A stretch of 64,000 nucleotides of DNA, taken from positions 51,819 through 115,818 of the forward strand of contig JAFSEY010000007.1 of the NCBI GenBank assembly GCA_017435485.1, read 5' to 3'. How positions within the stretch are numbered: the stretch's first letter is position 1; each line of letters starts with the position of its first letter. Origin of the DNA: Bacilli bacterium. Its GTDB lineage: Bacteria; Bacillota_I; Bacilli_A; RF39; UBA660. Positions 1 through 64,000 of the stretch are shown one piece after another. The position numbers and the translations under genes were made by a program. The notes beneath the pieces are model-generated. The model was given only the letters and a program-made list of their open reading frames with translations. It made no database searches and was not told where the DNA came from.

Positions 1-570
1 GAATAATTTATCTACATTTTCAAACTGTAATTCTAAAGGAGATGATATAAGTTCATAATCTTCTTTATTATTATTATAAGTAGCTAAAATCTCCCGATAA
101 GTAGATTTTAATTTCGTAATTGTTTCTCTATTTTTTTCTTCACTTAAAGTTATTTCTTTTATTTCATCCAACAAAAAGTTAGCTTTAGTTCTAATATAAG
201 AAATTTCTAATTCTACACTTGCTATTTTATTTTTTAATTCCTTATAATTTTTCTTATTAAAGATATCTTCAATTTCAATTAAAAGATCAGTTATTTTAGG
301 AACTTCAACATCTTTAATATCTTTAAATCGCTTTTGCCAATTTTCTAATTTTTGTTGCATAACATCATTATTAATTAAAGCTTCCACCTTATTAAGCTCT
401 GTTAAAATGGATGCATTAACAATAAGATTTTTATCACGTTCTAAAGAAGATATTTCATTTAAATACTTTTGTCTACTTTTTTTATTAATAAAATTTAAAA
501 CTACGATAATTATTCCAATAGTAATTAAATAACCTAACACACCTAAAGATATTATTATTGTTCTACTCAT
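1..570 (-). CDS. ezrA: Septation ring formation regulator EzrA, N-terminal part (gene continues past the left edge)
   Basis: Reverse-strand ORF starts at ATG 570 with SD AAGGATGG upstream. It encodes an N-terminal TM helix (IIISLGVLGYLITIGIIIVVL) followed by a coiled-coil region, closely resembling the B. subtilis EzrA N-terminus. Confidence 0.55.
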   Translation of the reverse strand, partial: MSRTIIISLGVLGYLITIGIIIVVLNFINKKSRQKYLNEISSLERDKNLIVNASILTELNKVEALINNDVMQQKLENWQKRFKDIKDVEVPKITDLLIEIEDIFNKKNYKELKNKIASVELEISYIRTKANFLLDEIKEITLSEEKNRETITKLKSTYREILATYNNNKEDYELISSPLELQFENVDKLF

Positions 571-700
571 AAATACCATCCTTATTTTCATTATTTATTT
601 TATCATGATTAATCTTCATTTAAAAGAGAAAATAGCAATAAAATAAGTATATTTTTTCAACCACATTACTATACTTTAATAGAGTTACAAGGAGGAATTT

Positions 701-1207
701 ATGATAAACAAACAAAATTTATGGTTTATTACTTTATTTTCACTTATTTTAGTATTAAGTATTTATTATGTGACGATGATTGATACTAATGAAACATTAG
801 CAACTATATCTGAAAATATAAGTAGCAATGAAGATGAAAAAACATCTGTTGAAGTTGATGATTCAAGTGTCTTGGTAGCTTTAAGAGTAGCTGAAGATGA
901 AAATGTTTTAGCCAAAATGGAAGAATTGCAAACCATCTTATTAGATGAAACGGCTACGGCACAAGAAAAAAATGAAGCATATGAATCATTACAAGCATTA
1001 AATAGCACTAAAGGAAAAGAACAGGAAATTGAAAAACTAATTCAAGAAGAATTTTCTTTAAATTCCTTTGTAAAAATTACGGAAGATAAAATATCTATTA
1101 CTATTGCTTCTAATGATCACTCTGCAAAGATTGCTAATGACATCATTTTAAAAGTACAAAGTTTATACGAAAATAGAATGTATATTACAATAAAATTCCA
1201 AAAATAA
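701..1207 (+). CDS. spoIIIAH: Stage III sporulation protein AH (SpoIIIAH, YscJ/FliF-like)
   Basis: 168 aa with one N-terminal TM (LWFITLFSLILVLSIYYV). Clear similarity to B. subtilis SpoIIIAH at the N-terminus and at the C-terminal block KISITIASNDHSAKIANDIILKV. Strong SD caaGGAGGaattt precedes the ATG. Confidence 0.7.
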   Translation: MINKQNLWFITLFSLILVLSIYYVTMIDTNETLATISENISSNEDEKTSVEVDDSSVLVALRVAEDENVLAKMEELQTILLDETATAQEKNEAYESLQALNSTKGKEQEIEKLIQEEFSLNSFVKITEDKISITIASNDHSAKIANDIILKVQSLYENRMYITIKFQK

Positions 1208-1218
1208 AGGAAATAATT

Positions 1219-1247
1219 ACACTTTCTTTTTCCTTATTCATAAAATA
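1219..1247 (+). promoter_or_regulatory. Putative sigma-K type promoter for gerE (AC -16 bp- CATAAAATA)
   Basis: AC at 1221-1222, then a 16-nt spacer, then CATAAAATA at 1239-1247. This matches the sigK consensus AC-N16/17-CATAnnnTA, and gerE is a classical sigK-dependent gene. Confidence 0.3.
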
Positions 1248-1283
1248 ATATGAAGAATAGGAAAATATAGGAAGTGAGGAAAC

Positions 1284-1490
1284 ATGAAAAAAAGTATTTT
1301 AACTTCAAGAGAAAAAGAAGTATTTAAATTATTAGTATTAAATAAATCTACAAAAGAAATATCAGAATCGTTAAATATAAGTGAAAAAACAGTAAGAAAT
1401 CATATCTCTAATGCTATGCAAAAACTAGGAGTCATAGGACGTGCCCAAGCGGTAGTTGAATTAATTAAACTTGGTGAAATAACAATATAA
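1284..1490 (+). CDS. gerE: LuxR-family sporulation transcription regulator GerE
   Basis: 68 aa, almost colinear with B. subtilis GerE (LTSREKEVFKLLV..TKEISESLNISEKTVRNHISNAMQKLGV.GRAQAVVEL). Confidence 0.85.
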   Translation: MKKSILTSREKEVFKLLVLNKSTKEISESLNISEKTVRNHISNAMQKLGVIGRAQAVVELIKLGEITI

Positions 1491-1496
1491 TTTTAA

Positions 1497-1526
1497 GCTT
1501 CTTAGTAAGGAGCTTTTTTTGTACTA
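1497..1526 (+). terminator. Rho-independent terminator after gerE
   Basis: AAGCTTCTT-AGT-AAGGAGCTT hairpin (9 bp with one G-U pair) followed by TTTTTTT. Confidence 0.6.
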
Positions 1527-1565
1527 TTTTTTTATTAAGTAAATATAATTAACTAAGGTGGTAAA

Positions 1566-2510
1566 ATGATAAAAAGAAGCGCTTTAAGAAAAATTTGTAT
1601 TTCGACACTGGCCTTAGTAATATTAGGAATTATTTGTGTTTTTCCGGATGCCTATACTCCAAATAAAGTCGAAGAGTCTATTTCTTATACGGAGGCAGAA
1701 AAAAGTGTCATCTATTTACTAGATAAAAATAATTATGTTGCCAGAACTAATGTTATTAAAAAAAACACTGAGACAACAAAATTAATTAAGGAAATAATTA
1801 GTTATTTAATAATTGATAGTGATACAAAAGATTATATCCCAGGTGGTTTTAATTCTTTGATACCAAAAGACACAAAGATATTAAGTATGGATTTAAAAGA
1901 TGGTTTATTGAAAATTAATTTTTCTAAAGAATTTTTAAATATATCTTTAAAACATGAAAATGCAATGATCGAATCAATCGTATTTTCTTTAACAGAAATT
2001 GATGACATTAACCAAATTATGATATTTGTAGAAAATGAAAACTTAACCGAATTACCAAATAGCAAGAAAAAACTCCCTTTAATATTAGATCGAAATTTTG
2101 GCATAAATAAAGTATATGATATAAAAAGTATTAAGGAAACATGTAAAGTTACGTCTTATTATCTTGCTAAAGATGAAAATAATGATTATTATTACGTTCC
2201 AGTTACGACAGTAACCAACAATGATAAAGAAAAAGTGGAAATTATTATTGAACAATTAAAAACCGCTCCAATTTATCAAACTAATTTAATTAGTTTTTTA
2301 CAGGCTAATGCTGAGCTTCTAGATTATGAAATTTTAGAAAATAAAATATCTCTAAGCTTTAATAATTATTTATTTGATGATTTCAATGATAAAACCATTT
2401 TAGAAGAAGTAAAATATGCTATATCCTATTCTATTAGCGATACTTACGGGATAGATATGGTAAGTTATTTGGTTGAAAACGAAAAAATAGATGAATTAAT
2501 TTTAACTTAA
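1566..2510 (+). CDS. gerM: GerM-like sporulation/germination lipoprotein (two GerMN domains)
   Basis: Signal/anchor N-terminus followed by two tandem GerMN-like domains (VIYLLDKNNYV...IPGGFNSLIPKDTKILSMDLKDGLLKINFSKEF...IESIVFSLTEI..., then a second copy). Confidence 0.55.
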   Translation: MIKRSALRKICISTLALVILGIICVFPDAYTPNKVEESISYTEAEKSVIYLLDKNNYVARTNVIKKNTETTKLIKEIISYLIIDSDTKDYIPGGFNSLIPKDTKILSMDLKDGLLKINFSKEFLNISLKHENAMIESIVFSLTEIDDINQIMIFVENENLTELPNSKKKLPLILDRNFGINKVYDIKSIKETCKVTSYYLAKDENNDYYYVPVTTVTNNDKEKVEIIIEQLKTAPIYQTNLISFLQANAELLDYEILENKISLSFNNYLFDDFNDKTILEEVKYAISYSISDTYGIDMVSYLVENEKIDELILT

Positions 2511-2715
2511 TCCATCTATTTTTTACCCGCCAGCAATCTACTATTTGTAATGTTTTTGCTGTTGCTATTATACATTTTTGATTTTAAGATAAAAGAAAAC
2601 ATCACCTAACCAAGTTGGATGATGCCCATATTTTAAGGCAACACTCAACATAGCAAAATTAAGTTTTCCATTTTTATTATATTCAAGTTGCCTTGACATA
2701 TTCATTTTAACATAA

Positions 2716-2745
2716 AAACGACTTGTTATCAAGTCGTTAATATTT
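2716..2745 (-). terminator. Terminator downstream of tRNA-Arg
   Basis: ACGACTTG-TTAT-CAAGTCGT, an 8-bp hairpin followed by a U-run on the minus strand. Confidence 0.5.
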
Positions 2746-2749
2746 TATA

Positions 2750-2826
2750 TGGTGTCCCCGAAGTGATTCGAACACTTGACCGTACGCTTAGAAGGCGTAT
2801 GCTCTATCCAGCTGAGCTACGGGGAC
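2750..2826 (-). tRNA. tRNA-Arg (anticodon TCT), with encoded CCA
   Basis: Reverse complement folds as a cloverleaf: acceptor GTCCCCG/CGGGGAC, D-stem GCTC/GAGC, anticodon stem TACGC/GCGTA with loop CTTCTAA, T-stem AAGTG/CACTT, T-loop TTCGAATC, and a 3' ACCA. Confidence 0.85.
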
Positions 2827-2862
2827 ATCTAAAATGAATTATACTACAAATTCATTTTATAA

Positions 2863-3423
2863 TCAAGCCCTACTTGAATATTTTCCATCTTTAGTTGAAA
2901 TAATGATTCTTTCTCCTTCAGTAATAAATAAAGGAACTTTTACAACATAACCAGTTTCAATTTTAGCATCTTTTAAGGCATTATTAGTAGTATTACCTTT
3001 TACAGCTGGTTCAGTTTCAACTATTTCAAATTCAATTTTTTCAGGTAGAGTTATACCAATTATTTCCCCATTGTAATAATCGATTGTAATTTCTAATCCT
3101 TCTTTAATGAAGTTCTTTTCATTTTGTAATCTAGATACTGGTACTTCAACTTGATCATATGTTGAAGTATTCATAAATACATAATTGTCTCCACTAGCAT
3201 ATAAAAATTGCATTGGAGTTTTATCGATATGAGCTCTTTCAATTTTAATATTTGTATTAAAAGTATCTTCAGTAATTGATCCTGTACGTAAGTTTTTTAA
3301 TTTAATTCTTACAAAAGCAGGGCCTTTCCCTGGTTTTACATGTTGGAATTCTTGAATTAAATAAAGATTTCCATCCATAGTAATAGTCATACCATTTTTA
3401 ATATCATTAATATTTATATTCAT
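2863..3423 (-). CDS. efp: Translation elongation factor P
   Basis: 186 aa, full-length match to EF-P (KPGKGPAFVRIKLKNLRTG...). Confidence 0.9.
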   Translation of the reverse strand: MNININDIKNGMTITMDGNLYLIQEFQHVKPGKGPAFVRIKLKNLRTGSITEDTFNTNIKIERAHIDKTPMQFLYASGDNYVFMNTSTYDQVEVPVSRLQNEKNFIKEGLEITIDYYNGEIIGITLPEKIEFEIVETEPAVKGNTTNNALKDAKIETGYVVKVPLFITEGERIIISTKDGKYSSRA

Positions 3424-3431
3424 TATAAAAC

Positions 3432-3623
3432 CTACTTCCCACTTGTTTTTCTATGAGTATTCACTTTTATTCTTGTTCTAGTCATTGGTTTTGACATAGG
3501 ACCTAAACTTTTTGAATTATTTGTTTTTGCGCTAACAGCAGTTTTAACAATACTAGCATTAGGATTAGATCCTAAAATATTATAAATACACTTACTAGCA
3601 CCTGTATTTTTGGTCTTCTTCAT
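3432..3623 (-). CDS. Small, very basic hypothetical protein (63 aa, pI >11) between rpmG and efp
   Basis: The ORF exactly fills the rpmG-efp gap. SD AAGGAA lies 6 nt upstream and overlaps the rpmG stop. Lys/Arg/Thr-rich like a ribosomal or RNA-binding protein, but I could not match it to L28, L32 or L35. Confidence 0.3.
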   Translation of the reverse strand: MKKTKNTGASKCIYNILGSNPNASIVKTAVSAKTNNSKSLGPMSKPMTRTRIKVNTHRKTSGK

Positions 3624-3631
3624 ATTATTCC

Positions 3632-3796
3632 TTATTTCTTTTCTTTAGCTACGGTAGTTTTTTTACAATTTTTACAATATTTTTTTACCTCTAAACGATC
3701 TGGAGTATTCTTTTTATTTTTACTAGTTGGGCGAATTTCATTTCCACATACAGTACACTTCATTGTTACAAAGTTACGATTTTCGTTTTTTGCCAT
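3632..3796 (-). CDS. rpmG: 50S ribosomal protein L33
   Basis: Not in the ORF track because it is under 60 aa. Reverse translation gives MAKNENRNFVTMKCTVCGNEIRPTSKNKKNTPDRLEVKKYCKNCKKTTVAKEKK (54 aa), with the CxxC...CxxC zinc ribbon and the L33 consensus. Confidence 0.85.
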   Translation of the reverse strand: MAKNENRNFVTMKCTVCGNEIRPTSKNKKNTPDRLEVKKYCKNCKKTTVAKEKK

Positions 3797-3843
3797 ATTT
3801 CTAACCTCCTTTAAAAGTCCATATGTATTATACCAAATAATAT

Positions 3844-5796
3844 CTAATTTTCAAACAAAAAATCAGTAATACTTTTAGATATATGTCTATTTACCCTACT
3901 AATATATTCATCATCAGTGCTATAATTACTTATATTAGGAGAAATTAAGACGATACTATACATGGGATTTTCATATGGAAAAAAGCCGACAAAGGAAGTT
4001 GTAATCGTTTTAGCATCAACTATTCCATCTAAATCGCTATCATAAAAAGTTTCGCTTGTACCAGTTTTTCCGGCACTATTTACATTGGAAGAAAAATAAC
4101 CTCTTCCTGTTCCTTTGGTGGTAACTAAATTAAATCCAGTTCTAATCCTTTCCATATATTTATCTTCTAAATTAACTATATTTTTAGCTAAATAATTATT
4201 TTTTAAAACTATTTTCTCATCATTTTTTATTTCTTTCATTAAAGCGGGAGCATACACTGTTCCACTATTAGCAACAGCATTTATATAACTAGATAATTGG
4301 ATTGGCGTATAAGTATCATATTGACCAATTGATAAATTTAAAAATAAATCATCAGCAACGGTTTTGCCTGTAATTCCTAACTCTTCATTTGGTAGGTCAA
4401 TTCCACTTAAAGTTCCTAGTCCAAATTCTTTAAATGTATCTCGGTATATTTTAAAATGATCACTCGTAGCATTAAGTTTCATATTATATTTATATTTTTG
4501 ATTAGTTAGCCCTATAGCAATTTGGAATTGATAATAATTGGATGATTCTTTTAAAGCATTAACATCATCTACTACTCCTAACGATTTATAAGAACATTTT
4601 TCTGGAGTTAGATATAATTTAACACAAGCATCTTTCATCTTTGTCCCAATATCAATGATATTATTTTTGTAGCCAACACTTATCGAAGCAGCTTTTACAA
4701 CAGATCCAACAGTATATGAAGTATTTATAATGTTGCTAGTAACTTCTTGCCATGAATCATTTCCTATATATCTTTTTCCAGCTATAGCAATAATTCCCCC
4801 AGTATTAGGATCACTTATCACTGCATATGTTTCCTTAAAATATTCTGTATTTTTTTCTTGTTTGGCCTTTAATATTTTTTCTTCTAAAACCTTTTCTAAT
4901 TCTAATTGAACGTCTATATCAATATTCAAAACTAAATCATTTCCCCTTTTAGCTTCCTCCACTAGTTTTAAAGAATTATCACTTTGAACAATATATTTAG
5001 CATTTTCCCCTTTTAAATATTCTTCATACTGCTGTTCTAAATAACTAGTCCCAACTAAGTCGGTTATATTATAATCGTTACTCAAATAATATTCTTTGTT
5101 TTCCTTGGTAATCTTACCTACACTTCCTAAAATACTTTTTAGAGTTTCACCATAAGGATATGTTCTTTGCCAAGTTATTTCTCCAAATACTCCCGGGATA
5201 TTTTCTTCTAATATATTGGCATAATCTTTATCAGATACGTTTGAAGCAATTACTTTATTTTCATAACTATATCCTTCTTGCATCTTTGCATATATTAAAC
5301 TAGTTTTTCTTTCTTCTTCCGTTAAAGAATTTAAAATATTATCAGTAATTCGCTCTAATTTTAATTTTTTTATCTCTTCTAAAGTAATTTTTCTTTCTTC
5401 TAACATTTGATATTCTTCGTCAGTTATTAATTTTTTGGCTTCATCGGGATATTTAGCTAAATAATATTCTTTTAAAATAACATCACTTATTTCTTCTTCT
5501 AATTCTAAATTTTTGGCTAGCTTATGAGCAATTTCTAATTCTTCACTAGTAGTAACATCATCTAGTTTATGGTAGGAAATTGTTTTAACGCCAACATTAT
5601 CGACAATAACTCGACCCTTACTATCTAAAATTTTACCTCTCGGAGCCGAAGCGCCATAAATATATATTTCCGTTTTTTCTTTTAATAATTTTTCATAATG
5701 ATCTTTATCTACAAACATTAACTGCGTTAAACGAAAAACAACTACAATAAAAAATAAACTGACTACTAGATATAAAAAAATATTGCGTTTAGTCAT
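3844..5796 (-). CDS. Class B penicillin-binding protein (transpeptidase), membrane anchored
   Basis: N-terminal TM, then SxxK (SVVK), SxN (SSN) and KTGT (AGKTGTSE) motifs in the correct order. Confidence 0.8.
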   Translation of the reverse strand: MTKRNIFLYLVVSLFFIVVVFRLTQLMFVDKDHYEKLLKEKTEIYIYGASAPRGKILDSKGRVIVDNVGVKTISYHKLDDVTTSEELEIAHKLAKNLELEEEISDVILKEYYLAKYPDEAKKLITDEEYQMLEERKITLEEIKKLKLERITDNILNSLTEEERKTSLIYAKMQEGYSYENKVIASNVSDKDYANILEENIPGVFGEITWQRTYPYGETLKSILGSVGKITKENKEYYLSNDYNITDLVGTSYLEQQYEEYLKGENAKYIVQSDNSLKLVEEAKRGNDLVLNIDIDVQLELEKVLEEKILKAKQEKNTEYFKETYAVISDPNTGGIIAIAGKRYIGNDSWQEVTSNIINTSYTVGSVVKAASISVGYKNNIIDIGTKMKDACVKLYLTPEKCSYKSLGVVDDVNALKESSNYYQFQIAIGLTNQKYKYNMKLNATSDHFKIYRDTFKEFGLGTLSGIDLPNEELGITGKTVADDLFLNLSIGQYDTYTPIQLSSYINAVANSGTVYAPALMKEIKNDEKIVLKNNYLAKNIVNLEDKYMERIRTGFNLVTTKGTGRGYFSSNVNSAGKTGTSETFYDSDLDGIVDAKTITTSFVGFFPYENPMYSIVLISPNISNYSTDDEYISRVNRHISKSITDFLFEN

Positions 5797-5860
5797 TTTT
5801 CTTCACCCTTAATAGTATTCAACTAAAAATTTAAATCATACAATATTATAGGTGAAGATT

Positions 5861-6121
5861 ATGTTTAATTTAATTGAAAAATATATGAATAAGATGACTG
5901 TTAATGATGTAAATAATTTTGCAATAAGCAAAGGAGTTAATTTAAATAATGAAGAATTACAATTTACTTATGACTTTATTAAGAAGAATTATAAAACTAT
6001 ATTAGGAAATCCTTCATTATTAAATTTAGATTTATACAAAAATAAATTTAGTCCAGAAAACTTTGAAAAAGTTAAAAAAATACTTAATGAATATTACACT
6101 AAGTATCAAAGATTTTTATAA
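5861..6121 (+). CDS. Hypothetical small protein (DUF2624-like?)
   Basis: The track ORF starts at GTG 5852. ATG 5861 is the better start (SD AGGTGA 5 nt upstream). No confident family assignment. Confidence 0.3.
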   Translation: MFNLIEKYMNKMTVNDVNNFAISKGVNLNNEELQFTYDFIKKNYKTILGNPSLLNLDLYKNKFSPENFEKVKKILNEYYTKYQRFL

Positions 6122-6143
6122 ATGCTTTAATAGCATTTTTTTA
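6121..6143. terminator. Bidirectional terminator between convergent genes
   Basis: AATGCT-TTAAT-AGCATT hairpin followed by TTTTTTT, with A-rich sequence on the other side. Confidence 0.55.
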
Positions 6144-6788
6144 TTGATTATTATTTTCATCAACATTAACTTGACCTAGTTCTAAATTTACTTTAGTTTC
6201 AATTTTTAAATTAGGTGTCGTGATATTAATTTGACTAATTAGATATGTTTCTTCGTTATTAATTGTTTGGTTTTCAGTAATCACTTCATATTCTGTAGTT
6301 CCATCAGAAGTTATTTCTGTATACTTATAACTTTTTTTATCTTCATTTTCATTTTGTAAAACTAAATTATTAGCAAATTTAACTATGTATAGCGGATCTT
6401 TTATTCCTTCAAACAAATATGTATCCATTGGTTCTTCATGATCGATAAAAGTTTTGTAGCAAAGACTATTTTCACACCGATAGCTGATTACCTCCGTAGC
6501 AGTTGTTAGGTATCCAGTATGTTTATTACTTGCATATGTTCCATCAAGGATTATTTTAGTATCATTTTCTGTGATAGTTATTTCATAATTAATAGCATTA
6601 CTTGTTTCTTGATAATCCTTTAGTAGTTCTTGAATAGTTATTTCTTTACTATCTTGTTTTTGTTCTTCACTTGTTTTTTGGGTATTATTACCAAGTGAAG
6701 ATAGAATAAATATAAATATAATAAATATCATCCAAAGTCCTAAAATAATCATTGAACGATATCTTTTGTTTTCCCATATTTCTTTCAT
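6141..6788 (-). CDS. Hypothetical membrane-anchored protein
   Basis: 215 aa with a single N-terminal TM (MIILGLWMIFIIFIFILSSL). No recognisable domain. Confidence 0.3.
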   Translation of the reverse strand: MKEIWENKRYRSMIILGLWMIFIIFIFILSSLGNNTQKTSEEQKQDSKEITIQELLKDYQETSNAINYEITITENDTKIILDGTYASNKHTGYLTTATEVISYRCENSLCYKTFIDHEEPMDTYLFEGIKDPLYIVKFANNLVLQNENEDKKSYKYTEITSDGTTEYEVITENQTINNEETYLISQINITTPNLKIETKVNLELGQVNVDENNNQ

Positions 6789-6796
6789 ATTATCAC

Positions 6797-7723
6797 CTAA
6801 TTTACTTTCTTATTCTTTAAACTTTCTTTATTAATCCCATTTAAATAGTCTTTAACATTCATTTCTTTTTTACCAAAAGGTTTTATTTTCTTTAAATAAA
6901 TTAAACCATCTTGACAGGAAATTGCTAAATTATTTTTATCAACGATAGTTATATAACTTGGTTCGGTTACGTTATTTTCAACAAAACTTGCTTCTAAAAC
7001 TTTAGTTTCAGCATCATCTAATTTAAAATAAGCCATCGGATAAGTTCCTCTAATTTTGTTTATGATATTTTTTCCGATATCATTAAAATTAATAAGTTCA
7101 TCTTCTCTTTTGACTAAATTAGCATAGGTAGATAAGCTATCATCTTGTTTAATACTTTCGTTAGTTTCATTAAGTATCCTCGGAATTGTTTCTATTAATA
7201 AATTTGCACCAAGATTTGCTAATTTTAATGATAAAGTTTCAACGTTGTCTTCATCTTCTATCTTTAAAGACTTTTTACTAATCATATTTCCAGTATCTAA
7301 AGATTCGTCCATATACATGATTGTTATTCCGGTTTCTTCTTCTCCATTAATTAGAGCATGATGAATTGGGGCTGCACCTCTTAATTTAGGAAGTAAAGAG
7401 GCATGAACATTAATACAACCATATTTAGGACATTCTAACACTTCTTTAGGAACAATTTGCCCATAAGCGCAAGTTATGATTAAATCTGGTTGTAAGTCAA
7501 TTATCTTTTGATAATCATTTCTTATCTTTAATGGTTGAAATACTTCAATATTATTTTCTAAAGCTAACTTTTTGACTGGACAAGGTGTAAGTAAGCGTTT
7601 TCTGCCAACTTCTTTATCCGGCTGAGTTATAACCAAATCTACTTGGTAATTTTCGATTAATTTTTCTAAAACTATTTGAGCAAATAGAGGTGTTCCCATA
7701 TAAGCAATTCTTATTTTATTCAT
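6797..7723 (-). CDS. fmt: Methionyl-tRNA formyltransferase
   Basis: Fmt N-terminal formyltransferase core (IAYMGTP.FA..L, HASLLPKLRGAAPI) plus C-terminal domain. Start set at MNKIRIAY (ATG 7723, SD AAGGATGA), not the track start 7732. Confidence 0.85.
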   Translation of the reverse strand: MNKIRIAYMGTPLFAQIVLEKLIENYQVDLVITQPDKEVGRKRLLTPCPVKKLALENNIEVFQPLKIRNDYQKIIDLQPDLIITCAYGQIVPKEVLECPKYGCINVHASLLPKLRGAAPIHHALINGEEETGITIMYMDESLDTGNMISKKSLKIEDEDNVETLSLKLANLGANLLIETIPRILNETNESIKQDDSLSTYANLVKREDELINFNDIGKNIINKIRGTYPMAYFKLDDAETKVLEASFVENNVTEPSYITIVDKNNLAISCQDGLIYLKKIKPFGKKEMNVKDYLNGINKESLKNKKVN

Positions 7724-7766
7724 TAAAATCATCCTTTATTTTATGTTTAAAGTATATCATAGCCTT

Positions 7767-9965
7767 TTAGACTTTTAAAGGATTATTGTCTATCTCTAAA
7801 TATACTTTCTTATTGGTAATAAATATTTGTTCTAAATTTTTTAAAGCTTTTTCTAATTGATCATCTTTTTGATATTTTATGATTATTTGAAAACGATAAG
7901 TATTATTTATTCTAAAAACATTAGCTGTTGTTGGTCCTAGAATTATTGTACTTTTTTGTAATTTTTTTTCTAAGAAACTTTTAACTTTAGTTGCTTCTTT
8001 GCTAGCTAATTCATATTCGGGCGAAATTATTTTGATACTTGTCAAAAAATAGTAAGGCGGATATTTTAATTTTTTTCGAATAATCATTTCATTTTGATAA
8101 AAAGATTCATAATCATGATTTTTGACATTTTCAAAAATGTAATTATCAGGATTAAATGTTTGAATAATAACATTTCCTTTTAAACCACTTCTTCCTGCTC
8201 TTCCTGCTACTTGATCTAGTAATTCAAAGGTTCTTTCACTACTTCTAAAATCAGGAATATTTAGGGAAGCATCAGCATTTATTACTCCAACTAAAGTTAC
8301 TAAAGGAAAGTCTAATCCTTTACTAATCATTTGCGTACCAATTAAAATGTCATATTCATGATTTTTAAAAGCATTAATAATTTTTTCATGACTACCTTTA
8401 TTGGCCGTTGTATCTGTATCCATTCTTAATATTTTTGCATTAGGAAATTCTTTTTTAAAAATATCTTCTAATTTTTCCGTTCCTGTGCCTAAAAAACTGA
8501 GCGCTGATTCATGACATTCTGGACATTTATCATCTTTTATAACTGTATAGCCACAATAATGGCATCTTAAACTATCAGAACTTTTATGATAAGTTAGTGA
8601 TATATCACAATATTTACATTTGTAAGTATAACCACAATTATGACAAGTTATGAATGATGAGTATCCCCTTCTATTTAGCAAAATAATGGCTTGTTCATTA
8701 GCATTTAAACATTTATTAATATTATTTTTTAATAACTCACTTATAACAGTGTTACGTTTTTTCATTTCTTCTGCCATATCAACGATTGTTACTTCTGGCA
8801 AAAGAGATTTTCCAATTCTTTTTTTCATGGTATGTAGTGAATAAATACCCGCGTTGGCTTTAGCCATCGATTCTAAAGAAGGAGTTGCTGAACCAAGGAC
8901 TAAAGGGATATTATGATATTTAGCTCTAAATTTAGCTATATCAATCGCATTATATCTTGGCGTAGTATCTTGTTTAAAATTATCAGAATGTTCTTCATCA
9001 ATAATAATAATTCCTAAATTTTTTAAAGGTATAAAGACATTACTTCTTGTTCCTATCATTATTTTAACTTCATTGCGATAAGCTTTTAAATATTCATCAT
9101 ATCTTTCGGCATCAGATAAACTACTATGATAAATTCCAACGATATCGCCAAATCTTTCGTAAAAACGTTTGATTAATTGCGTTGACAATGTTATTTCGGG
9201 AACCAATACTAAAGCTGTTTGATTATTTTTTAAAATAGTTTCAATTAAATTAAAATATACTTCGGTTTTACCAGAAGCGGTTACTCCATATATTAAATGG
9301 GTTTGATACTTATCTTTATCTTTTAAAATATTATTTATGACTAATGATTGTTCTTCCGTTAATGCTACTACACTTTTCATCTTCTCTTTAGGCATTATCC
9401 GGTATTTAGGAATATATTCATAAGTTACCAATTCTTTTTCTGCTAAAGCTTTAACAACATTAACTGGATAATCACGATAAAATATTTGTTCATTAGATTT
9501 TAGTTTTTCTAATAATTCAATTTGTTTCTTCGCTTTTTTATTATTATTTATATATTCTTCGATAATATTTTCCTCTTTATTTAAAATTAATAATTTTTCA
9601 TATTTAGCCATACTCTTTTTATTACTACTAACTTTAAGGCTAGCTGGCACCATTGTCTTAAATGCAGTCGAAAGTGAACAAAGAGTTAAATTTTTTAATT
9701 TTTCCGCTATTTTAAACATTTCATTATCAAAAACAATATCTTCGTTTAATATTTCAATAATCTCTTTTATTTCAAACTGTTCATCATAAGAATCTTTCAA
9801 TTTTAAAACTAAACCATTAATTGATTTATTATTAAAAGGCACCTTGACTTTCATTCCTACTTTAATTTTATCCAATAAAAAAGAAGGTATTTTATAAGTA
9901 AATACTTTATCCAGAGATTTAACTTCATATTCTATCAAAACCTCAGCATAGATATTTTTACCCAT
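7767..9965 (-). CDS. priA: Primosomal protein N' (replication restart helicase PriA)
   Basis: Walker A GVTASGKTEVY, DEEH box and the Cys-rich zinc-binding insert (CHNCGY...CKYC...CHYCGY...CPEC). Confidence 0.85.
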   Translation of the reverse strand: MGKNIYAEVLIEYEVKSLDKVFTYKIPSFLLDKIKVGMKVKVPFNNKSINGLVLKLKDSYDEQFEIKEIIEILNEDIVFDNEMFKIAEKLKNLTLCSLSTAFKTMVPASLKVSSNKKSMAKYEKLLILNKEENIIEEYINNNKKAKKQIELLEKLKSNEQIFYRDYPVNVVKALAEKELVTYEYIPKYRIMPKEKMKSVVALTEEQSLVINNILKDKDKYQTHLIYGVTASGKTEVYFNLIETILKNNQTALVLVPEITLSTQLIKRFYERFGDIVGIYHSSLSDAERYDEYLKAYRNEVKIMIGTRSNVFIPLKNLGIIIIDEEHSDNFKQDTTPRYNAIDIAKFRAKYHNIPLVLGSATPSLESMAKANAGIYSLHTMKKRIGKSLLPEVTIVDMAEEMKKRNTVISELLKNNINKCLNANEQAIILLNRRGYSSFITCHNCGYTYKCKYCDISLTYHKSSDSLRCHYCGYTVIKDDKCPECHESALSFLGTGTEKLEDIFKKEFPNAKILRMDTDTTANKGSHEKIINAFKNHEYDILIGTQMISKGLDFPLVTLVGVINADASLNIPDFRSSERTFELLDQVAGRAGRSGLKGNVIIQTFNPDNYIFENVKNHDYESFYQNEMIIRKKLKYPPYYFLTSIKIISPEYELASKEATKVKSFLEKKLQKSTIILGPTTANVFRINNTYRFQIIIKYQKDDQLEKALKNLEQIFITNKKVYLEIDNNPLKV

Positions 9966-9979
9966 AAAACACCTCCCGA

Positions 9980-10216
9980 TTATTTTTGTTTTTTAATTTT
10001 TTTTATTAATTCCTTCATTTTATTTTTGGTGGTTAATACTAGAATAGCCCCTAAAGCACAGAAAATAATAACTTGAATAATAAATGGTTTTATAATTAAT
10101 GAAAGTAGACAAGTTAAGATTCCAGCTAAAATAAACCATATAGTTACTAAATTAATAGTAATAACTTCTACAAAAGTTAAAACAAAGACAATTAAAACCC
10201 AAAATATCCAAGCCAT
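9980..10216 (-). CDS. Small hypothetical 2-TM membrane protein
   Basis: 78 aa, two hydrophobic helices and a Lys-rich tail. Confidence 0.3.
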   Translation of the reverse strand: MAWIFWVLIVFVLTFVEVITINLVTIWFILAGILTCLLSLIIKPFIIQVIIFCALGAILVLTTKNKMKELIKKIKKQK

Positions 10217-10269
10217 TTATCTCACCTTTTCTAATTTCCATTATAATATATTTTATTTCTATTTTAAAG

Positions 10270-12021
10270 TCAATTCATAACTCGTTTAAACATTTTTTCC
10301 AATTCGTAAATCGTAAATTTAATAATCGTTGGTCTACCATGAGGGCAATTATACGGATTATCACATTTTACTAAGTCTTGTAATAACCTATCAGCATCTT
10401 CTAAAGTTATGCGCATATTAGCTTTAATACTCATTTTACAAGCTAATGTAATCGCTATCTTTTCATTATATTTTACGCGATCAAAATTATTTTTATTAAT
10501 TATTATTAAGTCGAATATTTTTCGAATACTTTCTTCTTCATGTCCCATTAATAACCAAGTTGGATGATTTTTTACTAAAATAGTATTAATTCCAAATTCT
10601 TCAATTTGAAATCCTAAACTATTGATAAAACTAGTTTGTTCTTTAAGAATCAAATATTCACTTGGGCTATATTCAATTTTAATTGGAAATAACATATCAG
10701 TTGTAGATGTTTTTTCTTCTTTTAAAGCTTTTATATACTTTTCATAGTTAATTCTTTCTTGAGCCGCATGCTGATCGATTAGATATATTCCTTCATCATT
10801 TTGCGCAATTATATAAGTTGCATGAGCAATTCCCACTGTTTTTAAATCGATTGTTTTAATAACTTCATTTTTTTCCTTAGGAATTTCCTCCTCCTTAATG
10901 GAAACATCTTGATAATCAAATTCCATTGATGTTTGATAAATGCTTTCAACTTCTTTTATATTAGATATAGTTTTTTCTTTTTTATCTTCATAAGTTAAAG
11001 GAGCTTCTTCTTTAGTAACAGATACATTTTTGATTAGAAGATTTTGGTATAAAGCATCTTTAATCTTTTTTTCAATCAATTCTGTCAGTACATTCATTTT
11101 ACTTAATTTGATATCTTGTTTCGTCGGATGAATATTGACATCAATTAAAGTTGGATCAGTTTCGATACATATTACAACAATAGGATATTTACTTTCTGGT
11201 TTATATGTATAGTAAGCATCATTAATAGCTTTATTTATTTCGGCATTTTTAACAATGCGATCGTTTACTATTGTAATAATATGATTGCGATTCGATCTTA
11301 ATATTTCTGGTTTACAGACAAAGCCTCTAATATCAAAATCATCATTACTTCCTTTAATCTCTAACATATTCTTAGCTACATTAAGGCCATAAATTTCATT
11401 AATTGTTTTAAGTAAATTACCACTACCACTAGTTTTAACTAATACTTTATCATCGTTTTCTAAACTAAAGCTTATTTGGGGTTTAGAGATAGCCAACTTT
11501 TCTAAATAAGAAACGCAATTTTGTAATTCGCTTTGTTCACTTTTTAAATATTTTAATCTTGCCGGGGTATTATAAAATAAATTGGTAATTTTAATAGAAG
11601 TGCCTTTTTTGGCATCACTGCTTGATACATCAAGTAATGCGCCACCTTTAATATGGACATTTGTTCCAACATCGGTCGAACAGGTTTTTAAAACTACTTC
11701 ACTGACACTAGCTATTGATGGTAAAGCTTCACCGCGAAATCCTAAGGTATTTATAAAAAATAAATCATCATCTTTATAAATCTTACTGGTCGCATGACGT
11801 AAAAAAGCTAGCTTGGCATCTTCTTTTTCCATTCCAATGCCATCATCGGTTACCATTATTTCTTTAATTCCACCTTCTTTTAAAGAAACTTTAATAACTT
11901 TAGCATGAGCATCAATACTATTTTCGACTAATTCTTTAACAATTGAAGCACATTTTTCAACTACTTCTCCAGCAGCAATTTTATTGGCCAGATTTTCACT
12001 CATTACTCTTATTTTTGTCAT
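10270..12021 (-). CDS. mutL: DNA mismatch repair protein MutL
   Basis: GHKL ATPase N-terminus (IAAGEVVE..ASIVKELVENSIDA, TDDGIGM) and a C-terminal dimerisation/endonuclease domain. Confidence 0.85.
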   Translation of the reverse strand: MTKIRVMSENLANKIAAGEVVEKCASIVKELVENSIDAHAKVIKVSLKEGGIKEIMVTDDGIGMEKEDAKLAFLRHATSKIYKDDDLFFINTLGFRGEALPSIASVSEVVLKTCSTDVGTNVHIKGGALLDVSSSDAKKGTSIKITNLFYNTPARLKYLKSEQSELQNCVSYLEKLAISKPQISFSLENDDKVLVKTSGSGNLLKTINEIYGLNVAKNMLEIKGSNDDFDIRGFVCKPEILRSNRNHIITIVNDRIVKNAEINKAINDAYYTYKPESKYPIVVICIETDPTLIDVNIHPTKQDIKLSKMNVLTELIEKKIKDALYQNLLIKNVSVTKEEAPLTYEDKKEKTISNIKEVESIYQTSMEFDYQDVSIKEEEIPKEKNEVIKTIDLKTVGIAHATYIIAQNDEGIYLIDQHAAQERINYEKYIKALKEEKTSTTDMLFPIKIEYSPSEYLILKEQTSFINSLGFQIEEFGINTILVKNHPTWLLMGHEEESIRKIFDLIIINKNNFDRVKYNEKIAITLACKMSIKANMRITLEDADRLLQDLVKCDNPYNCPHGRPTIIKFTIYELEKMFKRVMN

Positions 12022-12042
12022 GCCTATTTCACTTCCTATTTA

Positions 12043-12966
12043 CTACTTAAAAATTGAATTACGTATATCAACTATTAAATTTTTAGTTATTTTTATAGTA
12101 GTTTTATTTTTTATATTAATAAAACCAATCCCTTTAATAATTAAATCACTATTTGAAGGAATTGTTATTTCATCATATTCAGCTATTTCTTTATATATTT
12201 TTTTGATTACTAAACCATTACTTATATAACAGGTAACACTATTTTCATCTTCTAGTCTGATGCTAAATATATCATGGAAATTTAATGTGACCTCCTTACT
12301 TATTTGAAAAGTACGCGGATTTATCTTTTTGCTAGGTAAGATGATTTTTAACAGCTTATCGTTTTGTAAATTACTTACTAAAACAAAGCCAGGACAATCT
12401 ATTATTTTTTTATCTTCAAAATCAACAATATTATAATCTTGAGTTGAATTTAACATATATGATTTAATCAAATTGTTATTTCCAGTTAAGTTAGATATTA
12501 TAGTACTTTTTCCACTGTTTGATAAACCACAAAAATAGATGTTTTTAGCTTTTTCAATTTTATCTAATAAATTAGAATTGTTTTTAGATGTATATATAAT
12601 ATTTTCAGTTATTTTATACTCATTTTTTAAAAGATTAGTTATTTTATCCAAAGTAATACTTTTAGGCAAAACATCTATTTTATTGATGACAAAATACTTT
12701 GGTTTAGAAATTTTTTTATATATTTTTATTAAGTCTTCAGATAAATTTAATAAATCAGCAACAAAGAAAACTAAATCACTTTTCTTGTTTATTTTATCAA
12801 TAATACTATGATTATCTATTGCTACATTTAAATCATTTATTTCACTATAATTAATATTGCGAAAACATCTTTCGCAATAAGAAAAATTTAAATCTGAGAC
12901 ATATCCTGAATTTTCTTTATTTTGGGTTTGTAATAAAATGCCACAGCCAACACATTTTTTATTCAT
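12043..12966 (-). CDS. yqeH: Ribosome-biogenesis GTPase YqeH (circularly permuted GTPase with N-terminal zinc ribbon)
   Basis: N-terminal CVGCG...CERC zinc finger, then a permuted G-domain (NKID, GLSNSGKST). Confidence 0.7.
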   Translation of the reverse strand: MNKKCVGCGILLQTQNKENSGYVSDLNFSYCERCFRNINYSEINDLNVAIDNHSIIDKINKKSDLVFFVADLLNLSEDLIKIYKKISKPKYFVINKIDVLPKSITLDKITNLLKNEYKITENIIYTSKNNSNLLDKIEKAKNIYFCGLSNSGKSTIISNLTGNNNLIKSYMLNSTQDYNIVDFEDKKIIDCPGFVLVSNLQNDKLLKIILPSKKINPRTFQISKEVTLNFHDIFSIRLEDENSVTCYISNGLVIKKIYKEIAEYDEITIPSNSDLIIKGIGFINIKNKTTIKITKNLIVDIRNSIFK

Positions 12967-13489
12967 AATATTTTCCTTTTTCTAAAATACCCTTTTTTTC
13001 TAAACTTTTTAATATTTTACTTTCCCAGAAACGATTAAATTTAGTTTGTGGTGGTTCAACATTACTTAATGCATTTACTAAAATCGAAGTAAACCCCATT
13101 CGATTAGCCCCAAATATATCGGTCATTATTTGATCTCCAACGGCAGCTATTTCAAAGTCTTTAAAGTTATAAATACTCATAATTTTTTTATACTTGGTTT
13201 TTAGAGGCTTTTTAGAAGAAAAAGCTACATCAACATTTAGTTGTTCTTTAAATGGAGTTAATCTTTTCTTACCACTATTACTCATAATAATGACTTTAAA
13301 ATCATCTTCTAATTTAGCAAAAAGATTTTTTACTTTATTATTAGGAATACTATCACCATATGAAACCAATGTATTATCTAAATCAAAAAGTAAACACTTA
13401 ATTCCTCTTTTTTTTAAACTTTTATAATTAATATCATAGATACTTTTTTGATACATATCAGGTATAAATTTATCCATTACTATCACCAA
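12959..13489 (-). CDS. yqeG: HAD-superfamily phosphatase YqeG
   Basis: FDLDNTL motif I, MSNSGKKR, GDQIMTDI. Overlaps yqeH by 8 nt, as in the B. subtilis yqeG-yqeH operon. Confidence 0.65.
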   Translation of the reverse strand: MVIVMDKFIPDMYQKSIYDINYKSLKKRGIKCLLFDLDNTLVSYGDSIPNNKVKNLFAKLEDDFKVIIMSNSGKKRLTPFKEQLNVDVAFSSKKPLKTKYKKIMSIYNFKDFEIAAVGDQIMTDIFGANRMGFTSILVNALSNVEPPQTKFNRFWESKILKSLEKKGILEKGKYYE

Positions 13490-13566
13490 ATTTATTGTAT
13501 CAAATTACTTAATTAAAATCTATAAATAAGAAGAAAAATAAATAAAAAAGTACCTAAGTACCTTTT

Positions 13567-14541
13567 TTATTTTATAATTGCATCTAAAGCAATTTTTATC
13601 ATATTTTTTAAACCAGTTTCTCTTTCATCACTACTTACTATATTTTTATCAAATGGAGAATCAACAATTGTTAAAATACACCCAGCATCTTTTTTCAATT
13701 CACTAGCAATCAAAAATAGCCCAAAACATTCCATCTCTTCAGCTTTCGTATCAAAGCCATCCGGTATTTGTGATCTTAATTTATTCATATTAATATATGG
13801 TCCAAAAAAATCCATTGTAAATGAACCACCAACGTGACTATTTATATTGTTTTCTTTACTAGCGGAGATTAAATTCTCGGTTAAATTTTTTGAACTATAG
13901 GCAATGTTTTGAATACGTCCACAATACGTTTCAGCAAAATTTGAATTTGTATAGGATTTATTTGCAATAACAACATCCATTAGTTTTTGATCTTCAGTTG
14001 TTGCTCCACACGTTCCAATCCTGATAATTTTTTGAACATCATAAAAATCAAATAATTCATGATAATATATTCCTGCGCAAGGCATTCCCATGCCCGATCC
14101 CATTATGGTTACCATAACTCCCTTATAATATCCTGTATAAGCATAATTATTCCTAACGTCATTAACTAAGCGATAATTATCCAAAAAATTTTCGGCTGCA
14201 AATTTTGCTCTTAGTGGATCTCCAGGCATTAATACAAGTGGAGAAATATCTTTCTTTGGAGTTTTTATATGAGCGGTTTTAAAGCTTTCATTTTCATCTT
14301 TTTGTTCTTCTTCAATTAAGGCATCAACAAATTTTCTTTTAATGTAATTAAACTCTTCCTCAATTACAATTTCAAAACTATTTTCATCATTTTCCTTAAC
14401 TATTAAAAAATCTTCACTTACTTCAGTTTCATCCTCTAATTTTAACAGCAAATAATAAGCTTTGTTTGCTTCTTTTAAAACATTACTAACTACATAGTCC
14501 TCATTGTTTTCTAATGTTATAACTTCTCCTTTTTCTATCAT
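13567..14541 (-). CDS. deoD: Fusion protein: N-terminal UPF0473/DUF1292 domain joined to a DeoD-type purine nucleoside phosphorylase
   Basis: Residues ~1-90 match the acidic DUF1292/YrzB pattern (ITLENNEDYVVSNVL...AYYLLLKLEDE...). Residues ~95-324 are colinear with DeoD (MPGDPLRAKFAAE, GSGMGMPCAGIYYHEL, KIIRIGTCGA, EME). One continuous reading frame, overlapping the upstream gene by 4 nt (ATGA). Confidence 0.6.
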   Translation of the reverse strand: MIEKGEVITLENNEDYVVSNVLKEANKAYYLLLKLEDETEVSEDFLIVKENDENSFEIVIEEEFNYIKRKFVDALIEEEQKDENESFKTAHIKTPKKDISPLVLMPGDPLRAKFAAENFLDNYRLVNDVRNNYAYTGYYKGVMVTIMGSGMGMPCAGIYYHELFDFYDVQKIIRIGTCGATTEDQKLMDVVIANKSYTNSNFAETYCGRIQNIAYSSKNLTENLISASKENNINSHVGGSFTMDFFGPYINMNKLRSQIPDGFDTKAEEMECFGLFLIASELKKDAGCILTIVDSPFDKNIVSSDERETGLKNMIKIALDAIIK

Positions 14542-16145
14542 CTAATCATTCCCTTTCCAAATAAACTTGTCTCTTCAAACTTATAAAACCCTTCTGTGTA
14601 TCCATCAATATTACTAAGGACAACAACAGGTATTCCTCCCTGGCTTATATAGTAATTATATTGATCATCATCAGTAACATAAAACAATTCATTATTATAT
14701 AATTTTATTATAACAGCTTTAATACTTCTATTTACATTATTATTATAATATGGCTCTATTTTATTATTTCCATAATAAGCATCGAACATGTTATTATAAA
14801 TAAATGCATTTTCATTTACATAGAATGTATTTGAAAAGATTTTTACATTTTGGTTTGTTACGTTTTCTGAAATTACAGTTGTACTTGTCTCAGGTGGAAC
14901 AATAACACTTTCAGTTAAATTGGATTTCGTTTCTATATTCATTTCTGTACTTTTTTGAGGTTTTTCAAATATATTTGAAATACTTTTAGCTGCATAGTAG
15001 GATGACGATATTGATAAAATAGTTGCCACAATCAAAGGTGTCGTTTTTTTTAAACTACTTTTTATTTTTTTAATATCCATTTCACTTTTTTTCTTTTTAA
15101 AAAAATTGACAATTTTGCGTGATTTTTTTTCTTCTACTGGTAATACACCTTCAGAAACTAAATTATTATCAAGTTCATCCGATTTATAAAATAATTCTTT
15201 TAAATTATCGTTAATTCCCTCAGGTTTTGGACCATTATCATACTTATTTACTATGTAATCGATTTCTGCAGAAGATAAACCTTTTTGATACAAATCCATT
15301 TTAAAATCTATATTAAACTTTAGCCCTTCATCATAGTATTCTAAAAATTTATTTATTGCTGTTGGATAATTAATTTTTAGCTCATTGATTATAAAAGTTT
15401 TAAATCTTTGTTTTGTTTTTACCCAATAATCCTTATTTACATTTTGGTGAAAATATGGAATTGTGTATTCTGTTTGTTCTTTACCTGGTAGTGTTTTTTC
15501 TTGCTTTTTCGGATTTTGATCAATATCTTCAATTACATTAATTGTTTCGATTGTTTCTACATACTTTTCTCTAAAAAGCAACTCTTTTTCATATCCTTTT
15601 ATAACATCTTTATATTGTTTTTTTAAAAGCTTATTTAACTTTATCTTTTCTATTACCAACTTGTTGTATTCTTCAATATCTTTTTTATAGATACTCTTTT
15701 TACGTCCTTCAGCTGTTGTTGTTAATATAAAATTACTACTATCCAATTTTTTAGAAATTTTTTTAGAATTAAATTCAATATATTTCAATTTTTGACATAT
15801 ATCTTGGAATCTTAACAAATTTTGACCATATGAAAACCTCTGGGCAATATCTTCCCCGCTAGAATACTTAAGTTTGTTTTTTATTTCTAAAAATTCTTTT
15901 TGGTCTTCTTTCAAGGTAGAAATAAAGCAAAATAAACAGTCTTTTAAATAATTTAATTTTTCCCTATCTTCCTTTGACAAACTTTCTGACAATTTCAATT
16001 CTGCTTCAGATACAAATTCGTCATATAATTGTATAGTTTTATTTGTTGCTTCAATTCTTTCTTTTAACGTTTTTGCTCTTAACAATTGTTCTTTTTGTTC
16101 TAATGTTTGAACAAGAATCTCATTTACTTTTTGAACTTCATACAT
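14538..16145 (-). CDS. Hypothetical bitopic membrane protein: cytoplasmic coiled-coil region, one TM, Tyr/Asn-rich extracytoplasmic C-terminus
   Basis: Start set at MYEVQK (ATG 16145, SD AGGTGA 5 nt upstream); the track start is 16196. TM at LIVATILSISSSYYAA. No known domain. Translationally coupled to the DUF1292-DeoD gene. Confidence 0.4.
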   Translation of the reverse strand: MYEVQKVNEILVQTLEQKEQLLRAKTLKERIEATNKTIQLYDEFVSEAELKLSESLSKEDREKLNYLKDCLFCFISTLKEDQKEFLEIKNKLKYSSGEDIAQRFSYGQNLLRFQDICQKLKYIEFNSKKISKKLDSSNFILTTTAEGRKKSIYKKDIEEYNKLVIEKIKLNKLLKKQYKDVIKGYEKELLFREKYVETIETINVIEDIDQNPKKQEKTLPGKEQTEYTIPYFHQNVNKDYWVKTKQRFKTFIINELKINYPTAINKFLEYYDEGLKFNIDFKMDLYQKGLSSAEIDYIVNKYDNGPKPEGINDNLKELFYKSDELDNNLVSEGVLPVEEKKSRKIVNFFKKKKSEMDIKKIKSSLKKTTPLIVATILSISSSYYAAKSISNIFEKPQKSTEMNIETKSNLTESVIVPPETSTTVISENVTNQNVKIFSNTFYVNENAFIYNNMFDAYYGNNKIEPYYNNNVNRSIKAVIIKLYNNELFYVTDDDQYNYYISQGGIPVVVLSNIDGYTEGFYKFEETSLFGKGMIR

Positions 16146-16214
16146 AATATCACCTACAATTAAATTAATTATATCGTCACTAATAAAAAAAATCAATTTT
16201 TTAATTTAATAAAC

Positions 16215-16250
16215 ATTAAAAAGGAATTAAATACTCATTAATTCCTTTTC
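16215..16250. terminator. Hairpin terminator at the 3' end of frr
   Basis: GGAATTAA-ATACTCA-TTAATTCC, an 8-bp stem flanked by T/A runs on both strands. Overlaps the frr stop codon. Confidence 0.5.
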
Positions 16251-16760
16251 TTTTTCAACTAACTTCTCATCAACTATTTTATTATAATCGCCAATTAATT
16301 TTTGAATATCATCTAGCAATCTTTTTTCTTCATCTTCAGGATATTCTTCTTTTTTTATTGTGTTGTTAGCATCTTGGCGAATATTTCTTAAAGCCACTTT
16401 TGTCTCTTCAGCTAAGCCTTTGGCTTGTTTAACATATTCTCTACGTCTTTCTTCATTTAGTTCTGGCACAGTTAAAATTATTAATTCTCCATTATTTACA
16501 GGAGTTATACCAATATTCGCCTCATTAATAGCTCTTTCAATATCTTTTAATGCTCCTTTATCAAAAGGTTTAATCATAAGCTGTCTAGCTTCTGGAACAG
16601 TAACATTTGCTAATGAAACAATGGGGGTAGGAGTTCCATAATAATTAGCATTTATCCCATTTAACATTGCTGGATTTGCTCTTCCAGCTCTAATATTTAA
16701 AAATTTATTATCTAAATTTTCAATGGTTTTTTGCATTTTTAATTCTATTTCTTTATTCAT
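16227..16760 (-). CDS. frr: Ribosome recycling factor
   Basis: Full-length RRF (RAGRANPAMLNGI..., VPELNEERRREYVK...). Confidence 0.9.
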   Translation of the reverse strand: MNKEIELKMQKTIENLDNKFLNIRAGRANPAMLNGINANYYGTPTPIVSLANVTVPEARQLMIKPFDKGALKDIERAINEANIGITPVNNGELIILTVPELNEERRREYVKQAKGLAEETKVALRNIRQDANNTIKKEEYPEDEEKRLLDDIQKLIGDYNKIVDEKLVEKEKELMSI

Positions 16761-16793
16761 TTTTATTATTTATCAGTTTTCTGATTCCTTTCT

Positions 16794-17561
16794 TTAACTA
16801 ACTTTTATATTTTCATTATAATCGATTAAACTACTTTTGACAATAAAAGATAAATATAATTCATTATTATCAATATAAAAAGCATAATTATTATCATTAA
16901 ATAAATTGTCTAAGGTAGCTCCAATATTTATTACCTCTACTCCATTATCAATTGACTGACTCGCTTGTAAATGACTATTTACTAAGCCTTTAATTGTATC
17001 AAAATTTATATTAAATAATGTGTAAATTTCTTCATTTGATAATATTTTTCCTTTTTCAATCGAAACAATATAACTTTTTACCCCCTTTATTAAGACACCA
17101 TCATAGCAATCAAAATCATAGCTATTAATAACTAATGTAGCATATTTATTAGTTTGATAAACTTCATAATCTCTAGCTTTAGCTTGAAAAATTTCTACCT
17201 CCGGAAACATTATTTCTTTTGTTTCATCTATTGTTTGATCTTTTAAGTAAGTTACTGTGTTTCTTAAAGTATTATTTTCATTTTTTAAAGTATTATTAAT
17301 AACTTCAGCACTTTCTATATTAATTACAGGTTCCATATAAGTTATATCGGGTTCATCATTTATAGTTTCTTTATTTTCAAAATAAATATAATCTTTATTT
17401 TTATCAATTTTAATTTCTTTTTCTTCTACTTTAATTGATTCTTTAGAATCTTTTTTTGTATTATTAACTTGTCTAGTTAAAATATAACCACCTATTATTA
17501 GAGCAATTATAAATCCAAAAAAAGCTATAGCCATAAATTTGTTTTTTGTAGTTTCTTCCAT
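16794..17561 (-). CDS. Hypothetical N-terminally anchored extracytoplasmic protein (possibly DUF4163/DUF3298-like)
   Basis: One TM (FMAIAFFGFIIALIIGGYIL) and a ~220-aa extracellular domain. Occupies the position where pyrH normally sits. Confidence 0.3.
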   Translation of the reverse strand: MEETTKNKFMAIAFFGFIIALIIGGYILTRQVNNTKKDSKESIKVEEKEIKIDKNKDYIYFENKETINDEPDITYMEPVINIESAEVINNTLKNENNTLRNTVTYLKDQTIDETKEIMFPEVEIFQAKARDYEVYQTNKYATLVINSYDFDCYDGVLIKGVKSYIVSIEKGKILSNEEIYTLFNINFDTIKGLVNSHLQASQSIDNGVEVINIGATLDNLFNDNNYAFYIDNNELYLSFIVKSSLIDYNENIKVS

Positions 17562-17563
17562 TT

Positions 17564-18139
17564 TTATTCTCCTAAATAATTATTTAGTCCAGCTTCAATG
17601 TATGATCTTTTTAAATTTTTATTATACTCATTCCAATAATCTTCTTCGCTTATATTCGCCTGTAATCTTGAAGTATCAGAATCAAAATAAATTACATTAC
17701 CATCTTTGATAACTAAGAATGTTGGAGCATCTATATCAACATTACCTTCATCATCTCTAAATAAGTAGTTATTTAATTTTTCAACAATAGTCTCATAAGT
17801 TCCATTATTATCTTTACGATCATTATAAAAATCATAAAAATATATTTTTTCAATTTTTAAATTTTTTGCTATATCATTTAACAAACTCGCGTAATATTCA
17901 CTTTGTTTGCTATTTTCAAATCCCATAAAAATAAGAGCGTTACCACTATTTATCTTTTTTAAAGTTTGAGAAGCATTAATTTTCTCAAAAACGTTATCAG
18001 TAGTTAGAATATTATATTTGTGAGATATGTTATTTTCTTTTTCTTCAAGTTTGTTATAATTTTGTTTACCTATTATTATAAAAGCTATAAGAACTAAAAA
18101 TATTAAAATATATGTTACTATTTTCTTAATGTTTTTCAT
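17564..18139 (-). CDS. Hypothetical N-terminally anchored protein, thioredoxin-fold-like without a CxxC motif
   Basis: TM (IVTYILIFLVLIAFIIIG), then ALIFMGFENS...PTFLVIKDGNVIYF, reminiscent of the thioredoxin fold, but no redox cysteines. Confidence 0.3.
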   Translation of the reverse strand: MKNIKKIVTYILIFLVLIAFIIIGKQNYNKLEEKENNISHKYNILTTDNVFEKINASQTLKKINSGNALIFMGFENSKQSEYYASLLNDIAKNLKIEKIYFYDFYNDRKDNNGTYETIVEKLNNYLFRDDEGNVDIDAPTFLVIKDGNVIYFDSDTSRLQANISEEDYWNEYNKNLKRSYIEAGLNNYLGE

Positions 18140-18185
18140 ATTACCACCATAATAATTATACCATAAAAATTTTATTATTAAATTA

Positions 18186-18212
18186 ATTCCATAAAAAAAG
18201 TCACCTAAGTGA
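18186..18212 (-). terminator. Terminator after tsf
   Basis: GTCAC-TTAG-GTGAC hairpin followed by a run of seven T on the minus strand. Confidence 0.5.
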
Positions 18213-19091
18213 CTAATTTCCGTTAACTTGATTCATTACTTCTTCAGCAAAGTTATCATTTCTTTTTTCCATGCCTTCACCAACTTCGTAACGAATTACA
18301 TCCACAACTTCTCCGTTATTATTTTTAACATATGTTTCCACATCGATATCGCCATCTTTAATAAATGGTTGTAATGTTAAACAAATTTCTTTATAGAACT
18401 TATTAATTCTTCCAATAACCATTTTTTCAGCTATATCAGCAGGTTTTCCTTCGTTCATAGCTTGTTCTTTAAGAACTGCTTTTTCTCTTTCAACTATTTC
18501 AGCAGGAACATCTTCTTTTTTTACATATTCAGGTCTCATAGCTGCTGCTTGCATTGCTACATCTTTAGCAACTTCTTCATTAGCACCTTTAAGTAAAGCT
18601 AGTACAGCTATTTTTCCGCCCATATGTAAGTAAGCTCCAAATGAATCCGAATCTTCTTTTGTTAATACAGCAATTCTTCTTAAAGATAATTTTTCACCAA
18701 TTTTAGCAGTTTTAGCAACAATTAAATCTCTAACTGTTCCTTCTTCACACGGTAATTCTAAAGTTTCTTCTACAGTAGTAGCATCGCTATTTAAAATAAC
18801 TTTTCCAATAACATCAATCATGCTAGTAAATTCTTCATTTTTACTAACAAAATCTGTTTCAGAGTTTACTTCGATAACTACAGCTTTATTTCCCTCAACA
18901 TAAATATTAGCAAGACCTTCAGCTGCAATACGAGATTCTTTTTTAGCAGACTTAGCAATACCTTTTTCTCTTAACCAATCCATTGCTTTGTCCATATCAC
19001 CATTACATTCAACCAATGCTTTTTTGCAATCCATCATTCCTGCCCCACTAGTTTCACGTAATTCTTTTACCATACTTGCAGTAATTTCCAT
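18213..19091 (-). CDS. tsf: Elongation factor Ts
   Basis: MEITASMVKELRETSGAGMMDCKKAL..., full-length EF-Ts. Confidence 0.9.
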   Translation of the reverse strand: MEITASMVKELRETSGAGMMDCKKALVECNGDMDKAMDWLREKGIAKSAKKESRIAAEGLANIYVEGNKAVVIEVNSETDFVSKNEEFTSMIDVIGKVILNSDATTVEETLELPCEEGTVRDLIVAKTAKIGEKLSLRRIAVLTKEDSDSFGAYLHMGGKIAVLALLKGANEEVAKDVAMQAAAMRPEYVKKEDVPAEIVEREKAVLKEQAMNEGKPADIAEKMVIGRINKFYKEICLTLQPFIKDGDIDVETYVKNNNGEVVDVIRYEVGEGMEKRNDNFAEEVMNQVNGN

Positions 19092-19102
19092 TTTTATCCT
19101 CC

Positions 19103-20035
19103 TTAACTTAATGCACTAATTAATTCGTCTTTTTTCATAGTTGAATAACCTTTAATACTTTTTTCTTTAGCTAAAGCTTTTAAATCGGCTAAAGTCATTT
19201 TAGTTAAATCAACTTCTTCTTTTGCTTCTTCAGCAACAACTTCTTCTACTGTTTCTACTTTTTCTTCAACAACTTCAGTTACAACTTCTTTTGTTTCTTT
19301 TTTGTCTTCTTTTGTAGCTTTTTTATCTTCTTCAGTAACATAATCAACCATTTCTAGATTATTTACTTCACAAATTGCATTTGCTAATACTCCTAAAACA
19401 ACCTTAACAGCTCTAACTGCATCGTCATTTCCTGGAATTACAAAATCAACATCATCTGGATCACAGTTTGTATCTACGATTCCAAATACAGGTATATTTA
19501 ATTTACGTGCTTCTCTGATAGCATTAATTTCTTTTTTAGGATCAACGATAATTAATGCATTTGGAAGTTTAACCATTTTTCTGATTCCACATAAAACTTT
19601 ATTTAATTTTTCATATTCTTTTTTAAGTCCGATAACTTCTTTTTTAGGTAATACATCAAATGTACCATTAGCTTCCATAGCTTCGATTTCTTCTAAACGT
19701 TTAACTCTTCTTCTAATTGTACGGAAGTTTGTTAATGTTCCACCTAACCATCTTTCAGTTACATAGTAAGATTCTGATCTTTCAGCTTCTTCTTTTGCAG
19801 CTTCACTTGCTTGTTTTTTTGTACCTACAAATAAGAAAGTACCACCATTTTCAGCAATTTTCTTGATTTCCTCATAAGCTTCTTCAATTTTGTTTTGAGT
19901 CTTTTGCAAGTCGATTATATAAATATCATCCCTTGCAGTAAAAATATATTCTTTCATTTTTGGGTTCCATCTTTTTGTTTGATGTCCAAAATGAACTCCA
20001 GCTTCTAATAAATAACTCATAGAAACTACGGCCAT
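19103..20035 (-). CDS. rpsB: 30S ribosomal protein S2, with an acidic/Lys-Glu-rich C-terminal extension
   Basis: S2 core ([17 protein letters not shown]...) plus a ~70-aa KE-rich tail. Confidence 0.9.
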
Positions 20036-20148
20036 AAAAAATCCCTCCTTCGTTATTTCCTCTTAATACTTCATCTTATCTATTCACCTCTTCGGCACTC
20101 GAATAGATAATCCATATTAATGCGTATTTGCTTTTTAAAGCCACAATT

Positions 20149-20177
20149 ATTTTATCAAATTATATGTATTATGACAA
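20149..20177 (-). promoter_or_regulatory. Putative sigma-A promoter of rpsB-tsf (TTGTCA-N17-TAAAAT), next to a 23-bp tandem repeat
   Basis: Minus-strand TTGTCA (20177-20172), 17-nt spacer, TAAAAT (20154-20149), about 114 nt upstream of the rpsB ATG. Confidence 0.3.
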
Positions 20178-20180
20178 GAA

Positions 20181-20227
20181 AAATTTACAAAAAGAATATA
20201 GATAAAATTTACAAAAAGAATATAGAT
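20181..20227. repeat. Perfect tandem direct repeat, 2 x 23 bp (aaatttacaaaaagaatatagat) at a 24-bp period
   Basis: Copy 1 at 20181-20203 and copy 2 at 20205-20227 are identical. The repeat lies just upstream of the putative rpsB promoter. Confidence 0.8.
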
Positions 20228-20480
20228 GATTTTCAATAACCATTCTTAGTCTCTGAGCTAATTAATTAATCTATTTAACTTTTAAATACATTAAAAAATA
20301 TCCCTTTAAAGTCATTGAATTTCAATATCTTTTTGTATTTGTATATTTATGAAATTTCTGTTCTTTTAAAGGCACAAAAAAACACTTCTAAAAAGAAGCG
20401 CTTTTTATGACATTTTATTTAAACTGCCTTTATTATATCTACTCAATGTCCAGTTCAAAATGTCAACATTTTATATTTTA

Positions 20481-22292
20481 TCATAATTCTTTATAGGCAA
20501 TTCCTTTTACCAAAGCAGTTAAATCGTTTACATTAGGTTTACCATTACTTATTGCATCATCTTTAGTTGCTAAATTCCATATAATTTCAGAATCAGGTAA
20601 TTTATATCTTGCCGTATCTATTTTAGCAATATATGAAGCACAATAAATTACATCATTTATATCAACAGTTCCATTTTGATCCCAATCGCCAGGTTTTCCT
20701 GTAGATGATGTTGGCGGTTCTAATCCGCTTATTGCAACATTTGCAGCAGTTTTATATTCCTTATCCTCCACAGAAGCATAATTTGCAGGAATAGCAATTG
20801 AAGTAACATCATTATTAACTAATAACGGCACAGTTACCGTACCGGAAAGATTATATTTAATTTCTCCAGTTTTTAATCTAACAACTTTTTCTGCACTATC
20901 ATAATTATAATATACCCCATCACTAAAATTACCAAGACTAACTCCATCAGGTAATCTAAAAGCAACTACCGCACCATTAGCTCGACCATTTCCCTCAGTA
21001 AAAGTCTGTTCATGACTGCCTTCCTCTATTCCTTCAGCATATTCCGTATTTTTATTTTTTATAGAAATTTTTAAATCAACTTTCATTTTTCCAGTATTAG
21101 CATCAGTTCCTGTCTTAGTTGCACTAAAAGCATTAATATTCAAGTACGGACCAATACAAAATTCATTAACTCCACTAAGTCCACTAGTATCTTTCGACCA
21201 AGCATCTTCAGTGGAATCAAACTGATAAGGCGTAATACAAATTTGCTTATTTAAAAATTCTTTAGGGATTGTAATTGGAACACTAGCAGTTTCATTTATA
21301 TCTATATTAGGCTCTTTATAAACTAAATTAAAAATCAAATTGCCTTTTCTTTCTAAATTAAGATTAGTAAGAGATGAAACATTACCATATGTAGAATCTT
21401 CCGGCAATCGGATTTGTACCAATTTATTATTATATCCCGAATAATAAGACGCTTCATTTGCCAAAGTAGGACGCGCTACAGGTTTAACTAATTCTTCAGA
21501 ATAATACGTTAGGCCATCTCCAAATTGACCAGATTTTTTGAATTTAACTTTTAACGTTGCTGAATAACCATCATTTCCAGTAGTTAATGGCAAATCATGT
21601 AAATCATTTATAACTTTACCATTACTATCAGTTATAGTAATTTCCTGTCTATTTAATGATTTCATAACATTAAACGTAAGTACCTTATAGTGTTGATTAG
21701 TACTACTAAGATTAGAATAACCACTATCCGTAAAACCTTTAACATCTGCAGACATCTTTTTAAGTGTACCATACATAGTATCTTGACCCACTTCGCCAAC
21801 ATATTTATATTTCACTTCAAAAGTAGCAGTCGTCTTAGCTGGAACTTGACCTAGCCTAAATTCCAAAATTTGTGATGTTTCATTAGCTGCTACAGCTCCA
21901 TCAATATCTTCACATGATCGTAAACATTTAATAGAAACTGTAGAGACATTATCTCCAATTTTATATGTTACAGAATCTTTGAAATCCTTTGTACTAGTAT
22001 TTAAAACTCGCACAGCCTTAGGCCAAGGACGCAATTGTACATACATATAATCACTAGCTTTATCACTATTATTTTTTAATGTTAGATAAAAAACTATGTT
22101 TTCACTTTCGTGAACTGCATACTCTTTTAGCCCAAAATCAATTTCCAAATCTGCACTATTGGCAGTCATAAACTCAATATTTTTAGTTTCTGTTTCAATT
22201 TCTTTTTTACTGTTTTTAAAACCATTAATTTCACCAACATTGACAACAATTATCGATATTAACAGCAAAATAAACAATAGTTTCTTTTTCAT
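20481..22292 (-). CDS. Secreted multidomain protein with a C-terminal type-I dockerin
   Basis: Signal peptide, ~520 aa of unassigned beta-rich domains, then a duplicated Ca-binding dockerin segment: GDWDQNGTVDINDVIYCASYIAK and DDAISNGKPNVNDLTALVKGIAY (D/N at positions 1, 3, 5, 9, 12). Confidence 0.5.
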   Translation of the reverse strand: MKKKLLFILLLISIIVVNVGEINGFKNSKKEIETETKNIEFMTANSADLEIDFGLKEYAVHESENIVFYLTLKNNSDKASDYMYVQLRPWPKAVRVLNTSTKDFKDSVTYKIGDNVSTVSIKCLRSCEDIDGAVAANETSQILEFRLGQVPAKTTATFEVKYKYVGEVGQDTMYGTLKKMSADVKGFTDSGYSNLSSTNQHYKVLTFNVMKSLNRQEITITDSNGKVINDLHDLPLTTGNDGYSATLKVKFKKSGQFGDGLTYYSEELVKPVARPTLANEASYYSGYNNKLVQIRLPEDSTYGNVSSLTNLNLERKGNLIFNLVYKEPNIDINETASVPITIPKEFLNKQICITPYQFDSTEDAWSKDTSGLSGVNEFCIGPYLNINAFSATKTGTDANTGKMKVDLKISIKNKNTEYAEGIEEGSHEQTFTEGNGRANGAVVAFRLPDGVSLGNFSDGVYYNYDSAEKVVRLKTGEIKYNLSGTVTVPLLVNNDVTSIAIPANYASVEDKEYKTAANVAISGLEPPTSSTGKPGDWDQNGTVDINDVIYCASYIAKIDTARYKLPDSEIIWNLATKDDAISNGKPNVNDLTALVKGIAYKEL

Positions 22293-22307
22293 ATTTCCCT
22301 CCTAAAA

Positions 22308-23057
22308 CTATACCCTAAAAAATTTAATAGTTTTTTTGTTTTTTATAGTAATTGCCACAATAACAGCCAATCCACCCATTATGAATAGGAAAGGAAGACT
22401 AATACCAGTATCATTTGGTTCTACAGGACATTGTTTTTCATAATCAAGTTTGCTCACGACATCGCCATTACTACCATAAAAAGTATCATCAACTTTTTTA
22501 CAAATATATTTTTTTTCACTATTTGGTTGAATTGGATCGGTTTCAGGTGTCTCAGTAACTTCTTCGATTCTTTTTACAGTAATACTTGAACCTTCAGTAG
22601 CTACTCCATCTTGAGCTGTATTGCTTATATATCCATCAGCAAAAGACATTTTCACCGAATCTCCAACTTTAAAATCATCAGTCACCTTACAAGTAATCTT
22701 AGCCACCGTTCCTGGATTAGAAAATTCATCTGCTGGATTTTGCGCATATACCACTATAACTAATCCAGCAGTCACTGTGAACACGCCCGTTCCCGCAGCA
22801 GTACATTCTTTAATATTTGAAGGTAATTTTTTTAAAGTCAAATTTGAATCATCATTAAATATAAAATCATTTGCTTGTATTCCTCCGACTTTCATATCAG
22901 AATCACCTGGTTTTCCATTAACAGTTAATCCAACAGTAAAAGAATCTCCGCTAAAAGTGGTATCTCCTGTAAGCTCAATAGAATCAGCACATACAATTTC
23001 TGCCGTAAAAACAAACATTGATATTAATAATATTATAATTGAATTGAATTTTTTCAT
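22308..23057 (-). CDS. Cohesin-domain protein with a C-terminal transmembrane anchor
   Basis: Signal peptide, then a ~140-aa cohesin-like beta-sandwich (FTVGLTVNGKPGDSDMKVGGIQANDFIFNDDSNLTL...GVFTVTAGLV...GTVAKITCKVTDDFKVGDSVKMSF), a Thr/Pro linker, and a C-terminal TM (LPFLFIMGGLAVIVAITI) plus KNKK tail. Confidence 0.4.
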   Translation of the reverse strand: MKKFNSIIILLISMFVFTAEIVCADSIELTGDTTFSGDSFTVGLTVNGKPGDSDMKVGGIQANDFIFNDDSNLTLKKLPSNIKECTAAGTGVFTVTAGLVIVVYAQNPADEFSNPGTVAKITCKVTDDFKVGDSVKMSFADGYISNTAQDGVATEGSSITVKRIEEVTETPETDPIQPNSEKKYICKKVDDTFYGSNGDVVSKLDYEKQCPVEPNDTGISLPFLFIMGGLAVIVAITIKNKKTIKFFRV

Positions 23058-23602
23058 TTTTTCTTACCTCTCTTACTCTTATTATTTTTTATTATCAGCA
23101 TTCCAACACATCCCGTTAATAAAGTGATTATTGGAACTAAAATATAAATATAATTTATTTTTTTAGTAATTTCCATTGTCAAATTAACATCGTCAGCTTC
23201 TAATAATGTTTCTGCATCAGCAGCTTGAATATTTCTCAAATTAACAATTGTAGAACCAGTTTTCTTTGTTTTAAATTCTAAAACCCCAACCACATTATCC
23301 TTAGTATCTATATTTAATCTATAAGCTACAATCCTTTCACCAATCATTAAATTAAAATTACTTCTTGATTCATAGTTTACTAATTCTAAATAATCCTTAT
23401 CATATTCTAAATCTGCTTGCACCCCATACAAATTAAAATCTATGGATTCATAATAAATCGGAATCCTTATTACTTTGTTTTTTTCTGCACTCAACTTTAC
23501 TTCATCACTAAATTTTTCATCAAACCCAATTTGTACTCTTTGAGCAAATACAACCGGTAATGATAAAAAAAATACTGTCAGCACTAATAATATTTTTTTC
23601 AT
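23054..23602 (-). CDS. Second cohesin-like protein with a C-terminal transmembrane anchor
   Basis: Signal peptide, a cohesin-like domain (KVIRIPIYYESIDFNLYGVQADLEYDKDYLELVNYES...VGVLEFKTKKTGSTIV), a C-terminal TM (IYILVPIITLLTGCVGMLII) and a KSKRGKKK tail. Overlaps the previous gene by 4 nt. Confidence 0.4.
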   Translation of the reverse strand: MKKILLVLTVFFLSLPVVFAQRVQIGFDEKFSDEVKLSAEKNKVIRIPIYYESIDFNLYGVQADLEYDKDYLELVNYESRSNFNLMIGERIVAYRLNIDTKDNVVGVLEFKTKKTGSTIVNLRNIQAADAETLLEADDVNLTMEITKKINYIYILVPIITLLTGCVGMLIIKNNKSKRGKKK

Positions 23603-23806
23603 TTACATCCCTTTCTAATAAATAATATAATCTTTTTATACTATCCTTTATTATCAATTCAAGTATACTATTAAAACAGCTTCGAGTCAACTAGATATCC
23701 TTTTCAGATAATTAGTTTACATCCTTTAAATATATTATTTCTTATTTTTATATTTAACGGAAACTCCCAAATAAATACACTTTTTAACCACAAAAAACAA
23801 CTGAAA

Positions 23807-24400
23807 TTAATCAATTGTCTTAGCATACAAACAGCCACAATAATTTTGGCGATATAAATTATACTTTTTTGCTAGCTCAATACTTTTTAAATAGCCATCA
23901 TTTTTCTTAAAGTCACCATATAAATATTTTATCCCTAATTCTTCTTCTATTAATCTACCTAGTTCATTTATTAATTGACTATTTTTGTGGGGTGAAACAG
24001 TTAATGTTGTTGCAAAATAATCAAATTGGTTTTCTTTAGCAACTAAAGCTATTTTACGCATTCTTAGTCCAATGCATTTTTCACACCTTTTGCCACCTTC
24101 TTTTTCCAGCTCTAAACCCTCTACTACCTTTTCATAATCTTCACCATGATAGTCGCAATCTAAATAAGATACATCATCTAATTGATTTAGTAATTTAATT
24201 TGTTCTTTTTTTCTTTTTTCATATTCTTCAATAGGTTGGATATTTGGATTATAATAAATAACTGTTATATCAAAATAATCTTTCATAACATTGATAACAT
24301 GTGTTGAACAAGGCCCACAACAACTATGTAACAGCACTTTGGGACGCCCTTGTAAATTTTTGACAATTTCTTCAAATACTAAATCATAATTTGTTTTCAT
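23807..24400 (-). CDS. queH: Epoxyqueuosine reductase QueH (DUF208)
   Basis: LLHSCCGPCS and the CEKC..C...CGC cysteine clusters typical of QueH. Confidence 0.7.
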   Translation of the reverse strand: MKTNYDLVFEEIVKNLQGRPKVLLHSCCGPCSTHVINVMKDYFDITVIYYNPNIQPIEEYEKRKKEQIKLLNQLDDVSYLDCDYHGEDYEKVVEGLELEKEGGKRCEKCIGLRMRKIALVAKENQFDYFATTLTVSPHKNSQLINELGRLIEEELGIKYLYGDFKKNDGYLKSIELAKKYNLYRQNYCGCLYAKTID

Positions 24401-24403
24401 TTT

Positions 24404-25150
24404 TTATTCACTACCTATATCTTCTTTATCTTTAGATTCATAAGCCTTAAAACTAGCATTATCACGATTAGAATTTAAATAAATATATCCGTGAACTTCT
24501 TCATCTAAAGTTGCACAAATTTTTTGATAATTATTTAATTTTTCTAAATTGATTGTATCAATATAAACTGTATTAGTATCACTCATACGAAAGATAAAAC
24601 GATTTTCATCTATTATTGTTCCATTTTTTTCATCAGGACTATATTCTATTTCACTTATTTCTCCAACAATATCATTATTTAATTCAGAAAATCTACTTAT
24701 CAAATCATTTAATATATTGCTTGGAACATAATTTATGACAACCGGAATTCCTAAATATTTTTGTTCATCTTTAATAGCTTTACCATTGCTTAAATATATT
24801 TCATTATTACTACGATAATAAAATAGCGGTTTAGCTTCAGTTACTTTAATGGTTATTTTTCCAAAGATATTTTTACTCACCTTAACATCATCTACTAATT
24901 CTAATTTTTTAATATTTTGAGCTATTTTACTCTTATTTATTTTAACTAAAGGCGGATAGTTTTTTAAACCTGCAATATCAATTATTTCTTGATCTTCTAT
25001 TAAATTAGTACCTAGTATATAAATATTTTTTATTGGTAAAGTAAAAAGATAATAACCAAAAGATGCAATTAAATATATAAACAATACAATAAATAATAAT
25101 GATCTAATTCTTATTTTCTTTTTATTCTTTTTTGTCATAATTACTCCCAA
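24404..25150 (-). CDS. divIB: Cell division protein DivIB/FtsQ
   Basis: Short cytoplasmic N-terminus, one TM, then POTRA and beta domains. Sits immediately downstream of murB as in Firmicutes dcw clusters. Confidence 0.6.
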   Translation of the reverse strand: MGVIMTKKNKKKIRIRSLLFIVLFIYLIASFGYYLFTLPIKNIYILGTNLIEDQEIIDIAGLKNYPPLVKINKSKIAQNIKKLELVDDVKVSKNIFGKITIKVTEAKPLFYYRSNNEIYLSNGKAIKDEQKYLGIPVVINYVPSNILNDLISRFSELNNDIVGEISEIEYSPDEKNGTIIDENRFIFRMSDTNTVYIDTINLEKLNNYQKICATLDEEVHGYIYLNSNRDNASFKAYESKDKEDIGSE

Positions 25151-26037
25151 TTTACAAATTCTGGTTCTACTATTAAATCGATATTATTATTTTCCAAAAC
25201 TTTGCTATGGATTAAGTCAATTAAATCTCTAACATCTTGAGAAGAAGCATTATTATAATTAATGATAAAGTTAGCGTGTTTTTCACTTACTTTTGCTCCT
25301 CCAATTGTTTTTCCTTTTAATTTTACATCGCATTCAATAATTCTTCCAGCAAAATCTCCTTCAGGGTTTCTAAAGATACTACCTGCTGATGGATATTCGA
25401 GAGGCTGAGATTCTACTCTTCTAGTTCTTCTGTCTTCCATAACTTTTAAAGATTCTTCTTTATTACCAGGCTTTAAACCAAATACAGCGCTTATAACAAC
25501 TAAATCTTTTAATTTGTCTTTAAGTGAAGAATGACGATATTGAAAATCTATTTCATTAGCTTTAAGAGTTTTAATGTTTCCATTTTTATCAATAACAGTA
25601 ACGTTTATAAGAAAATCAGAAATCTCTGATTTGTATGCTCCGGCATTTCCAACGATACTACCTCCAACTGTTCCGGGTATTCCAGATGCCCATTCTAATC
25701 CTTGTAAATTATTATTCACACATGTTTGAACAAGCTTAGGTAACATCACTCCGGCTTCAGCAGTTACTTGTAAGCCATCTATTTCAACGTTATTTAATTT
25801 ATCTAGTTTAATAATTGCACCATCATACGTTTTATCACTAAATATTACATTAGAACCATTTCCTAAAATCATATATTTAATTTGATTAGCATTTAAAAAT
25901 TTAATTAATTCTTGTAAAGATTCTACATCATTTGGAATAACAATGTATTTAGCAATACCTCCAATACGGTAAGTATTATATTTTTTTAAAGAAACATTTT
26001 CTAATACTTCACCATATTTATTTAATTTATCGATCAT
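25141..26037 (-). CDS. murB: UDP-N-acetylenolpyruvoylglucosamine reductase
   Basis: FAD-binding N-terminus (GGIAKYIV...GNGSNV), catalytic region (GNAGAYK ... SAGSIFRNP). Confidence 0.85.
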   Translation of the reverse strand: MIDKLNKYGEVLENVSLKKYNTYRIGGIAKYIVIPNDVESLQELIKFLNANQIKYMILGNGSNVIFSDKTYDGAIIKLDKLNNVEIDGLQVTAEAGVMLPKLVQTCVNNNLQGLEWASGIPGTVGGSIVGNAGAYKSEISDFLINVTVIDKNGNIKTLKANEIDFQYRHSSLKDKLKDLVVISAVFGLKPGNKEESLKVMEDRRTRRVESQPLEYPSAGSIFRNPEGDFAGRIIECDVKLKGKTIGGAKVSEKHANFIINYNNASSQDVRDLIDLIHSKVLENNNIDLIVEPEFVNWE

Positions 26038-27116
26038 TTTATCAATTCCTTTATTTCATTATAAATAGTATCAGCACTATTTATCGTATTCATCTTTTTA
26101 ATATTATGTTTTAATTCATAATATTTTTCCTTATCATATAAGATATTGTTAATTAATGCAATTAAAACTTTACTATTAAAATCTTTTTCTTCTAACATAT
26201 AAGCAGCATTTTTCTTTTTTAATTCTAAGGCATTATAGTATTGATGGTTACCAGCTACAAAGGGAGATGGAATATAAATGGCTGGTAATTCTAAAGCTTG
26301 AGCTTCGGTAATTATCCCTGCTCCTGCTCTTGATACTAACAAGTCTGCACTTTTCATAATTCCAGATAAGTTATTTAAATATGGTTTAACTACGACATTT
26401 TTAGGAAATTCTTCATTTTTGATAAATTCATCGTAATGACTGTTGCCGGTAATATATAGCACTTGAAACTTAGCATCTTCTATTAAATGTAAAAACTCTT
26501 TGAATTTAGTATTTAATGTAGCACTACCTAGGCTACCTGCTACTATAATTACTAATTTTTCTTTAGGATTTAAACCTAATTCTTTTATATTTACTTTTGT
26601 AGCTTTTAAAGCCCTATTACCACTCGGATTACCTGTATAGATAACTTTTTTGGCTTGTCTAAAATACTTTTTACTTTCTTCAAAAGAAATCCCTACCATG
26701 GAAACTAGCCTAGACAATAATATATTACTTTTTCCTGGTATACTGTTTTGTTCATGAATAAAAGTTTTTATTTTCAACTTGTTAGCTGCTTTGATAACCG
26801 GATATGTAACATATCCACCTACTCCTATTACTATATCGGGTTTAAATTTTTTCATAATTTTCAAACATTTTTTGTATGCTTTCCTAATTAAAAATAAATT
26901 TTTTATATCTCTCCCAATTAATTTTTTGCTAAAACCATATATTTCTAGTTCTTCATATTTGATATTCTCTTTAGGAACAATATCTTTTTCCATTCTATTA
27001 TGAGTACCAATATAAATTACTTCTAAATTTTTATCTTTTTCTTTAAACTTTTCAATGATAGCTAAAGCTGGATAAATATGACCTCCGGTTCCTCCGGCTG
27101 ATACAATTATTCTCAT
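26034..27116 (-). CDS. murG: UDP-GlcNAc:undecaprenyl-PP-MurNAc-pentapeptide GlcNAc transferase
   Basis: MRIIVSAGGTGGHIYPALAI N-terminus, C-terminal GT-B domain. Confidence 0.85.
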   Translation of the reverse strand: MRIIVSAGGTGGHIYPALAIIEKFKEKDKNLEVIYIGTHNRMEKDIVPKENIKYEELEIYGFSKKLIGRDIKNLFLIRKAYKKCLKIMKKFKPDIVIGVGGYVTYPVIKAANKLKIKTFIHEQNSIPGKSNILLSRLVSMVGISFEESKKYFRQAKKVIYTGNPSGNRALKATKVNIKELGLNPKEKLVIIVAGSLGSATLNTKFKEFLHLIEDAKFQVLYITGNSHYDEFIKNEEFPKNVVVKPYLNNLSGIMKSADLLVSRAGAGIITEAQALELPAIYIPSPFVAGNHQYYNALELKKKNAAYMLEEKDFNSKVLIALINNILYDKEKYYELKHNIKKMNTINSADTIYNEIKELIK

Positions 27117-27127
27117 ACGTCACCTCT

Positions 27128-28456
27128 TTAATTTTTATTTTGATGTTTTAAGATATATTCTTGATAATGCTTGCTTTTGTCTGCATAATTTTTAAAAACA
27201 TTATAACTAGGAGCAGCCGGCGAAAGCAAGACAGCATTGTTTTTCTTGGTTATTTCAAAAGCCTTATCAACGGCATCTTCTAACTTTTCAATATAATAAA
27301 TATTTTTAGAACAATTCTTAACTAAACTTTCATATATATATTTTCCGGTATCTGGTTGGCAAATTATATTTTCCAATTTGCTATTAGCTAAAAACTCAAT
27401 AAAACTATCATAATTAATATTACGATCCATTCCGCCGATAATTAAGGTTTCGATATTAGGAATGGCTAAGATGGAATTTTGCGTAGCAGCTGGAATTGTT
27501 GCTAAGGTATCATCATAAAAATTGATATCATTAACAGTAGCAATTAAACTCATCCGATGCTCTAACCCTTTAAAATTAGTAATTGTACGTCTAACTTTTT
27601 CTAAATCTAAATTTAACAGTTTTGCTACTTGTAAAGCCATCATAATATTTAAACTATTAAAATCTCCAATTAAGTTTCTTTTTAGATTCAAATCGAATAT
27701 TTCATTGTCATCTAAATAAATCTTATTATGTTTTATATTATCTTTACCAAGTCCAATTAAAGTACTTTTAATATTAGTTTTAGCTATATTATGAATTAAA
27801 TCATCATTGTCTTTTAAATATATGCCATAGTTATCTTCACTTTGATATCTAAACATATTTAATTTGCCATGATAGTAATTATCTATAGTTTTAAAGTAGT
27901 CCAAATGTTCTTCAAATAAATTGGTTATAATTCCAATATTTGGTGATCTTTTTATATCATATAGTTGATGACCACTCATTTCAGCAACAATGATACTATC
28001 TTCATTAAAATCATCGATTAAATCAAAAATAGGAATACCAATATTACCCACTAAATAAACATTATCATTTTGCGCTTTTATTATTTCATAAATCAAACTA
28101 GTAGTTGTACTTTTTCCTTTGGTACCAGTTACACCGATCACAAAAGCAGCAGTAAAATTTAATAATAACGAAAATTGGGATACAATCTCACATTTATATT
28201 CTTTATCTATTAAACAAATTCCTGGGGTTTTGATAACTACTTCATACTTATCTAAATTATCTAGATAGGTTGCACCAAGAACATATTTTGTATTTTCATA
28301 ATCCACTTTTTCAATGTTCTCATTTTGATCTATTATTGTTATTTCTTTATCCGGTAAATATCTTCTTAAAAAATTATAAGTAGACTTACCTTCCAACCCA
28401 AAACCTAAGATAGCAATTTTTTTATCTTTTAAATAATCTAAAATAGCATTAATCAT
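27128..28456 (-). CDS. murD: UDP-N-acetylmuramoyl-L-alanine--D-glutamate ligase
   Basis: Mur ligase: GVTGTKGKSTTTSLIYEII P-loop, middle and C-terminal domains present. Confidence 0.85.
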   Translation of the reverse strand: MINAILDYLKDKKIAILGFGLEGKSTYNFLRRYLPDKEITIIDQNENIEKVDYENTKYVLGATYLDNLDKYEVVIKTPGICLIDKEYKCEIVSQFSLLLNFTAAFVIGVTGTKGKSTTTSLIYEIIKAQNDNVYLVGNIGIPIFDLIDDFNEDSIIVAEMSGHQLYDIKRSPNIGIITNLFEEHLDYFKTIDNYYHGKLNMFRYQSEDNYGIYLKDNDDLIHNIAKTNIKSTLIGLGKDNIKHNKIYLDDNEIFDLNLKRNLIGDFNSLNIMMALQVAKLLNLDLEKVRRTITNFKGLEHRMSLIATVNDINFYDDTLATIPAATQNSILAIPNIETLIIGGMDRNINYDSFIEFLANSKLENIICQPDTGKYIYESLVKNCSKNIYYIEKLEDAVDKAFEITKKNNAVLLSPAAPSYNVFKNYADKSKHYQEYILKHQNKN

Positions 28457-29783
28457 TTTTATTCATCTGCCTTTTTATAATATTTTCAAATTCTAATGGA
28501 AGTAAATGATCTGTGTTATATTCATCTAGTAATTCATCTTCTATAAGCTCAAAATTTTCTTTATAATATTTTAATAAATATGGTAAGTTTTCTTTATTTT
28601 TCTTTATTGCTTTACTTACAGCATAACCCACTTCTTCAACTGTTCCGACACATTCAAAAGGTTTAGTTTCTTTTTTTCCTAATAATTCTAAGAAAGTATC
28701 TAAAAGTTTTTCATCTTCATATAAATTTTTACCAAAGATATCACTTAAATATTCTAAATCCAAAAAGGGGCTTAGAATTATAAAAACAAATAAACACTTT
28801 GGACAATCACCACACCATTTCCAAGGAAGGGTTTTACTTCCCACATTACAGCTTTTAAAAATATGATGATATTTTTCTAATTTAGAAAATAAATATGCTA
28901 TTTGAATTTCTTTTAAAGGGCGAAGAACAGAAAAATAATGAATATCTAAATTAAAGTATTTTCTAGTATAGTTATTAAAATCTTTTTCAAATTCAATACT
29001 TTTAGAATATTGGTGATTAATTTTAGTATTTAAAACTGTTGGTTCATTAGCACTACTTTCGTTAGATAATACGATATATTTTCGATTAGTTAAGTAAGCT
29101 ATTAAATAACTATAAAAAGCTACTATACTACTAAATGGTGTATGTCCATTTAAATAACCTTGTTTGTTTAAAGAAAGCATATTTTGATCAAGAATCCTTG
29201 TTACATTGATATTGTCATATCCAGCAACTTCAATGCACTTTTCATGTATTTCTTTAGCATTAATTGTAAAACAAACATTGTCCATATCTTTTAAAGTTTC
29301 TAAACTAACGATGGAATCTTTTCCCCCACCAACACAAATAATATTTCCAGAAGATTTAAAATCTGGATCAGCATAATTTATTTTATCTTTTTGACATTTA
29401 AAAGAAACTAAAGCATCTTCAGTTACATCTATATTATTTACGTAAAAAAATTCTCCTAATCCAAGAAAATAAAGTTTACGCCACCAATTTAAAGCGCTTT
29501 CATCTAAATAACCAGCTTTAATAATAAAATTTTTAGGACAACTTACTTTGTAATAACTAATAGCTTCTGCCATACCAATATTAAATATTAAATATTTTAA
29601 TAATTCTTTATTAATATTTTGATTAGTTATAATATTTTTAGCAACTTTAAAACAAGGATTAAACGTCGATAATCCTTCAATTTCCATATTATATGTTACA
29701 ACTAAACTATCATCTATTTCTTCAATTTTATAATCATGATATATAAAATTAGAATACATACTTCTAAGTTCATTAAAATTCAT
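28449..29783 (-). CDS. PP-loop (adenine-nucleotide alpha-hydrolase) superfamily protein of unknown function, translationally coupled to murD
   Basis: 444 aa with ~150 aa of N-terminal domain, then a PP-loop-like ICVGGGKDSIVSL motif and a C-terminal Cys cluster (CNVGSK...WKWCGDCPKC). No N-terminal glutaminase domain. Its stop overlaps the murD start by 8 nt. Confidence 0.4.
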   Translation of the reverse strand: MNFNELRSMYSNFIYHDYKIEEIDDSLVVTYNMEIEGLSTFNPCFKVAKNIITNQNINKELLKYLIFNIGMAEAISYYKVSCPKNFIIKAGYLDESALNWWRKLYFLGLGEFFYVNNIDVTEDALVSFKCQKDKINYADPDFKSSGNIICVGGGKDSIVSLETLKDMDNVCFTINAKEIHEKCIEVAGYDNINVTRILDQNMLSLNKQGYLNGHTPFSSIVAFYSYLIAYLTNRKYIVLSNESSANEPTVLNTKINHQYSKSIEFEKDFNNYTRKYFNLDIHYFSVLRPLKEIQIAYLFSKLEKYHHIFKSCNVGSKTLPWKWCGDCPKCLFVFIILSPFLDLEYLSDIFGKNLYEDEKLLDTFLELLGKKETKPFECVGTVEEVGYAVSKAIKKNKENLPYLLKYYKENFELIEDELLDEYNTDHLLPLEFENIIKRQMNKND

Positions 29784-29855
29784 ACAGGTTCACCTAATAA
29801 AATTATACAATAAAACCCCAAATTAAAACACAACTTTTTACAAAATTGTGTCAAC

Positions 29856-30218
29856 TTAATAATAATTTAAATCTTTTACTTGCAGAACTTTTTCTTCGCC
29901 TACAATATTTATTAAGGTTATTTTTTTGTCTTCATTCATTAATTCGGTAATAAATTCATTATTTATATAATTAAAATATTTAAAATTAACTTTATTTACC
30001 ATTATATAAATTTCTTTCATATCTTCTTTTTTATACCCTTTTACAATTGCCTTGCTTAACGCGGCTTGTTCTGCGGTTATGCAATCGCGAAATACGGGAT
30101 TTTTGATAGAAACTCCCGTAAATGCATGATCATCATTTGTTAAAACGATGGCGCTATATCCAATATAGTCATTAGGATGATAAGCATTTTTTAATAAATC
30201 AAATAATCTTTCATACAT
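29856..30218 (-). CDS. Cytidine-deaminase-fold protein lacking the zinc-binding motifs (degenerate Cdd paralog)
   Basis: Length and fold match Cdd (YSAIVLTNDDHAFTGVSIKN...AEQAALSKAIVKGYK...IYIMV), but CITAE replaces the C/HAE motif and the PCxxC motif is absent. Confidence 0.45.
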   Translation of the reverse strand: MYERLFDLLKNAYHPNDYIGYSAIVLTNDDHAFTGVSIKNPVFRDCITAEQAALSKAIVKGYKKEDMKEIYIMVNKVNFKYFNYINNEFITELMNEDKKITLINIVGEEKVLQVKDLNYY

Positions 30219-30231
30219 ATTTCTTCACCTT

Positions 30232-31107
30232 TTATTCTTTTATTATTACAACTTCTTCTAAAAACTTTTGATAATTTTTTTGATCAAAAGATAAATAAAC
30301 TATATTTTTATTATCTTTGGAAAATCCAACTAACATATAATAGTTGTTTTCATAATATATGTACCCTTCAGTTTCTTCATCTAAAATACCTAAATAACTA
30401 TATTCACTATTTAATAAAATATTTTTATAGCTTGTTAAGATGTCATTGGGGATTTCTTCATTTGTTTGAATAGTTATTTCTTCAGCTTCAATATTGTCTT
30501 CTATTCCTTTTAGGCTCATTGCCATAAAGGTATTATCATAATTGGTAATTTTGTATAATGTTGGAACGGAAATGTTATTTAATATTATATATTCTTGCTT
30601 ATCATAATCATCAAATTGAATTTTAGAATTTTCGGTAAAAGTGTAAAAAACTATTAATCCAACTATCGATATAATAGATAAAACCAAACATATTGTGTCC
30701 TTTTTCTGAGAATTTTTTAATATCTTACCAGTATATCCTAATATAGCAATAAATAAAGGTATACAAATCACTATATAAATAATAGTTTTTATAATTTTAA
30801 CTAACTCATTAATGTTTAACACCTTACTGTCCAACGCAAAACAAAAAACCATGATTATAAAAGCAAGTAAAAATGGGCCGAAAGAAAACAATAGAAATAA
30901 ACCGATAAATAATTTCAATCCAAAAGATGAAGATATAGCGTGTTTTCTTCCACACCTTGGGCAAACTGATGTTTTATAATTTATGTTTGTTCCGCAATAA
31001 TTGCATATCGCTTCGATTTTAGATTTATTCTTTTCGAAATTATGGCCACAAAACGGACATTTTATAGTATCGTTATTGATTTCATGATTACAATTTATAC
31101 ATTTCAT
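30232..31107 (-). CDS. Membrane protein with an N-terminal double zinc ribbon
   Basis: CINC..CPFCG...CNYCG...CPRCG, then four TM helices and a ~120-aa C-terminal domain. Confidence 0.35.
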   Translation of the reverse strand: MKCINCNHEINNDTIKCPFCGHNFEKNKSKIEAICNYCGTNINYKTSVCPRCGRKHAISSSFGLKLFIGLFLLFSFGPFLLAFIIMVFCFALDSKVLNINELVKIIKTIIYIVICIPLFIAILGYTGKILKNSQKKDTICLVLSIISIVGLIVFYTFTENSKIQFDDYDKQEYIILNNISVPTLYKITNYDNTFMAMSLKGIEDNIEAEEITIQTNEEIPNDILTSYKNILLNSEYSYLGILDEETEGYIYYENNYYMLVGFSKDNKNIVYLSFDQKNYQKFLEEVVIIKE

Positions 31108-31112
31108 ACTCC

Positions 31113-31274
31113 TTACACCCGCTTTTCTTTACTATTTATTAATATTTTACCATTATCATATTGATAATTTAAAGAGTTAGTTTTGCTAAGAACTGACTTA
31201 CCAAGCTTTTGTTTTAAATTATGGTGAGCATTTTTAGCAACTTGATATTTTCCATCTTTCGCTTCAAATTTCAT
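31113..31274 (-). CDS. Possible small protein (53 aa) in an operon with the Zn-ribbon membrane protein
   Basis: Not in the ORF track. Reverse-strand translation gives MKFEAKDGKYQVAKNAHHNLKQKLGKSVLSKTNSLNYQYDNGKILINSKEKRV. It ends 6 nt before the downstream gene's start, but has only a weak SD. Confidence 0.2.
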   Translation of the reverse strand: MKFEAKDGKYQVAKNAHHNLKQKLGKSVLSKTNSLNYQYDNGKILINSKEKRV

Positions 31275-31376
31275 TTACCTGAAAAAAGATTTATTATAGT
31301 ATCTAATTTGTTTTCGGCTATATAATTCTCCTTCAATAGCTATATTGCCAAAAAACAAACTATTTCCTTTTAAAAA

Positions 31377-31781
31377 TCAAATGTTTTTACCATCATTTAA
31401 AAAATCATTATTAAAATCATATGGACAAAGATCTTTAATTTTAAATTGTTTTTCTTCTTTGTCATTATTATAGCAATAAATTATAGTTTCCCTATCAAAG
31501 AATTCATTTAGTAGCTGGCGACACAAAAAGCACGGAACAATAATTTTTTCTCCTAAACCCATAATATAAATACTATCTAGATCACTCCTTTTATATCCGC
31601 TAGATACTGCACTACTTATAGCCACTTGTTCAGCACAAAGTCCATCTTTAGAACTTTTATTTTCAACATTTACACCATAAAATAATTTGCCATCTTTTGC
31701 TTTTATTACACAAGCAACTTGATATTTTGAATATGGCGAATAACTATTTTTTAACAAGTCTTTTAAAATATCTTTTATCAT
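31377..31781 (-). CDS. cdd: Cytidine deaminase (homotetrameric type)
   Basis: Canonical motifs SPYSKYQVACV, CAEQ and PCFLCRQ are all present. Confidence 0.8.
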   Translation of the reverse strand: MIKDILKDLLKNSYSPYSKYQVACVIKAKDGKLFYGVNVENKSSKDGLCAEQVAISSAVSSGYKRSDLDSIYIMGLGEKIIVPCFLCRQLLNEFFDRETIIYCYNNDKEEKQFKIKDLCPYDFNNDFLNDGKNI

Positions 31782-31843
31782 ATTGAACCTCTATTATTTA
31801 TTTAATAATACCACATTTTAAATAATTTGTGATAGTTTATTTC

Positions 31844-31870
31844 ATAAAAAAATGGTTTTAAATAACCATT
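31844..31870 (-). terminator. Terminator after the NPTTG surface protein gene
   Basis: AATGGTT-ATTTAAA-AACCATT hairpin followed by TTTTTTT on the minus strand. Confidence 0.5.
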
Positions 31871-33514
31871 TTAATTATTCTTCTTTGTAGTTAAAGAAAA
31901 TTTAAAACCAAATATAGAAACTATAATTAATAATCCATAAAGAATAAAATTATCTCCTGTTGTAGGATTGTTATCAACATTATTTATTGAATCCTTTTCT
32001 TCAGTTTTTGGTTCTTCTTTTACTTCAGTATTATTAGAATCTTCTTTTAGTTCTTCTTTTTCTTGTTTTTCTAAAACTATTTTTTCAAATTCAACTTTTA
32101 TTTCTACATTTTCATTAGGCATGATAAATTTATTATCTTTTACCTCTATTTCATTTGCTGTAACACTTTTTAATTTATAACCTTCTTTTGATATTATTGT
32201 TAGTGTTACGGTTTCACCATTTATTGCTGTATTTTTATCAGACCTAACTGTACCTTCAACTGTTTCTTTTACAGTAATTGTGTATCTAGTTCCAACAATA
32301 TAACTACCATCCTCTTGTTTAGAACTTTCTACATTTTTGTTTATATAATCTTCTATTACGTTAGAACTAAATTCACCACCGGATATAAATTCTTTAACAT
32401 TTTTATCAATATCTAAAGCCGGCTTTTTAGTATCCTCAGCAATAAAAGTACCACCATTAATTAAAAGACCTCCCTCAACTAATGAAGATGAAGTTGTTGT
32501 TTTATTGCCATCTTTATCTGTTGAGATACCTTCATATAAAGCGTTACCATTTTTACTTGTAAAAGTCGCTCCAGATATATTTATTTTAACATTATTAGAA
32601 TAATTTTTTGTGGCTGTAATACTAATTGCAGCTCCTGTAGCCTCTGAACCATTATAGTTTCCACTTGCTGGGTCATAATATTCTCCAGTGGCCGTAAAAT
32701 TTCCTCCTGTTATATTAAACTCTCCTGCTTTAATTGCAGCAGCTTCGGTTCCTGTAATATCACCAGCTGAAATATTCCATTTTGCGTAACCACTTGCAGA
32801 TAATGCTGGCGCACTATCTTTGGCCGGAACTCCAGTTGTACCTACTGTTGTAGTAATCTCTCCTCCTGTTATATTAATCACTGGAATATTTCCACTATCT
32901 TTTTTGATGTTCCCGTTGACAAATATTCCAACACTTCCGTCATTATAACCATTATTACCATTAATTGCGTTAATAGTTCCAGCAAGTTCAACTACAGCAC
33001 CATAAGATGCATTGTTTCCAGCGTGTCTTACAACAATACCATAATTAGCACTTAAACTAGCAGCTTCTTTTATGACAGCAGCAGCTTTTGTTATAGGGTC
33101 AGAATCAGTTTCACTGCCTGTAACACCTATAATTTTTCCACCATTACTAGTATTAGTAAAAGTACCGTTTTCTAATATTAAAGTAGTTCCAGGATACACA
33201 TCAAACATATAACCCGCTGTGTCAGTAGTTATTTTACCATTTCCAGTTATAGTTAGGATTCCACTACCGTTTAAAACAATTGTACTATTAACATCAAGAG
33301 TATGACTATTAAGGTCAATCGTTACCTCTCTACCCCCAGTAATTGTAATTGGGTCTGCCATGGTAAAATCTGATGTTATTTTACAAATGCTTTCAGTACC
33401 ACTTATACAATCACTTAAATCTGTTGAATTTGAAATCGCATTAACGTTTATAGTCAATGCTAGCAATGTTATAACAAACATTGAAAGGTAATTTAATTTC
33501 CTCACTTCTTCCAT
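31871..33514 (-). CDS. Cell-wall-anchored surface protein with parallel beta-helix-like Gly/Thr/Asn-rich repeats and a C-terminal NPTTG sorting signal
   Basis: Signal peptide, then ~350 aa of repetitive G/T/N/A-rich segments (ITGGEITTTVGTTG..., NITGGNFTATG..., ISGATFTSKNG...), a Glu/Lys-rich stalk, and an NPTTG + hydrophobic stretch + KKNN sorting signal (fits the class-B motif NPxTG/N). Confidence 0.5.
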   Translation of the reverse strand: MEEVRKLNYLSMFVITLLALTINVNAISNSTDLSDCISGTESICKITSDFTMADPITITGGREVTIDLNSHTLDVNSTIVLNGSGILTITGNGKITTDTAGYMFDVYPGTTLILENGTFTNTSNGGKIIGVTGSETDSDPITKAAAVIKEAASLSANYGIVVRHAGNNASYGAVVELAGTINAINGNNGYNDGSVGIFVNGNIKKDSGNIPVINITGGEITTTVGTTGVPAKDSAPALSASGYAKWNISAGDITGTEAAAIKAGEFNITGGNFTATGEYYDPASGNYNGSEATGAAISITATKNYSNNVKINISGATFTSKNGNALYEGISTDKDGNKTTTSSSLVEGGLLINGGTFIAEDTKKPALDIDKNVKEFISGGEFSSNVIEDYINKNVESSKQEDGSYIVGTRYTITVKETVEGTVRSDKNTAINGETVTLTIISKEGYKLKSVTANEIEVKDNKFIMPNENVEIKVEFEKIVLEKQEKEELKEDSNNTEVKEEPKTEEKDSINNVDNNPTTGDNFILYGLLIIVSIFGFKFSLTTKKNN

Positions 33515-33646
33515 CCTTTCTATGATAACTATAACACATATGATATTTTTTTAAAATATCAATATAATTTTAATTAATAACTTTACAGATAGACACTTTT
33601 ATTTTAACGTATATTCTTATATAATAAATTTAAAGGAATGATTTAA

Positions 33647-34495
33647 ATGAAAGAAAAAAAGAAGTTCCGTTTAAAGAAAAAATATAGAGCAATAATTAGA
33701 GTTACTTTTTTTACAATTTCTCTAACAATATTTATATTCAGTATATTTAAAATTATCTTATGGAACTTAGAAAATAGAAAAACCGAAAAACTAGAAAAAA
33801 AAATAATAGAAAAAACCGAAATAATTGAAATATCGGAAATAAACAATGAAGAAAACTCTAATTTAGTTAACGAACCAGTATTGCAAACAGACATATATTG
33901 GAAATATAAAGACACAGCGTTAATTGATGTCAATTTAAATGAACTAAAAAAAGATAACAAAGACACTATAGGTTGGATTCAAGTATTAGGGACAGATATT
34001 AATTATCCCTTTGTCCAAAGCGGAGATAATGATTATTATTTAAAACATGATTTTGCTAAAAGTAAAAATACTGGAGGATGGATATTTTTAGATTATCGAA
34101 ACAACATTAATAATTTAAATGATAATAATATTATTTATGGACATATGCGAAAAAACGGCTCAATGTTTGGCAGTTTAAAAAATGTATTAACAAGCAATTG
34201 GCAAAATAATTCCGATAATCATATCGTTAAAATATCTACTGAAGAATATAGTTATTTATTTCAAGTATTTAGCATATATACAATTCCAGTTGAAACATAT
34301 TATATTCAAACTGATTTTAGTGATATTGAAAACTATAAAAATTTTTTAAACACCATTGTCAATCGAAGTATTTATAATTTTAATACAGAAGTTAATGAAA
34401 AAACTAAAGTATTAACTTTATCAACATGTCATAACAATAATGACCGCTTAGTAGTTCACGCCAAATTAATAAAAGCAGAATCTAAAAATAATTAG
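33647..34495 (+). CDS. srtB: Class B sortase
   Basis: N-terminal anchor, then DTIGWIQVLGTDINYPFVQ, GWIFLDYRN, and the catalytic His (YGHM), TLSTCHNNNDRLVVHAKLI (TLxTC) and Arg motifs. Confidence 0.75.
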   Translation: MKEKKKFRLKKKYRAIIRVTFFTISLTIFIFSIFKIILWNLENRKTEKLEKKIIEKTEIIEISEINNEENSNLVNEPVLQTDIYWKYKDTALIDVNLNELKKDNKDTIGWIQVLGTDINYPFVQSGDNDYYLKHDFAKSKNTGGWIFLDYRNNINNLNDNNIIYGHMRKNGSMFGSLKNVLTSNWQNNSDNHIVKISTEEYSYLFQVFSIYTIPVETYYIQTDFSDIENYKNFLNTIVNRSIYNFNTEVNEKTKVLTLSTCHNNNDRLVVHAKLIKAESKNN

Positions 34496-34843
34496 TTTCT
34501 GCTTTTTAAGTTTTAACCTTGATTTGTTTTCCATTACAAATTACAACTGATGGTATTGATGATGTTAATCCAATTGTTGATCATCCTATTGAAAAGTTTG
34601 ATAATAAATTAGCAGATAACTAAACTTTTTTTGTTTCGATAGTTCTTAAAACTCATTGTTACTTTTTTCTTACATTAATTCAACTTTTCAATGTTACTTA
34701 GTACTTAAAAGCAAATGTTTTACTTATTTTTAAATATGATTATAAAACTTTTTGAGCAAAGTTAAGAATATTTTTTGGGAAAAGATTGACACAAAAAAAT
34801 TTCTCATTTGAGAAATTTTTAGTTTGAATTCAAAAAATATATT

Positions 34844-35470
34844 TTAAACTTGTTGAATCCTATTTCTAGTTAGTCCATGTAATGGCTGTGTAAATTCAAA
34901 ATATCCTTTTCCCATATCAGTTTGCTTTACATCGTTTACGTATTGATACGACTCTGTATCAATAGTTAATCCGTAATGATTTTTTAATTGCATTACCATT
35001 GCTGTATAGCAGGCAGTCGCTTTTAAATTATCTTTTTCATATTTAATCATTTTTGTTATCGGCAGCAAATAATTATACATTATGCTATGACATAACATCT
35101 TATTATTAGGATCATTTTTTATAGCACAGCTAATTAAAGGCCCAACCACATCGTATTCTAATAAAATATTTTGTTTTAGTGGATCAGGTTGAAGTATTTC
35201 ATTTCTAAACTTTCTCAAAGTTCTTAGCACAATGCAATCATCATTGTATCCCAAAGTATATACAACTATGGATGTTATAAAACATCCTGATTGTTGATTG
35301 CTTTTTTTAGATTCAATAGATTCTTTATAATATCTACAAGCCATATCTGTTTCTTCGTGATATCCACCACATTCCGTACAACGATATGTTTTCCATTCTC
35401 TGCCAAAATAAGAATGCTCTCTATAACTGTTTTGGTCTAAAAACATACAGGTTCCACATACTTTAGACAT
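34844..35470 (-). CDS. Hypothetical Cys-rich protein (N-terminal CxxC...CxxC zinc-ribbon-like)
   Basis: CGTCMF...CTECGG...C..., 208 aa, no family assignment. Confidence 0.3.
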   Translation of the reverse strand: MSKVCGTCMFLDQNSYREHSYFGREWKTYRCTECGGYHEETDMACRYYKESIESKKSNQQSGCFITSIVVYTLGYNDDCIVLRTLRKFRNEILQPDPLKQNILLEYDVVGPLISCAIKNDPNNKMLCHSIMYNYLLPITKMIKYEKDNLKATACYTAMVMQLKNHYGLTIDTESYQYVNDVKQTDMGKGYFEFTQPLHGLTRNRIQQV

Positions 35471-35524
35471 ATTATCTCCTCACTTAGCGGAATATAATAT
35501 ATCACGTATTATAAAAATATACAA

Positions 35525-36205
35525 TTATTTTATACGCACTCTTTGGAATACCTCATCATGAATTGATTCAATTTTTCTCATTTTATTATCTATATTACAC
35601 TTTACCATGTCCCACTCTAAGTATTTTGCAACAAACATAGCGTTATCATAAACCTTCTTCATAAATTCTAAGTCTTTTTCATGAATATCATTTTCTAGTC
35701 CTTCATAATTAACTCTTTTTTGTCTAATTTCGGTAACCAAATCAAATGGCGCATACAAAAATATTACTTTATCTGGTTTTTGAACCCCTAATCTTTCATA
35801 TTCAAAATCAACAACATAATCAATAAAATCTAGTTTTTCATTATAATCTTCTATCAAAGCACTTTGATAAATTAAACTCGAAGTCGTATATCTATCTAAT
35901 AATATAGTTTTTCCTTCTTCATATAATTTTTTTAATTTAGTATGCCACGCTACTGCTCTATCGGTTGCATATAAAGCATTTATAAAATATGGAGAAAGTT
36001 CACTAGGATGACCCATTTCTCCTGCTAAGTACTTTTCTACCGGAACTCCATGATATGTATTGTAAGAAGGAAAATGATGATATGCAATAGTTTCGCCTTC
36101 AAACTCTAACTTTTGTCTTAATAGTTCATATTGAGTTGTTTTGCCTATACCATCACAAGCACCTTCTATTACGATTAATTTTCCTTTTTCCATTATAACC
36201 CTCAC
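35525..36205 (-). CDS. Thymidylate kinase-like (dNMP kinase family) protein
   Basis: P-loop IVIEGACDGIGKTTQ and the DRY motif (LLDRYTTSSLIYQ) typical of Tmk. Confidence 0.55.
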   Translation of the reverse strand: MRVIMEKGKLIVIEGACDGIGKTTQYELLRQKLEFEGETIAYHHFPSYNTYHGVPVEKYLAGEMGHPSELSPYFINALYATDRAVAWHTKLKKLYEEGKTILLDRYTTSSLIYQSALIEDYNEKLDFIDYVVDFEYERLGVQKPDKVIFLYAPFDLVTEIRQKRVNYEGLENDIHEKDLEFMKKVYDNAMFVAKYLEWDMVKCNIDNKMRKIESIHDEVFQRVRIK

Positions 36206-36268
36206 TACTCCTAATTATTGTTTGTCTAACAATATTATATCAATTATTATGTTTTTTTAAATAATAAT

Positions 36269-37369
36269 CTATACTTTATTATTTGATTTATTTCTGCTTA
36301 TATTTAGAATTATGCCAATAGAAGCCATTGATACTAATAAACTACTTCCTCCATAAGATAAAAATGGTAATGTTACACCGGTAACGGGAATTACACTAAT
36401 TACAACCATCAAATTTAGCAAAGCTTGGATAATTAATCCAAAAGATAAACCAAACGCTAAGTATTTTCCAAAAAGATTATCACATTTTAAAGCGATATTT
36501 ATACAACGATAAAATATGAATAAAAAGAAACTTGTAACTATTAAAACTCCTAAGAAACCAAATTCTTCACTAATAATGGAAAAGATAAAATCAGTTTGCG
36601 GTTCAGGCAGATAAAAACTTTTTTGGCGTGATTGTAAAAAGCCTTGACCTAGTAATCCACCTGGCCCTATAGCGTACAAAGATTGAATAATTTGATAACC
36701 ACTACCTAATGGGTCACTCCAAGGATTTATAAAAGATAAAATTCTGGCGACTCGGTAAGGAGCCGCAATAATAAGCCCAACAATACCTAATAAACCTGCA
36801 CAACCAACTTTGACAAAGAAAGACATTTTAACTCCAGAGACGAAAATAACACAAACTAAAGTTAAAACAATAACCATTGCTGTTCCAAAATCCGGTTCTA
36901 GCATAATGAGTAAAAAAAAGATGGCTATTACTCCTATAAGCGGAAATACTCCTTTAATTATTTCTCTTAAACTTTTTTGGTTGTTAGATAAATATTTAGC
37001 TACATAAATAATTAAACCTATTTTAGCAAATTCACTAGGTTGGATACCGAAAGATCCGATTCCGAACCAGCTACGTGATCCATTTCTTATTTTTCCGATT
37101 CCCGGAATTAAAACTAAAGCCAACAAGAGAAAACAACCTAGTAATATTAAATTAGCTTTTTTCTTATAAAATTTGTAATCAAATTTAGATAAAAATAGCA
37201 TTAAAAATATCCCAACAATAAAAAATAGACCTTGCGCTTTAACATATTTAAAAGCATCATTAAATTTATACGCTGCCCAAATAGAACTAGCTGAGTAAAT
37301 CATAAGCAAACCAAAAACGGCTAGCAATATAACCGCAACAAATAAATGCCAATCACATTTTTTATTCAT
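36269..37369 (-). CDS. ftsW: SEDS-family peptidoglycan glycosyltransferase FtsW/SpoVE
   Basis: 10-TM SEDS protein (GSRSWF, PSEFAK, LPEPQTDFIFS). Confidence 0.8.
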   Translation of the reverse strand: MNKKCDWHLFVAVILLAVFGLLMIYSASSIWAAYKFNDAFKYVKAQGLFFIVGIFLMLFLSKFDYKFYKKKANLILLGCFLLLALVLIPGIGKIRNGSRSWFGIGSFGIQPSEFAKIGLIIYVAKYLSNNQKSLREIIKGVFPLIGVIAIFFLLIMLEPDFGTAMVIVLTLVCVIFVSGVKMSFFVKVGCAGLLGIVGLIIAAPYRVARILSFINPWSDPLGSGYQIIQSLYAIGPGGLLGQGFLQSRQKSFYLPEPQTDFIFSIISEEFGFLGVLIVTSFFLFIFYRCINIALKCDNLFGKYLAFGLSFGLIIQALLNLMVVISVIPVTGVTLPFLSYGGSSLLVSMASIGIILNISRNKSNNKV

Positions 37370-37430
37370 ATAAATATCCCCTATTTAATTTTATTTTTTT
37401 AAATAAAAAAAAGACTATAAAAGTCTTTAA

Positions 37431-38423
37431 TTATAACCAAACACCATATGTAATAGCTAACATACTTAAAAGTAATCCTACTGTCCAAAATAATTTTATA
37501 ATATCTGTTTCCGCCCAACCTAACTCTTCAAAGTGATGATGCAAAGGAGCTTTTTTTAATATTTTTTTATTAAATTTTTTTATTGCAAGTATTTGAAACA
37601 TACTACTTAAAGTTTCAATAACAAATACTCCACCAATTAAAACTAATGAAAATTCATGTCTAGTTAATATGGCAATTGTAGCAAGTGCAGCCCCTAATGA
37701 TAATGATCCTAAATCCCCCATAAATACTTTGGCAGGATGAGAATTAAAGACTAAGAATCCTAATAATGATCCTACTAATATGAATGAAAATATAGCAACT
37801 TCTTGATATCCTTCCATCCAACCAGTATTCCAAGCAATAATCCCAAAAGCTAAAAAAGCAATAGCAGAAAGCCCTGCAGCTAGACCATCTAAACCATCAG
37901 TTATATTTACTGCATTACTACTTCCAACCAAAACTAATAAAATAAATAAACCAAAGGTCCATCCTAGAGGGATTTCTATATTTAAGAAAGTAAACTCTAA
38001 AGTTGAAGATCCTCCATTTCGCATAAAGATATAGAAAAATATTAAAGCAATAACCATTTGGATCAAAAATTTAGTTGAAATAGCAAGTCCTTTATTATTT
38101 TTATATTTAACTTTAAGCCAATCATCAGCAAAACCTAATAATGCATATGCTAAAAAAACAAAAACTAAAATAATTAAATTATGACTTATTTCAATACTTC
38201 CTCTAATATACAAGAAAATTAAAGATGCTATTACTGAAAAAATAAAGATAATTCCACCCATTGTTGGAGTTCCATTTTTCTTCAAATGTCTTTCATTTAT
38301 TGTTTTACTGACACTTTGACCTATATGTAATTTTCTTAAAATGGGAATTACGATTAACCCTAAAAGAATTGAACTAGCAAATCCCAGCATCATGGCCATG
38401 ACAGCTTTAGCTAATACCAACAT
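37431..38423 (-). CDS. mraY: Phospho-N-acetylmuramoyl-pentapeptide transferase
   Basis: Full-length MraY (NTPTMGG, DDWLKV, NAVNITDGLDGLA, HHHFE). Confidence 0.85.
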   Translation of the reverse strand: MLVLAKAVMAMMLGFASSILLGLIVIPILRKLHIGQSVSKTINERHLKKNGTPTMGGIIFIFSVIASLIFLYIRGSIEISHNLIILVFVFLAYALLGFADDWLKVKYKNNKGLAISTKFLIQMVIALIFFYIFMRNGGSSTLEFTFLNIEIPLGWTFGLFILLVLVGSSNAVNITDGLDGLAAGLSAIAFLAFGIIAWNTGWMEGYQEVAIFSFILVGSLLGFLVFNSHPAKVFMGDLGSLSLGAALATIAILTRHEFSLVLIGGVFVIETLSSMFQILAIKKFNKKILKKAPLHHHFEELGWAETDIIKLFWTVGLLLSMLAITYGVWL

Positions 38424-38507
38424 AATAGCACCTCTTTCTTATTACATATTATACTACAAAGATAGTTTTTTAACATTTTATTGAAATTTATTTGACATTT
38501 ATTTACG

Positions 38508-40415
38508 TTAATTACCAAGCATCAACATAATAGTAGAGCCTTCCGGAGTAAAATAATTAGCTTGAGGACTTTGGTAAATTACACGACTTCCTTTTCCCGT
38601 ATACTCTATTTTAAAACCTTTTAAAAGTTTTTCAGCTTCTTCTAAATCTTTACCAACTACATTAGGTACAACAACATATTTAGTATCTAACCAATTATAT
38701 TCTTTAGGCATTCCTTTACTACTTGGCTTTATATCTAATATTTCAATCGCGGATTGCATGATATTTTTTGCTATTGGAGCTGAAACTGTTCCACCATATT
38801 GGCTTACTCCTTTAGGATTGTCAACAGCAACATAGACCACAATTTCTGGATCATCTGCAGGCAGGAAACCAATAAACGACAAAATATAGTTTCCAATCAT
38901 ATATTTTCCATTGCTAACTTTTTGAGCTGTTCCAGTTTTTCCTCCAACTCGGTAGTTTTCAATATAAGCATTTCTTCCAGTTCCATTTGCTACAACGCTT
39001 TCTAAGGCATATCTAACTAAATTACTAGTTTCTTTACTGATTACTTGCCTTATCTTTGCATTGCCAAATTCTTTAATTAAAGTATTGGTTTCCGATTCAT
39101 TTAACGCTTTAACAATTTTGGGTTGATATAAAATTCCGCCATTAATTACTGCTGATACAGCTGTGACTTGTTGAATCGGAGTTACACTGATTCCTTGCCC
39201 AAAAGATGTTGTAGCGTGTTCAACTGGTCCCATTTTTTCCAACTTAAACATTATTCCACTACTTTCCCCATTTAAATCAATATTAGTTTTTTTGCCAAAT
39301 CCAAAATTAGCTATATATTCCATTAGTTTTTCTTTTCCGACTTTTTGGCCCATAACAACAAATCCGGGGTTACAAGAGTTTTCCGTAACTTGTAAAAAAG
39401 TTTGAGTTCCATGCCCACCATGTTTCCAGCAGTGTAACGTTGCCCCTTCTACACCGATTGCTCCAGTATCAGTATACATATCAGAAAAAATATCAATCAC
39501 TTTTTCTTCAATAGCGGAAGCAAGAGTAATTATTTTAAAGGTACTTCCTGGCTCATAAGTCATCCATATCGGTAAATTACGATTAATGACTTCAGTTGTA
39601 TAATCTTGATAATTATTACTATCAAAATTAGGACGACTACTCATTGCTAAAACTTCGCCAGTATCTGGATCCATGACAATAGCTAAGGCGTGTTCAGCGT
39701 TATACTTACTAATAACGTTATCCAATTCATTTTCGACAGCCAATTGCAAATCTAAATCAATAGTAGTTTGGATTGTTATTCCACTCGTAGGTGCTTCATA
39801 TACTTCACTTAATTCTAAGCGGTTACCCTTTCCATCAGAAAAATATTTAATGGCTCCATCTTCACCAGTTAAATAATCATCATAATACAATTCTAAACCA
39901 GACAAACCTTGATTATCGATTCCAACATAACCTAATACATGAGATAAAGCCGAAGCATAAGGATAATATCGTTTACTTTCTTTTACTAAATAAACGCCAT
40001 CGTAATTTAAATTATTAATTTTTTCAGCCGTTTCATAAGATAGTCTTCTTCCTTCTGGATGCACTCTTTCTATACTAGTTTTTTTACTCACATGACTAAA
40101 CATTTCTTCATAAGTTACTCCTAAAATCTCAGCTAAATCCTTACTTACTGCTTTTTTATCAGCAATTTGATTAGGTATTAAAACTAATGAAGTCGTCGTA
40201 ATATTAGTAGCTAGTTCTTTCCCGTTTCGATCGACAATAAGTCCCCTATCAGCCGCAATAGGTAGTTTTCTACTCCACAATGAATCCGCTAAGGTAGATA
40301 ATTTATCATACTGAAATACTTGAATTACAAATACTCTTACGATAACAATTAAGATTAAACAAATAACTACTAAAAAGACATATCTTATTCTTGTATGTAT
40401 GTCATTAAAAAACAT
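38508..40415 (-). CDS. spoVD: Class B PBP with a C-terminal PASTA domain (SpoVD/PBP2B-like)
   Basis: TM anchor, dimerisation domain, STFK / SCN / KTGTA motifs, and a C-terminal PASTA domain (VVPNVVGKDLEEAEKLL...). Confidence 0.75.
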   Translation of the reverse strand: MFFNDIHTRIRYVFLVVICLILIVIVRVFVIQVFQYDKLSTLADSLWSRKLPIAADRGLIVDRNGKELATNITTTSLVLIPNQIADKKAVSKDLAEILGVTYEEMFSHVSKKTSIERVHPEGRRLSYETAEKINNLNYDGVYLVKESKRYYPYASALSHVLGYVGIDNQGLSGLELYYDDYLTGEDGAIKYFSDGKGNRLELSEVYEAPTSGITIQTTIDLDLQLAVENELDNVISKYNAEHALAIVMDPDTGEVLAMSSRPNFDSNNYQDYTTEVINRNLPIWMTYEPGSTFKIITLASAIEEKVIDIFSDMYTDTGAIGVEGATLHCWKHGGHGTQTFLQVTENSCNPGFVVMGQKVGKEKLMEYIANFGFGKKTNIDLNGESSGIMFKLEKMGPVEHATTSFGQGISVTPIQQVTAVSAVINGGILYQPKIVKALNESETNTLIKEFGNAKIRQVISKETSNLVRYALESVVANGTGRNAYIENYRVGGKTGTAQKVSNGKYMIGNYILSFIGFLPADDPEIVVYVAVDNPKGVSQYGGTVSAPIAKNIMQSAIEILDIKPSSKGMPKEYNWLDTKYVVVPNVVGKDLEEAEKLLKGFKIEYTGKGSRVIYQSPQANYFTPEGSTIMLMLGN

Positions 40416-40603
40416 ATAATCACCTAAGTAATTATATGTTAAAAGTTTATTTTTTATCTATTTACCTTAAAACTCTTCTTCTGTTTTTTTATAGACTTCA
40501 TCTTTTTATTTTTTGATAAACAAAACATTATACAATCTATCCGATTTAGATGTTTATGTACAGTGCCATTAAAATAACAACTATTTCCTGCATTAAACTA
40601 ATC

Positions 40604-41587
40604 TTAATTTAAATATTTTGTTCCAAATTTAAGTTTTGATAATTCACTAAAATCTAAAGAATAGTTACTCACATTTTTAAATAATAGTCCATTATAAAAA
40701 TTATCAGATTCATATTTTACAGAACCAGCAACCGTTGAATCATACCAGTAATAACCATCATCTAACTTAACAAAATTCCATGCATGAGGTCCACTAGTAT
40801 CTCCTAATGCTATTAACGATTCAATCCCCATCCTTTGAAATAAAAGCTGACTAGCAGCTGCAAATCCTGCACAAACACTATCATCTTTCAATAATGCACT
40901 CCAAGCAGTTCCACTTTTATTAGTGGCTAGTAAACTATAGTGAGTAGTTTTACCCAACCATGTATATACACTCTTTACTTTATCATAATCGGTTAAACCT
41001 TCAAAATCTTTTGCTAAGGAATCAATTTTTCTTTGCAACCTTTTTCCAACAAAGAATAATTGTAATTTATTAGTAGTTACATAGTTGTGTTTAATTAAAA
41101 GAACGTCATCACCATCTGTCCAAGAATATCTTGAACTACGATACCAAAAAAAATCAGGATGTTCCATAAGTATAACATCAATTACCTTTATAAAATCATC
41201 AGTACAACTATTAAAGGTTGGGTACCCATAATTTCTACAATCTAACTGTCTTTCAACAATCAAATTTTTTATATCATTAAATGTATCTAAGTAAATCTTT
41301 TTTGCTTGTTCATTTAACAATGATTCATAATATCTACCATCACTATAATATAAATCTGTTGCGTAATGAATAGAATTTTTATCAATATTTTCATTAATTT
41401 TTACAGGTCTAAAATATAAAATATACATATATATAATTAATAGAATTATAATAATACTTACCAAAAAAAATTTAATAATAACTTTTTTTAAATTATTATA
41501 TATATTATCCTCTTGTTCACACACATATATAGTATTTAAAACCTCATTATCTTTATCATTCATACCACGATAACCTACTTCTAACAA
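40604..41587 (-). CDS. Membrane-anchored transglutaminase-like cysteine protease superfamily protein
   Basis: TM (FFLVSIIIILLIIYMYILYF), then a TGc core with the Cys (SVCAGFAAASQLLF), His (GPHAWNFV) and Asp (YWYDST) residues. Confidence 0.5.
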   Translation of the reverse strand: MLEVGYRGMNDKDNEVLNTIYVCEQEDNIYNNLKKVIIKFFLVSIIIILLIIYMYILYFRPVKINENIDKNSIHYATDLYYSDGRYYESLLNEQAKKIYLDTFNDIKNLIVERQLDCRNYGYPTFNSCTDDFIKVIDVILMEHPDFFWYRSSRYSWTDGDDVLLIKHNYVTTNKLQLFFVGKRLQRKIDSLAKDFEGLTDYDKVKSVYTWLGKTTHYSLLATNKSGTAWSALLKDDSVCAGFAAASQLLFQRMGIESLIALGDTSGPHAWNFVKLDDGYYWYDSTVAGSVKYESDNFYNGLLFKNVSNYSLDFSELSKLKFGTKYLN

Positions 41588-41741
41588 GAGTATACAATAA
41601 TATATTTTTATTTACAATAAAAAGGAAAAATCTAGATTAATATTAAAAGTAAAAGTTATCATTAGAAAAAAAATTAACTATTTTACCATACACTTATCGA
41701 AATATATTTAAAAATATTTAATAGATAGATTCAGTCAAATA

Positions 41742-41822
41742 TTATATTCTTATTATGACAATTAAAATCAAAACTACTAAAAAGATATAAATTATTATCG
41801 TATATACGTCATAAAAAAACAT
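41742..41822 (-). pseudogene. Truncated duplicate of the 5' end of the spoVD/PBP gene, with its leader
   Basis: Reverse strand encodes MFFYDVYTIIIYIFLVVLILIVIIRI*, matching the PBP N-terminus MFFNDIHTRIRYVFLVVICLILIVIVRV. The flanking ~95 bp (41753-41846) is ~80% identical to 40343-40440, including the SD region. Confidence 0.55.
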
Positions 41823-41854
41823 ATAATCACTAAATAATTATATGTTTTTTTGCC

Positions 41855-43468
41855 CTATTTTCTAATTTCTTCTTTTTCACATATACTAGCAAAATCATTT
41901 AAAACTAATCTAAAGGTATTGATTATATCTGTACTGAACTTTTTATTTTCTAAAGCAATTATATTAGCAGCAATAGCTGAATAATTAGTTTCTTTTTCAT
42001 CTACTATATAATTAGCATATATAATTGCTAATGATACAATAGAAACATATAATGGAATATCTTTTCCACTTATTCTTTTTGGATAACCAGTACCATCATA
42101 ATTTTCATGATGAGATAAGCAAATATTGTAAGCATAATCATTTAAAATCTGATCTTTATTATAAAATAACCTTTTTATTAATAAAGCACCATTAGAAGAA
42201 TAATCACTTAATCTTTTTTCTTCATCTATAGAAATATTTTCATTATTGAGAACTTTATTAGGAACTATTAATTTACCAATATCATAATATTTAGAAGCAA
42301 TACAAAGTTTATTTATTAATGGTAATGTTAATCCACAATTAGGATTAGTTTCTAAATATTTCAAAGCAAACACTTCGGTAAGTTTACTCACCAAATTAAT
42401 TTTCTCTTCATTATCCTTTAAATAAACATTTTCTAATTTTTCTAAAATACTATTAACTTCTTTATCCTTATTAATAATTAGACTAGTTAAAGAATTACTA
42501 TTCATATATAATTTAATAAAATTATTTATTCTAAGTCTTATAATTTCTAAATTGAATGGTTTTTCTAACATATCAGCTATATTATAATTATAAACTCTTT
42601 GTCTCGTTTCTTTATCTTCAGCTGCGCTTATAATAATGACCGGTAACTTATTTAATAAATTTTTATCCTTTAAATATTCTAATACAGCAAAACCATCTAA
42701 TACAGGCATCGCAATATCTAAAAATATTCCCACATAATTTAAAATATTTTCGCTAGAATTATAGTTACTTTCTAATAAATCAATTGCTTCCTTTCCGTTA
42801 CTAGCAGTAACAATATTAAAATCTTTTTCAAAAGCTTTTTTTAAAATATTTCTAGTAATTGTATCATCATCAACTATAAGTAACGAATTTTTGGTTTTGT
42901 TTGTCTCAGCAATAATATTCATTTCTAATTTTTTATTTAAACTTGGATAATTTCTAGTTAATTCTTCTAATAATGATTTTATATAATTAAATCCAGGATT
43001 TTCTTCTTTAGCAATATCAATTGTATTATATATTTTTAAAATACTTTCTGAAAAATCTTTAACCATTTTTTGAATTTCTTCATCATTTACTTCTTTGTTT
43101 TTACTAAACGCATTTACTTGTGAAGTCATTATTATAATTAATTGATTATTATCATAGTTAACTTTTTTTGCAATCATAATATAATTATCGTATAAATAAC
43201 TTTCTTTTTTTTGAAAAGAAAAAGTTATTTCGTTCTCAAAATTACCAGATATAATTTTAATATAATTTTCTATATCCGATGAATTTATATAAGTTTTTTC
43301 TGATTCTACAAAATCTAAAAATGATCTGGTTTCTTTAAATTTAACATAGTTGTTTTCAAAATTATATGTATTAACTATATCTTTTCTTAAATCAACAACA
43401 TAAACATTAGAAAATGTTTTTAATAATGCTTCTCCAACAACATTTAGATATTCACTTCCAGGCATCAT
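41855..43468 (-). CDS. Response regulator: unknown N-terminal domain + REC + degenerate HD-GYP domain
   Basis: REC with the Asp acceptor (IFLDIAMPVLDG), S/T (IIISA) and Lys (LEKPF). C-terminal HHENYDGTGYP (GYP motif), but the HD dyad reads YD (ASKYYDIGK) and the upstream metal-binding His is absent. Confidence 0.7.
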   Translation of the reverse strand: MMPGSEYLNVVGEALLKTFSNVYVVDLRKDIVNTYNFENNYVKFKETRSFLDFVESEKTYINSSDIENYIKIISGNFENEITFSFQKKESYLYDNYIMIAKKVNYDNNQLIIIMTSQVNAFSKNKEVNDEEIQKMVKDFSESILKIYNTIDIAKEENPGFNYIKSLLEELTRNYPSLNKKLEMNIIAETNKTKNSLLIVDDDTITRNILKKAFEKDFNIVTASNGKEAIDLLESNYNSSENILNYVGIFLDIAMPVLDGFAVLEYLKDKNLLNKLPVIIISAAEDKETRQRVYNYNIADMLEKPFNLEIIRLRINNFIKLYMNSNSLTSLIINKDKEVNSILEKLENVYLKDNEEKINLVSKLTEVFALKYLETNPNCGLTLPLINKLCIASKYYDIGKLIVPNKVLNNENISIDEEKRLSDYSSNGALLIKRLFYNKDQILNDYAYNICLSHHENYDGTGYPKRISGKDIPLYVSIVSLAIIYANYIVDEKETNYSAIAANIIALENKKFSTDIINTFRLVLNDFASICEKEEIRK

Positions 43469-43480
43469 GACACCACCTTT

Positions 43481-43840
43481 TTACAAATTTTTATAATTTC
43501 CAATTAAAGTTTTAACTTCAACTACAATATTTTCTAAGCTTTTAATATTTTCATTCACAAAAGCTACATTTCCAGCCTTACTAGCTAATTCGTGTTCATA
43601 AGCTGCATCAGCTAATTTAGTAAGTCCCAAAGTTCTAGCATTGCTTTTTAAAGCATGAACTAAAATTGCATAGTTTGACAAATCATTTATACTATTTTTT
43701 AATGTGTTAAATTGTTCATCTAAACCTTCATAAAACTCTAAAAGAATTTCATGATACATCTGCAAATCTCCAGTATAATTAATTACTGTATTTAAATCTA
43801 TTCCGGCAGTAACTAAGTAATTTTTTTGATTCTCACTCAT
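43481..43840 (-). CDS. Histidine phosphotransfer (Hpt) protein
   Basis: 119 aa, four-helix-bundle pattern with HALKSNARTLGL (HxxKGxxxxxG). Confidence 0.65.
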   Translation of the reverse strand: MSENQKNYLVTAGIDLNTVINYTGDLQMYHEILLEFYEGLDEQFNTLKNSINDLSNYAILVHALKSNARTLGLTKLADAAYEHELASKAGNVAFVNENIKSLENIVVEVKTLIGNYKNL

Positions 43841-43879
43841 TTTAAACTTCCCTTCTATTATTTATTTTAACATAATAAA

Positions 43880-45724
43880 TTAATTTTTAAAATGTTTCTC
43901 TAATAATTTATTTAAATCACTAATATTAATAGGTTTTGATAAATATTCATCAAACCCTTCTTTAAGATACATTTCCCTCATCCCCGTAATAGCATTTGCA
44001 GTTAAAGCAACTATAGGAGGAATATTATAGGATTTTAAACTTTTTAAAATATGTAATACCTCTATACCATCCATGCCTGGCATCATATGATCCAAGAAAA
44101 TCAGATCAAACACTTCTCCAGATTTTATAAGATCAACACAAGCCTTACCATTATTCAAAGTAGTAATTTGAAATTTATAATTATCCAATATTCTCTTAGC
44201 GACTTTTAAATTAAGTTCATTATCATCAACTAATAAAATTTTATATTTAGAACAATCAAAATATTTATCTACAAACTCAGTCGTTTTATATTCAGTATTA
44301 AATAAATCTCCCATAGGACTTCTATCTATAATTTTTTGACTTAAATCGATATAAAAATCTGTTCCTGCTCCATATTTACTTTCAAACCAAACTTTTCCTT
44401 TAAGTAAATTTACTAGTTTTTTTGTTATTACTAAACCTAATCCAGTCCCTTCTATCTCATTTTGCATAGCAGATTCTAAACGACTAAATTTTTCAAATAA
44501 TTTATCATAATCCTCTGCTTTTATACCTAATCCAGTATCTGAAACACGAAAATGTAAATTAACCCAATCCTTTTCCACTTGACCAGTTATAGCTAATTCA
44601 ATTCGACCTACTTCTGTATATTTTACAGCATTACTTAGTATATTTAAAAGAATTTGAAATAACTTTGTTTTATCACCATAGAGCCTGCTAGGCAAAGAAT
44701 TATCAATATTAGTAATAAATTTCACTTTGCCACTTGATAGTCTTGCATCAATAATACTATGTAATTCTAAAATAATATTAGCTAAGCTATACTCCCTTTC
44801 ATCTAAAGTTTCTTCTCCATTTTCAATTTTAGAAATATCTAAAATATTATTAATTATTTCTAATAAATTTCCACCAGCTACATATATATGTTCAATATCT
44901 TTTCTAGCTGCTTCTTCATCAAATTCAGGTTCATTTATTAAAGATTCACTAAACCCTATAATTGCATTCATAGGAGTTTTAATTTCATGAGACATGTTTG
45001 ATAAAAAATCAGATTTTGCTCGATTAGATTCTTCTGCTTTTTTCTTAGCCTTTTCTAATTCATTAATTAAATATAAATCAGGATTTTCAACTGAAAAATA
45101 AATAAGATACAGTTTAAACGCCAAACTACTAGTCAAAATATATACTGTTGGAAAAACAAATGAAAGGGGAACTGATATTAGTGTTTCAATAATACTAATA
45201 ATAATTGGTAGCCTTCTATTAAAAGCAACGACAGTTTTATATTTAGAAACAAAATAAATAGCAACTAAAACTAATATAAGCCCTAAAATATAGACAAAAT
45301 ATAAAGCCTTACCAGACAAATAACCGGTACCATCTACAACTATATATTCTAATGGTAAGAAAAAGAAAATAATACTAACTACACCAAACAATATCCAAAA
45401 AGGACGATATTTATTTAATTTTGTTTCAGCATCTTTATTAGTATTAATAAAAGATAAAATATAACGGGCCATTATAGTCAACCAAGCTAATATCAATAAA
45501 CAATGTACTCGACATAAAATTTCATTGACAACGACCATTTTTAGATGATTTTTTATAGTAAATACCGTAACTATTTCGGAAACTAAAACAAATAATAAGC
45601 AAACTAATAAAGCACTAAAATATTTATTTTCATAATTAGTAATTTTTGTTTTATATTTATAAATCAATAATAATAGAATTGTAAAAATTAAACTTCCCAA
45701 GGAAAGTAAAATTGTTTGAATCAT
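43880..45724 (-). CDS. Hybrid sensor histidine kinase (multi-TM sensor + HisKA + HATPase_c + REC)
   Basis: ~6-7 N-terminal TM helices, H-box [18 protein letters not shown] boxes, and a C-terminal receiver (LLVDDNELN...[11 protein letters not shown]...SKP). Confidence 0.75.
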
Positions 45725-45737
45725 ATAAAATCACCTC

Positions 45738-47603
45738 CTACTTTTTAAAATAATAGTTAATTAAACTATTTAATTTTTTAGCATCAATTGGTTTAGATAA
45801 CCATCCATCAAAACCTTCTTTTAAATACATAGCTTTTAACTCAGTTACAACGTTAGCAGTTACAGCAATAATTGGAGGAATATCAAAACCTTTCATTTTT
45901 TTTATTATTCTAATAGTTTCGATTCCATTTAGATTAGGCATCATATGATCCAATAAAATTAGATCAAATTTTTCTTTTTTCTTTATTTTTTCAATACAAG
46001 CTGCACCATTATCAACTAAAGTAACATCAAAATTATAAGCACTTAACAAACGATGAGCCACTTTTAAATTTAGTTTATTATCATCAACAACTAATATTTT
46101 CTTTCCTGTCCCATCAACGCGAACATCATTTATTTTTAAATTTTCTTTTATCTTTAAAATATCTCCTATTTTTCGATAATCAACAATATGATTAGATAAT
46201 GTCACTCTAAAGATTGAACCTACTCCGTATTCACTTTTAAAATCTATTGTTCCTTTTAACATATCTACCAAACTTTTTGTAATATTAAGTCCTAGCCCTG
46301 TTCCAGAATCTAACTCACTATCTTCAGTAATTTTAGCAAACTTTGTAAATATTTTTTCAAAATCATCTTGTTTTATTCCAACACCCGTATCACTAATTAT
46401 AAATTCTAAGTTAGCAATATTATTATTTTGATGACAATTAATAGCTAATTTTATCTCTCCAGCTTTAGTATATTTAACACTATTATTTAATAAATTTAAT
46501 AATATCTTATAAATTTTCTGTTTATCGCCAACCATTTTAGTAGGAATATTTTGATCAACCTCTACAACAAAATTCACTTTATTCTTATTGATTCTTGCTT
46601 CAATATAACTAATTAATTCAAAAACAATATCTCCAATATAATATTCTTTTAAATCAATTTTTTCTTTACCAGATTCAATGCGAGAAACATCTAAAATGTT
46701 ACTAATAGTAGCAATTAAATTATTACCCGCTAAATAAATATTTCTGGCGTCAGCTTGAACAACTTCCCTAGATAAAAACTTTTCATTTAATAAAGATTCG
46801 CTAAATCCCATAATAGCATTCATCGGAGTTCTTATTTCATGAGACATTTTAGCTAAAAATTCTGTTTTTTCTTTGTCAGCTTCTTCTGCTTCTTTTTTAG
46901 CAATTTCCAATTCGCTAACCAATTTAGAATCTTGACTAGCTAAAGCAAAATACAATATTACAACGCCAAAACCAAAAGAAAAAGTTAATTCATTAATTTC
47001 TGTATATAAAATTTGAAATACTAACATAAAGAAATATACGTTCATAAATAAATAAATAGATAATTTCTTTAAAAAAGATGCTTTATTTTTCTTCCTAAAA
47101 AGCAAGTAAATCATATACCCTCCAACAAAAGCAAAAATAGCATACAAACTATAAACCCCAGGGCCTCCAATTACATATAATTCATTATTAATTCCTGAAG
47201 TATAAGTTATTTCAAAAAAGCAAGAAAATATAAAACAAACCAAACCAAACAACACAGAGAAAATGAAAAATGGTTCCTTAAATAGAAGTTTTGTATCCCT
47301 ATAATTATCACTATTTCCTGATATCCATATATATATAAGTAAAGAAATAAACCAAGTAACTGCTCCTAAAATGTATAAACGACATAAAATTTCATTTAAT
47401 AAAGGAATTTTCTCTCTAATACTCATTGTAAAGACACAATATAATTCCAATATAAATAAACCAATTGTTAAAACAAGCAAAAAACGATATAATGAATTTT
47501 CTACATCATTATATTTTTTCTTTGTTAAATAAACAATAGCTATTATTAGTGTAAAAACTAATCCTGATATTGTAAGTCCTATACTAGCAAACACATTAAC
47601 CAC
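45738..47603 (-). CDS. Hybrid sensor histidine kinase, paralog of the adjacent one
   Basis: Same architecture: 7 TM, SHEIRTPMNAIMGFSE, HATPase, receiver (VLVVDDNKLN...LLDHMMPNLNG...SKP). Confidence 0.75.
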   Translation of the reverse strand: MVNVFASIGLTISGLVFTLIIAIVYLTKKKYNDVENSLYRFLLVLTIGLFILELYCVFTMSIREKIPLLNEILCRLYILGAVTWFISLLIYIWISGNSDNYRDTKLLFKEPFFIFSVLFGLVCFIFSCFFEITYTSGINNELYVIGGPGVYSLYAIFAFVGGYMIYLLFRKKNKASFLKKLSIYLFMNVYFFMLVFQILYTEINELTFSFGFGVVILYFALASQDSKLVSELEIAKKEAEEADKEKTEFLAKMSHEIRTPMNAIMGFSESLLNEKFLSREVVQADARNIYLAGNNLIATISNILDVSRIESGKEKIDLKEYYIGDIVFELISYIEARINKNKVNFVVEVDQNIPTKMVGDKQKIYKILLNLLNNSVKYTKAGEIKLAINCHQNNNIANLEFIISDTGVGIKQDDFEKIFTKFAKITEDSELDSGTGLGLNITKSLVDMLKGTIDFKSEYGVGSIFRVTLSNHIVDYRKIGDILKIKENLKINDVRVDGTGKKILVVDDNKLNLKVAHRLLSAYNFDVTLVDNGAACIEKIKKKEKFDLILLDHMMPNLNGIETIRIIKKMKGFDIPPIIAVTANVVTELKAMYLKEGFDGWLSKPIDAKKLNSLINYYFKK

Positions 47604-47665
47604 ATCTTTTCTATCTTATACTTTTATTTTATCTTATCTGTATTTTTATTACAAGAAAAAAGCAC

Positions 47666-49777
47666 TTATGTGCTTAAGGTAATTGTCAAATTATCTATAT
47701 CTTTAACATTAGTTCCTGATGGAATACTTGATGATGTAACAAAACCATATCCTTCCAAAGTATAATCAATATTTAATAAGTTACACAAATTAATTACATC
47801 ACTAGCAGAATATCCAATTATATCCGGTAATAAATAATTATCATCGTTAGTTAAAATAAATACTTTAGCTCCTTTATTGCGAGTCATATTGAATAAAGGA
47901 TACTGGTTTATTACTTTATCTCCACTTCCTAAGACAATTGGTTTTAGACTTTTTGTTTCCAATACACTAACCACATCAGGAGTGTTTTTGTTTATATAAT
48001 TATCTAAAGTAATTATTTTTGAAGAATCAACATCACTTTTTGTATTCGTAATATTAGAATATTTAGCTATTTCTTCAACCGCCTTAGTTACAACATCTGC
48101 TAAAACATTATTTTCTGTATTTACTTGTTTTACAGATACATAGAAAATATATTTAGGATCTTCATATGGAAAATATCCAGCAAAACTTTTAATGTAATCA
48201 TAACTTCCCGTTAAGTATCCACCTTTAGGTCCTGCTATTTGGGCTGTACCAGTTTTTCCAGCCATTGTTACATTGTCTGGCTGCCATGCTTTCGATAAAC
48301 CATTATAAACTACATCATACATTAAAGAATTCATTTTAGTAACAGTTGATTCACTAACCTTTTGTCCTAAATTAGTCACTTCAGTTTCAAAAGTAACTTC
48401 TCCTTCGCTATTAACTATCTTATCAACGATATATGGTTTTATCATTTGGCCATTATTAGTTAAAACAGTTAATGCTTGCAAATTTTGAATTGGAGTAGTT
48501 GTAAGTCCTTGGCCAAATGAAGCATTAGCAAGTTCTGTTTTATAATTAAAATCGATTTTACCAGCTACTTCACCATTTAATTCAAATTCAGTAATTTTAC
48601 CAAAACCCATTTTTTCATAAAATGCTCTTAATCTTTTATTACCTAATTCTAAACCCAGTTTTGTCGCAGCAACGTTGGACGAATAAGCAAAACCAACGTC
48701 ATAAGTTATTTCGCCCCATCCTTTATTGTTAAAGTCACGAATTGTATGATCAGCAACTTCAATTTTACCTGATTCAAATGTTTCTAGCCCATTATATATT
48801 CCTTCTTCCATGGCAGCCATAAAAGAATATATTTTCATCGTACTACCAGGTTCATATTGATATGAAACTAACGGATTTAAATAAGAAGATAAAGTATTTA
48901 AGTCATTTAAATTAAAGCTTGGATTTGATCCAGATGCCACAATTGCCCCCGTTTTGGCATCCATAACTGTAAATGTCATCCAATCATAATCGTAATCTTT
49001 ATCTAAATCTTTAATAGCATTTTCAACTATTATTTGGATATTATTATCAATTGTTAAAAAAATATCAGACCCACTTATTGGTTCTTCTGTATTAGACGGC
49101 GTATTAGGCATTTGATACCCATAGGCATCTTTTTGATATTCAGTGTAACCATCTATACCTTGTAATTCTTTATCAAAAGTTTTTTCAATACCCATTTCCC
49201 CAGTAATTTTACCTTCTTCATCATTTTTTGCATAACCAATAATATAAGAAGCAAAATTCCCCATTTTATAATATCTAGTTGTACTTACAATAAAATCAAT
49301 TCCGGGAAGATTTAAACTATCTATTTCTTTTTTCTTAAGTTCTGTTAAATCTCTTCCTTTTGAACCAAATTCAACTTGATAAACATCTTTTTTATTTAAG
49401 TATCCTAATATTTCTTCTTCTGATAATTCTAATACTTCCGATAACTTTTTGGCAGTCAATGCTTTATCGACTACATGCTTTGGATCAGACTCATCAGTAG
49501 TACGTGATTCTTCTAAATAGGCAATTAAAGTATAGGAATTAACTGTTTGAGCTAAAACATTGCCATTTAAATCGTAAATTGAACCACGAGAGGCATATAA
49601 AGTTTTCTTAACAGTATTTCTTCCATTAGCAAAGCTAGTTAAATTAATACCATCGACGTTACTGCTTAATGCTACGAAAGATAATTTGAAAATTATAGCA
49701 ACAAACAAAAAAACAACGATTATCATGACAAATTTATATAATCTTACCGTTGTTTTCTTGTTTTTCATCTTAGTCAC
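47666..49777 (-). CDS. pbpB: Class B PBP with two C-terminal PASTA domains (PBP2B division transpeptidase)
   Basis: TM, STMK / SSN / KTGTAQ motifs, then two PASTA repeats. Immediately downstream of ftsL. Confidence 0.8.
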   Translation of the reverse strand: MTKMKNKKTTVRLYKFVMIIVVFLFVAIIFKLSFVALSSNVDGINLTSFANGRNTVKKTLYASRGSIYDLNGNVLAQTVNSYTLIAYLEESRTTDESDPKHVVDKALTAKKLSEVLELSEEEILGYLNKKDVYQVEFGSKGRDLTELKKKEIDSLNLPGIDFIVSTTRYYKMGNFASYIIGYAKNDEEGKITGEMGIEKTFDKELQGIDGYTEYQKDAYGYQMPNTPSNTEEPISGSDIFLTIDNNIQIIVENAIKDLDKDYDYDWMTFTVMDAKTGAIVASGSNPSFNLNDLNTLSSYLNPLVSYQYEPGSTMKIYSFMAAMEEGIYNGLETFESGKIEVADHTIRDFNNKGWGEITYDVGFAYSSNVAATKLGLELGNKRLRAFYEKMGFGKITEFELNGEVAGKIDFNYKTELANASFGQGLTTTPIQNLQALTVLTNNGQMIKPYIVDKIVNSEGEVTFETEVTNLGQKVSESTVTKMNSLMYDVVYNGLSKAWQPDNVTMAGKTGTAQIAGPKGGYLTGSYDYIKSFAGYFPYEDPKYIFYVSVKQVNTENNVLADVVTKAVEEIAKYSNITNTKSDVDSSKIITLDNYINKNTPDVVSVLETKSLKPIVLGSGDKVINQYPLFNMTRNKGAKVFILTNDDNYLLPDIIGYSASDVINLCNLLNIDYTLEGYGFVTSSSIPSGTNVKDIDNLTITLST

Positions 49778-49778
49778 C

Positions 49779-50075
49779 TTATTCGTTTATACTTTTAATA
49801 TTATTATTGTTATAAGAAAGACCTAATTCATCTGCTAAAGCTTTAATATTTTCTAATGATGCAAGTTCATTTATTTGCATATTTAAGCTTTCATTAGTCT
49901 TTGCTTGTTTCTCTATTTTATTTTGTAATTTAGAAACCTCAATATTACTTTGTGATAATAGAGCTTGAGTTAAAACATTGCAAACTGGGATTGCTAAAAT
50001 AAGAAAAGCTAGTAATAAATACATTAGTTTTTCACCTTTTAAAAATTTTAGTTTTTTTGTTTTAGCTCTAGTCAT
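49779..50075 (-). CDS. ftsL: Cell division protein FtsL
   Basis: 98 aa, bitopic, one TM plus a coiled-coil periplasmic part, located between rsmH and pbpB. Confidence 0.6.
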   Translation of the reverse strand: MTRAKTKKLKFLKGEKLMYLLLAFLILAIPVCNVLTQALLSQSNIEVSKLQNKIEKQAKTNESLNMQINELASLENIKALADELGLSYNNNNIKSINE

Positions 50076-50078
50076 AAT

Positions 50079-50999
50079 TTATACCCTTTCAATTACTCTT
50101 AATTTAGCACTATTACTTCTTCTATTCTCTTCTAATTCTTTATTAGATGGTAATATTGGTTTTTTATTTATTAATTTAATTAAAGGCTTATACTCATCAG
50201 GAATTACTGGTAAACCCTTAACTATTTCATCTGTTTCACTATATTGTTTGAAAATATGCTTTACAATTCTATCTTCCAAAGAGTGGAATGTTATAACACA
50301 TATTCTGCCGCCAGGTTTTAACATTTTAATTGCTTCTGGCAAAGCTTTTTCAATTACTTTTAATTCTTCATTAACTTCAATTCTAATTGCTTGAAAAATT
50401 TGTCTTTCCGGGTGTTTTTCATTAAAGTATTTAGCACCCACTGCCCTTTTGATCACTTCAACAAGTTCTGTAGTTGTTTCGATTTTTTTATCTTGACGAT
50501 AAAAAACTATTTTTCTAGCTATTACTTTAGATAATTTTTCTTCTCCATATTTAAAGAAAATATCAGTCAACTCGTCTTGCGAATAATTATTAACTACTTC
50601 GTAAGCACTTTTTTCTTTCGTATTATCCATACGCATGTCAAGTTTTCCTTCACGCATGAAAGAAAAACCTCGTTCACTATTATCAATTTGAGGTGAAGAA
50701 ATCCCTAAATCAAATAGAAAACCATCGACAAGTCCAATGTTATCATTTTCTAAATTTTCTTTTAAGTTAGAAAAATTATCATGAAATATTTTAAAGTTAG
50801 AAGATATTTCACTTAAACGGCGCTGAGCAAAATCTATGGCTTCTTGGTCAGCATCAAAGGCGAATAGAAAACCCCTTTTCAAACGCTTTAATATTTCTTG
50901 GCTATGTCCTGCATAACCGACGGTCGCATCTACGTATACCCCATCTTCTTTGATGGCTAAATTTTCAATTACTTCATTTAATAAAACACTATAATGCAT
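50079..50999 (-). CDS. rsmH: 16S rRNA (cytosine1402-N4)-methyltransferase RsmH (MraW)
   Basis: MHYSVLLNEV...YVDATVGYAGHS...FDLGISSPQID. Confidence 0.9.
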   Translation of the reverse strand: MHYSVLLNEVIENLAIKEDGVYVDATVGYAGHSQEILKRLKRGFLFAFDADQEAIDFAQRRLSEISSNFKIFHDNFSNLKENLENDNIGLVDGFLFDLGISSPQIDNSERGFSFMREGKLDMRMDNTKEKSAYEVVNNYSQDELTDIFFKYGEEKLSKVIARKIVFYRQDKKIETTTELVEVIKRAVGAKYFNEKHPERQIFQAIRIEVNEELKVIEKALPEAIKMLKPGGRICVITFHSLEDRIVKHIFKQYSETDEIVKGLPVIPDEYKPLIKLINKKPILPSNKELEENRRSNSAKLRVIERV

Positions 51000-51433
51000 T
51001 ATAAATCAAAATCCGTAAATAAGTTTTCAGCAATATCTTCTAATTTAGAAGAATTGTCCTCTAAAAATTCATCCCAAGAAGACTCGCTCCATATTTCAAG
51101 TCGATCGTTAGCGCCGATTATAACACACTCTTTGGTTAAACCGGCGTAACTTTGTAAGGGAGATACGACATTGATTCGACCTTGTTTATCGAATTCACAT
51201 TCAGCAGCACCAGAAAAGAAGCTTCTTATAAATGTACGGGCATCTTTTTTTGTAAATGGTAAGCTTTTAAGTTTGCTTACAATATTATTCCATTCAGCTT
51301 CAGAATAAACATAAAGACATTTTTCTAAGCCACGAGTAATAATAAATTTTTCACCAAGTTCACTACGAAACTTGTTAGGAATTACTAATCTTCCTTTTTC
51401 ATCAATATTATGATGAAATTCACCCATGAACAT
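50999..51433 (-). CDS. mraZ: Transcriptional regulator MraZ
   Basis: Start set at MFMGEFHHNIDEKGRLVIPNKFR; two MraZ half-domains. The track ORF (start 51466) adds 11 spurious residues. Confidence 0.85.
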   Translation of the reverse strand: MFMGEFHHNIDEKGRLVIPNKFRSELGEKFIITRGLEKCLYVYSEAEWNNIVSKLKSLPFTKKDARTFIRSFFSGAAECEFDKQGRINVVSPLQSYAGLTKECVIIGANDRLEIWSESSWDEFLEDNSSKLEDIAENLFTDFDL

Positions 51434-51603
51434 TTTAATCCCCCACTTTCTGCCACAGCATGCCACTGTCTACCATTATATTAATATAATCTAATTCAAA
51501 AGTAAATTATTTTTCTAAAAAAATTACCCCTTTACGTAAAATTTACAGACATTTTTTCTTGTTAAAAAATTATAATTACGTATAATATAAATGAGGTAAA
51601 AAT

Positions 51604-52083
51604 ATGAAAGTAATCCATAATATTGAACCAATTTATAACCAGAAATCACAAATATTAATTTTAGGTTCGATACCAAGTAAAATATCAAGAGAAAATAATT
51701 TTTATTATGCCAACCCTACAAATAGATTTTGGAAAATTATAGGTAATATTTTTAATGTTGAATTAAAAGATAACAATGATAAAAGAGAATTCCTATTAAA
51801 AAATCATATTGCATTATGGGATGTAATCAAATCATGTGATATAAATGGTTCAGCAGATGCTAGTATTAAAAACGTCGTTGTAAATGACATAGATTTAATA
51901 ATTAAAAATAGTCAAATAAAAAATATATATTGTACAGGAAAGATATCTCATAAGTTATTTATAAAGTACTTCCCTCAATATATATCAATAACCACTCTTT
52001 TACCTAGTCCATCTAGTGCTAATGCTACTTATAGTTTAGAAAGATTAATAAGAGAATATGAAAATGTAAAATTGAATATCTAA
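51604..52083 (+). CDS. Uracil-DNA glycosylase superfamily protein (hypoxanthine/deoxyinosine DNA glycosylase-like)
   Basis: LILGSIPS...YYANPTNRFW and LPSPSSAN motifs of the small UDG-fold family. Confidence 0.45.
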   Translation: MKVIHNIEPIYNQKSQILILGSIPSKISRENNFYYANPTNRFWKIIGNIFNVELKDNNDKREFLLKNHIALWDVIKSCDINGSADASIKNVVVNDIDLIIKNSQIKNIYCTGKISHKLFIKYFPQYISITTLLPSPSSANATYSLERLIREYENVKLNI

Positions 52084-52119
52084 AAAATCACCAATTTTTT
52101 CTTGGTGATTTTAATTTTG

Positions 52120-54651
52120 TTAATTATTTAGTAGTGCTTCTAAATTTTCAATTTCTTCTGCTAATTTTTGTCTTTCTTGTTCAACTAAATTAGATGGTGC
52201 TTTACTGACATAGTTTTCATTAGCCAAAAGATTTTTTCTTCTTTCGATACTCATCTTTAAACTTTCTATTTGTTTTGCTAGAATCTCTTCATCTTCTTTA
52301 GTTATTTCTTTTTCAAAGAAGATTGAAATATTTAGATTATTTACTTTTACAATATATTCCTTTTTAGTTTCTTTTTCAGAGATAATTTTATCTTCAAATT
52401 TTAACATTTTAGCTACAAAGCTATAATCGTAATCATTATTTAAACAAACTTTATAATCTTTTGTTATATTATTTTCTGCTTTTATATTTCTAAATAAAGT
52501 AATGAAATTAATTATATCATCCACTTCTTTTTTAGCATCATTAAAGATAAATTCTTTATCATATTTAGGATAGCTACTTATCATAATGTTTTCACTATTT
52601 TTAAGCGGTAATTTGTCATATAATTCATCAGTTACATAAGGCATGAATGGATGTAATAATTTTAAAATAGTTTTTAATACTCTTAATAAAACTGATTTGG
52701 TAGAATCATTCATGTTATATTTAGCAAATTCAATATATGAATCGCAAAAATCATTCCAAATAAATGAATATAATTCTGTTCCAACAACATTAAATTCATA
52801 TTTTTCCATATGTTTAGTTACAACATCAATAGTTTCATTCATTCTAGTTAAAATCCATTTATCATAAATATTTAGATTATCTAAACGATAATTTTGTTTA
52901 TCTAAATCTTCAATATTTAATAAAACGAATCTTGAAGCATTCCATAATTTATTAATAAAGTTCCATGATGATTTTACTTTTTCTTCATCGTATCTTAAAT
53001 CCATTCCTGGAGCAGATGATGTTGTTAAGAAGTATCTTAAAGCGTCATTTCCATATGATTCAATAACATCCATTGGATCAACACCATTACCTAATGATTT
53101 ACTCATTTTTCTTCCTTGGTTATCTCTAATAAGTCCGTGGATTAAACAATCTTTAAATGGACGTTTATCTAAGAAGTGTAATCCTTGGAATGTCATTCTA
53201 TTAACCCAGAATGGAATAATATCATACCCAGTTACTAAAACGTTAGTTGGATAATATCTTTCTAGTAATTCTGTGTTGTTTGGCCATCCAAGAGTACTAA
53301 ATGGCCATAACGCACTACTAAACCAAGTATCTAATACATCTTCATCTTGTACCCATCCTTCACCTTCTGGCGCTGTCTTACCAACATAGATTTCATCACC
53401 TTTATACCAAGCAGGGATTCGGTGTCCCCACCATAATTGACGAGAGATACACCAGTCATATGTTATCTCCATCCAGTGATTCATTATTTTTTCAAATCTT
53501 TCAGGAACGAAGTTTACTTTAGCTTTTTTATCTTGTTGCGTTTCTAATACTCGATCCGCAAGTGGTCTCATTTTAACAAACCATTGTTTAGATAAATATG
53601 GTTCAACCATAACATCAGTTCTTTCAGAATGACCAACATTATGAGTTATTTCTTCAATTTCAATTAATAAATCTGCTGCTTGTAGATCTTTAACTAAAGC
53701 TTCACGGCATTCTTCTCTAGTCATACCTTCATATTTACCAGCATTAGCATTCATTGTAGCATCCGGATTCATTACCACAATTTTTTCTAAGTTGTGACGC
53801 ATGCCTACTTCGTAGTCATTTGGGTCATGAGCTGGAGTTATTTTAACAACACCAGTTCCAAATTCTGGATCAGCATGATAATCAGCTATAATTGGAATTA
53901 ATTTATTAACGATTGGTAAGATAACATTTTTACCTATTAAATCTTTATATCTTTCATCTTTAGGATTTACCGCAACTGCTGTATCACCAAATAATGTTTC
54001 TGGTCTAGTTGTGGCAACTTCTAAATATTTATCAGTTCCTTCAATAAAGTATTTTAAATGATAGAAAGCCCCTTTAACATCTTTATAAATAACTTCTTCA
54101 TTAGATAAAGCGGTCATTGCTTGAGGATCCCAATTGATGATTCTTTCGCCACGATAGATTAATCCTTCATTATATAATCTAACAAATACTTCATTTACAG
54201 CTTGGTTTAATCCTTCATCCAAAGTAAATCTTTCTTTTGAATAAGCTAAACTAAGTCCTAATTTAGCCCATTGATTATGGATGTTTTCAGCATACTCATG
54301 TTTCCACTTCCAAGCTTCTTCTAACCACTTTTCCCGATCCATTTCTCTTGGATTAATTCCTTCACTTTTTAACTTTGCATCAATTTTAGCTTGAGTAGCA
54401 ATCCCAGCATGATCCATACCAGGAAGCCAAAAAGCATCATAGCCTTGCATTCTTTTAAATCTAATAATAATATCTTGTAAAGCTGTATCCCAAGCGTGTC
54501 CTAAATGTAATTTACCCGTTACATTTGGAGGCGGAATTACAATACAAAATGGTAATCTCTTTTTATCAAAAGATTCAAAATACCCTTTTTCCTTCCAATT
54601 ATTATATTTACCTTCTTCAACTATTTTATGATTATATTTTTTATCTAACAT
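52120..54651 (-). CDS. valS: Valyl-tRNA synthetase
   Basis: Class I aaRS: HIGH ([13 protein letters not shown]), KMSKS, editing domain, C-terminal coiled coil. Start set at MLDKKYN (ATG 54651, SD AAAGGATGG) rather than 54690, which lies inside the leader terminator. Confidence 0.9.
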
Positions 54652-54664
54652 AAAACCATCCTTT

Positions 54665-54905
54665 CTAAATAAAAAAAACATCCATCCCAAAGGACGAATG
54701 TTATCGTGGTACCACCTTATTTTTTTCTTAAAGTCTTAATGCGACTAACATTATATCTTACTAGCTATTCAGATATACAACTCCCAAGCTACCTTCAATA
54801 ATTATCATCATTAGTTTACACCAACCACTAACTCTCTATAGTAAATTAATTATTTACTCCTCTTGTTCTTCGTTTTTACACGATTATTTTATCAAAGTTT
54901 AATTT
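54665..54905 (-). promoter_or_regulatory. T-box riboswitch leader of valS
   Basis: Minus strand carries the T-box consensus AAGGTGGTACCACGATAA, then terminator CATTCGTCC-TTTG-GGATGGATG + UUUUUUUU. Stem-I segment AGAGAGTTAGTGGTTGGTG lies upstream. Confidence 0.7.
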
Positions 54906-54910
54906 TTATT

Positions 54911-55759
54911 TCAATCATTTTCTTGAACACTTAGTTCAATAGATTTTAATAATTCATCACCAGCATAAAACTCAATAGTTGAATCAGTCAATTTATGAGT
55001 AATCATTTTATCACCAGCATAGTAGAAATTCCCTCTTATATTTGTTTTAAAATTATCTTCTAATTTATCAAATTGATAAATATAGTAATTATAGTTTCTT
55101 TTTAATAAAACTAATTTAGAAAAAAGCGCTAATTCTTTATCTCCAATTGTTTCCAAATATTCTTTATTTTGATAATCGTATAATTTATCAAAATCATCAC
55201 CACTTACAATAACCAACTCTTCATTAAAATCTTTTATTTTTAATTCGCTGGAAAATAACTCATTTTGCCCTTGATAAATCCCCCATTTATTATCTTTTAA
55301 AACTATAAACCTATTATTTTTAAATTCCAAATCATTAAAATTACAGTCTAATAAATTGTTAACTGTAGTTCCAACACTTATTGCTCCCCACAAGCCATTT
55401 TGACTAACTTTGAAAACATTATCCATCAAACTTCGAACATCATCATATGTCTTTAAATTTTCTCCTGAAGTTATCTCATACAAATAAATTTTTTTATCAT
55501 CTTTAATAAAAGTATATTTACTATTTATAATTGATGATTTACTATTACTATTAATAGCATAATCACAATTATCACTAAGACAACTATATGTTCCTAATAA
55601 TTTATCATTCTCATAAAAATACAACTTATTATTAAACTTAAATTCATGATTTAAATTAGCTGTTGTTTTTATGTGCATATACGTTCCATATATACTACAA
55701 GGAATAAAAATTATTAAAAAAATTATAATTGAATAAAAAGTATACTTATTCTTCTCCAT
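54911..55759 (-). CDS. Hypothetical N-anchored protein with WG-repeat-like motifs
   Basis: TM, then repeats of the GLWGAI / NKWGIYQG type. Confidence 0.3.
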   Translation of the reverse strand: MEKNKYTFYSIIIFLIIFIPCSIYGTYMHIKTTANLNHEFKFNNKLYFYENDKLLGTYSCLSDNCDYAINSNSKSSIINSKYTFIKDDKKIYLYEITSGENLKTYDDVRSLMDNVFKVSQNGLWGAISVGTTVNNLLDCNFNDLEFKNNRFIVLKDNKWGIYQGQNELFSSELKIKDFNEELVIVSGDDFDKLYDYQNKEYLETIGDKELALFSKLVLLKRNYNYYIYQFDKLEDNFKTNIRGNFYYAGDKMITHKLTDSTIEFYAGDELLKSIELSVQEND

Positions 55760-57815
55760 TATTTTCCTCCTTCACAAAAAGTATTCTATCATATGTCTTA
55801 TCTTCTTTATAAATAGTAACTCCACTACTATCTATCGCATAAGCATTATCATAATCTTTCAATTTTAATTCTACATCTTTAATCAACACCGTTTTATCAT
55901 ATGAACTTACCGTTAATTTATTATCCTTAATTGCTACATAATTATTTTCATATAATGCAATATAATCATAAGATTCGTTTGTTATTTCATTTCCTAAAAA
56001 ATCAAATAACCGGAATTTAGTATTATCAATTGTTTTTACAAAATTTTTATAGTAATCTACAATTTTATAACTATACTCTTTCGTTATAAAATTTTTATTA
56101 CTATCCATAAGCGCATAGGTTCCACTAGATCTATTAATTAAATAATAATCTTTTAATTTTTCAATTTTAGCATTAGAAAAATCTAATAAAGAATATACGC
56201 CCTCTTTAGTAATTGAAATCATTCCATATTTATTTTTCTTAGCACTAAGAGCCATTATATTTAACTTCTCTGTATCATAGAACGTTAATGATAATTTTCC
56301 AGTATAAATCCCAGCATCAACACTTAAATAAGTACTTAGAGTTTTTTTATCCACCAAATCATATAAAACTATTGAGTTGTTCGTAATGTCTAAAACATCT
56401 TTTATAAATACATATCTATTATTAATTAATGGTAAATAACCTAAAACTTGATTTGTTATAGTATCGCTAGAATAATAACTTTCTGTTGCTAAATAACAAT
56501 TTTCTAATGTAGAATTTTCATCAACAATTATATTTTTATTTTTACAAGGATAAGTGCCGATTAATGTTTGCTTTTCCTCATCACTATAGAAATACAATTT
56601 TCCATCAATATATGATACATAATTTAACTTATTATTAACTATTGATTCTAAAATATTAATCTCATAATTTTTCTCTTTTTCATTATTAATAGTTATTATA
56701 TTAATTATTTTGTCATTTATATCAATATCTGCCGCATACTTAATCTCTAACATTTTATCATTTTCATCGTAAATATACGTCTTGTTATAATATGTATTTG
56801 TTAATTTAATACCATCCATATTCAAATATTTTTCGTTTGCATCAACTATATAAAGTAATTTATCCTTGATAATACCCATATAATTTTCAATTAAATATAT
56901 ATATTCATAATTTTCTTTCAATACTTTATTCCCTTTATAATCATAAACAGAGTAAGTATTATCTAAATCCTTTACTTTGAGATAATTATCGTTATATCCA
57001 ACAATTCTATTATCTATCGGTTTACTTAGTCTTTCTTCCTTTTGGTTTATTAAAAAATATTTATCATTTATTTTAGCAATAATATTTTCCAACCGTTGAA
57101 CACTTTTATCACTTATCGCTAAATATTCATAATCAAATTTTATAATTTGAGATATACCATTTTCAGTAATTTGAATTAATCCATATGCTCCCTCAGTATT
57201 TACAACAATATAATATGAATCATTATTAATTGCTTTCTTTACTAAAGCATATGTTTCTTCAACTTTTTTTTCTTTAATATTATACAGTCTAATTATACTA
57301 TCTTTATCACTATCATTATCATAAATAAAAACATAAGTATCATTTACAATTGGGGTTTGAGTATTTAAGTTTTTTCCATTTTCATAAACATATTTTGTTT
57401 CATCTAAATCATCTTCATTAACATTATATGCTACATAACATTTTTCATTTTCTTTGTTTTTACACTCGTATTTTCCAATTTCTTCTTCATTATCATTTAA
57501 TAAAATTAAATTACCATCTTCAAAACGATAATTTTTATTTTCAATAACTATCTTTGGCTCTTCAGATTGCTTTATAATTTTTTTATTATCTTCTTTACAA
57601 AGAAATATTATTCCTACAACTAAAACCACTATCAGTAACACAATTAAACAAATAATTAAAATCTTCTGTTTTTTTGAAAACATATTCCATCTATTTTTCA
57701 AGCTCATTTTTCCATTTATCCTTTTGGGATTATTATTAACTTCTTTTTGGTTTCCTTGTTCGTTATTTTCTTCAATCAAATCAAATATTTTAGTATCCTC
57801 ATCTTTATAGCTCAT
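55746..57815 (-). CDS. Hypothetical bitopic membrane protein with a large repetitive extracytoplasmic beta-rich domain (WG-repeat-like)
   Basis: Cytoplasmic N-terminus, TM (ILIICLIVLLIVVLVVGIIFL), ~600 aa of Tyr/Asn/Lys-rich repeats. Overlaps the downstream gene by 14 nt. Confidence 0.3.
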   Translation of the reverse strand: MSYKDEDTKIFDLIEENNEQGNQKEVNNNPKRINGKMSLKNRWNMFSKKQKILIICLIVLLIVVLVVGIIFLCKEDNKKIIKQSEEPKIVIENKNYRFEDGNLILLNDNEEEIGKYECKNKENEKCYVAYNVNEDDLDETKYVYENGKNLNTQTPIVNDTYVFIYDNDSDKDSIIRLYNIKEKKVEETYALVKKAINNDSYYIVVNTEGAYGLIQITENGISQIIKFDYEYLAISDKSVQRLENIIAKINDKYFLINQKEERLSKPIDNRIVGYNDNYLKVKDLDNTYSVYDYKGNKVLKENYEYIYLIENYMGIIKDKLLYIVDANEKYLNMDGIKLTNTYYNKTYIYDENDKMLEIKYAADIDINDKIINIITINNEKEKNYEINILESIVNNKLNYVSYIDGKLYFYSDEEKQTLIGTYPCKNKNIIVDENSTLENCYLATESYYSSDTITNQVLGYLPLINNRYVFIKDVLDITNNSIVLYDLVDKKTLSTYLSVDAGIYTGKLSLTFYDTEKLNIMALSAKKNKYGMISITKEGVYSLLDFSNAKIEKLKDYYLINRSSGTYALMDSNKNFITKEYSYKIVDYYKNFVKTIDNTKFRLFDFLGNEITNESYDYIALYENNYVAIKDNKLTVSSYDKTVLIKDVELKLKDYDNAYAIDSSGVTIYKEDKTYDRILFVKEENNGEE

Positions 57816-57889
57816 CTAAATCACATCCTTAATATTCTAATTAATTATAACATAATAAACAATAAAAAAACACTTATTTTTTTTAAGTG

Positions 57890-58576
57890 TTAATCATTGC
57901 TTGATGTTGAAACCTTTGAATTAGTTCTTATTCTAGTCTCTCCAAGGTTTTCTTTAGGAACCATTGCTAACAATTCTTCATCAGTTAATTCCCAATAAGC
58001 TAATGGATTTTTCCAATCCGGATAAATTTCCGTTGCTGCAGCTTTAAGTTTATCTTGTAAAGTTCCCATTTGAGAAGCAATATACAAGGCGCTTCCTATT
58101 TCTGTATTAACAGATCCAAAAGAAATTAATTTTGAATTTTCTGTTCCAATATAAATTTCTTGCATTGTCCCATGCATAATAGTATGCAATCCTAATCTTT
58201 TAGCCAATAAAATTGATGACCCCATTTTATTTCCGGTATTAATTAAAAAACTTCCTCTTTTGATATTTGTTTCGTCAAAAAAGTCAATATTTACAATCTG
58301 TTGGCAGCTAAAACTATCTTTGTGAAAATTTCTTTTACTACCATCATTTGTTTTACTAGTATGATTTTTTTCTGATACTACAATAGCTGTATAATTTTCC
58401 GGAAGGATTACTTTAACTAGCTTCTCATTATCTTCACATGGACTAATTGTAAAACCCATCTTTGTTAAAGATTCTTCTATGTTTTTTATTCCTATTTTTG
58501 ACACTATTTGTTCTCTAACATCTTCATTATTTGCCATTTTTGTCAACTCCATTTCAACGTTTGTATACTTTAACAT
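57890..58576 (-). CDS. Hypothetical protein downstream of spoIVA
   Basis: 228 aa, soluble, no recognisable motif. Same strand as spoIVA, 66-bp gap. Confidence 0.3.
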   Translation of the reverse strand: MLKYTNVEMELTKMANNEDVREQIVSKIGIKNIEESLTKMGFTISPCEDNEKLVKVILPENYTAIVVSEKNHTSKTNDGSKRNFHKDSFSCQQIVNIDFFDETNIKRGSFLINTGNKMGSSILLAKRLGLHTIMHGTMQEIYIGTENSKLISFGSVNTEIGSALYIASQMGTLQDKLKAAATEIYPDWKNPLAYWELTDEELLAMVPKENLGETRIRTNSKVSTSSND

Positions 58577-58642
58577 AACTTTTACACCATTGTCAACAAA
58601 AAGTGCTGCTATTTAAAAATTTGTAAGAAAATACTTACAAAT

Positions 58643-60121
58643 TTATAATACAATAGCTATTAAATTATTTGACCCTTTGTTAACTATTTTTGTAACAGTA
58701 TTAGAAAGTTTGTAACGGGTATTTTCCGGCATTAAAGATAATTTGGCTCCTATACCTTCTTGAACTATTTCTTCTAAACTTCGCCCAAATATTTCGCTTT
58801 TCCAAATACTAGATGGATCTGTTTCATAATCTTTCATCAAATAGTTAATTAATTCTTTACTTTGTAATTCACTTCCGATAATTGGCTCAAAAGTACTTTC
58901 AACTTCAACTTTCATTAAATGAATAGAAGAAGCGACGGCTTTTAGTTTAACACCATATCTACTTCCTTGTTTAACTATCTCTGGAGTTGCTAGCTTCATA
59001 TCTTTTATACCAGGATACATAATCCCATAGCCAGTTTTTTGGGCCATTTTTAAAGCAGAACGAATTTGTTCCATTTCATTTTTACTTTCCTGATAATTAG
59101 CAAAGATTTTGATTAAACCTGCTTTAGAGGTTGCAGCATCTCCGACCATTTCTTTCAAAGTAGCTTGATAAAGTTCATTAGACGATTCTAAGTTTAAAGT
59201 TATAATTCCAGTTGAAGCATCCAATTCACTTATATAAGCCTTTTTAATATATTCACTTTCTTGATAATATTCAATAATATTTTCAACATCTTTTATTTTT
59301 GTGATGTTTACAACACTTTCTTTAATTTTTGTTAAATAATGTTCTTTTATTTTATGTTCATTTGATAAAACATGAATCCATTTAGGCATATTTACTTTAA
59401 TATCAATCACCGGAAATTCATATAAGGCTTGTTTTAGTATTTCAATAATTTCTTGTTCATTCATGCTTTCAATACTAACCGGCATGACAGGAACATCATA
59501 CATTTCACGAAGTTCATTTACTAACTCAACTGTCTTCGTATTAGTTGGATGGACAGTATTTAATATAACAATAAATGGTTTTCCTATTTCTTTTAATTCT
59601 CCAACAATTTTTTCTTCTGCTTCAATATAACTTTCTCTTTTAATTTCGCCAAATGATCCATCACTTGTTACCACAATTCCAATCGTCGCATGATCTCTAA
59701 TAACCTTTTGGGTGCCTATTTCAGCCGCCTCTACAAAGGGAACTGCTTCCTCAAACCAAGGCGTTTTAACCATCCTTGGATTACCATCTTCATCTTCATA
59801 CCCGTTAGCTTCGGGAATTACATAACCAACACAATCAACAAGTTTAATATCAGTTTTAAACTCTTCAATTTGAATATTGGCTCCATTTGAAGGAACAAAT
59901 TTCGGCTCGGTTGTCATGATAGTTTTTCCTTGAGCACTTTGAGGAATTTCATCTAAACATCTTTTTTTCTCATATTCATCCTTTATATTAGGTACAACAA
60001 TATTTTCAATAAACCTTTTTATAAAAGTACTTTTTCCAGTTCTAACGGCCCCTACTACACCTAAATATATTTCACCGTTTCCTCTTTTTGCTATCGACTG
60101 GATTATAGCGTTTTTTTCCAT
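58643..60121 (-). CDS. spoIVA: Stage IV sporulation protein A (spore coat basement-layer ATPase)
   Basis: N-terminus nearly identical to B. subtilis SpoIVA (IYLGVVGAVRTGKSTFIKRF..., Walker A). Confidence 0.85.
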   Translation of the reverse strand: MEKNAIIQSIAKRGNGEIYLGVVGAVRTGKSTFIKRFIENIVVPNIKDEYEKKRCLDEIPQSAQGKTIMTTEPKFVPSNGANIQIEEFKTDIKLVDCVGYVIPEANGYEDEDGNPRMVKTPWFEEAVPFVEAAEIGTQKVIRDHATIGIVVTSDGSFGEIKRESYIEAEEKIVGELKEIGKPFIVILNTVHPTNTKTVELVNELREMYDVPVMPVSIESMNEQEIIEILKQALYEFPVIDIKVNMPKWIHVLSNEHKIKEHYLTKIKESVVNITKIKDVENIIEYYQESEYIKKAYISELDASTGIITLNLESSNELYQATLKEMVGDAATSKAGLIKIFANYQESKNEMEQIRSALKMAQKTGYGIMYPGIKDMKLATPEIVKQGSRYGVKLKAVASSIHLMKVEVESTFEPIIGSELQSKELINYLMKDYETDPSSIWKSEIFGRSLEEIVQEGIGAKLSLMPENTRYKLSNTVTKIVNKGSNNLIAIVL

Positions 60122-60240
60122 AAAACCATCTCCATTTTTCTAATAAATACTATGACAATATCACTAATTTATACCAACAAAAAAGTAAACACTTCATTCT
60201 TTTATGTTTACTTTTTCTTACAATTCATATTAAATCGTTA

Positions 60241-63200
60241 TTACGAAGCTTTTTCTATATCAATATTCATTTCTAAACCATTAATATCAAAACTTTCAAA
60301 TAAATTATCTTTTTTGATAATATCAACTGATAACGTTTCATTTTTAATATATTCTTCAAACATTGAAATTGTTTTTTCAATATTTTCATTTCCATCATAG
60401 TATAAATTGATACGATCTGCTACATTAAAGTCTTTGTTCTTACGTAATTGTTGTACTTTAGAAACAATTTCACGAGCATTTCCTTCTAAAATTAATTCTT
60501 CGGTTAATGTTGTATCAAGAATAATAAATTCATTATTTTCCATTCCAACATTGAAACCTTCTTTAGATGCAATTCTTATATCGACCATTTCTGGCGTAAT
60601 TTCCTTTTCTTCTGCACCAACTTCTAAAGTAATTGATTCACCTTTTTGTAATGTTGAAATCATATTGGCATCTAATGCTTCTAGTTTAGTTTGGAATTCT
60701 TTAATAAGTGGCCCAAATACTTTACCAACAACTTTAAAGTTTGGTTTCACTGATAAATTCATGTATTCATTTAGATCTGTTACAAATTCAATTTCTTTAA
60801 TATTTAATTCTTCTTCTATTAATGGCACTAAATCAGAAATTAATTCTTTATTTTTACCATCTAATAATGCTTTACTTAATGGTTGACGTACCTTTATCTT
60901 AGTTTCTTCACGAACATAACGTCCGATAGAAATTAAATTTCTTACTAAATCCATTCTTTGTTCAACGTGTTCATCAATTAATTTTTCATCATAGGTTGGA
61001 TAATCAGTTAAATGAACTGATTCTTCACCTGTTAGATTACGATATAGTTCTTCTGAGATATATGGAGTTATTGGAGCAATTAGTTTAGATAATCCAACTA
61101 ATACTTCGTATGTAGTAACATAAACACTTTTCTTAGAATTATCTAGTTCACTACCCCAGAATCTATTTCTATTTCTTCTAATGTACCAGTTAGATAAGTC
61201 TTCTGCTACAAATGAAGATAAATAATGAACTACTTTATTTAAATCATATTCATCAAACGACTCGCGTACATTTTTTACTAATCTATTATATTTTGATAGT
61301 AACCATTTATCTATTTCTTCTCTGTTTTCATAATCAACTTGACATTTATCAATATCAATTCCATCAATGTTAGCATACATCGCAAAGAAACTATAAGTAT
61401 TTTTTAATGGATTAAAGAATTTAGAATAAACTTCTTTTAAACCTTCAATATTAAACTTTAATGGTGTCCATACTGGAGATACATAAGGAAGATAAAATCT
61501 TACAGTATCTGCTCCATATTGTTTAATAGTTGTAAATGGTTCAACTATATTTCCACGCGATTTACTCATTTTCTTACCTTCAGCATCTAAAAGTAAGTCA
61601 TTTACTAAGACATTTTTAAATGGTGAACATCCTTTAACAAAAGTGGAAATTACCATCAATGTATAGAACCAACCTCTTGTTTGATCAATTCCTTCACAAA
61701 TGAAATCAGCTGGAAATTGACTTTCCCATAATTCTTTGTTTTCAAATGGATAATGATATTGCGCAAATGGCATTGCTCCTGAATCAAACCAACAATCTAA
61801 GACATCTGGAATACGTGTCATATTTTGACCACATTTTGGACATTTCAAATGAACATTATCAATGTATGGTTTATGTAAATCAAAATCTTCACCAATTTCT
61901 TCTAACGCTAACTCTTTTAATTCCGCAATTGACCCGATCATATGAGCGTGACCACATTCACATTTCCAATATGGAATCGGACTTCCCCAATATCTACTAC
62001 GAGATACATTCCAATCACGTGCATTAGCTAGCCAATTAGCAAATCTTTTTTCCCCAACATAAGCTGGATACCAGTTTACTTTACTATTTGCTTCAACTAA
62101 CTTATCTGTCATTTCACTAACTTTAATATAATAACTTGGCATTGAATAGTAAATTAATGGAGTATCACATCTCCAACAATGTGGATATTCATGAGCAAGT
62201 TTTTGCCTTTTAAATAATTTATCATTTTCTTTTAAGTAATCTACAACTTCTTCATTTACATCATGAACAAATTTACCTTCCCATAAACCACCAACATAAC
62301 ATCCATCTTTTCCTACCGGATTCAAATATGGTAAGTCATAATTTTTACCAATATTAGCATCATCTTCTCCAAATGCCGGAGCAATGTGAACGATACCAGT
62401 ACCATCTTCCATCGTTACATAACTATCGCAAGTAACAAAGAAAGCTTTTTTATCAACATCGAATGAAGGAACTAATTGTTCATATTCTTGATATTCTAAA
62501 TCTTTTCCTTTATATGTTTCTAAGATAGTTACTTCTTCACCCAGAACTTTTTCAACTAAAGCGCTAGCCACAATAAATTTTGTTCCTTTAGATTCTACTA
62601 AAGAGTATTCTTCATCAGGATTTACACATAAAGCAACATTAGCAATTAATGTCCATGGTGTAGTTGTCCATACCAAGAAATAAACATCTTCATCCTTTTT
62701 CTTAAATGGTACATATACAGTTATAGCTGTATCCGTTTGATAATTTTGAGCAACTTCGTGAGTGGCAAGTCCTGTTCCGCAATGTGGACAATAAGGCACT
62801 ACTCTAGTCCCTTCATAGAACATGTCTTTTTCAAACATTTCTTTTAAAATCCACCACTCAGTTTCAATATACTCATTTTTATAGGTTAAATATGGATTAT
62901 CAACATCAAAAAATTGTCCCATTTTTGCAGTAAGATCTGTAAAAGCATCCTCGTTAGCTCTAACACTCTTACGACATTCTTCATTAAATTTTTCAATGCC
63001 TAATGCTTCGATTTCTTTTTTAGATGAAATTCCTAATTTTTTTTCTACATGATTTTCTATAGGCAAGCCATGCGTATCCCATCCTATTTTTCTGATTACT
63101 TTCTTACCATTCATTACATGATATTTAGTAACACAGTCTTTCAGGTTTTTTGATACCATATGATGAAGTCCAGGAAATCCATTAGCAAATGCTGGACCAT

Positions 63201-63339
63201 CATAGAAGACAAAAGTTTCATTATTTTCATTTTTTTTATTTTGAGCATCGTGCATGGCGTTCATACTCTTCCATGAAGATAAGATCGATTCTTCCACTTC
63301 ACTAACTGGTCTTTTGTCTAATTCTTTAAAATTTTTCAT
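60241..63339 (-). CDS. ileS: Isoleucyl-tRNA synthetase
   Basis: Class I aaRS with editing domain, KMSKS (KKMSKSRGN) and a C-terminal Zn-binding region. Start set at MKNFKELDK (ATG 63339, SD GAAAGGAAAG). Confidence 0.9.
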   Translation of the reverse strand: MKNFKELDKRPVSEVEESILSSWKSMNAMHDAQNKKNENNETFVFYDGPAFANGFPGLHHMVSKNLKDCVTKYHVMNGKKVIRKIGWDTHGLPIENHVEKKLGISSKKEIEALGIEKFNEECRKSVRANEDAFTDLTAKMGQFFDVDNPYLTYKNEYIETEWWILKEMFEKDMFYEGTRVVPYCPHCGTGLATHEVAQNYQTDTAITVYVPFKKKDEDVYFLVWTTTPWTLIANVALCVNPDEEYSLVESKGTKFIVASALVEKVLGEEVTILETYKGKDLEYQEYEQLVPSFDVDKKAFFVTCDSYVTMEDGTGIVHIAPAFGEDDANIGKNYDLPYLNPVGKDGCYVGGLWEGKFVHDVNEEVVDYLKENDKLFKRQKLAHEYPHCWRCDTPLIYYSMPSYYIKVSEMTDKLVEANSKVNWYPAYVGEKRFANWLANARDWNVSRSRYWGSPIPYWKCECGHAHMIGSIAELKELALEEIGEDFDLHKPYIDNVHLKCPKCGQNMTRIPDVLDCWFDSGAMPFAQYHYPFENKELWESQFPADFICEGIDQTRGWFYTLMVISTFVKGCSPFKNVLVNDLLLDAEGKKMSKSRGNIVEPFTTIKQYGADTVRFYLPYVSPVWTPLKFNIEGLKEVYSKFFNPLKNTYSFFAMYANIDGIDIDKCQVDYENREEIDKWLLSKYNRLVKNVRESFDEYDLNKVVHYLSSFVAEDLSNWYIRRNRNRFWGSELDNSKKSVYVTTYEVLVGLSKLIAPITPYISEELYRNLTGEESVHLTDYPTYDEKLIDEHVEQRMDLVRNLISIGRYVREETKIKVRQPLSKALLDGKNKELISDLVPLIEEELNIKEIEFVTDLNEYMNLSVKPNFKVVGKVFGPLIKEFQTKLEALDANMISTLQKGESITLEVGAEEKEITPEMVDIRIASKEGFNVGMENNEFIILDTTLTEELILEGNAREIVSKVQQLRKNKDFNVADRINLYYDGNENIEKTISMFEEYIKNETLSVDIIKKDNLFESFDINGLEMNIDIEKAS

Positions 63340-63352
63340 AAACACTTTCCTT

Positions 63353-63600
63353 TCTAAATAAAAAAACACTCATCCCCAAAGGACGAATGTTATCGTGGTA
63401 CCACCTTATTTTTTTCTCTTTTTTATAACGCAGAATCTCTGCGAATTATCTTACTATTTTCAGATAATTAACTCCAAAGTGATATTAAATAGCTATTCTT
63501 TATTAGTTTGCACCAACCACTAACTCTCTTAAAAGCATTCGCTATTTAACGTGTCTTTTTCAATGTATTTCCTGTATTATACTATTAAATGTTTTATTTT
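63353..63600 (-). promoter_or_regulatory. T-box riboswitch leader of ileS
   Basis: T-box AAGGTGGTACCACGATAACATTCGTCCTTTGGGGATGAGTG + U-run. Its 3' ~48 nt are identical to the valS leader. Confidence 0.7.
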
Positions 63601-63614
63601 TCTAGTCCCAATTA

Positions 63615-63857
63615 TCAAATATTAAAGCTATCTAAAAATGTTTTTAAAACTTTTTGGACTTCTTCTTCCGAATCAAGCTTAGAAATAAATAAATCTTCCT
63701 GACCTTCTTTTTTAATTAATTTACGCACTGCAAAATCTTCTCCTTCTACAGCGGATAGAATTAAATAATCATTATCATCTAATAATAATCTTTTTATTTC
63801 ATAATATTCTTTTCCGTCTTCTAATGTAACAACATTTATTTTTACGTCATCTTGCAT
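63615..63857 (-). CDS. UPF0473/DUF1292 family protein (YrzB-like)
   Basis: 80 aa, acidic: INVVTLEDGKEYYEIKRLLLDDNDYLILSAVEGEDFAVRKLIKKEGQEDLFISKLDSEEEVQKVLKTF. Confidence 0.6.
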   Translation of the reverse strand: MQDDVKINVVTLEDGKEYYEIKRLLLDDNDYLILSAVEGEDFAVRKLIKKEGQEDLFISKLDSEEEVQKVLKTFLDSFNI

Positions 63858-63892
63858 ATTTTCACCTTTTATTCTTTATTTAATCTAATACT

Positions 63893-64000
63893 ACACCAAA
63901 TTCTGCTTCTAAAACTTCTTCTACTGGTAATAAAACTACATAGTCAGGAGTTACTCTTACCTGATTTTCAATAGCAGTTTTATATTTATCATAATATTCT
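63893..64000 (-). CDS. 3' end of an upstream ORF (C-terminus ...TPDYVVLLPVEEVLEAEFGVVLD*), possibly RuvX/YqgF-like
   Basis: Open reading frame runs in from beyond the right edge. In B. subtilis the UPF0473 gene follows the ruvX-like gene, but the fragment is too short to assign. Confidence 0.2.

Follow-up and report, generated by a model that had tools for sequence, protein, structure and literature searches.

A DUF1292-purine nucleoside phosphorylase fusion translationally coupled to a predicted bitopic protein in a single clade of uncultured Bacilli from the gut

Introduction

DeoD-type purine nucleoside phosphorylases (PNPs; EC 2.4.2.1) are ordinarily encoded without an N-terminal accessory domain or a translationally coupled partner gene. 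Solved DeoD-type PNP chains do begin with about 20 additional residues, which presumably are expression tags, and the enzyme type thus tolerates an N-terminal extension. AMP nucleosidase (Amn) shows that the PNP/UDP fold can bear an accessory domain, in its case a regulatory one, at the N terminus, and PNP-fold domains fused to accessory domains serve as effectors in some defense systems, including nucleosidases of the CBASS and Detocs types. SH3b and GW domains, known from InlB (GW), AtlE (R repeats), NlpC/P60 proteins, and endolysins, bind the cell wall.

DUF1292 (YrzB/UPF0473) is conserved across the Firmicutes. Its known members are stand-alone proteins of about 80 aa, and the housekeeping copy of the gene sits in the ruvX/mltG neighborhood. 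Our text searches of the literature brought up no study of the function of DUF1292 or YrzB; one paper merely places a gene beside ruvX, and another gives yrzB the label "putative anti-sigma factor."

Here, we describe a locus in which these elements meet. Within a 64-kb window (the whole stretch of DNA that was analyzed), a gene encoding a DUF1292 domain and a DeoD-type PNP in one frame follows directly on a gene, here called X, for a predicted bitopic protein. Both genes lie on the minus strand, which an earlier reading of the window from sequence alone (the sequence-only reading) had left unstated; all features given below are on this strand.

Results

The fusion gene occupies positions 13567..14541, begins with ATG, and encodes 324 aa. 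The sequence-only reading had claimed an in-frame fusion of DUF1292 to DeoD, and this proved correct: the open reading frame (ORF) is single and uninterrupted, with neither a stop codon nor a frameshift between the two parts, and the linker holds no Met, GTG, or TTG codon able to start a separate PNP. The product corresponds to NCBI entry MBQ9834078.1, which is labeled there as purine-nucleoside phosphorylase only. A terminator-like A-tract/hairpin/T-tract element at 13540..13572 overlaps the stop codon (RNA fold of −9.4 kcal/mol; z = −3.07 versus shuffles). A search for the same fusion in other genomes recovered it at full length in 19 protein clusters of 52 to 100% identity, drawn from assemblies of different samples in ENA, NCBI, and Logan. 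In a tree built on the PNP domain these clusters were monophyletic, and the carriers form a small clade of uncultured gut (ruminant-gut) Bacilli. Across the clade, identity falls to 59% between PNP domains and to 21% between N-domains, and in no lineage did we find reversion to separate DUF1292 and PNP genes. Apparent N-terminal extensions of DeoD at L025, L087, and other loci were tblastn spill-over; the ORFs there encode plain DeoD of 234 to 243 aa.

The PNP domain comprises residues 89 to 324 (13570..14277) and is a complete DeoD-type PNP of the hexameric class. Over residues 89 to 323 it matches Pfam PF01048 and passes NCBIfam model NF004489 (237.4 bits versus a cutoff of 230), while scoring below the cutoff of the stricter equivalog model TIGR00107 (219.0 versus 232.25 bits). 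E. coli residue equivalents were derived from PDB alignment offsets. By this mapping, H91, G107, R111, and R130 of the fusion correspond to His4, Gly20, Arg24, and Arg43; R174 and T177 to Arg87 and Ser90; and E269-M270-E271, D294, and R307 to Glu179-Met180-Glu181, Asp204, and Arg217. The mapped phosphate and catalytic residues are invariant or nearly so in an alignment of 120 sequences, and the phosphate-, ribose-, and base-site residues of DeoD-type PNP are all present. AF2 modeled most of the domain with a pLDDT of 93 to 98 (85 to 91 at residues 241 to 260 and 291 to 310). Foldseek placed the domain against 1ecp, 4d8v, and 2isc with E values of ~1e-28, target-normalized TM-scores of ~0.9, and root mean square deviations of ~2.2 Å, and the domain aligns end to end with the solved DeoD enzymes of E. 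coli, B. subtilis, and T. vaginalis.

The gene is the sole PNP-family ORF in the window and lies in a conserved neighborhood, rpsB-tsf-frr on one side and yqeG-yqeH-mutL on the other. The sister clade includes a plain 239-aa DeoD (P0022) at the same frr-deoD-yqeG-yqeH position. With NF004489 passed, the catalytic residues intact, and a sister-lineage deoD in the same place, the housekeeping character that the sequence-only reading had ascribed to the PNP part held up. Judged by its sequence, the 324-aa protein is a housekeeping DeoD-type PNP, for which a hexamer and phosphorolysis are predicted. The clade, its synteny, and the single origin of the fusion are established.

The DUF1292 domain, residues 1 to 85 (14287..14541), consists of five strands and a long helix (residues 61 to 85) and is followed by a flexible linker at residues 86 to 95 (pLDDT, 62). 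In the structure model, pLDDT was 86 to 91 across most of the domain and 79 at residues 71 to 80, and the DUF1292 and PNP domains showed no confident mutual packing (pTM, 0.73). Searched alone, residues 1 to 88 of the window fusion gave no match to Pfam DUF1292 (PF06949), for which the gathering score is 24 bits. Among the orthologous fusion N-domains, 16 of 19 matched this model (E ≤ 1), and five of nine that were scored individually exceeded 24 bits (24.8 to 30.4), the nearest relatives P0003 and P0004 among them. A profile of the fusion N-domain aligned with stand-alone DUF1292 proteins by hhalign at 98% probability (E = 3.1e-13; 74 columns), and its conservation across the clade follows the DUF1292 pattern. 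Like DUF1292/UPF0473 proteins of the B. subtilis YrzB type, the domain is β-rich and acidic with a C-terminal helix, but it is attached to an enzyme. These comparisons identify the N-domain as a divergent DUF1292 homologue. A PDB sequence search with its profile returned only noise.

A second, stand-alone DUF1292 gene in the window, also pointed out by the sequence-only reading, was confirmed. It lies at 63615..63857, upstream of ileS and outside the X-fusion module, and its 80-aa product scores 19.7 bits in Pfam, below the threshold of 24, but matches the fusion N-domain profile at E = 7.6e-8.

Gene X (14538..16145) encodes a 535-aa bitopic protein. The mechanical ORF reaches back to a TTG at 16196 (552 aa); we placed the start at the ATG at 16145 because all orthologs begin with MY[ED]V and because an AGGTGA Shine-Dalgarno sequence lies at 16150..16155, 4 nt before this ATG. 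A promoter-like TTGATT-17-TATAAT sequence in the frr-X spacer (16168..16196; 10/12 matches) is a candidate only, since shuffled sequences are expected to contain as many such sites as the region does.

Residues 1 to 235 of X (15441..16145) form a predicted cytoplasmic coiled-coil region with a conserved AEGRKKxIY motif, which is seen in about 20 X-family members. Between this region and the membrane segment lies a "core" domain, residues 236 to 318 (15192..15440), modeled as a four-helix bundle (AF2 pLDDT, 92 to 97; helices 3 to 19, 26 to 38, 44 to 52, and 57 to 67 of the fragment). The core is confined to the fusion clade; X genes that pair with a stand-alone DUF1292 gene lack it. A resemblance of the core to IreB through the motif LGF..VD.I..F..G.KP was considered and rejected: no core-containing protein has a Pfam IreB match, and the single faint IreB match came from an unrelated paralog, within its SH3b-like domain. 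The single transmembrane (TM) segment, residues ~366 to 388 (14982..15050), follows a Lys-rich stretch and is modeled as a helix by AF2; its Kyte-Doolittle 19-residue maximum is weak in the window protein (1.26), whereas orthologs clearly reach 1.66 to 1.85 and members of the wider X family as much as 2.8.

The C-terminal domain, residues 441 to 535 (14541..14825), is predicted to be extracytoplasmic and was modeled as a compact SH3b-like fold. It differs from known SH3b and GW domains in having no sequence similarity to them, in its extra helices, and in belonging to a bitopic protein, whose cytoplasmic coiled coil is large, rather than to a hydrolase. Neither X nor 10 X-family members matched Pfam SH3_3, SH3_5, or GW; PDB sequence searches with X and C-terminal-domain profiles gave only noise and no relative, and scanning metagenomes with an alignment of this domain found nothing. 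The layout given by the sequence-only reading, a coiled coil, one TM segment, and a Tyr/Asn-rich domain, was right; to it we add the core domain and the modeled SH3b-like fold.

Only five close homologs of the window X were found, while a profile search gathered an X family of 104 members at 50% clustering. Searches of X against Pfam, NCBIfam, PADLOC, and PHROG assigned no family, the only PHROGs match being a marginal one to a coiled coil. By sequence comparison, X thus appears to represent an undescribed, previously unannotated family of bitopic proteins that has no Pfam model. Its architecture is variable. Two fusion loci (L004 and L006) encode short X proteins of 148 and 149 aa, in which the core is the only part retained; the membrane part is dispensable, some lineages keeping only a 148-aa soluble core protein. 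One further protein (P0134, at L007) has the SH3b-like domain without a TM segment, which clouds the "outside" topology of that domain.

The sequence-only reading had described the X and fusion genes as coupled through an ATGA overlap and had made their linkage in other genomes a point to check. Both hold: the TGA stop of X at 14538-14540 overlaps the ATG of the fusion at 14539-14541 (ATGA, 14538..14541), with an SD-like AAAGGGA about 9 nt upstream, and X lies directly upstream of the fusion in every fusion locus read (the window, L001/L011, L004, L005, L006, L007, and L092/L093). All related loci show this overlap at the junction or else a gap of 1 nt. The last X codons (GKGMIR) carry the Shine-Dalgarno sequence and the start of the fusion gene, and X C-terminal tails, which encode these signals for the next gene, are conserved across loci.

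X-family genes are also followed by stand-alone DUF1292 genes in three unrelated loci, with a 4-nt overlap at L091, a 1-nt overlap at L094, and a 1-nt gap at L096. At L091, the N-terminal region of the X-family protein (P0136) is 36% identical to residues 74 to 182 of the window X (E = 1e-13), and the two proteins also have the TM segment and the C-terminal domain in common. Against the fusion N-domain profile, the DUF1292 proteins of L091, L094, and L096 scored 46.7, 39.6, and 19.9 bits and the window's stand-alone copy scored 25.7 bits; those of L091 and L094 are thus nearer to the fused domain than is the window's own paralog, and the L091 protein passes Pfam at 29 bits. The fused DUF1292 belongs to a subtype that follows X-family membrane-protein genes, in distinction from the housekeeping copy near ruvX and mltG. 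The pairing is not universal, since L095 has three tandem X-family paralogs followed by a terminator and no DUF1292 gene. X, core, or DUF1292-like ORFs occurred within 5 kb of deoD in 0 of 79 plain-deoD loci. Because three unrelated loci couple an X-family gene to a stand-alone DUF1292 gene, we consider X plus DUF1292 a preexisting cassette, and its occurrence without a PNP accounts for how the fusion arose. Neither this pairing in the absence of a PNP nor the dispensability of the membrane part of X had been noticed in the sequence-only reading.

Discussion

We propose that an X-family gene and its coupled small DUF1292 gene once lay between frr and deoD and that, in the ancestor of the clade, the DUF1292 gene of this cassette was fused in frame to deoD a single time. 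DUF1292 would act in the cytoplasm as the partner that docks onto X, the physical binding being our inference, and its binding site in the fusion clade is probably the four-helix core domain, although the joint occurrence of the core and the PNP fusion counts phylogenetically as one observation because all fusions descend from a single event. The ATGA coupling would favor coordinated synthesis of the two proteins, and the flexible linker would let DUF1292 bind cytoplasmic X while the PNP keeps its normal oligomer and purine-nucleoside phosphorolysis. In lineages with a long X, the window included, the PNP would then be held at the membrane, with the outer SH3b-like domain perhaps tethering the complex to the cell wall; in lineages with a short X, the X-PNP complex would be soluble. 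A physiological benefit might lie, for example, in salvage close to nucleoside uptake. We give this explanation as a whole, a cassette origin together with docking of a housekeeping PNP onto X through DUF1292, a probability of about 0.5, and docking is the role for DUF1292 that we consider most likely.

The fusion may instead be neutral, the DUF1292 gene upstream of deoD having lost its stop codon so that the two halves act independently across a functionless link. An ancestral order of X-DUF1292-deoD would make such read-through easy, one evolutionary event would suffice, the PNP domain is wholly ordinary, and the low-confidence linker and the missing mutual packing of the domains fit halves that work apart. 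Yet the fusion has been kept, without reversion, through divergence to 59% identity in the PNP and 21% in the N-domain, and X has been remodeled from 535 to 148 aa with the tight coupling and the clade-specific core always preserved. Mounting a hexameric enzyme on a partner of X would, moreover, change the stoichiometry and valency of DUF1292, which is unlikely to be neutral. We therefore hold a neutral fusion to be possible but doubtful. A regulatory module, in which DUF1292 and the X core gate or allosterically control the PNP, beyond localizing it, as the N-domain of AMP nucleosidase does its enzyme, seems to us quite improbable. In E. coli PNP, His4 contributes to the active site of the neighboring subunit, and the extension joins only a few residues before the equivalent His91; the core, too, occurs only with the PNP fusion and is the one part that X never loses. 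However, AMN models score the fusion at 20 to 22 bits against cutoffs above 260, its N-domain is unrelated to that of Amn, it retains the phosphorylase residues, contact of the extension with the active site finds no structural support, and X also pairs with this DUF1292 subtype when no enzyme is attached.

The sequence-only reading had also raised the use of such fusions as nucleotide-degrading effectors, and a PNP-fold nucleosidase that attacks ATP, dATP, or the like under the control of a membrane sensor would make sense of the unusual pairing with a membrane protein. This hint was not borne out. The phosphate-binding set (equivalents of Gly20, Arg24, Arg43, Arg87, and Ser/Thr90) and the equivalents of Asp204 and Arg217 are invariant; the fusion scores above a curated DeoD cutoff and is the positional ortholog of a plain deoD; its neighborhood is a conserved one of translation and ribosome assembly rather than a variable island; its GC content is that of the neighboring genes; and neither the fusion nor the long or short form of X matched a defense-system model in PADLOC. 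The protein shares with CBASS- and Detocs-type effectors a PNP/UDP fold with an accessory domain and differs from them in its intact phosphate site, locus, and orthology, so an antiphage or toxin role is very improbable. The likelihood that two genes were joined by an assembly or sequencing error is negligible: the source is a metagenome-assembled genome, but 19 clusters from independent assemblies carry the same uninterrupted architecture down to 52% identity.

The docking of the PNP onto X might be one instance of a wider pattern, in which DUF1292/UPF0473 proteins are cytoplasmic adaptors on envelope-spanning, wall-anchored X scaffolds and the PNP of this clade is held at the envelope, its position or activity tied to the cell wall or nucleoside uptake. 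We regard this extension as unlikely.

The enzyme itself is ordinary, and the value of the locus lies in the association of DUF1292, PNP, and X. For DUF1292, conserved as it is across the Firmicutes, the fusion is a first contextual clue to a role, and the conserved fusion together with the repeated coupling to X yields a concrete, testable partner hypothesis, alongside a newly defined X family of about 100 clusters at 50% identity. Were the fusion neutral, it would be a lineage-specific curiosity of uncultured ruminant-gut Bacilli. If the docking proposal is true, it would add a rare example in which an envelope protein physically recruits a core salvage enzyme.

Phylogeny and catalytic residues of the fusion point to a housekeeping deoD ortholog

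Among 5.8 billion proteins searched, 19 clusters (317 to 328 aa; 52 to 100% identity) span the whole 324-aa DUF1292-DeoD fusion, and matches from the 20th on are plain DeoDs of 235 to 248 aa. Assemblies from NCBI, ENA, and Logan all contribute clusters. The sequence-only reading had placed DUF1292 and a complete purine nucleoside phosphorylase (PNP) in one frame, and the same full-length architecture recurs in all 19. In a neighbor-joining tree of the PNP domain, the fusions are monophyletic with zero plain enzymes inside; their sister group includes P0022, a 239-aa DeoD whose gene lies directly between frr and yqeG-yqeH, without X (the gene directly upstream of the fusion gene) and without DUF1292. 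This monophyly and the position of P0022 indicate that the fusion had a single origin and that its gene is the positional ortholog of the housekeeping deoD. A close-range scan of 185,579 species-representative genomes yielded one full-length fusion, in the goat-cecum MAG RGIG1752, with the nearest plain enzymes in uncultured Bacilli, "Tenericutes," and "Mycoplasma sp. CAG:956." Other seeming N-terminal extensions in that scan were rejected as tblastn artefacts.

Fusion residues 89 to 323 matched the DeoD-type PNP model NF004489 at 237 bits (NCBIfam cutoff, 230) and just missed the stricter equivalog model TIGR00107 (219 versus 232 bits). The domain aligned along its entire length with hexameric PNPs of known structure, and an AF2 model of the fusion (mean pLDDT, 92) gave target-normalized TM-scores of ~0.9 on 1ecp, 4d8v, and 2isc. 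By alignment offsets, H91, G107, R111, R130, R174, and T177 correspond to Escherichia coli PNP His4, Gly20, Arg24, Arg43, Arg87, and Ser90, and E269-M270-E271, D294, and R307 correspond to Glu179-Met180-Glu181, Asp204, and Arg217; all are invariant or nearly so in 120 homologs. Since these residues are present and conserved, the phosphate site is intact and the fusion is predicted to be a phosphorylase. No second PNP-family ORF was found within the 64-kb window. The NF004489 score, the conserved site residues, and the positional orthology to plain deoD uphold the earlier view of the PNP part as housekeeping-like. Altogether, these data show a housekeeping PNP that looks catalytically competent and carries DUF1292 on a flexible linker.

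The N-terminal domain is assigned to DUF1292 by family-level evidence

Searched alone against Pfam, the window N-domain (residues 1 to 88) had no match, and it shares only 30% identity with the stand-alone DUF1292-like 80-aa ORF (63615..63857, minus strand). Nonetheless, PF06949 was matched by 16 of 19 orthologous N-domains, and five of nine tested singly, nearest relatives among them, passed its gathering score. Profile-profile comparison of fusion N-domains with stand-alone DUF1292 proteins gave 98% probability. Thus, at the family level, the sequences settle the N-domain as a divergent DUF1292, as first proposed, although the window copy alone escapes Pfam. The proposed stand-alone DUF1292 gene fared similarly: it falls below the Pfam threshold but was recovered by the profile of the 19 N-domains (E = 7.6e-8). 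AF2 modeled the N-domain as five strands and a long helix (pLDDT, ~79 to 91), with a low-confidence linker to the PNP.

The stand-alone ORF sits immediately upstream of ileS, and its own upstream neighbor extends past the window end. A word-indexed search of 5.8 billion proteins detected only four homologs of the ORF, so it too is highly divergent.

The fusion gene overlaps gene X in a conserved neighborhood

The fusion gene (13567..14541, minus strand) and gene X (14538..16145, minus strand) share an ATGA at 14538-14541, confirming the reported overlap of the X stop (TGA) and the fusion ATG; AAAGGGA lies ~9 nt upstream. A longer, TTG-initiated X is mechanically possible; we took the ATG at 16145 as the start, giving 535 aa, because orthologs begin with the same MY[ED]V and because a Shine-Dalgarno sequence, AGGTGA, lies 4 nt ahead of this ATG. 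A terminator-like hairpin (−9.4 kcal/mol, z = −3.1) overlaps the fusion stop codon. The frr-X spacer contains a promoter-like TTGATT-17-TATAAT, although such sites are no commoner in the region than in shuffled sequence. The gene order is rpsB(+Rho_N)-tsf-two unknown ORFs-frr-X-fusion-yqeG-type HAD phosphatase-yqeH-type GTPase-mutL, and neighborhood genes, including X and the fusion, have 25 to 29% GC (window, 27%). In NCBI, the fusion is MBQ9834078.1 ("purine-nucleoside phosphorylase") and X is MBQ9834079.1 ("hypothetical protein"), from a "Bacilli bacterium" MAG.

The rpsB product (19103-20035, minus strand) is ribosomal protein S2 with a C-terminal Rho_N (PF07498, 40.6 bits, residues 276 to 309), an architecture also seen in loci L001, L004, L005, and L006. 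pyrH sits between tsf and frr in many Firmicutes; here, the interval (16794-18139, minus strand) holds two ORFs of 191 and 255 aa without Pfam match, each with an N-terminal hydrophobic segment, and the interval in related loci contains one to three other unknown ORFs. In the goat-cecum lineage (L001 4946-6340; also L011), frr and X are separated by an additional gene for a secreted protein of 464 aa, absent in the window, with a faint Cleaved_Adhesin match and a C terminus dockerin-like by eye only. A 603-aa ORF (20481-22292, minus strand) lacks a Pfam match; similarly placed proteins of 598 to 600 aa in L004 and L006 carry Sigma70_r4 and are preceded by a 1468-aa DEAD/ResIII helicase.

X accompanies the fusion in every locus read and retains a core domain

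Window X has only five close homologs detectable, at 42 to 45% identity, compared with 73 to 78% for the fusion, and no family in Pfam, NCBIfam, PHROG, or PADLOC. An X homolog lies directly upstream of the fusion, overlapping or 1 nt apart, in every fusion locus read; the gene pair thus recurs, and the linkage that unlinked homologs would have undone stands. The coiled coil, single TM, and outer domain described earlier are present, the last predicted to be SH3b-like, and a predicted four-helix core was found additionally. X size varies widely: the window (535 aa), L001/L011 (526 aa), and L005 (468 aa) proteins have all four elements; those of L092/L093 (251 aa) and L007 (at least 210 aa, at a contig start) have the core and C-terminal domain without TM; and those of L004 and L006 (148 and 149 aa) are the core alone. 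Retention of the core in all lineages, even in the shortest X, suggests that this is the part important to the fused enzyme.

A profile of X from core to C terminus, searched against 1.84 billion representative proteins, gave 104 matches, nearly all over the TM and C-terminal domain only; the core is restricted to members of the fusion clade. The C-terminal domain is invariably at the extreme C terminus, with a strong TM 80 to 110 residues ahead, and none of ten members tested had an above-threshold Pfam domain. Many tails close with LGGxxR or KRGxxR, encoded by GGAGG or AAGGGA plus AGATGA, the downstream gene's ribosome-binding site and overlapping start. The tails (GKGMIR, KRGxTR, LGGxxR) are conserved because their codons double as Shine-Dalgarno sequence and stop/start overlap (window 14541-14560, minus strand; tails of P0136 to P0220). 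X-family genes also form tandem arrays, with 373-aa and 1228-aa paralogs followed by a DUF1292 gene in L094 (2712-7954) and 416-aa, 535-aa, and 632-aa paralogs in L095 (191-5085), which points to surface-anchored proteins encoded by a multigene family.

X pairs with stand-alone DUF1292 genes outside the fusion loci

Among the loci with readable DNA, three pair an X-family gene with a stand-alone DUF1292 or DUF1292-like gene. P0136 (L091, 589 aa) shares its N-terminal cytoplasmic region with window X (E = 1e−13), and its gene is followed, with a 4-nt overlap, by an 84-aa DUF1292 gene whose product passed Pfam at 29 bits. Downstream of the gene of P0160 (L094, 1228 aa), with a 1-nt overlap, is an 83-aa DUF1292-like gene, and in L096, reached from the DUF1292 side, an X-like gene lies 1 nt upstream of a DUF1292-like ORF. 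The array of L095 ends in a terminator, with no DUF1292 gene. Against the fusion N-domain profile, the small stand-alone DUF1292 proteins of L091, L094, the window, and L096 scored 46.7, 39.6, 25.7, and 19.9 bits, respectively. These pairs show that DUF1292 and X recur as tightly coupled partners outside fusion loci. The L096 X-like gene (2809-4252) seems to be broken up among three ORFs that overlap or adjoin one another, one each for the coiled coil, TM, and C-terminal domain; this may reflect assembly frameshifts or genuine fragmentation.

Across 79 plain-deoD loci, no X, core, or DUF1292-like ORF lay within 5 kb. In the simplest history, deoD was once separated from frr by an X-DUF1292 cassette, whose DUF1292 gene then became joined in frame to deoD.

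DUF1292 may dock the enzyme onto X

The fusion is shown by its gene arrangement to be co-translated with X. We give a probability of about 0.5 to a model in which the DUF1292 domain docks onto the cytoplasmic part of X and the PNP is thereby held on X; the enzyme would then be placed at the membrane and the cell wall where X is long, as in the window, and in a soluble PNP-X complex where X is the core alone. A neutral read-through fusion without functional meaning is a lesser but real possibility. It is rather unlikely that DUF1292 and the core regulate the PNP, by analogy to the N-domain of AMP nucleosidase.

The suggestion of a nucleotide-degrading, PNP-fold defense effector is not supported: neither the fusion nor X matched PADLOC defense models, the phosphate site is intact, and the gene is the deoD positional ortholog, so that this role is very improbable. 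An artefact is scarcely credible for a fusion found in so many clusters from separate assembly sources.

Relative to known families, the enzyme half groups as a DeoD member and the N-domain as a divergent DUF1292 member. No earlier description appears to exist of the fusion and its obligatory partner, of the X family, or of the pairing between X and DUF1292. Literature text searches turned up neither an account of such a PNP fusion nor work on what DUF1292 or YrzB does. For enzymologists, the fusion is not very surprising; its usefulness is as a guilt-by-association lead for DUF1292, an orphan family widespread in Firmicutes.

Follow-up and report, generated by a model that had tools for sequence, protein, structure and literature searches.

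We identified a block of three genes that likely forms a minimal, non-cellulosomal cohesin-dockerin module for surface display. It was found in an uncultured Bacilli MAG from the ruminant gut (~27% GC), within a 64-kb stretch of DNA that is called the window in this text. The block spans positions 20481-23602 and consists of three co-oriented ORFs of 182, 249 and 603 aa on the minus strand. It would be a real but small, not fundamentally new instance of the docking best known from cellulosomes, and both cohesins are very divergent. The genes and the putative transcription signals around them are as follows.

23054..23602, minus strand: CohA, 182-aa ORF with a signal peptide (residues 1-20, VFA-Q), one divergent cohesin and a C-terminal TM helix with basic tail
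22308..23057, minus strand: CohB, 249-aa ORF with a signal peptide (VCA-D), a divergent cohesin, a linker, one Cys-bracketed stalk module and a sorting-signal-like tail
20481..22292, minus strand: DocP, 603-aa ORF with an N-terminal hydrophobic signal or anchor, a ~510-aa body and a C-terminal dockerin
23662..23690, minus strand: promoter-like site (TTGACT, 17-nt spacer, TATACT) within the 204-bp gap between queH and CohA
20374..20408, minus strand: terminator-like hairpin followed by a U-run, ~75 nt past the DocP stop codon

In their layout, the three genes resemble a self-contained operon. CohA and CohB share 4 nt (23054-23057), in exact agreement with an earlier note on this DNA that had described three consecutive minus-strand genes with such an overlap, and CohB and DocP are 15 nt apart. 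The flanking genes named there were verified as well: rpsB (19103-20035, Ribosomal_S2) on one side and queH (23807-24400, PF02677) on the other. The promoter-like site agrees with the consensus at 10 of 12 positions; it was assigned by consensus match only, and such sites are not enriched over shuffled sequence in this AT-rich region. The hairpin has an RNA fold of -14.8 kcal/mol (z = -5.3) and none of 200 shuffles was equally stable; it is absent from the output of a simple terminator scanner. Full-length orthologues occur in another MAG (BLASTP E 5e-26 for CohA, 3e-27 for CohB and 3e-112 for DocP). Since the gene order recurs and a dockerin HMM from which the window sequence was left out finds DocP (see below), the ORFs are not due to chance.

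CohA matched the Pfam Cohesin model over residues 38-119 with 20.2 bits (E 7.5e-4), which is under the cut-off of 24.1. Eight of the 11 members of its family match this model, three of them above the cut-off (24.4-31.6 bits). A comparison of the family profile with solved structures gave cohesins as best matches, with 3l8q and 7uvg (the solved 'Coh5' cohesin) first, and the NagJ cohesin structures 2jh2, 2ozn and 2o4e were among the weak matches. The cohesin that had been claimed for the 182-aa protein is thus borne out by its relatives and by the structures that its family profile resembles most.

23162..23542, minus strand: CohA cohesin domain, ~residues 21-147, from the family alignment and the region compared by hhalign
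23057..23158, minus strand: CohA C-terminal membrane anchor, hydrophobic residues 149-171 and the tail KNNKSKRGKKK

In both small proteins, an N-terminal MKK leads into a hydrophobic stretch with an AxA-like site (VFA-Q in CohA, VCA-D in CohB), and the C-terminus consists of ~20 hydrophobic residues with a Lys/Arg tail. These features, read from the sequence, match the signal peptides and C-terminal TM segments with basic tails proposed before. The anchor of the CohA type is found in 9 of 10 aligned relatives (P0034 stops short of the segment), and no xPxTG motif is present in the C-terminal segment of CohA. CohA is predicted to be exported and to display one cohesin outside the cell, kept in the cytoplasmic membrane by a putative TM helix and the poly-basic tail.

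For the window copy of CohB, the Pfam scan yielded no match of any kind. A full-length homologue (BLASTP 5e-23) clears the Pfam Cohesin cut-off at 31.9 bits, and an hhalign comparison of the CohA and CohB family profiles gave 97% probability (E 9e-11), with shuffled controls at 0.3% or less. Cohesins were the sole matches of the CohB profile among solved structures, and they were weak (E 0.1). The homologue above the cut-off and the profile match with its clean controls support the claim of a second cohesin in the 249-aa protein.

22563..22985, minus strand: CohB cohesin-like domain, ~residues 25-165, from family alignments and the hhalign-aligned region
22425..22508, minus strand: Cys-bracketed module of ~28 aa, YICKKVDDTFYGSNGDVVSKLDYEKQCP, CohB residues 184-211
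22311..22418, minus strand: CohB sorting-signal-like segment with PNDTG at residues 214-218, hydrophobic residues 219-238 and the tail KNKKTIKFFRV
33647..34495, plus strand: class B sortase, candidate CohB-processing enzyme, ~10 kb off and outside the block
31871..33514, minus strand: 547-aa surface protein with an NPTTG sorting signal and a Flg_new_2 domain, beside the sortase

Following the cohesin-like domain, we noticed a Cys-bracketed module that is kept in five of the seven CohB-family members and forms tandem arrays of as many as 10 copies in other proteins with xPxTG tails. It is covered by no Pfam family. Behind it, CohB has the three parts of a cell-wall sorting signal (PNDTG, a hydrophobic stretch and a basic tail). 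Relatives have NPDTG, NPDSG, NPHTG, SPKTG or APETG in place of PNDTG, so that the family, judged by motif, carries a sorting signal of the class B sortase type (NPxTG, SPxTG or APxTG). The PNDTG of the window copy is degenerate and fits neither NPxTG nor [SA]PxTG. The description of both small proteins as membrane-anchored without a sortase motif therefore holds for CohA, but is wrong for the CohB family.

A class B sortase is encoded in the window (TIGR03064 sortase_srtB 169 bits, cut-off 153.75; Pfam Sortase E 2e-13), and the NPTTG signal of the 547-aa protein beside it indicates which sorting motif this genome uses. In a related locus (L001), the orthologous sortase gene is found at a distance of ~1.5 kb from the cohesin-dockerin genes. 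CohB would also be exported, its distantly related cohesin being held on a short linker and a putatively disulfide-bracketed stalk module, and in the relatives a class B sortase would link the protein covalently to peptidoglycan. Sortase anchoring of the window copy is uncertain; because of PNDTG, CohB may be processed less efficiently in this genome or may simply stay embedded in the membrane.

20484..20690, minus strand: dockerin module, DocP residues 535-603

DocP has an orthologue, P0002, with 41% identity (E 3e-112). Its body gave only a weak DUF11 match in Pfam, contains no internal repeats that we could find and had no detectable homologue beyond a small family of its own, which has four genes in related loci. 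The C-terminus carries a canonical first Ca loop (DWDQNGTVDIND, residues 536-547). The second loop, DAISNGKPNVND, departs from this pattern by Ile at position 3, where Asn or Asp is usual, and Pro at position 8, and it is preceded by a linker extended by 7-8 residues. The variant loop and this insertion may impair the binding of Ca or dual-mode docking. The related locus L011 has the variant second repeat as well, and this conservation argues for selection.

The window DocP has no Pfam Dockerin_1 match, and its dockerin alone matches solved dockerins weakly (E 0.2-0.5). Paralogues and orthologues score 16.7-25.2 bits with Dockerin_1, reaching or approaching the cut-off, the dockerin family profile matches solved dockerins with E 8e-7, and the full-length DocP profile matches dockerins only among solved structures. 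An HMM built from eight relatives, with the window sequence excluded, recognized the DocP C-terminus with 35.7 bits (E 8e-11) and spanned both repeats; in a six-frame translation of the 64 kb, the DocP ORF was its sole match. A C-terminal dockerin with a canonical first and a variant second repeat, as had been suggested, is thereby supported. The proposed check with the Pfam cohesin and dockerin models thus fails for the window proteins (CohA at 20.2 against 24.1, CohB and DocP without match), but relatives pass it, and homology of all three modules is apparent from sequence comparison at the family level. AlphaFold2 predictions from single sequences reached a pLDDT of just 45.6 and 42.0 and did not confirm the folds.

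We could also find the cohesin pair next to dockerin-bearing genes in five further ruminant-gut Bacilli loci. The gene order is Doc386, Doc507, CohA, CohB, DocP595, Doc673 in L001; CohA, CohB, DocP597 in L012; CohA, CohB, DocP603 in L013; and Doc380, CohA, CohB in L015. In L014, CohB is followed by a third cohesin-like gene, then by CohA and a gene whose product combines leucine-rich repeats with a dockerin at its N-terminus. In a further locus, L011, a DocP-like gene precedes CohA. The linkage is kept although protein identity is only 28-45%. The synteny comparison suggested earlier thus shows a recurring module at varying genomic positions. The idea of an accessory acquisition is supported by this variation only; neither repeats nor mobility genes flank the block, and comparisons with plasmids and phages gave no match. 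Likewise, a system of two receptors and one ligand describes the 64-kb window, but related loci hold one to four dockerin genes next to the cohesin pair.

It is possible that cohesins and dockerin are genuine but are not mutual partners. The cohesins would then mainly hold dockerin proteins encoded elsewhere, DocP would bind another receptor or just one cohesin, and the adjacency would reflect co-regulated surface proteins. In related loci, two dockerin sequence classes and several kinds of cargo indeed occur beside the same cohesin pair, and the neighboring dockerin protein of L015 is outside the DocP family. Characterized systems have many dockerin genes scattered over the genome, as known from cellulosome genetics, and since our view of this genome is 64 kb, other partners may exist. 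However, five of the seven loci (window included) have a DocP-family gene, complete or partial, as a neighbor of CohA and/or CohB; in four of them it comes directly after CohB with gaps of 9-15 nt, and no further dockerin ORF was detected in the window. We therefore consider this explanation rather unlikely and prefer a display module in which the DocP dockerin would bind one or both cohesins in a Ca2+-dependent manner, so that DocP would be held on the cell surface.

The 603-aa protein had been described as secreted. This is uncertain; the N-termini of its orthologues resemble signal anchors. In L001 (595 aa), L012 (597 aa) and L013 (603 aa), a hydrophobic segment of 17-20 aa is directly followed by charged residues without an AxA-like cleavage site, whereas CohA and CohB have clear sites. 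DocP may thus be N-terminally anchored rather than free. As a type II membrane protein with its distal dockerin caught by wall-linked CohB or membrane-bound CohA, it would form a two-point tether across the envelope or a cell-cell link. However, in the window copy the hydrophobic core (LLFILLLISIIVV) is shorter and cleavage may occur at ING-F, and the N-termini were judged by eye. We regard this arrangement, a variant of the display module more than an exclusive alternative, as improbable. Finally, sub-threshold or absent Pfam matches of the window proteins, the degenerate second Ca loop and sorting motif and the low-confidence models could point to unrelated envelope proteins that are neighbors by chance, with generic beta-sandwich folds and an EF-hand-like tail in DocP that has lost docking, but this seems very improbable given family members above curated cut-offs, strong profile-profile and leave-out HMM statistics with clean controls, a variant repeat kept in a relative and gene linkage kept across deep divergence.

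The host had been called a non-cellulolytic-looking spore former, and our data agree: SpoIVA and a GerM-like gene within the window support the spore-former reading, and no carbohydrate-active domain turned up in Pfam scans of the block's three proteins, the sortase with its 547-aa neighbor, and 20 other large ORFs. Among the dockerin partners that the same cohesin pair has in related genomes are a protein with a Cleaved_Adhesin domain and a BspA-like one with leucine-rich repeats, so that the role most likely is display of adhesins or surface structures, not polysaccharide breakdown. DocP itself is predicted to have a beta-rich body without a recognizable enzyme domain. By analogy with the cargo of related loci, since the DocP body has no homologue outside its own family, the display module probably presents an adhesin-like protein and not enzymes.

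Single-cohesin proteins with C-terminal TM helices are known from non-cellulolytic bacteria, and sortase-anchored scaffoldins from Ruminococcus (PMC11557425). CohA resembles the 'non-SLH anchoring scaffoldins' of non-cellulolytic or simple-cellulosome Clostridia (Lachnoclostridium sp. MSJ-17, H. luporum, C. cibarium) in having a signal peptide, one cohesin and a C-terminal TM anchor; their hosts, as here, are presumed non-cellulolytic, and most of their dockerin partners are not lignocellulose-active glycoside hydrolases (PMC11557425). Those scaffoldins belong to Clostridia and are detected by standard cohesin models, whereas this cohesin comes from a Bacilli MAG and is under the Pfam cut-off. 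In addition, the TM-anchored cohesin is here always paired with a second one that bears a sorting signal.

The ScaE-type anchoring scaffoldin of Ruminococcus flavefaciens tethers dockerin-bearing components to peptidoglycan; its signal is of the LPXTG type, and what it attaches is a multi-scaffoldin cellulosome that carries carbohydrate-active enzymes. It shares with the CohB family a single stalked cohesin and a cell-wall sorting signal; sortase-anchored scaffoldins of this kind are summarized in PMC11557425. The signals of the CohB family are NPxTG, SPxTG or APxTG (PNDTG in the window), of the class B sortase type, and neither a multi-cohesin scaffoldin nor enzyme cargo was seen in any locus. 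Non-cellulosomal cohesin-dockerin pairs also join glycosidases and toxins in Clostridium perfringens (NagJ/NagH), another case of docking outside cellulose degradation in an animal-associated, spore-forming Firmicute. In that species, secreted enzymes carry the modules as fusions and are assembled into soluble complexes, while here small stand-alone cohesins appear envelope-anchored and the cargo has no enzyme domain.

The Ruminococcus bromii amylosome (PMC4611034) is likewise a system of a gut Firmicute in which a few cohesin proteins, one with a sortase signal, organize dockerin proteins on the surface for a purpose other than cellulose degradation. The amylosome is loaded with GH13 amylases and starch-binding proteins, and enzymes and dockerins are also part of its scaffoldins; none of this was seen here. 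A rumen metagenome survey by Bensoussan et al. (PMC6487960) used BLAST against known modules and found mostly Ruminococcus, other Firmicutes and Bacteroidetes; the accessible sections contain no mention of a paired cohesin operon with a DocP-family partner. According to this survey, the strategy is phylogenetically broad, about half of the rumen cohesins are untypable, and only 24.3% of 649 dockerin proteins have carbohydrate-active modules, which provides a precedent for non-enzyme cargo in the present module.

The ORF listing of the window contains three consecutive minus-strand ORFs, with exactly the coordinates that an earlier note had assigned to two cohesin-like proteins (here CohA and CohB) and a dockerin-bearing protein (DocP). 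The family assignments of the adjoining genes also place the block between queH and rpsB, as had been proposed:

23807-24400, queH, upstream of the block
23054-23602, minus strand, CohA, ORF of 182 aa
22308-23057, minus strand, CohB, ORF of 249 aa, overlapping CohA by 4 nt
20481-22292, minus strand, DocP, ORF of 603 aa, starting 15 nt past CohB
19103-20035, minus strand, rpsB, downstream of the block and followed by tsf

The 204-bp gap preceding CohA contains a promoter-like site (TTGACT-17-TATACT), a hairpin with a U-run lies about 75 nt past the DocP stop codon (-14.8 kcal/mol, z = -5.3 by RNA folding), and a separate promoter-like site is found in front of rpsB. Because of these three signals, the block reads as an independent transcription unit. 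Its GC content (0.29-0.35) is mildly raised compared with the flanks (0.22-0.33), with no clear anomaly. Between DocP and rpsB, the 445-bp spacer also contains an exact tandem duplication of 24 bp (AAAATTTACAAAAAGAATATAGAT, two copies, window 20180-20227), directly upstream of the rpsB promoter-like site. Ribosomal protein S2 itself, at 310 aa, is unusual in being extended by an acidic linker and a Rho_N-like domain (PF07498) at its C-terminus.

The host genome is a MAG of an uncultured 'Bacilli bacterium', from a lineage of the class Bacilli with about 27% GC, and the block proteins were deposited as hypothetical (MBQ9834085.1 and neighbours). The samples that carry these sequences are part of a ruminant gastrointestinal series, and a goat-cecum MAG is the closest relative. 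Two genes of the window bear on the earlier description of the host as a spore former:

58643-60121, minus strand, complete SpoIVA with three domains (353.7 bits)
1566-2510, plus strand, GerM-like 'Germane' protein

Together with a cell-division/cell-wall cluster that includes three class B penicillin-binding proteins, they indicate a wall-bearing endospore former, so that description can be retained. Among the cell-wall genes, a MurL (MurL_N and MurL_epimerase_C) and Mur ligase pair (27128-29783, minus strand) lies upstream of murG and murB and is kept in every related locus that reaches this region. Elsewhere in the window we noticed a tRNA gene (2753-2826) and two T-box leaders (54687-54879 and 63376-63572, both minus strand) upstream of class I aminoacyl-tRNA synthetase genes, one valS-like (52120-54690) and one ileS-like (60241-63369). 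The segment 41855-47603 (minus strand) comprises two adjoining paralogous hybrid histidine kinase/response regulator genes (614 and 621 aa) and, after them, a 537-aa response regulator carrying an HD domain.

Against the Pfam Cohesin model (PF00963), CohA scored 20.2 bits (E 7.5e-4), under the cut-off of 24.1 bits, and a direct Pfam search with CohB gave no match. An exhaustive search of 1.84 billion representatives, using the joined ectodomains of CohA and CohB as query, recovered nine CohA-like proteins, eight of 161-189 aa and one of 696 aa (P0038) with the CohA-like domain at its N-terminus, as well as about four full-length CohB-like proteins of 244-342 aa. A word-indexed search found just the block proteins themselves and one DocP orthologue (41% identity). 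The Cohesin model matches 8 of 11 members of the CohA family, and three relatives exceed the cut-off (P0012, P0011 and P0025, with 31.6, 28.5 and 24.4 bits), covering model positions 3-131 of 139. When the family profile was compared with solved structures, the cohesins 3l8q (E 0.004) and 7uvg (E 0.006) came out on top, with NagJ cohesins lower. The match to the Cohesin model holds for the CohA family, not for the window sequence alone.

The case for CohB is transitive. Its orthologue in L001, one of several related loci from ruminant-gut Bacilli, reaches 16.1 bits with the Cohesin model, and a full-length homologue of 258 aa in a second such locus (L015:1751-2527, BLASTP 5e-23) reaches 31.9 bits and passes the cut-off. 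Alignment of the CohB ectodomain family to the CohA family by hhalign gave 97.0% probability (E 9.1e-11, 102 columns), compared with at most 0.3% for one reversed and 20 column-shuffled controls. The sole matches of the CohB profile among solved structures are the cohesins 1tyj and 2y3n, both weak (E 0.1). These appeared only once two members were added to the initial profile, which had given porin and other unrelated weak matches. A cohesin should fold as a nine-stranded beta-sandwich jelly-roll; the single-sequence AlphaFold2 predictions for CohA and CohB are of low reliability (mean pLDDT 45.6 and 42.0), and in both the ectodomain is predicted to be mostly beta-strand.

DocP showed no match to Pfam Dockerin_1 (PF00404) even at E values up to 10, and an NCBIfam search of the block proteins returned nothing useful. 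Its paralogues and orthologues in the related loci L001, L012 and L013 score 16.7-25.2 bits against Dockerin_1, where the cut-off is 22.9. A profile of five C-termini ranks solved dockerins first (6kg9, E 8.2e-7), and the full-length family profile matches dockerins exclusively among solved structures. An HMM built from eight relatives, with the window sequence and its closest relative left out of the training, recovered DocP residues 537-600 including both repeats (35.7 bits, E 8e-11), and no other ORF in the six-frame translation of the window. As with CohA, the dockerin profile match holds at the family level; the window dockerin taken alone reaches solved dockerins at E 0.2-0.5, via its first repeat.

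A type I dockerin is defined by two tandem 12-residue EF-hand-like calcium loops, with Asp or Asn at positions 1, 3, 5, 9 and 12, each followed by a helix. Loop 1 of DocP (D-W-D-Q-N-G-T-V-D-I-N-D, DWDQNGTVDIND) has D, D, N, D and D at these positions. Loop 2 (D-A-I-S-N-G-K-P-N-V-N-D, DAISNGKPNVND) fits at 1, 5, 9 and 12, departs from the pattern with Ile at position 3, carries Pro at position 8, and comes after 7-8 inserted residues that the orthologues lack. The first repeat had been described as canonical and the second as a recognisable variant, which agrees with these positions. The DocP body comprises about 510 residues between an N-terminal hydrophobic segment and the dockerin. We detected no homologue of it outside its own family (solved structures match the dockerin alone), no internal repeats and no similarity to cohesin profiles. 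A DUF11 fragment in the body (E 0.025) was not reproduced in orthologues and was dropped.

From the family-level Pfam matches, the profile-profile comparison and the leave-out dockerin HMM, we take the three modules to be homologues of cohesins and dockerins that have diverged too far for the curated thresholds. The assignment in the earlier note withstands HMM searching in this form: the window proteins are sub-threshold or unmatched, and some relatives of CohA, CohB and DocP pass the Pfam cut-offs. A like difficulty with ruminococcal cohesins is described in PMC11557425 and in the abstract of PMC13463774.

The cohesin pair, or one member of it, adjoins dockerin genes in six other loci, with protein identities of 28-45%. 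Their gene contents are as follows (DocP-like proteins are named by length):

L001, two dockerin proteins (one with Cleaved_Adhesin), CohA, CohB, DocP595 and a 673-aa DocP paralogue
L011, a DocP-like gene, then CohA
L012, CohA, CohB and DocP597
L013, CohA, CohB and DocP603, between topA and dapA-murL
L014, CohB, a third cohesin-like gene (NPHTG), CohA and a 650-aa dockerin/leucine-rich-repeat protein
L015, a 380-aa dockerin protein, CohA and CohB

The spacing between CohA and CohB stays tight across loci, ranging between a 4-nt overlap and a 2-nt gap, and the chromosomal position differs in every locus with readable flanking genes. In L015, for example, the block immediately precedes the 191-aa, 255-aa and frr genes found after tsf in the window. 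This combination of kept spacing and linkage with a varying position speaks for a functional cassette that is mobile or subject to rearrangement. Accessory acquisition, as suggested earlier, is supported only by the varying position among relatives; we found no notable direct or inverted repeats in the flanks, no mobility genes and no match of DocP to plasmids or phages, and the GC content is only mildly up. Scanning genomes with DocP led back to the goat-cecum MAG alone, which was already known, and metagenome scans for related loci gave no match. Two details of these loci may be added. The 191-aa and 255-aa membrane proteins between tsf and frr (window 16794-18139, minus strand) have no Pfam family on record, and in L015 (2586-3930) they come straight after the cohesin pair, rpsB-tsf being absent from between them. 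The 650-aa protein of L014 (3259-5211) carries its dockerin N-terminally, right after the signal peptide, followed by many BspA-like leucine-rich repeats, and its gene adjoins three cohesin-like genes, two of them with NPHTG signals.

The two cohesin proteins differ in their predicted attachment. CohA has a signal peptide (VFA|Q), the cohesin at about residues 21-147, a hydrophobic helix (149-171) and the tail KNNKSKRGKKK. An xPxTG motif is absent from every member in the family alignment, and by this anatomy the C-terminus is a predicted membrane anchor. CohB has a signal peptide (VCA|D), the cohesin at about 25-165, a Thr/Pro/Glu-rich linker, a Cys-bracketed module, the sequence PNDTG, a hydrophobic segment of 20 residues (219-238) and the basic tail KNKKTIKFFRV. 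Three features are of interest here:

22425-22508, Cys-bracketed module, about 28 aa in CohB (residues 184-211)
33647-34495, plus strand, class B sortase, 10 kb from CohB (TIGR03064, 169 bits, cut-off 153.75)
31871-33514, minus strand, 547-aa surface protein with Flg_new_2, NPTTG, a TM segment and a basic tail, divergent neighbour of the sortase

The module (consensus C-x-[IV]-x-D-G-x-Y-[YF]-...-G-x-x-V-[ST]-x-x-E-Y-x-K-x-C) is a repeat of about 31 aa. It is single in CohB and occurs in other surface proteins in up to 10 tandem copies, as a stalk before xPxTG signals; it is also present in P0009, P0017, P0029 and P0040. It corresponds to no Pfam family, with only spurious KOW and MORN_2 fragments matched. 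For a class B sortase signal we looked for a pentapeptide of the NPxTG, NPxTN or (S/P)PxTG type. Relatives have NPDTG, NPDSG, NPHTG, SPKTG or APETG at the aligned position, so the earlier statement that these proteins have no sortase motif is wrong for the CohB family. The window copy reads E-P-N-D-T-G, which deviates from the strict pentapeptide. Because its proline is one position out of register, wall anchoring and sortase processing of this CohB are uncertain. The remaining elements of a sorting signal are all there, namely the hydrophobic segment, the positive tail and a class B sortase in the genome. In L001 the orthologous sortase gene has the cohesin-dockerin cluster as a neighbour at a distance of about 1.5 kb; this cluster occupies the sortase-side position held in the window by the 547-aa protein.

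A minimal surface-display module is the best-supported reading of the block. CohA would fix one cohesin in the membrane, CohB would present a second one on a stalk with a sortase-B-type signal, and DocP would be a non-enzymatic dockerin-bearing protein held by one or both of them; export, topology, sortase processing, binding, specificity and function are all predictions here. The Cleaved_Adhesin and leucine-rich-repeat cargo of relatives points, by analogy, to a role in adhesion, not catalysis. Alternatively, the true partners of the cohesins and the dockerin may be encoded elsewhere in the genome. Our count of these modules covers the 64-kb window, in which two cohesin ORFs and one dockerin ORF agree in number with the proposed arrangement of two receptors and one ligand; it does not extend to L001, which has several dockerin genes. 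The recurrent adjacency of cohesin and dockerin genes speaks for partners within the block.

DocP could also be tethered at two points. Judged by eye, the N-termini of its orthologues consist of 17-20 hydrophobic residues, with charged residues directly after and without an AxA site, so the protein called secreted earlier may be N-terminally anchored; the C-terminal dockerin would then be a second attachment. A more elaborate version, which we consider improbable, is that the membrane-anchored and sortase-B-anchored cohesins form a tether that spans the envelope and is specific to this lineage of wall-bearing low-GC gut Bacilli, with DocP-family proteins held at both ends (by an uncleaved N-terminal signal anchor and by a C-terminal dockerin on the wall-linked cohesin) and the two dockerin sequence classes of the relatives mapping one-to-one onto the two cohesin classes. 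If true, this correspondence would give a cassette of three genes two docking channels that are orthogonal to each other. That the cohesin and dockerin resemblance is a non-functional relic, as the imperfect second loop might suggest, is unlikely, since the variant is conserved in L011 (DSTSNGKPNIMD), which argues against decay.

With the surface-display module as the preferred reading, three genes deposited as 'hypothetical protein' gain a function-level reading. The families defined here, two of very divergent cohesins and one of dockerin proteins, are missed at standard Pfam thresholds, and cohesin-dockerin docking would extend to an uncultured spore-forming Bacilli lineage of ruminant guts, whose cargo looks adhesive or structural, not enzymatic. 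Should binding be confirmed, the compact cassette, whose two single-cohesin anchors attach by different chemistry, could be used in surface display as a small orthogonal docking pair.

Cellulosomes and amylosomes combine a scaffoldin of two or more cohesins with dockerin-fused carbohydrate-active enzymes. Here each cohesin protein has one cohesin, and the dockerin proteins of the window and the six related loci contain no glycoside hydrolase, esterase, lyase or carbohydrate-binding domain, their cargo being only Cleaved_Adhesin, leucine-rich repeats or unassigned sequence. The block is therefore not a cellulosome. No carbohydrate-active domain was found in the 25 window proteins scanned with Pfam either. 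Non-cellulosomal cohesin-dockerin pairs are already documented (PMC11557425, PMC6487960 and PMC4611034), and rumen dockerin proteins are predominantly non-carbohydrate-active according to PMC6487960. Single-cohesin proteins with C-terminal TM helices are known in non-cellulolytic bacteria, and so are sortase-anchored single-cohesin scaffoldins (PMC11557425). The block leaves the understanding of non-cellulosomal cohesin-dockerin systems unchanged; what is specific to it is the lineage (Bacilli of about 27% GC), modules that have diverged to an extreme degree, two differently anchored cohesins as an obligatory pair, and the DocP family.

Follow-up and report, generated by a model that had tools for sequence, protein, structure and literature searches.

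The locus considered here raises the question of what is encoded by an open reading frame (ORF) of 444 amino acids that runs into the start of murD within a dcw cluster. The ORF occupies positions 28449..29783 on the minus strand of the window (the whole stretch of DNA that was analysed, 64 kb in length), starts with ATG and lies beyond chance, as the identical protein is recorded in NCBI and in other assemblies. An earlier note on this DNA, which gave no strand for the ORF, had described the product as an "unknown" PP-loop protein tied to murD, and had proposed it as a candidate for modifying the peptidoglycan stem peptide by amidation, with a dependence on ammonia or on a partner protein.

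The sole NCBIfam match of the ORF was NF041275 (MurL; E 7e-75, aa 73-395), and the precomputed Pfam annotation of the identical protein consists of MurL_N (PF26299) and MurL_epimerase_C (PF26298). The HMM search that had been suggested as a check thus returned a known family in place of an "unknown" one, and not a tRNA-modifying enzyme. BLASTP against the annotated MurL of X. sacchari gave an identity of 34% over 320 aa (E 7e-62); the motifs GGGKDS, NGH.P, SNE.SA, INHQ.SK, LRPL.E, SCN, WCG.CPKC and KPFECVG are common to both proteins, and the family-invariant residues of the window protein are all present in the Xanthomonas enzyme. With 252 bits, the match falls below the curated cut-off of 700 bits of the NF041275 equivalog (MurL_Xanthmoales), a clade-specific model built for Xanthomonadales only; by sequence, the window protein is placed in the wider MurL family, outside this narrow equivalog, and pipelines consequently label it hypothetical. 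The Pfam scan of the ORF yielded only DUF6395, at a sub-threshold score, because the scanned copy did not contain the two MurL models (PF26299 and PF26298). A PDB sequence search with the protein found no relative.

The AF2 model of MurL (pLDDT 94.1, pTM 0.92) has a PP-loop/QueC-like fold. The N-terminal domain, MurL_N (aa 1-~135; 29379..29783, minus strand), is composed of a beta-sheet and helices, contains the family-invariant residues Y77 and K79, and may bind the substrate. It is followed by a Rossmann-like alpha/beta PP-loop (adenine-nucleotide alpha-hydrolase) domain (aa ~145-300; 28884..29351, minus strand), in which R196, G213-H214-x-P216, S244, N256-H257-Q258-x-S260-K261 and S285 are invariant. 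The mid-sequence GGGKDS seen in the earlier note is present as G152-G-G-K-D-S157 (29313..29330, minus strand, codons verified), a variant of SGGxDS with the first Ser changed to Gly, which aligns with SGGQDS of E. coli QueC; it comes after the first strand of the domain (147-150) and opens the helix 155-163, as is typical of the PP-loop ATP pyrophosphatase superfamily, and its residues G153, G154 and D156 are invariant across the family, Xanthomonas and Pseudonocardia included. The Cys cluster (C312-x11-C324-x2-C327-x2-C330; 28794..28850, minus strand) likewise exists, but at ~70-75% along the protein and short of the extreme C-terminus. All four of its Cys residues are invariant and align with C-x8-C-x2-C-x2-C of E. 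coli QueC, a likeness that suggests a structural Zn site of the QueC type. In the C-terminal helical domain, K374, P375 and C378 of the motif K374-P-F-E-C378 (28650..28664, minus strand) are invariant family-wide, and C378 is located outside the Cys4 cluster. Candidate acid/base residues are C378, H214 and H257, with C378 as a candidate for C-alpha proton exchange.

The genes murL and murD (27128..28456, minus strand; TIGR01087 murD, E 5e-84) overlap by 8 nt (ATGATTAA; 28449..28456, minus strand), and the murD ATG lies within the last murL codons, an arrangement suggestive of translational coupling that had been read correctly from the start. They are followed on the same strand by murG (26034-27116), murB (25141-26037) and divIB/ftsQ (24404-25150), three ORFs with overlapping or near-abutting ends that were named from the Pfam families of identical genes on contig L003, and by queH (23807-24400), which belongs to the same gene string five genes downstream of murL. 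The order of the dcw genes, all on one strand, is mraZ, rsmH, PBP, (inserted two-component genes), PBP, mraY, ftsW, tmk ... murL, murD, murG, murB, divIB, queH. Terminator-like sites were not found between these genes, the single one in 23500-31400 being within coding sequence and at chance level; the promoter scan (63 found, 58.8 expected) is uninformative at 27% GC. The dcw murD is the sole Mur ligase within the 64-kb window, whose ORFs yielded no Asp/Glu racemase or class-IV aminotransferase (murI or D-amino-acid aminotransferase).

MurL homologues form more than 8000 clusters at 90% identity and 2695 clusters at 50% identity, and at least 597 species genomes, the majority from gut and rumen Bacillota, carry a homologue together with this gene partner, murD. 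Among the best 80 of at least 597 GTDB species loci, murD is located directly downstream of murL on the same strand in 79, whereas the rest of the dcw context is not conserved in 74. Of 56 evaluable loci, 44 show a murL stop that overlaps the murD start; in X. sacchari, too, murL precedes murD, and the two genes overlap by 20 nt. Fusion proteins of both orders, MurL-MurD and MurD-MurL, exist. Co-occurrence with murD across genomes, a further check named in the earlier note, therefore upholds the functional tie to murD that had been assumed there. In a related genome (L027), a canonical murD was found beside the murL-murD pair; the MurL route thus need not be the sole one.

The partner ligase was examined at five positions (E. 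coli numbering 182/319/348/414/416), which read E/L/R/P/Y in the window MurD, E/I/R/P/F in X. sacchari MurD2 and D/K/K/A/L in E. coli MurD. In X. oryzae MurD2, E197 and R358 (D182 and K348 in E. coli) set the specificity for L-Glu, and the exchange K319T makes E. coli MurD accept L-Glu (PMC8788868). The window MurD agrees with X. oryzae MurD2 at E197 and R358 (Glu and Arg). All 79 MurL-linked MurDs have Arg at 348 and Ile or Leu at 319. Asp at 182, as in E. coli, occurs in 22 of these 79, and Arg348 is also present in 119 of 120 canonical Firmicute MurDs, so that Arg alone is not diagnostic and only position 319 divides the two classes cleanly. Lys319 is kept in all 120 canonical Firmicute MurDs, in E. 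coli MurD and in three PDB MurDs (among the matches listed); its loss as a discriminator of MurD2 is a proposal of the present analysis, prompted by the literature result for K319T. The overall identity to X. sacchari MurD2 is 23% for the window MurD and 28% for E. coli MurD; the window protein is no closer, and the MurD2 call accordingly depends on just a few signature residues. Orthology with Xanthomonas MurD2 is not claimed at 23% identity, the specificity residues being all that is common to both. Judged from these residues, the neighbouring "D-glutamate ligase" annotation is probably wrong in its substrate.

MurL (XOO_1319) and MurD2 (XOO_1320) are known from Xanthomonas oryzae, and orthologues from Micromonospora and Salinispora have been assayed (Feng et al. 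2017; PMC8788868, PMC5808125). Ligation of L-Glu, conversion of ATP to AMP and unidirectional epimerisation are properties of the Xanthomonas, Micromonospora and Salinispora enzymes (PMC8788868, PMC5808125). On the evidence of homology, the ORF very probably encodes MurL and would form, with the overlapping MurD2-type ligase, a two-step alternative route to peptidoglycan D-Glu. The function is carried over from the assayed enzymes across 34% identity and across phyla, and the chemistry is most likely epimerisation via an acyl-adenylate. Of the stem-peptide modification proposed earlier, the Glu position would thus stand and amidation would give way to an epimerisation driven by ATP, which converts the terminal Glu from L to D only and for which neither ammonia nor a glutaminase partner is expected.

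In the proposed mechanism, the MurD2-type ligase would attach L-Glu to the cell-wall precursor, and MurL would then flip L-Glu to D-Glu. The PP-loop (G152GGKDS) would bind ATP-Mg, and the alpha-carboxylate of the terminal L-Glu would be adenylated with release of PPi. The C-alpha proton, activated and acidified in this way, would be removed and put back from the opposite face, the inversion proceeding either directly, by an enolate step, or through a 5(4H)-oxazolone formed with the carbonyl of the preceding Ala, and hydrolysis would follow. The use of ATP would make the reaction one-way, L to D, and the tight overlap of murL and murD would keep both enzymes in step. The PP-loop/QueC-like fold would explain in structural terms why MurL needs ATP and turns it into AMP, and it agrees with the ATP-to-AMP stoichiometry published for MurL.

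The same chemistry could serve another role, the window MurD being mainly a D-Glu ligase and MurL repairing or backing up mis-incorporated L-Glu, or supplying a specialised wall (spore cortex) beside a MurI route. Room for this is left by the scope of the analysis, a 64-kb window of the genome, by the two kinds of murD in L027, by the spore-forming character of the organism (SpoIVA and SpoIIIAH are present) and by the report that S. mutans MurD takes a little L-Glu (PMC8788868). It is nevertheless improbable, as the MurL-linked murD occupies the housekeeping dcw cluster, with no other Mur ligase in the 64 kb, and its product has lost Lys319, invariant in canonical MurDs, and carries the Glu and Arg that set the preference for L-Glu.

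A PP-loop amidotransferase dependent on ammonia or a partner, which would adenylate and amidate a stem-peptide carboxylate (the D-Glu alpha-carboxyl to iso-Gln, or mDAP) like AsnB/LtsA or, functionally, MurT/GatD, is very improbable. QueC turns a carboxylate into an amide with ammonia, and it is this amide-forming enzyme that is the closest structural relative of MurL; the PP-loop fold itself and the conserved murD linkage would also suit an amidotransferase. So would the lack of a glutaminase domain, which was stated in the earlier note and agrees with the Pfam and NCBIfam scans of the 444-aa ORF. The window protein does not have the N-terminal glutaminase plus Asn_synthase domains of AsnB/LtsA. 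Against amidation, the characterised MurL enzymes require nothing but ATP and Mg for epimerisation and use no nitrogen donor, the invariant residues of the family are all those of the Xanthomonas enzyme, and the L-Glu-type residues of the partner MurD call for an epimerase, not an amidase.

A QueC-like deazapurine/queuosine enzyme, placed in the dcw string by chance only and linked functionally to queH, is hardly credible: QueC is the best structural match, the Cys4 clusters align, and queH stands in the same gene string in an arrangement that recurs in L009, but neither Pfam nor NCBIfam gave a QueC match (E up to 0.1), and hhalign of a family profile with the single E. coli QueC sequence gave a probability of 9%, the motif alignment being sensible and serving here for nothing beyond locating the Cys cluster. 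The protein is also double the length of QueC and has N- and C-terminal domains specific to MurL. Next to murL, queH is present in only 1 of 80 other loci, murD in 79 of 80, and fusions occur with MurD and MurE and none with Que proteins.

The window MurL, read as an epimerase, is an unannotated member of a known family in a bacterial group for which the pathway has no earlier report. Reviews of 2018 and 2021 describe MurL as lacking known conserved domains, list no more than a few genera of Proteobacteria and Actinobacteria and term the pathway a narrow-spectrum target (PMC8788868, PMC5808125). A literature search for MurL with a PP-loop or in Firmicutes returned nothing relevant, most "MurL" matches being misprints of MurI. 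In gut Bacillota, the MurL family is much more widespread than published accounts indicate. A wider proposal, put forward tentatively, is that the MurD2/MurL route may be a common D-Glu source, and in many lineages the only one, in gut and rumen Bacillota (uncultured Bacilli, Lachnospiraceae, Ruminococcus, Oscillospiraceae, Erysipelotrichaceae), maybe also in some Bacteroidales and Saccharibacteria, and that MurL may derive from QueC, as a Zn-containing adenylating enzyme of the PP-loop type that inverts the activated C-alpha with Cys378 and/or His214 or His257. The assignment to MurL would give a defined place in cell-wall synthesis to a protein so far called hypothetical and to its thousands of relatives from metagenomes. 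Abundant commensals would probably be struck as well by inhibitors of MurL or MurD2, and the PP-loop/QueC-like fold yields a short list of MurL residues for mutation.

Compared with the Xanthomonas system, the PP-loop and Cys-cluster core is homologous (34% identity to the X. sacchari orthologue, with all invariant motifs in common), murL precedes murD with overlapping ends, and the partner ligase has the MurD2 specificity residues E, R, Ile/Leu, P and an aromatic one. The host differs, being an uncultured, spore-forming Bacilli MAG with 27% GC in place of Proteobacteria or Actinobacteria; the window pair lies inside the dcw cluster, where it replaces the usual murD, and the N- and C-terminal ~70 residues of the window MurL are unaligned. 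QueC (7-cyano-7-deazaguanine synthase) and the QueC-like Cap9 of CBASS have the PP-loop and the C...CxxCxxC cluster at the same place, and they activate a carboxylate with ATP to give AMP, as is proposed for the window MurL. Unlike these proteins, MurL gives no significant sequence-family match to them and has Gly for the first PP-loop Ser; it adds an N-domain of ~135 aa and a C-terminal helical domain of ~110 aa to the single domain (~220 aa) of QueC. Its substrate would be a UDP-muramyl dipeptide, and the outcome would be C-alpha inversion followed by hydrolysis, with no amide, nitrile or conjugate. MurL resembles QueC in the adenylation step, then, and is not a member of the QueC family. 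With AsnB/LtsA it has the PP-loop superfamily in common; these amidotransferases act on stem-peptide carboxylates by way of an acyl-adenylate, as is proposed for MurL. In physiological terms the result would be that of the glutamate racemase MurI, the canonical supplier of D-Glu, with D-Glu placed second in the stem peptide; whereas MurI is a cofactor-independent two-Cys racemase that acts reversibly on free Glu, MurL is unrelated to it in fold and would act on a nucleotide-linked dipeptide, with consumption of ATP and in one direction.

The 444-aa open reading frame at 28449..29783 (minus strand, ATG start), described in the earlier note as a PP-loop ATPase of unknown family, is genuine, and its placement by HMM search assigns it to a known family, MurL. 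The sole NCBIfam match was NF041275 (UDP-N-acetyl-alpha-D-muramoyl-L-alanyl-L-glutamate epimerase, MurL; E 7e-75, 252 bits, aa 73-395), and the precomputed Pfam domains of the exact protein were PF26299 (MurL_N) and PF26298 (MurL_epimerase_C). The identical protein is named 'hypothetical protein IJO33_02770 [Bacilli bacterium]' by NCBI because 252 bits lie below the 700-bit cut-off of NF041275, a Xanthomonadales-specific equivalog. A separate Pfam scan, using a model set without PF26299 and PF26298, yielded only a weak, sub-threshold match to DUF6395 (E 0.004, nt 28515-28955, i.e., aa 276-423 in the C-terminal half of MurL), which hints at a relationship between DUF6395 and the C-terminal domain of MurL.

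The adjacent murD (27128..28456, minus strand; TIGR01087, E 5e-84) has its start codon within the final codons of murL at ATGATTAA, with the 8-nt overlap noted earlier. The proposed dcw context is likewise confirmed by the same-strand gene string (minus), which runs mraZ, rsmH, class-B PBP, two-component insert, second PBP, mraY, ftsW, tmk, several small genes, murL, murD, murG, murB, divIB and queH. No intergenic terminator was predicted between murL and murD..divIB; the promoter scan was uninformative, its predictions being about as frequent as chance alone would give in DNA of 27% GC. Neither murE nor murF occurs in the dcw cluster, and murD encodes the only Mur ligase in the 64-kb window. 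The genes inserted between the two class-B PBP genes (40604-47603, minus strand) code for two hybrid histidine kinases, an HD-domain response regulator and a protein resembling transglutaminases. Directly 5' of murL, a 120-aa gene (29856-30218, minus strand) encodes a degenerate cytidine-deaminase-like protein (TIGR01354, E 3e-11, under the cut-off; PCxxC zinc motif missing), found at the same position on the near-identical contigs L002-L004; a regular cdd (134 aa, 31377-31781, minus strand) lies 1.2 kb further 5'. The window also encodes three secreted or membrane-anchored proteins without Pfam match (20481-23602, minus strand), a large InlB B-repeat surface protein (31871-33514, minus strand) and a sortase (33647-34495, plus strand).

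Relatives were found in at least 597 species when GTDB species were scanned at one genome each; this is a lower bound, since sequences of the Xanthomonas type would escape the peptide patterns employed. The best 80 of these loci came from Bacillota, comprising uncultured Bacilli, Erysipelotrichaceae and Clostridia (Lachnospiraceae, Ruminococcus flavefaciens, Pseudobutyrivibrio xylanivorans DSM 14809, Roseburia, Oscillospiraceae), and from MAGs labelled, as recorded, Bacteroidales or Bacteroidetes (three) and Saccharibacteria (one). The coupling to murD claimed for the window recurs in this co-occurrence analysis: a same-strand murD homologue directly follows murL in 79 of the best 80 loci, with stop and start codons overlapping in 44 of 56 evaluable cases, and at 74 of the 80 no other part of the window's dcw neighbourhood is close by. 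Judged by gene order, the conserved unit is the murL-murD two-gene pair. At the lone locus without downstream murD (L017:2043-3314), MurL is C-terminally shorter (423 aa) and the ORFs after it are unrelated; this may reflect a broken assembly or be a genuine exception. An Erysipelotrichaceae MAG carries a 365-aa ORF without Pfam match between murL and murD, overlapping murL (L025:7331-8428), and the MurL of the Saccharibacteria-labelled MAG (L057:6001-7416) contains a Cys/Gly-rich stretch of some 21 inserted residues, CEGVQDCGGDLAKGCAGGDLA, right after SNExSANE. In a Bacilli MAG (L027:3503-4867 and 5980-8692) a canonical-type murD (Lys319, Trp416) is located 1.1 kb 5' of a murL-murD2 pair; a single genome can therefore hold both ligase types.

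X. oryzae has no MurI; its MurL, XOO_1319, converts terminal L-Glu to D-Glu in a unidirectional reaction in which one ATP yields AMP (Ogasawara and Dairi reviews, PMC8788868; PMC5808125). Residues E197 and R358 of X. oryzae MurD2 correspond to D182 and K348 of E. coli MurD, and their double mutant acquires D-Glu specificity; P433 and F435 (E. coli A414 and L416) are among the residues setting stereospecificity, and E. coli MurD K319T accepts L-Glu (PMC8788868). At positions 182/319/348/414/416 (E. coli numbering) the window MurD has E/L/R/P/Y, X. sacchari MurD2 E/I/R/P/F and E. coli MurD D/K/K/A/L. Of the 79 other MurL-linked MurDs, 74 have Ile and 5 have Leu at position 319, all have Arg at 348, 57 have Glu and 22 have Asp at 182, and each has Tyr or Phe at 416. 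Lys319 was present in all 120 canonical Firmicute MurDs of a control set obtained with the unlinked L027 paralogue as query (T/A/V at 182, Trp at 416), and the DSK motif is also retained in the PDB MurDs of S. agalactiae and T. maritima and in 7sir. On these alignments, loss of Lys319 thus sets the MurL-linked class cleanly apart, which Arg348 by itself does not.

The PP-loop assignment of the earlier note stands. GGGKDS (aa 152-157, nt 29313-29330, minus strand) and the cysteine cluster C312-x11-C324-x2-C327-x2-C330 (nt 28794-28850, minus strand) were both located, and the fold is QueC-like. In a weak profile-to-sequence alignment with E. coli QueC (probability 9%), GGGKDS pairs with SGGQDS and the four cysteines pair with the C-x8-C-x2-C-x2-C cluster of QueC, which is a zinc site in that enzyme. 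The AlphaFold2 model (59-sequence alignment) reached a pLDDT of 94.1 and a pTM of 0.92; structural matches cover neither the N-terminal ~135 nor the C-terminal ~110 residues, and no MurL structure was found in the PDB by sequence search or Foldseek. Family-wide invariants, judged with Xanthomonas and Pseudonocardia sequences included, are Y77, K79, G153, G154, D156, R196, G213, H214, P216, S244, N256, H257, Q258, S260, K261, S285, C312, C324, C327, C330, K374, P375, C378 and E384. The PP-loop accounts for the conversion of ATP to AMP by MurL, for which a rationale had been missing. In the proposed mechanism, the alpha-carboxylate of Glu would be adenylated with release of PPi, the C-alpha proton would exchange on the activated species (as enolate or oxazolone), and hydrolysis would come last, with C378, H214 and H257 as candidate acid/base residues.

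The earlier interpretation is thus partly right, in the PP-loop, the coupling to murD and the probable action on the stem-peptide Glu, and partly wrong, in taking the family as unknown and in the amidation. The accompanying proposal of stem-peptide amidation is unlikely and was dropped: characterised MurL members require no nitrogen donor, the target shares its invariant residues with them, and its partner is a probable L-Glu-type ligase, which needs an epimerase. That the pair has an accessory or back-up role, as the L027 genome with its additional canonical murD might suggest, is improbable for the window, where the murD of the dcw cluster is the one linked to murL and the sole Mur ligase gene, and where neither a racemase nor a class-IV aminotransferase was found in 64 kb. 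A queuosine role (QueC fold, nearby queH) was rejected, since just one of the best 80 of at least 597 loci has queH nearby.

A 50%-identity library held 2695 family representatives (E up to 1e-3), many of about 900 aa. By NCBIfam these include MurL-MurD and MurD-MurL fusions and one MurE-MurL fusion; a fused ORF of 865 aa was seen in a genome (L048). MurL-MurD is the common type; beside it stand the MurE-MurL protein of 932 aa and a MurL-MurD-M20 amidohydrolase triple fusion of 1247 aa (protein ids P0251 and P0150), both putative and possibly gene-calling artefacts. Stand-alone MurL-like genes (29-32% identity, every invariant residue retained) occur on Pseudonocardia plasmids (L087:3782-5182, P. 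alni pPaSha1; NZ_CP010991.1; NZ_CP011869.1). On L087, the sole plasmid inspected, the gene is flanked by HTH and WD40 protein genes and has no murD neighbour, which points to another substrate in this branch.

MurL has been reported from some Gamma- and Alphaproteobacteria and rare actinobacteria (PMC8788868; PMC5808125). A tblastn search of a plasmid collection recovered a 508-kb Xanthomonas sacchari replicon on which annotated murL is followed by murD with a 20-nt overlap; its MurL shares 34% identity with the target over 320 residues (E 7e-62) and all conserved motifs. The window MurD is 23% identical to X. sacchari MurD2 and 28% to E. coli MurD, so that overall identity gives no grouping with Xanthomonas MurD2. 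A literature search returned no paper linking MurL to PP-loop enzymes. With the target, the known MurL/MurD2 system gains a new member that had lacked annotation. Beyond the available literature go the wide occurrence of the family in gut and rumen Bacillota and its PP-loop fold of the QueC type, the latter perhaps already noted by Pfam curators.

Follow-up and report, generated by a model that had tools for sequence, protein, structure and literature searches.

The window, a 64,000-nt stretch of DNA from uncultured gut Bacilli, includes the dcw cluster, and an HK-HK-Hpt-RR phosphorelay cluster sits between the two penicillin-binding protein (PBP) genes of that cluster. The phosphorelay ends in an HD-GYP response regulator, which is followed on the minus strand by a short decayed copy of the start of a PBP gene (here called the stub), a transglutaminase-like (TGc) gene and the complete spoVD-type PBP gene itself (Table 1). 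The PBP scored 713.2 against the SpoVD equivalog model (cut-off 688) and has the expected PBP_dimer, Transpeptidase and PASTA architecture. It is intact and has kept its own leader, and this functional copy of the leader is 97–98% identical to the leaders of two related loci, L045 and L100. The TGc protein matched Pfam PF01841 (Transglut_core; E 1.3e-9, 38.7 bits, cut-off 23) and PDB 9crn (E 1.5e-7), carries an N-terminal hydrophobic segment, and contains a Cys-His-Asp triad (C239, H268 and D283) that is invariant or nearly so across homologues. By these matches it is assigned to the transglutaminase-like superfamily, with a putative enzyme activity, in agreement with the original prediction that the repeat copies bracket a TGc-superfamily gene with an intact triad. 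That prediction had placed the gene at 40604–41587; the gene is there, but its start is likely the ATG at 41563, as in NCBI MBQ9834105.1, and not the TTG at 41587.

Table 1 Features of the regulator–spoVD junction (positions in the window).
Feature	Position	Strand	Description
Class B PBP, SpoVD type (PBP_dimer, Transpeptidase, PASTA), intact	38508..40415	-	NCBIfam TIGR02214
Functional copy	40331..40440	-	Leader hairpin (with SD and AUG) plus first ~28 codons of the PBP gene
TGc–PBP spacer	40441..40603	-	Promoter-like TAAACA-18-TATAAT with TG before (40556-40527); last ~15-20 nt before the hairpin common to relatives
Lineage-specific slot content	40458..41873	.	Stub, 115 nt, TGc module, about 146 nt; unrelated DNA in relatives between the same boundaries
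TGc, membrane-anchored	40604..41563	-	319 aa from ATG 41563; Transglut_core; TTG 41587 would add 8 codons
TGc leader with promoter-like element	41564..41628	-	TTGTAA 41617 ... TATACT 41589; conserved in the L081 homologue
Stub	41744..41846	-	Decayed copy of the spoVD-type PBP leader (starting near -31) and first ~27 codons; 26-codon ORF 41742-41822, weakened SD, stop at junction
Hairpin within the stub	41813..41851	-	Perfect 15-nt arms AAAAAAACAUAUAAU / AUUAUAUGUUUUUUU, 9-nt spacer; start codon inside stem; terminator-like
Response regulator, receiver + HD-GYP (HHE...GYP)	41855..43468	-	Last gene of the HK-HK-Hpt-RR phosphorelay cluster

Gapped local alignment of the stub with the functional copy gave 110 columns comprising 89 identities, 14 mismatches and 7 gap positions (3 indels), which corresponds to 81% identity with gaps counted and 86% without. 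A repeat search of the window found an ungapped pair at 40354–40423 and 41761–41830 (70 nt, 83% identity), and blastn with the window as search space gave 87% identity over 76 nt (E 2.9e-19). The local alignment score was 113, compared with a mean of 22 and a maximum of 39 for composition shuffles and a mean of 19 and a maximum of 41 for 3000 real control windows; a chance match in AT-rich DNA is thereby ruled out. The direct repeat of about 95 bp and about 80% identity that had been predicted here is therefore present. An assembly artefact is also ruled out, because two other assemblies, L082 (ENA) and L083 (Logan), match the region at 100% identity, although possibly from the same sample as the window, and because a repeat of 81–86% identity would not fool an assembler. 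Visual inspection of the window, L045 and L105 suggested that the duplication might reach further upstream, into the regulator tail (-70..-32); the similarity did not rise above shuffles (p 0.2–0.9), and the idea was rejected.

The minus-strand ORF of the stub translates to MFFYDVYTIIIYIFLVVLILIVIIRI followed by a stop codon, and the PBP N-terminus reads MFFNDIHTRIRYVFLVVICLILIV..., with 17 of the 26 residues of the stub peptide identical; re-translation thus bears out its description as a decayed PBP N-terminus. The SD has also weakened as proposed, from AGGTGA to (T)AGTGA, through a one-base deletion. The GC content of the stub is 0.155 against 0.209, and the extent to which it has diverged (about 14% substitutions and, in addition, indels) is comparable with per-lineage neutral divergence since the split from L045, relative to which the window is a mosaic with pairwise dS of 0.22–0.8. 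Because AT-biased substitutions, three indels and a damaged SD have accumulated in it, the stub is not a gene; it is dead as a gene, a pseudogene fragment.

The hairpin within the stub begins within about 9 bases of the TAG stop codon of the regulator and is followed by U7; its predicted fold has a dG of -14.6 kcal/mol (z -6.1). The stem consists of AU pairs only, and a consensus terminator scanner that needs at least 3 GC pairs gave no call. Relative to the functional copy, the hairpin part of the stub has 2 changes in 34 nt compared with 19 in the 76 nt downstream (p = 0.02, or 0.09 with indels as single events), and its stronger preservation is only suggestive. An Rfam search of the leader and the stub returned no match at E up to 1, which rules out a known RNA family in either. 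The hairpin and its U-run probably now serve as, or at least resemble, the intrinsic terminator of the phosphorelay operon, and a terminator is the more likely role for this structure than a promoter.

Related genomes were recovered through protein searches and contig look-ups; a metagenome scan with the regulator protein for a closer outgroup yielded nothing but loci that were distant or otherwise arranged. Four related versions of the regulator–spoVD junction (L045/L102–104, L105, L100 and L101) contain neither the stub nor the TGc gene. As the original prediction had asked of a comparison with relatives, the closest of them, L045 (about 92% nucleotide identity), has the regulator, about 200 bp and then the PBP gene. 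All five versions, the window included, differ between two shared boundaries, the regulator 3′ end and a point about 42 nt upstream of the PBP start. The L045 spacer aligned to either spacer of the window no better than shuffles did, and blastn of all junction spacers against all loci found nothing, so homology of the L045 spacer to the window spacers was rejected. Because the junctions of relatives lack the TGc gene and the stub, the gene was put there by recombination in the lineage of the window. These comparisons point to a lineage-specific insertion into a variable slot and not to a clean insertion into an L045-like site. Thus, the suggestion that a duplicative insertion had placed the TGc gene between the HD-GYP regulator and the PBP stands as to recombination in this lineage but not, given five variable junction versions, as to a clean insertion. 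The stub lies 9 nt from the regulator stop codon, where relatives have 100–230 nt or whole genes, which obliges the explanation given below to assume either a compact recipient site with nothing in it or one more deletion. We conclude that the recombination which brought in the TGc gene left the stub as a genuine scar, an instance of ordinary genome evolution.

The 1.4-kb segment contains no transposase, no integrase and no terminal inverted repeats, and its inverted repeats are at the AT-rich background level only. As in a transposon target-site duplication, direct repeats of the target flank the insert, but the duplication here is 105 bp long (35–140 bp in other species) against the 2–14 bp of transposons, and a transposable element was rejected on this length and on the missing transposase and terminal inverted repeats. 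Integrative elements that restore the end of a tRNA or protein gene likewise leave their target intact, because the gene end is present at each flank of the insert. Unlike these, the junction has no integrase or other recombinase in 40458–41873 and no defined att core, and the duplicated length and the break points vary by species, so that a site-specific element with attL and attR was also rejected.

The TGc gene seems to have come from a different context. Homologues with 52–61% identity occur in more distant relatives in a conserved 212aa-TGc-feoA-feoB arrangement, and both feoAB and the 212-aa neighbour gene are absent from the window. A 71%-identical homologue in an unrelated context (L081) has only the promoter and the gene in common with the window, and it retains the promoter-like element TTGTAA-17-TATACT with TG (41617–41589). 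The conservation of this leader means that it travelled with the gene, and the feoAB context together with the limited overlap with L081 marks the TGc gene as a relocated or imported module. No TGc gene was found within 10 kb of spoVD in any of 80 GTDB species loci, and in the protein search the L045 genome contributed no close TGc homologue under an NCBI accession.

Independent spoVD 5′ stubs were found in at least three other species. In L003, the stub is 35 nt long with 97% identity, comprises only the hairpin and U-run, and flanks an AAA_14/DUF4143 ATPase; in L058 it is 101 nt long with 88% identity and accompanies 5 kb of cargo. The stubs of L030 and L061 separate stacked, diverged alleles of a 355-aa membrane protein, of which the close relatives L033 and L034 have one allele. 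One junction is common to all three L030/L061 stubs, which indicates one event followed by amplification and brings the independent cases to about four. Homology beyond the break point between the stub of the window and the L030/L061 stubs was not supported. In a survey of 946 ORF starts, spoVD accounted for nearly all non-reciprocal 5′ stubs, which were almost absent at 868 other gene starts. Serine-recombinase elements that interrupt spoVD were noted as a side observation. The spoVD 5′ end was not seen as a conservation peak: its mean pairwise identity was 0.58–0.63 against about 0.68 gene-wide. The idea of an unusually conserved anchor was rejected on these values, and there is thus no obvious reason why this end should be a preferred homology anchor. 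We regard the events as of an ordinary kind, at a mildly interesting hot spot.

We consider it probable that the stub was made by the same recombination that put the TGc gene, with its own promoter, into the slot, through an insertion-duplication of Campbell type or by homology-facilitated illegitimate recombination (HFIR) anchored on the spoVD 5′ end, and that the hairpin left behind is now a terminator. Incoming DNA would be anchored by homology to the PBP 5′ end, and either a circularised fragment would integrate by a single crossover (Campbell type) or an illegitimate joint would form at about codon 28 of the resident gene (HFIR). Either route would yield the order upstream gene, truncated resident 5′ end, cargo, and complete leader and gene; the stub would then decay while the hairpin after the regulator stop stayed comparatively well preserved. 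The locus has this layout, with an upstream copy that is truncated and ends in a stop created by the junction, and a complete downstream copy. Related genomes have the same junction with no insert and no duplicate, and their spacers differ from one another and from those of the window. Both routes require a donor with a TGc gene directly upstream of spoVD, and none was found in the 80 GTDB loci or in the TGc-homologue contexts that were looked up, which are a limited sample.

Campbell-type single-crossover integration is used for insertion-duplication mutagenesis in naturally transformable Firmicutes. As in such integrations, the insert lies between direct repeats of the target, of which the upstream one is truncated while the downstream one runs on into the remainder of the gene; unlike in the laboratory method, the event was natural and had no vector, the circular intermediate and the donor are hypothetical, and the repeats have diverged to 81–86% identity. 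For T6SS and Rhs loci, displacement through anchor homology, with orphan fragments left behind, has been proposed (PMC5361080), and HFIR with sequential displacement for V. cholerae T6SS effector–immunity arrays and Rhs/CDI orphan modules (PMC5361080; PMC3240628). In common with these systems, one conserved anchor gene has new modules stacked beside it, older material and fragments are pushed aside, and no dedicated recombinase is involved; the distal stub of L030 is also the more decayed (about 90% identity to the functional copy versus 94–97%). In contrast to them, a housekeeping PBP gene supplies the anchor, through its 5′ end, in place of a toxin gene; the cargo is of mixed kinds (TGc, ATPases, AbiE, a surface protein), and the window has a single stub.

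The locus provides a clean, dated example of a single accessory gene entering the conserved dcw cluster of uncultured gut Bacilli with the neighbouring essential-type gene undamaged, and it identifies the junction upstream of spoVD as a hypervariable slot. If this is a true hot spot, it would be useful as a marker of gene flow and would show insertion-duplication or HFIR at work in nature. The stub itself leaves the known biology of PBPs and transglutaminase-like proteins unchanged. A bolder reading, which we hold tentatively and think rather unlikely, is that the spoVD 5′ end in this clade is a recombinase-free landing pad on which accessory, often defence-type genes have repeatedly been stacked by anchor-homology recombination, with each hairpin stub retained as a terminator of the upstream operon. 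This would amount to a cassette-array-like system on a housekeeping cell-wall gene.

A purely intragenomic origin is also unlikely. The TGc gene and the first ~83 nt of the PBP gene could have been tandemly duplicated and the upstream TGc copy then lost, or a template switch (MMBIR/FoSTeS-like) at the hairpin could have copied the TGc gene from another place in the genome and re-copied -31..+83. In favour of such an origin, replication forks could stall at the stable hairpin on the left border of the duplicated segment, no external donor has been found, and the L030/L061 stubs lie between paralogous copies of one gene, as a tandem duplication would leave them. The tandem route, however, calls for another deletion with its end precisely at the base of the hairpin; the protein database held no second TGc copy from the source genome, only P0001 and homologues of at most 71% identity; and X1 and X2 of L061 share only 79% identity, a value more in keeping with stacked alleles than with recent duplication in place.

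It is improbable that the TGc gene and stub are the older state of the junction, lost in relatives by direct-repeat recombination or replacement of the slot. Direct repeats of ~105 bp would favour deletion of the insert, the mosaic divergence of the window and L045 indicates frequent recombination, and, as all versions differ, none is demonstrably ancestral. However, a repeat–repeat deletion would leave the regulator, 9 nt, the hairpin and the PBP, an arrangement that no relative has: unrelated spacers of 100–230 nt or other genes stand there instead. Four of the five versions are without trace of either feature, including L100 and L105, which are more distant on the regulator side, and the conserved home of the TGc gene elsewhere adjoins feoAB.

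Still less probable is site-specific capture of cassettes, in which the palindromic leader would be the attachment site of a recombinase encoded elsewhere (Xer-like or integron-like) and cassettes would be flanked by copies of the site. The hairpin-only duplication in L003 and the enrichment of stubs at one gene are in keeping with this idea, as are the accessory or defence-like cargo across species (AbiE, AAA ATPases) and the start of the stub at the hairpin, close to the upstream stop codon, in the window, L003 and L058. Against it, the right-hand break points vary (+12, +66, +83 and about +100) and fall outside the palindrome, the L061 duplication runs upstream into the neighbouring gene, the hairpin sequence differs between species through compensatory changes, and the inserts lack terminal inverted repeats and a shared motif at the cassette ends, with no recombinase gene inside or beside them.

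A function of the stub as such, as a 26-aa membrane micro-protein or as a promoter or leader driving the TGc gene, is very improbable: its ORF has stayed open and retains an ATG and an SD-like remnant, AGTGA, and a -10-like TATAAT follows a -35-like TAGAAA at 16 nt, but the SD is damaged, a predicted stem of 18 bp encloses the start codon, the equivalents in L030, L061 and L058 are without start codon or SD or have early stops, and the suggestion of a promoter or leader reading into the TGc gene is not supported, because that gene has its own conserved promoter-like leader, the stub has a terminator-like hairpin and no counterpart of the conserved -45..-32 region that precedes the functional copy, and promoter-like matches in the region are no commoner than in shuffles.

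L051 has a gene-end hairpin of the same style as that of the stub; this candidate ‘second copy’ of the leader was rejected as an ordinary gene-end terminator hairpin.

The 5′ end of a class B penicillin-binding protein (PBP) gene is present twice around TGc, the transglutaminase-like gene of this uncultured gut bacterium, a very AT-rich member of the Bacilli, and all genes surrounding the second copy, hereafter the stub, lie on the minus strand. The PBP scored 713 against NCBIfam TIGR02214, 'stage V sporulation protein D' (curated cut-off 688), and is here called spoVD-type. Gapped alignment of the two copies gave identity in 89 of 110 columns with three indels (blastn E 2.9e-19), and the ungapped pair spans 70 nt at 83% identity. 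The local score was 113, whereas 1000 shuffles reached at most 39 and 3000 real windows from this sequence at most 41, which bears out the duplicated PBP 5′ end flanking TGc that was proposed in the original prediction. The stub open reading frame (41742-41822) would encode MFFYDVYTIIIYIFLVVLILIVIIRI*, which is identical to the PBP N terminus at 17 of 26 residues, and its Shine–Dalgarno sequence has lost one G (AGGTGA to AGTGA); the remnant peptide and weakened ribosome binding site had both been anticipated. Substitutions in the stub are biased to A/T, with GC falling from 0.209 in the functional copy to 0.155. Because the TGc protein and the regulator carry consecutive accessions, the stub has no annotated protein-coding gene; the sequence of the region is identical in two other assemblies. 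The stub is a pseudogene fragment, probably from an insertion-duplication, an event of a known kind.

Coordinates of the stub, its surroundings and the related loci compared (window coordinates unless a locus number, L, denotes a related genome)
Feature	Coordinates	Strand	Position or content
mraZ, mraW		minus	first in gene order
PBP2X/2B-like class B PBP	47666-49777	minus	after mraW
two hybrid histidine kinases, then Hpt protein		minus	after PBP2X/2B-like PBP
receiver + HD-GYP regulator	41855-43468	minus	after Hpt; MBQ9834106.1
stub	41744-41846	minus	between regulator and TGc
TGc gene	40604-41563	minus	MBQ9834105.1
functional copy of repeat	40331-40440	minus	PBP leader and 5′ end
PBP leader stem-loop	40402-40445	minus	equivalent site in 77 loci
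second class B PBP (spoVD-type)	38508-40415	minus	after TGc
mraY, ftsW, tmk		minus	after second PBP
T-box leaders	54687-54879; 63376-63572	minus	upstream of 856-aa and 1042-aa ORFs
regulator-PBP interval, window	41872-40457		stub + TGc, 1416 bp
regulator-PBP interval, L045	9752-9960		non-coding, about 200 bp; no TGc, no stub
regulator-PBP interval, L102-104			non-coding, about 200 bp; no TGc, no stub
regulator-PBP interval, L105	2785-2883		unrelated spacer, about 100-190 bp
regulator-PBP interval, L100	5003-6943		small P-loop protein + Fic protein
regulator-PBP interval, L101	from 5812		PLP-decarboxylase-like gene
stub locus, L003	2375-3804
stub locus, L058	752-5992
stub locus, L030	1521-8330
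stub locus, L061	6665-10001
split spoVD, L045	11245-19156
ORF6N-like fragment / paralogue, L020	8429-8704 / 9071-9958		between ftsW and PBP

We then compared this junction with those of relatives, whose contigs are labelled as Bacilli, Tenericutes or Mollicutes metagenome-assembled genomes from ruminant, rabbit and human samples. A PBP scan with one genome per species yielded 80 loci, in none of which was the PBP within 10 kb of a TGc homologue; we obtained further versions of the junction by searching proteins with the regulator and then looking up contigs. The relative at L045 (about 92% nucleotide identity) has the same mraW-PBP-HK-HK-Hpt-RR cluster, and its regulator and PBP are separated by the short spacer alone, as expected if TGc was inserted. 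In every pairwise comparison homology ended at the regulator 3′ end (about 41872) and restarted about 42 nt upstream of the PBP start (40457). The spacers were unrelated to one another, and the stub was present in none of the other versions. With fixed boundaries and unrelated contents in five related genomes, the interval is a variable slot separating two constrained units, and the stub and TGc are the slot content peculiar to the window lineage. The Fic protein in the L100 slot is 67% identical to one carried by the spoVD-splitting recombinase element of L045. The L045 spacer contains a 41-codon open stretch (9765-9975; …SPEIEDYYGITKGNHSWLTSDEMVILLIVITNDI*), perhaps the remaining tail of a gene that was lost.

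The layout is an upstream gene, a truncated 5′ end, cargo, and then a complete leader and gene. Two routes would produce it: a single crossover by a circular fragment bearing the PBP 5′ end (Campbell-type), or homology-facilitated illegitimate recombination with the illegitimate joint inside the resident gene. The PBP would stay intact by either route. The process resembles the anchor-and-displace mechanism proposed for T6SS immunity arrays and Rhs orphans (PMC5361080). Insertion-duplication by one of these routes is our preferred interpretation, and relatives' junctions without TGc and stub support the predicted recombination scar. Among the 80 loci and the contexts of TGc homologues we found no donor with TGc beside spoVD, and there was no conservation peak at the spoVD 5′ end that would favour its use as an anchor. 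Because the stub abuts the regulator stop codon, where relatives carry spacers, a compact recipient or an additional deletion must also be assumed. One alternative is that a tandem duplication or template switch took place within the genome. Another is that the arrangement is ancestral and was lost elsewhere. Site-specific capture at the palindrome is unlikely because break points vary (+12, +66, +83 and about +100) and a recombinase is absent.

Neighbouring genes differ in their synonymous divergence between the window and L045 (0.22 to 0.80), a mosaic pattern that indicates recombination. Substitutions separating the stub from the functional copy amount to about 14%, with indels in addition; this is of the order of one lineage's neutral divergence since the L045 split and fits an insertion in the window lineage after or around that split. 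Across 36381-51547, identity to L045 is 94-96% over HK1-Hpt-RR, 90-92% in the initial 1.3 kb of the PBP gene, and 84-86% past the L045 element site and in mraY, which suggests frequent homologous exchange with steps at insertion sites.

Self-comparison of the PBP 5′ end within each locus revealed further stubs. In L003, a 35-nt stub (97% identity, break after codon 4) flanks a 1.4-kb insert with an AAA_14/DUF4143 ATPase; in L058, a 101-nt stub (88% identity, break at about +66) lies 5 kb upstream of the gene, with cargo including DUF6904 and an AAA_21 ATPase. L061 has one stub and L030 two, all with a single common junction at about +100 and located between alleles of a 355-aa membrane protein that have diverged to 66-79% identity; their close relatives L033 and L034 have one allele, adjoining the PBP. 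Of the two L030 stubs, the distal one has decayed further, matching the functional copy at about 90% identity versus 94-97% for the proximal one. Cargo flanked by the stubs in these species also includes AbiEi/AbiEii with a DDE transposase fragment, and the 355-aa protein has no Pfam match. When 946 ORF starts were each compared with their own locus, non-reciprocal 5′ fragments were nearly restricted to the spoVD-type PBP; everything else that matched was a paralogue pair, an internal repeat, one of a few weak matches of short length, or one of the two T-box leaders, which account for the only other shared 5′ region detected in the window. We therefore count about four independent events at this one gene, a recurrence within the clade that adds modest interest. 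Another decayed fragment occurs in the same neighbourhood in L020, where a truncated 91-aa ORF6N-like fragment and its full 295-aa paralogue are in tandem.

The TGc protein matches Pfam Transglut_core and 9crn, a solved transglutaminase-like protein, and the predicted Cys/His/Asp triad (C239, H268 and D283) is conserved across homologues. Homologues with 52-61% identity share a conserved 212aa-TGc-feoA-feoB-ABC-F-rhodanese context. The closest, L081, is 71% identical yet sits in another context, and has in common with the window (41628-40608) only TGc and about 65 nt of upstream leader, which includes a TG-extended −10-like TATACT. From this we conclude that TGc moved as a promoter-plus-gene module. 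The protein database contained no second TGc copy of the window genome and none from the L045 genome, and we found no transposase, integrase or terminal inverted repeats above background in the 1.4-kb segment.

The PBP leader is predicted to form a 13-18-bp stem that holds part of the Shine–Dalgarno sequence and the AUG, followed by U6-7 (ΔG −13 to −15 kcal/mol, z −4.5 to −6). Across 77 loci, 31% of PBP start regions folded with z below −2, compared with 2% for mraY and 5% for ftsW. The stem-loop is conserved, and several variants keep the pairing by two-sided changes (ATAAT/ATTAT swaps, CATAG/CTATG, and CAA with a TTG start). No Rfam family matched this element, which may exert translational or termination control. 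The stub retains this hairpin intact and in a longer form, with perfect arms of 15 nt. It shows 2 changes in 34 nt, and the 76 nt that follow show 19 (p 0.02, or 0.09 with indels counted once). Its position a few bases past the regulator stop codon, together with a gene-end hairpin of the same style in L051, favours termination of the phosphorelay operon as any remaining role of the stub. The suggestion that the stub provides a promoter or leader for TGc was not supported, the surviving hairpin being terminator-like.

That phosphorelay comprises four genes (41855-47603; two hybrid kinases, Hpt and receiver-HD-GYP) inserted into the dcw cluster, with one of its two class B PBP genes on either side. 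The relative L042 has the two PBP genes next to each other, and L091, L094 and L097 have the same genes in another order. A full-text literature search found no paper naming spoVD as an intervening-element target. In at least 5, probably about 10, of the 80 species, the spoVD-type gene is split by an inserted element (L045, L073, L076, L077 and L078; probably L065, L074, L075, L079, L080 and L102), and L078 seemingly has two breaks. Three split sites recur (about aa 294, 350 and 415), and the junctions show an overlap of 3-4 residues. These elements resemble the intervening elements of sporulation genes, and the downstream junction of those fully visible is adjoined by a large serine recombinase gene (CcrB/C- or XisF-like).
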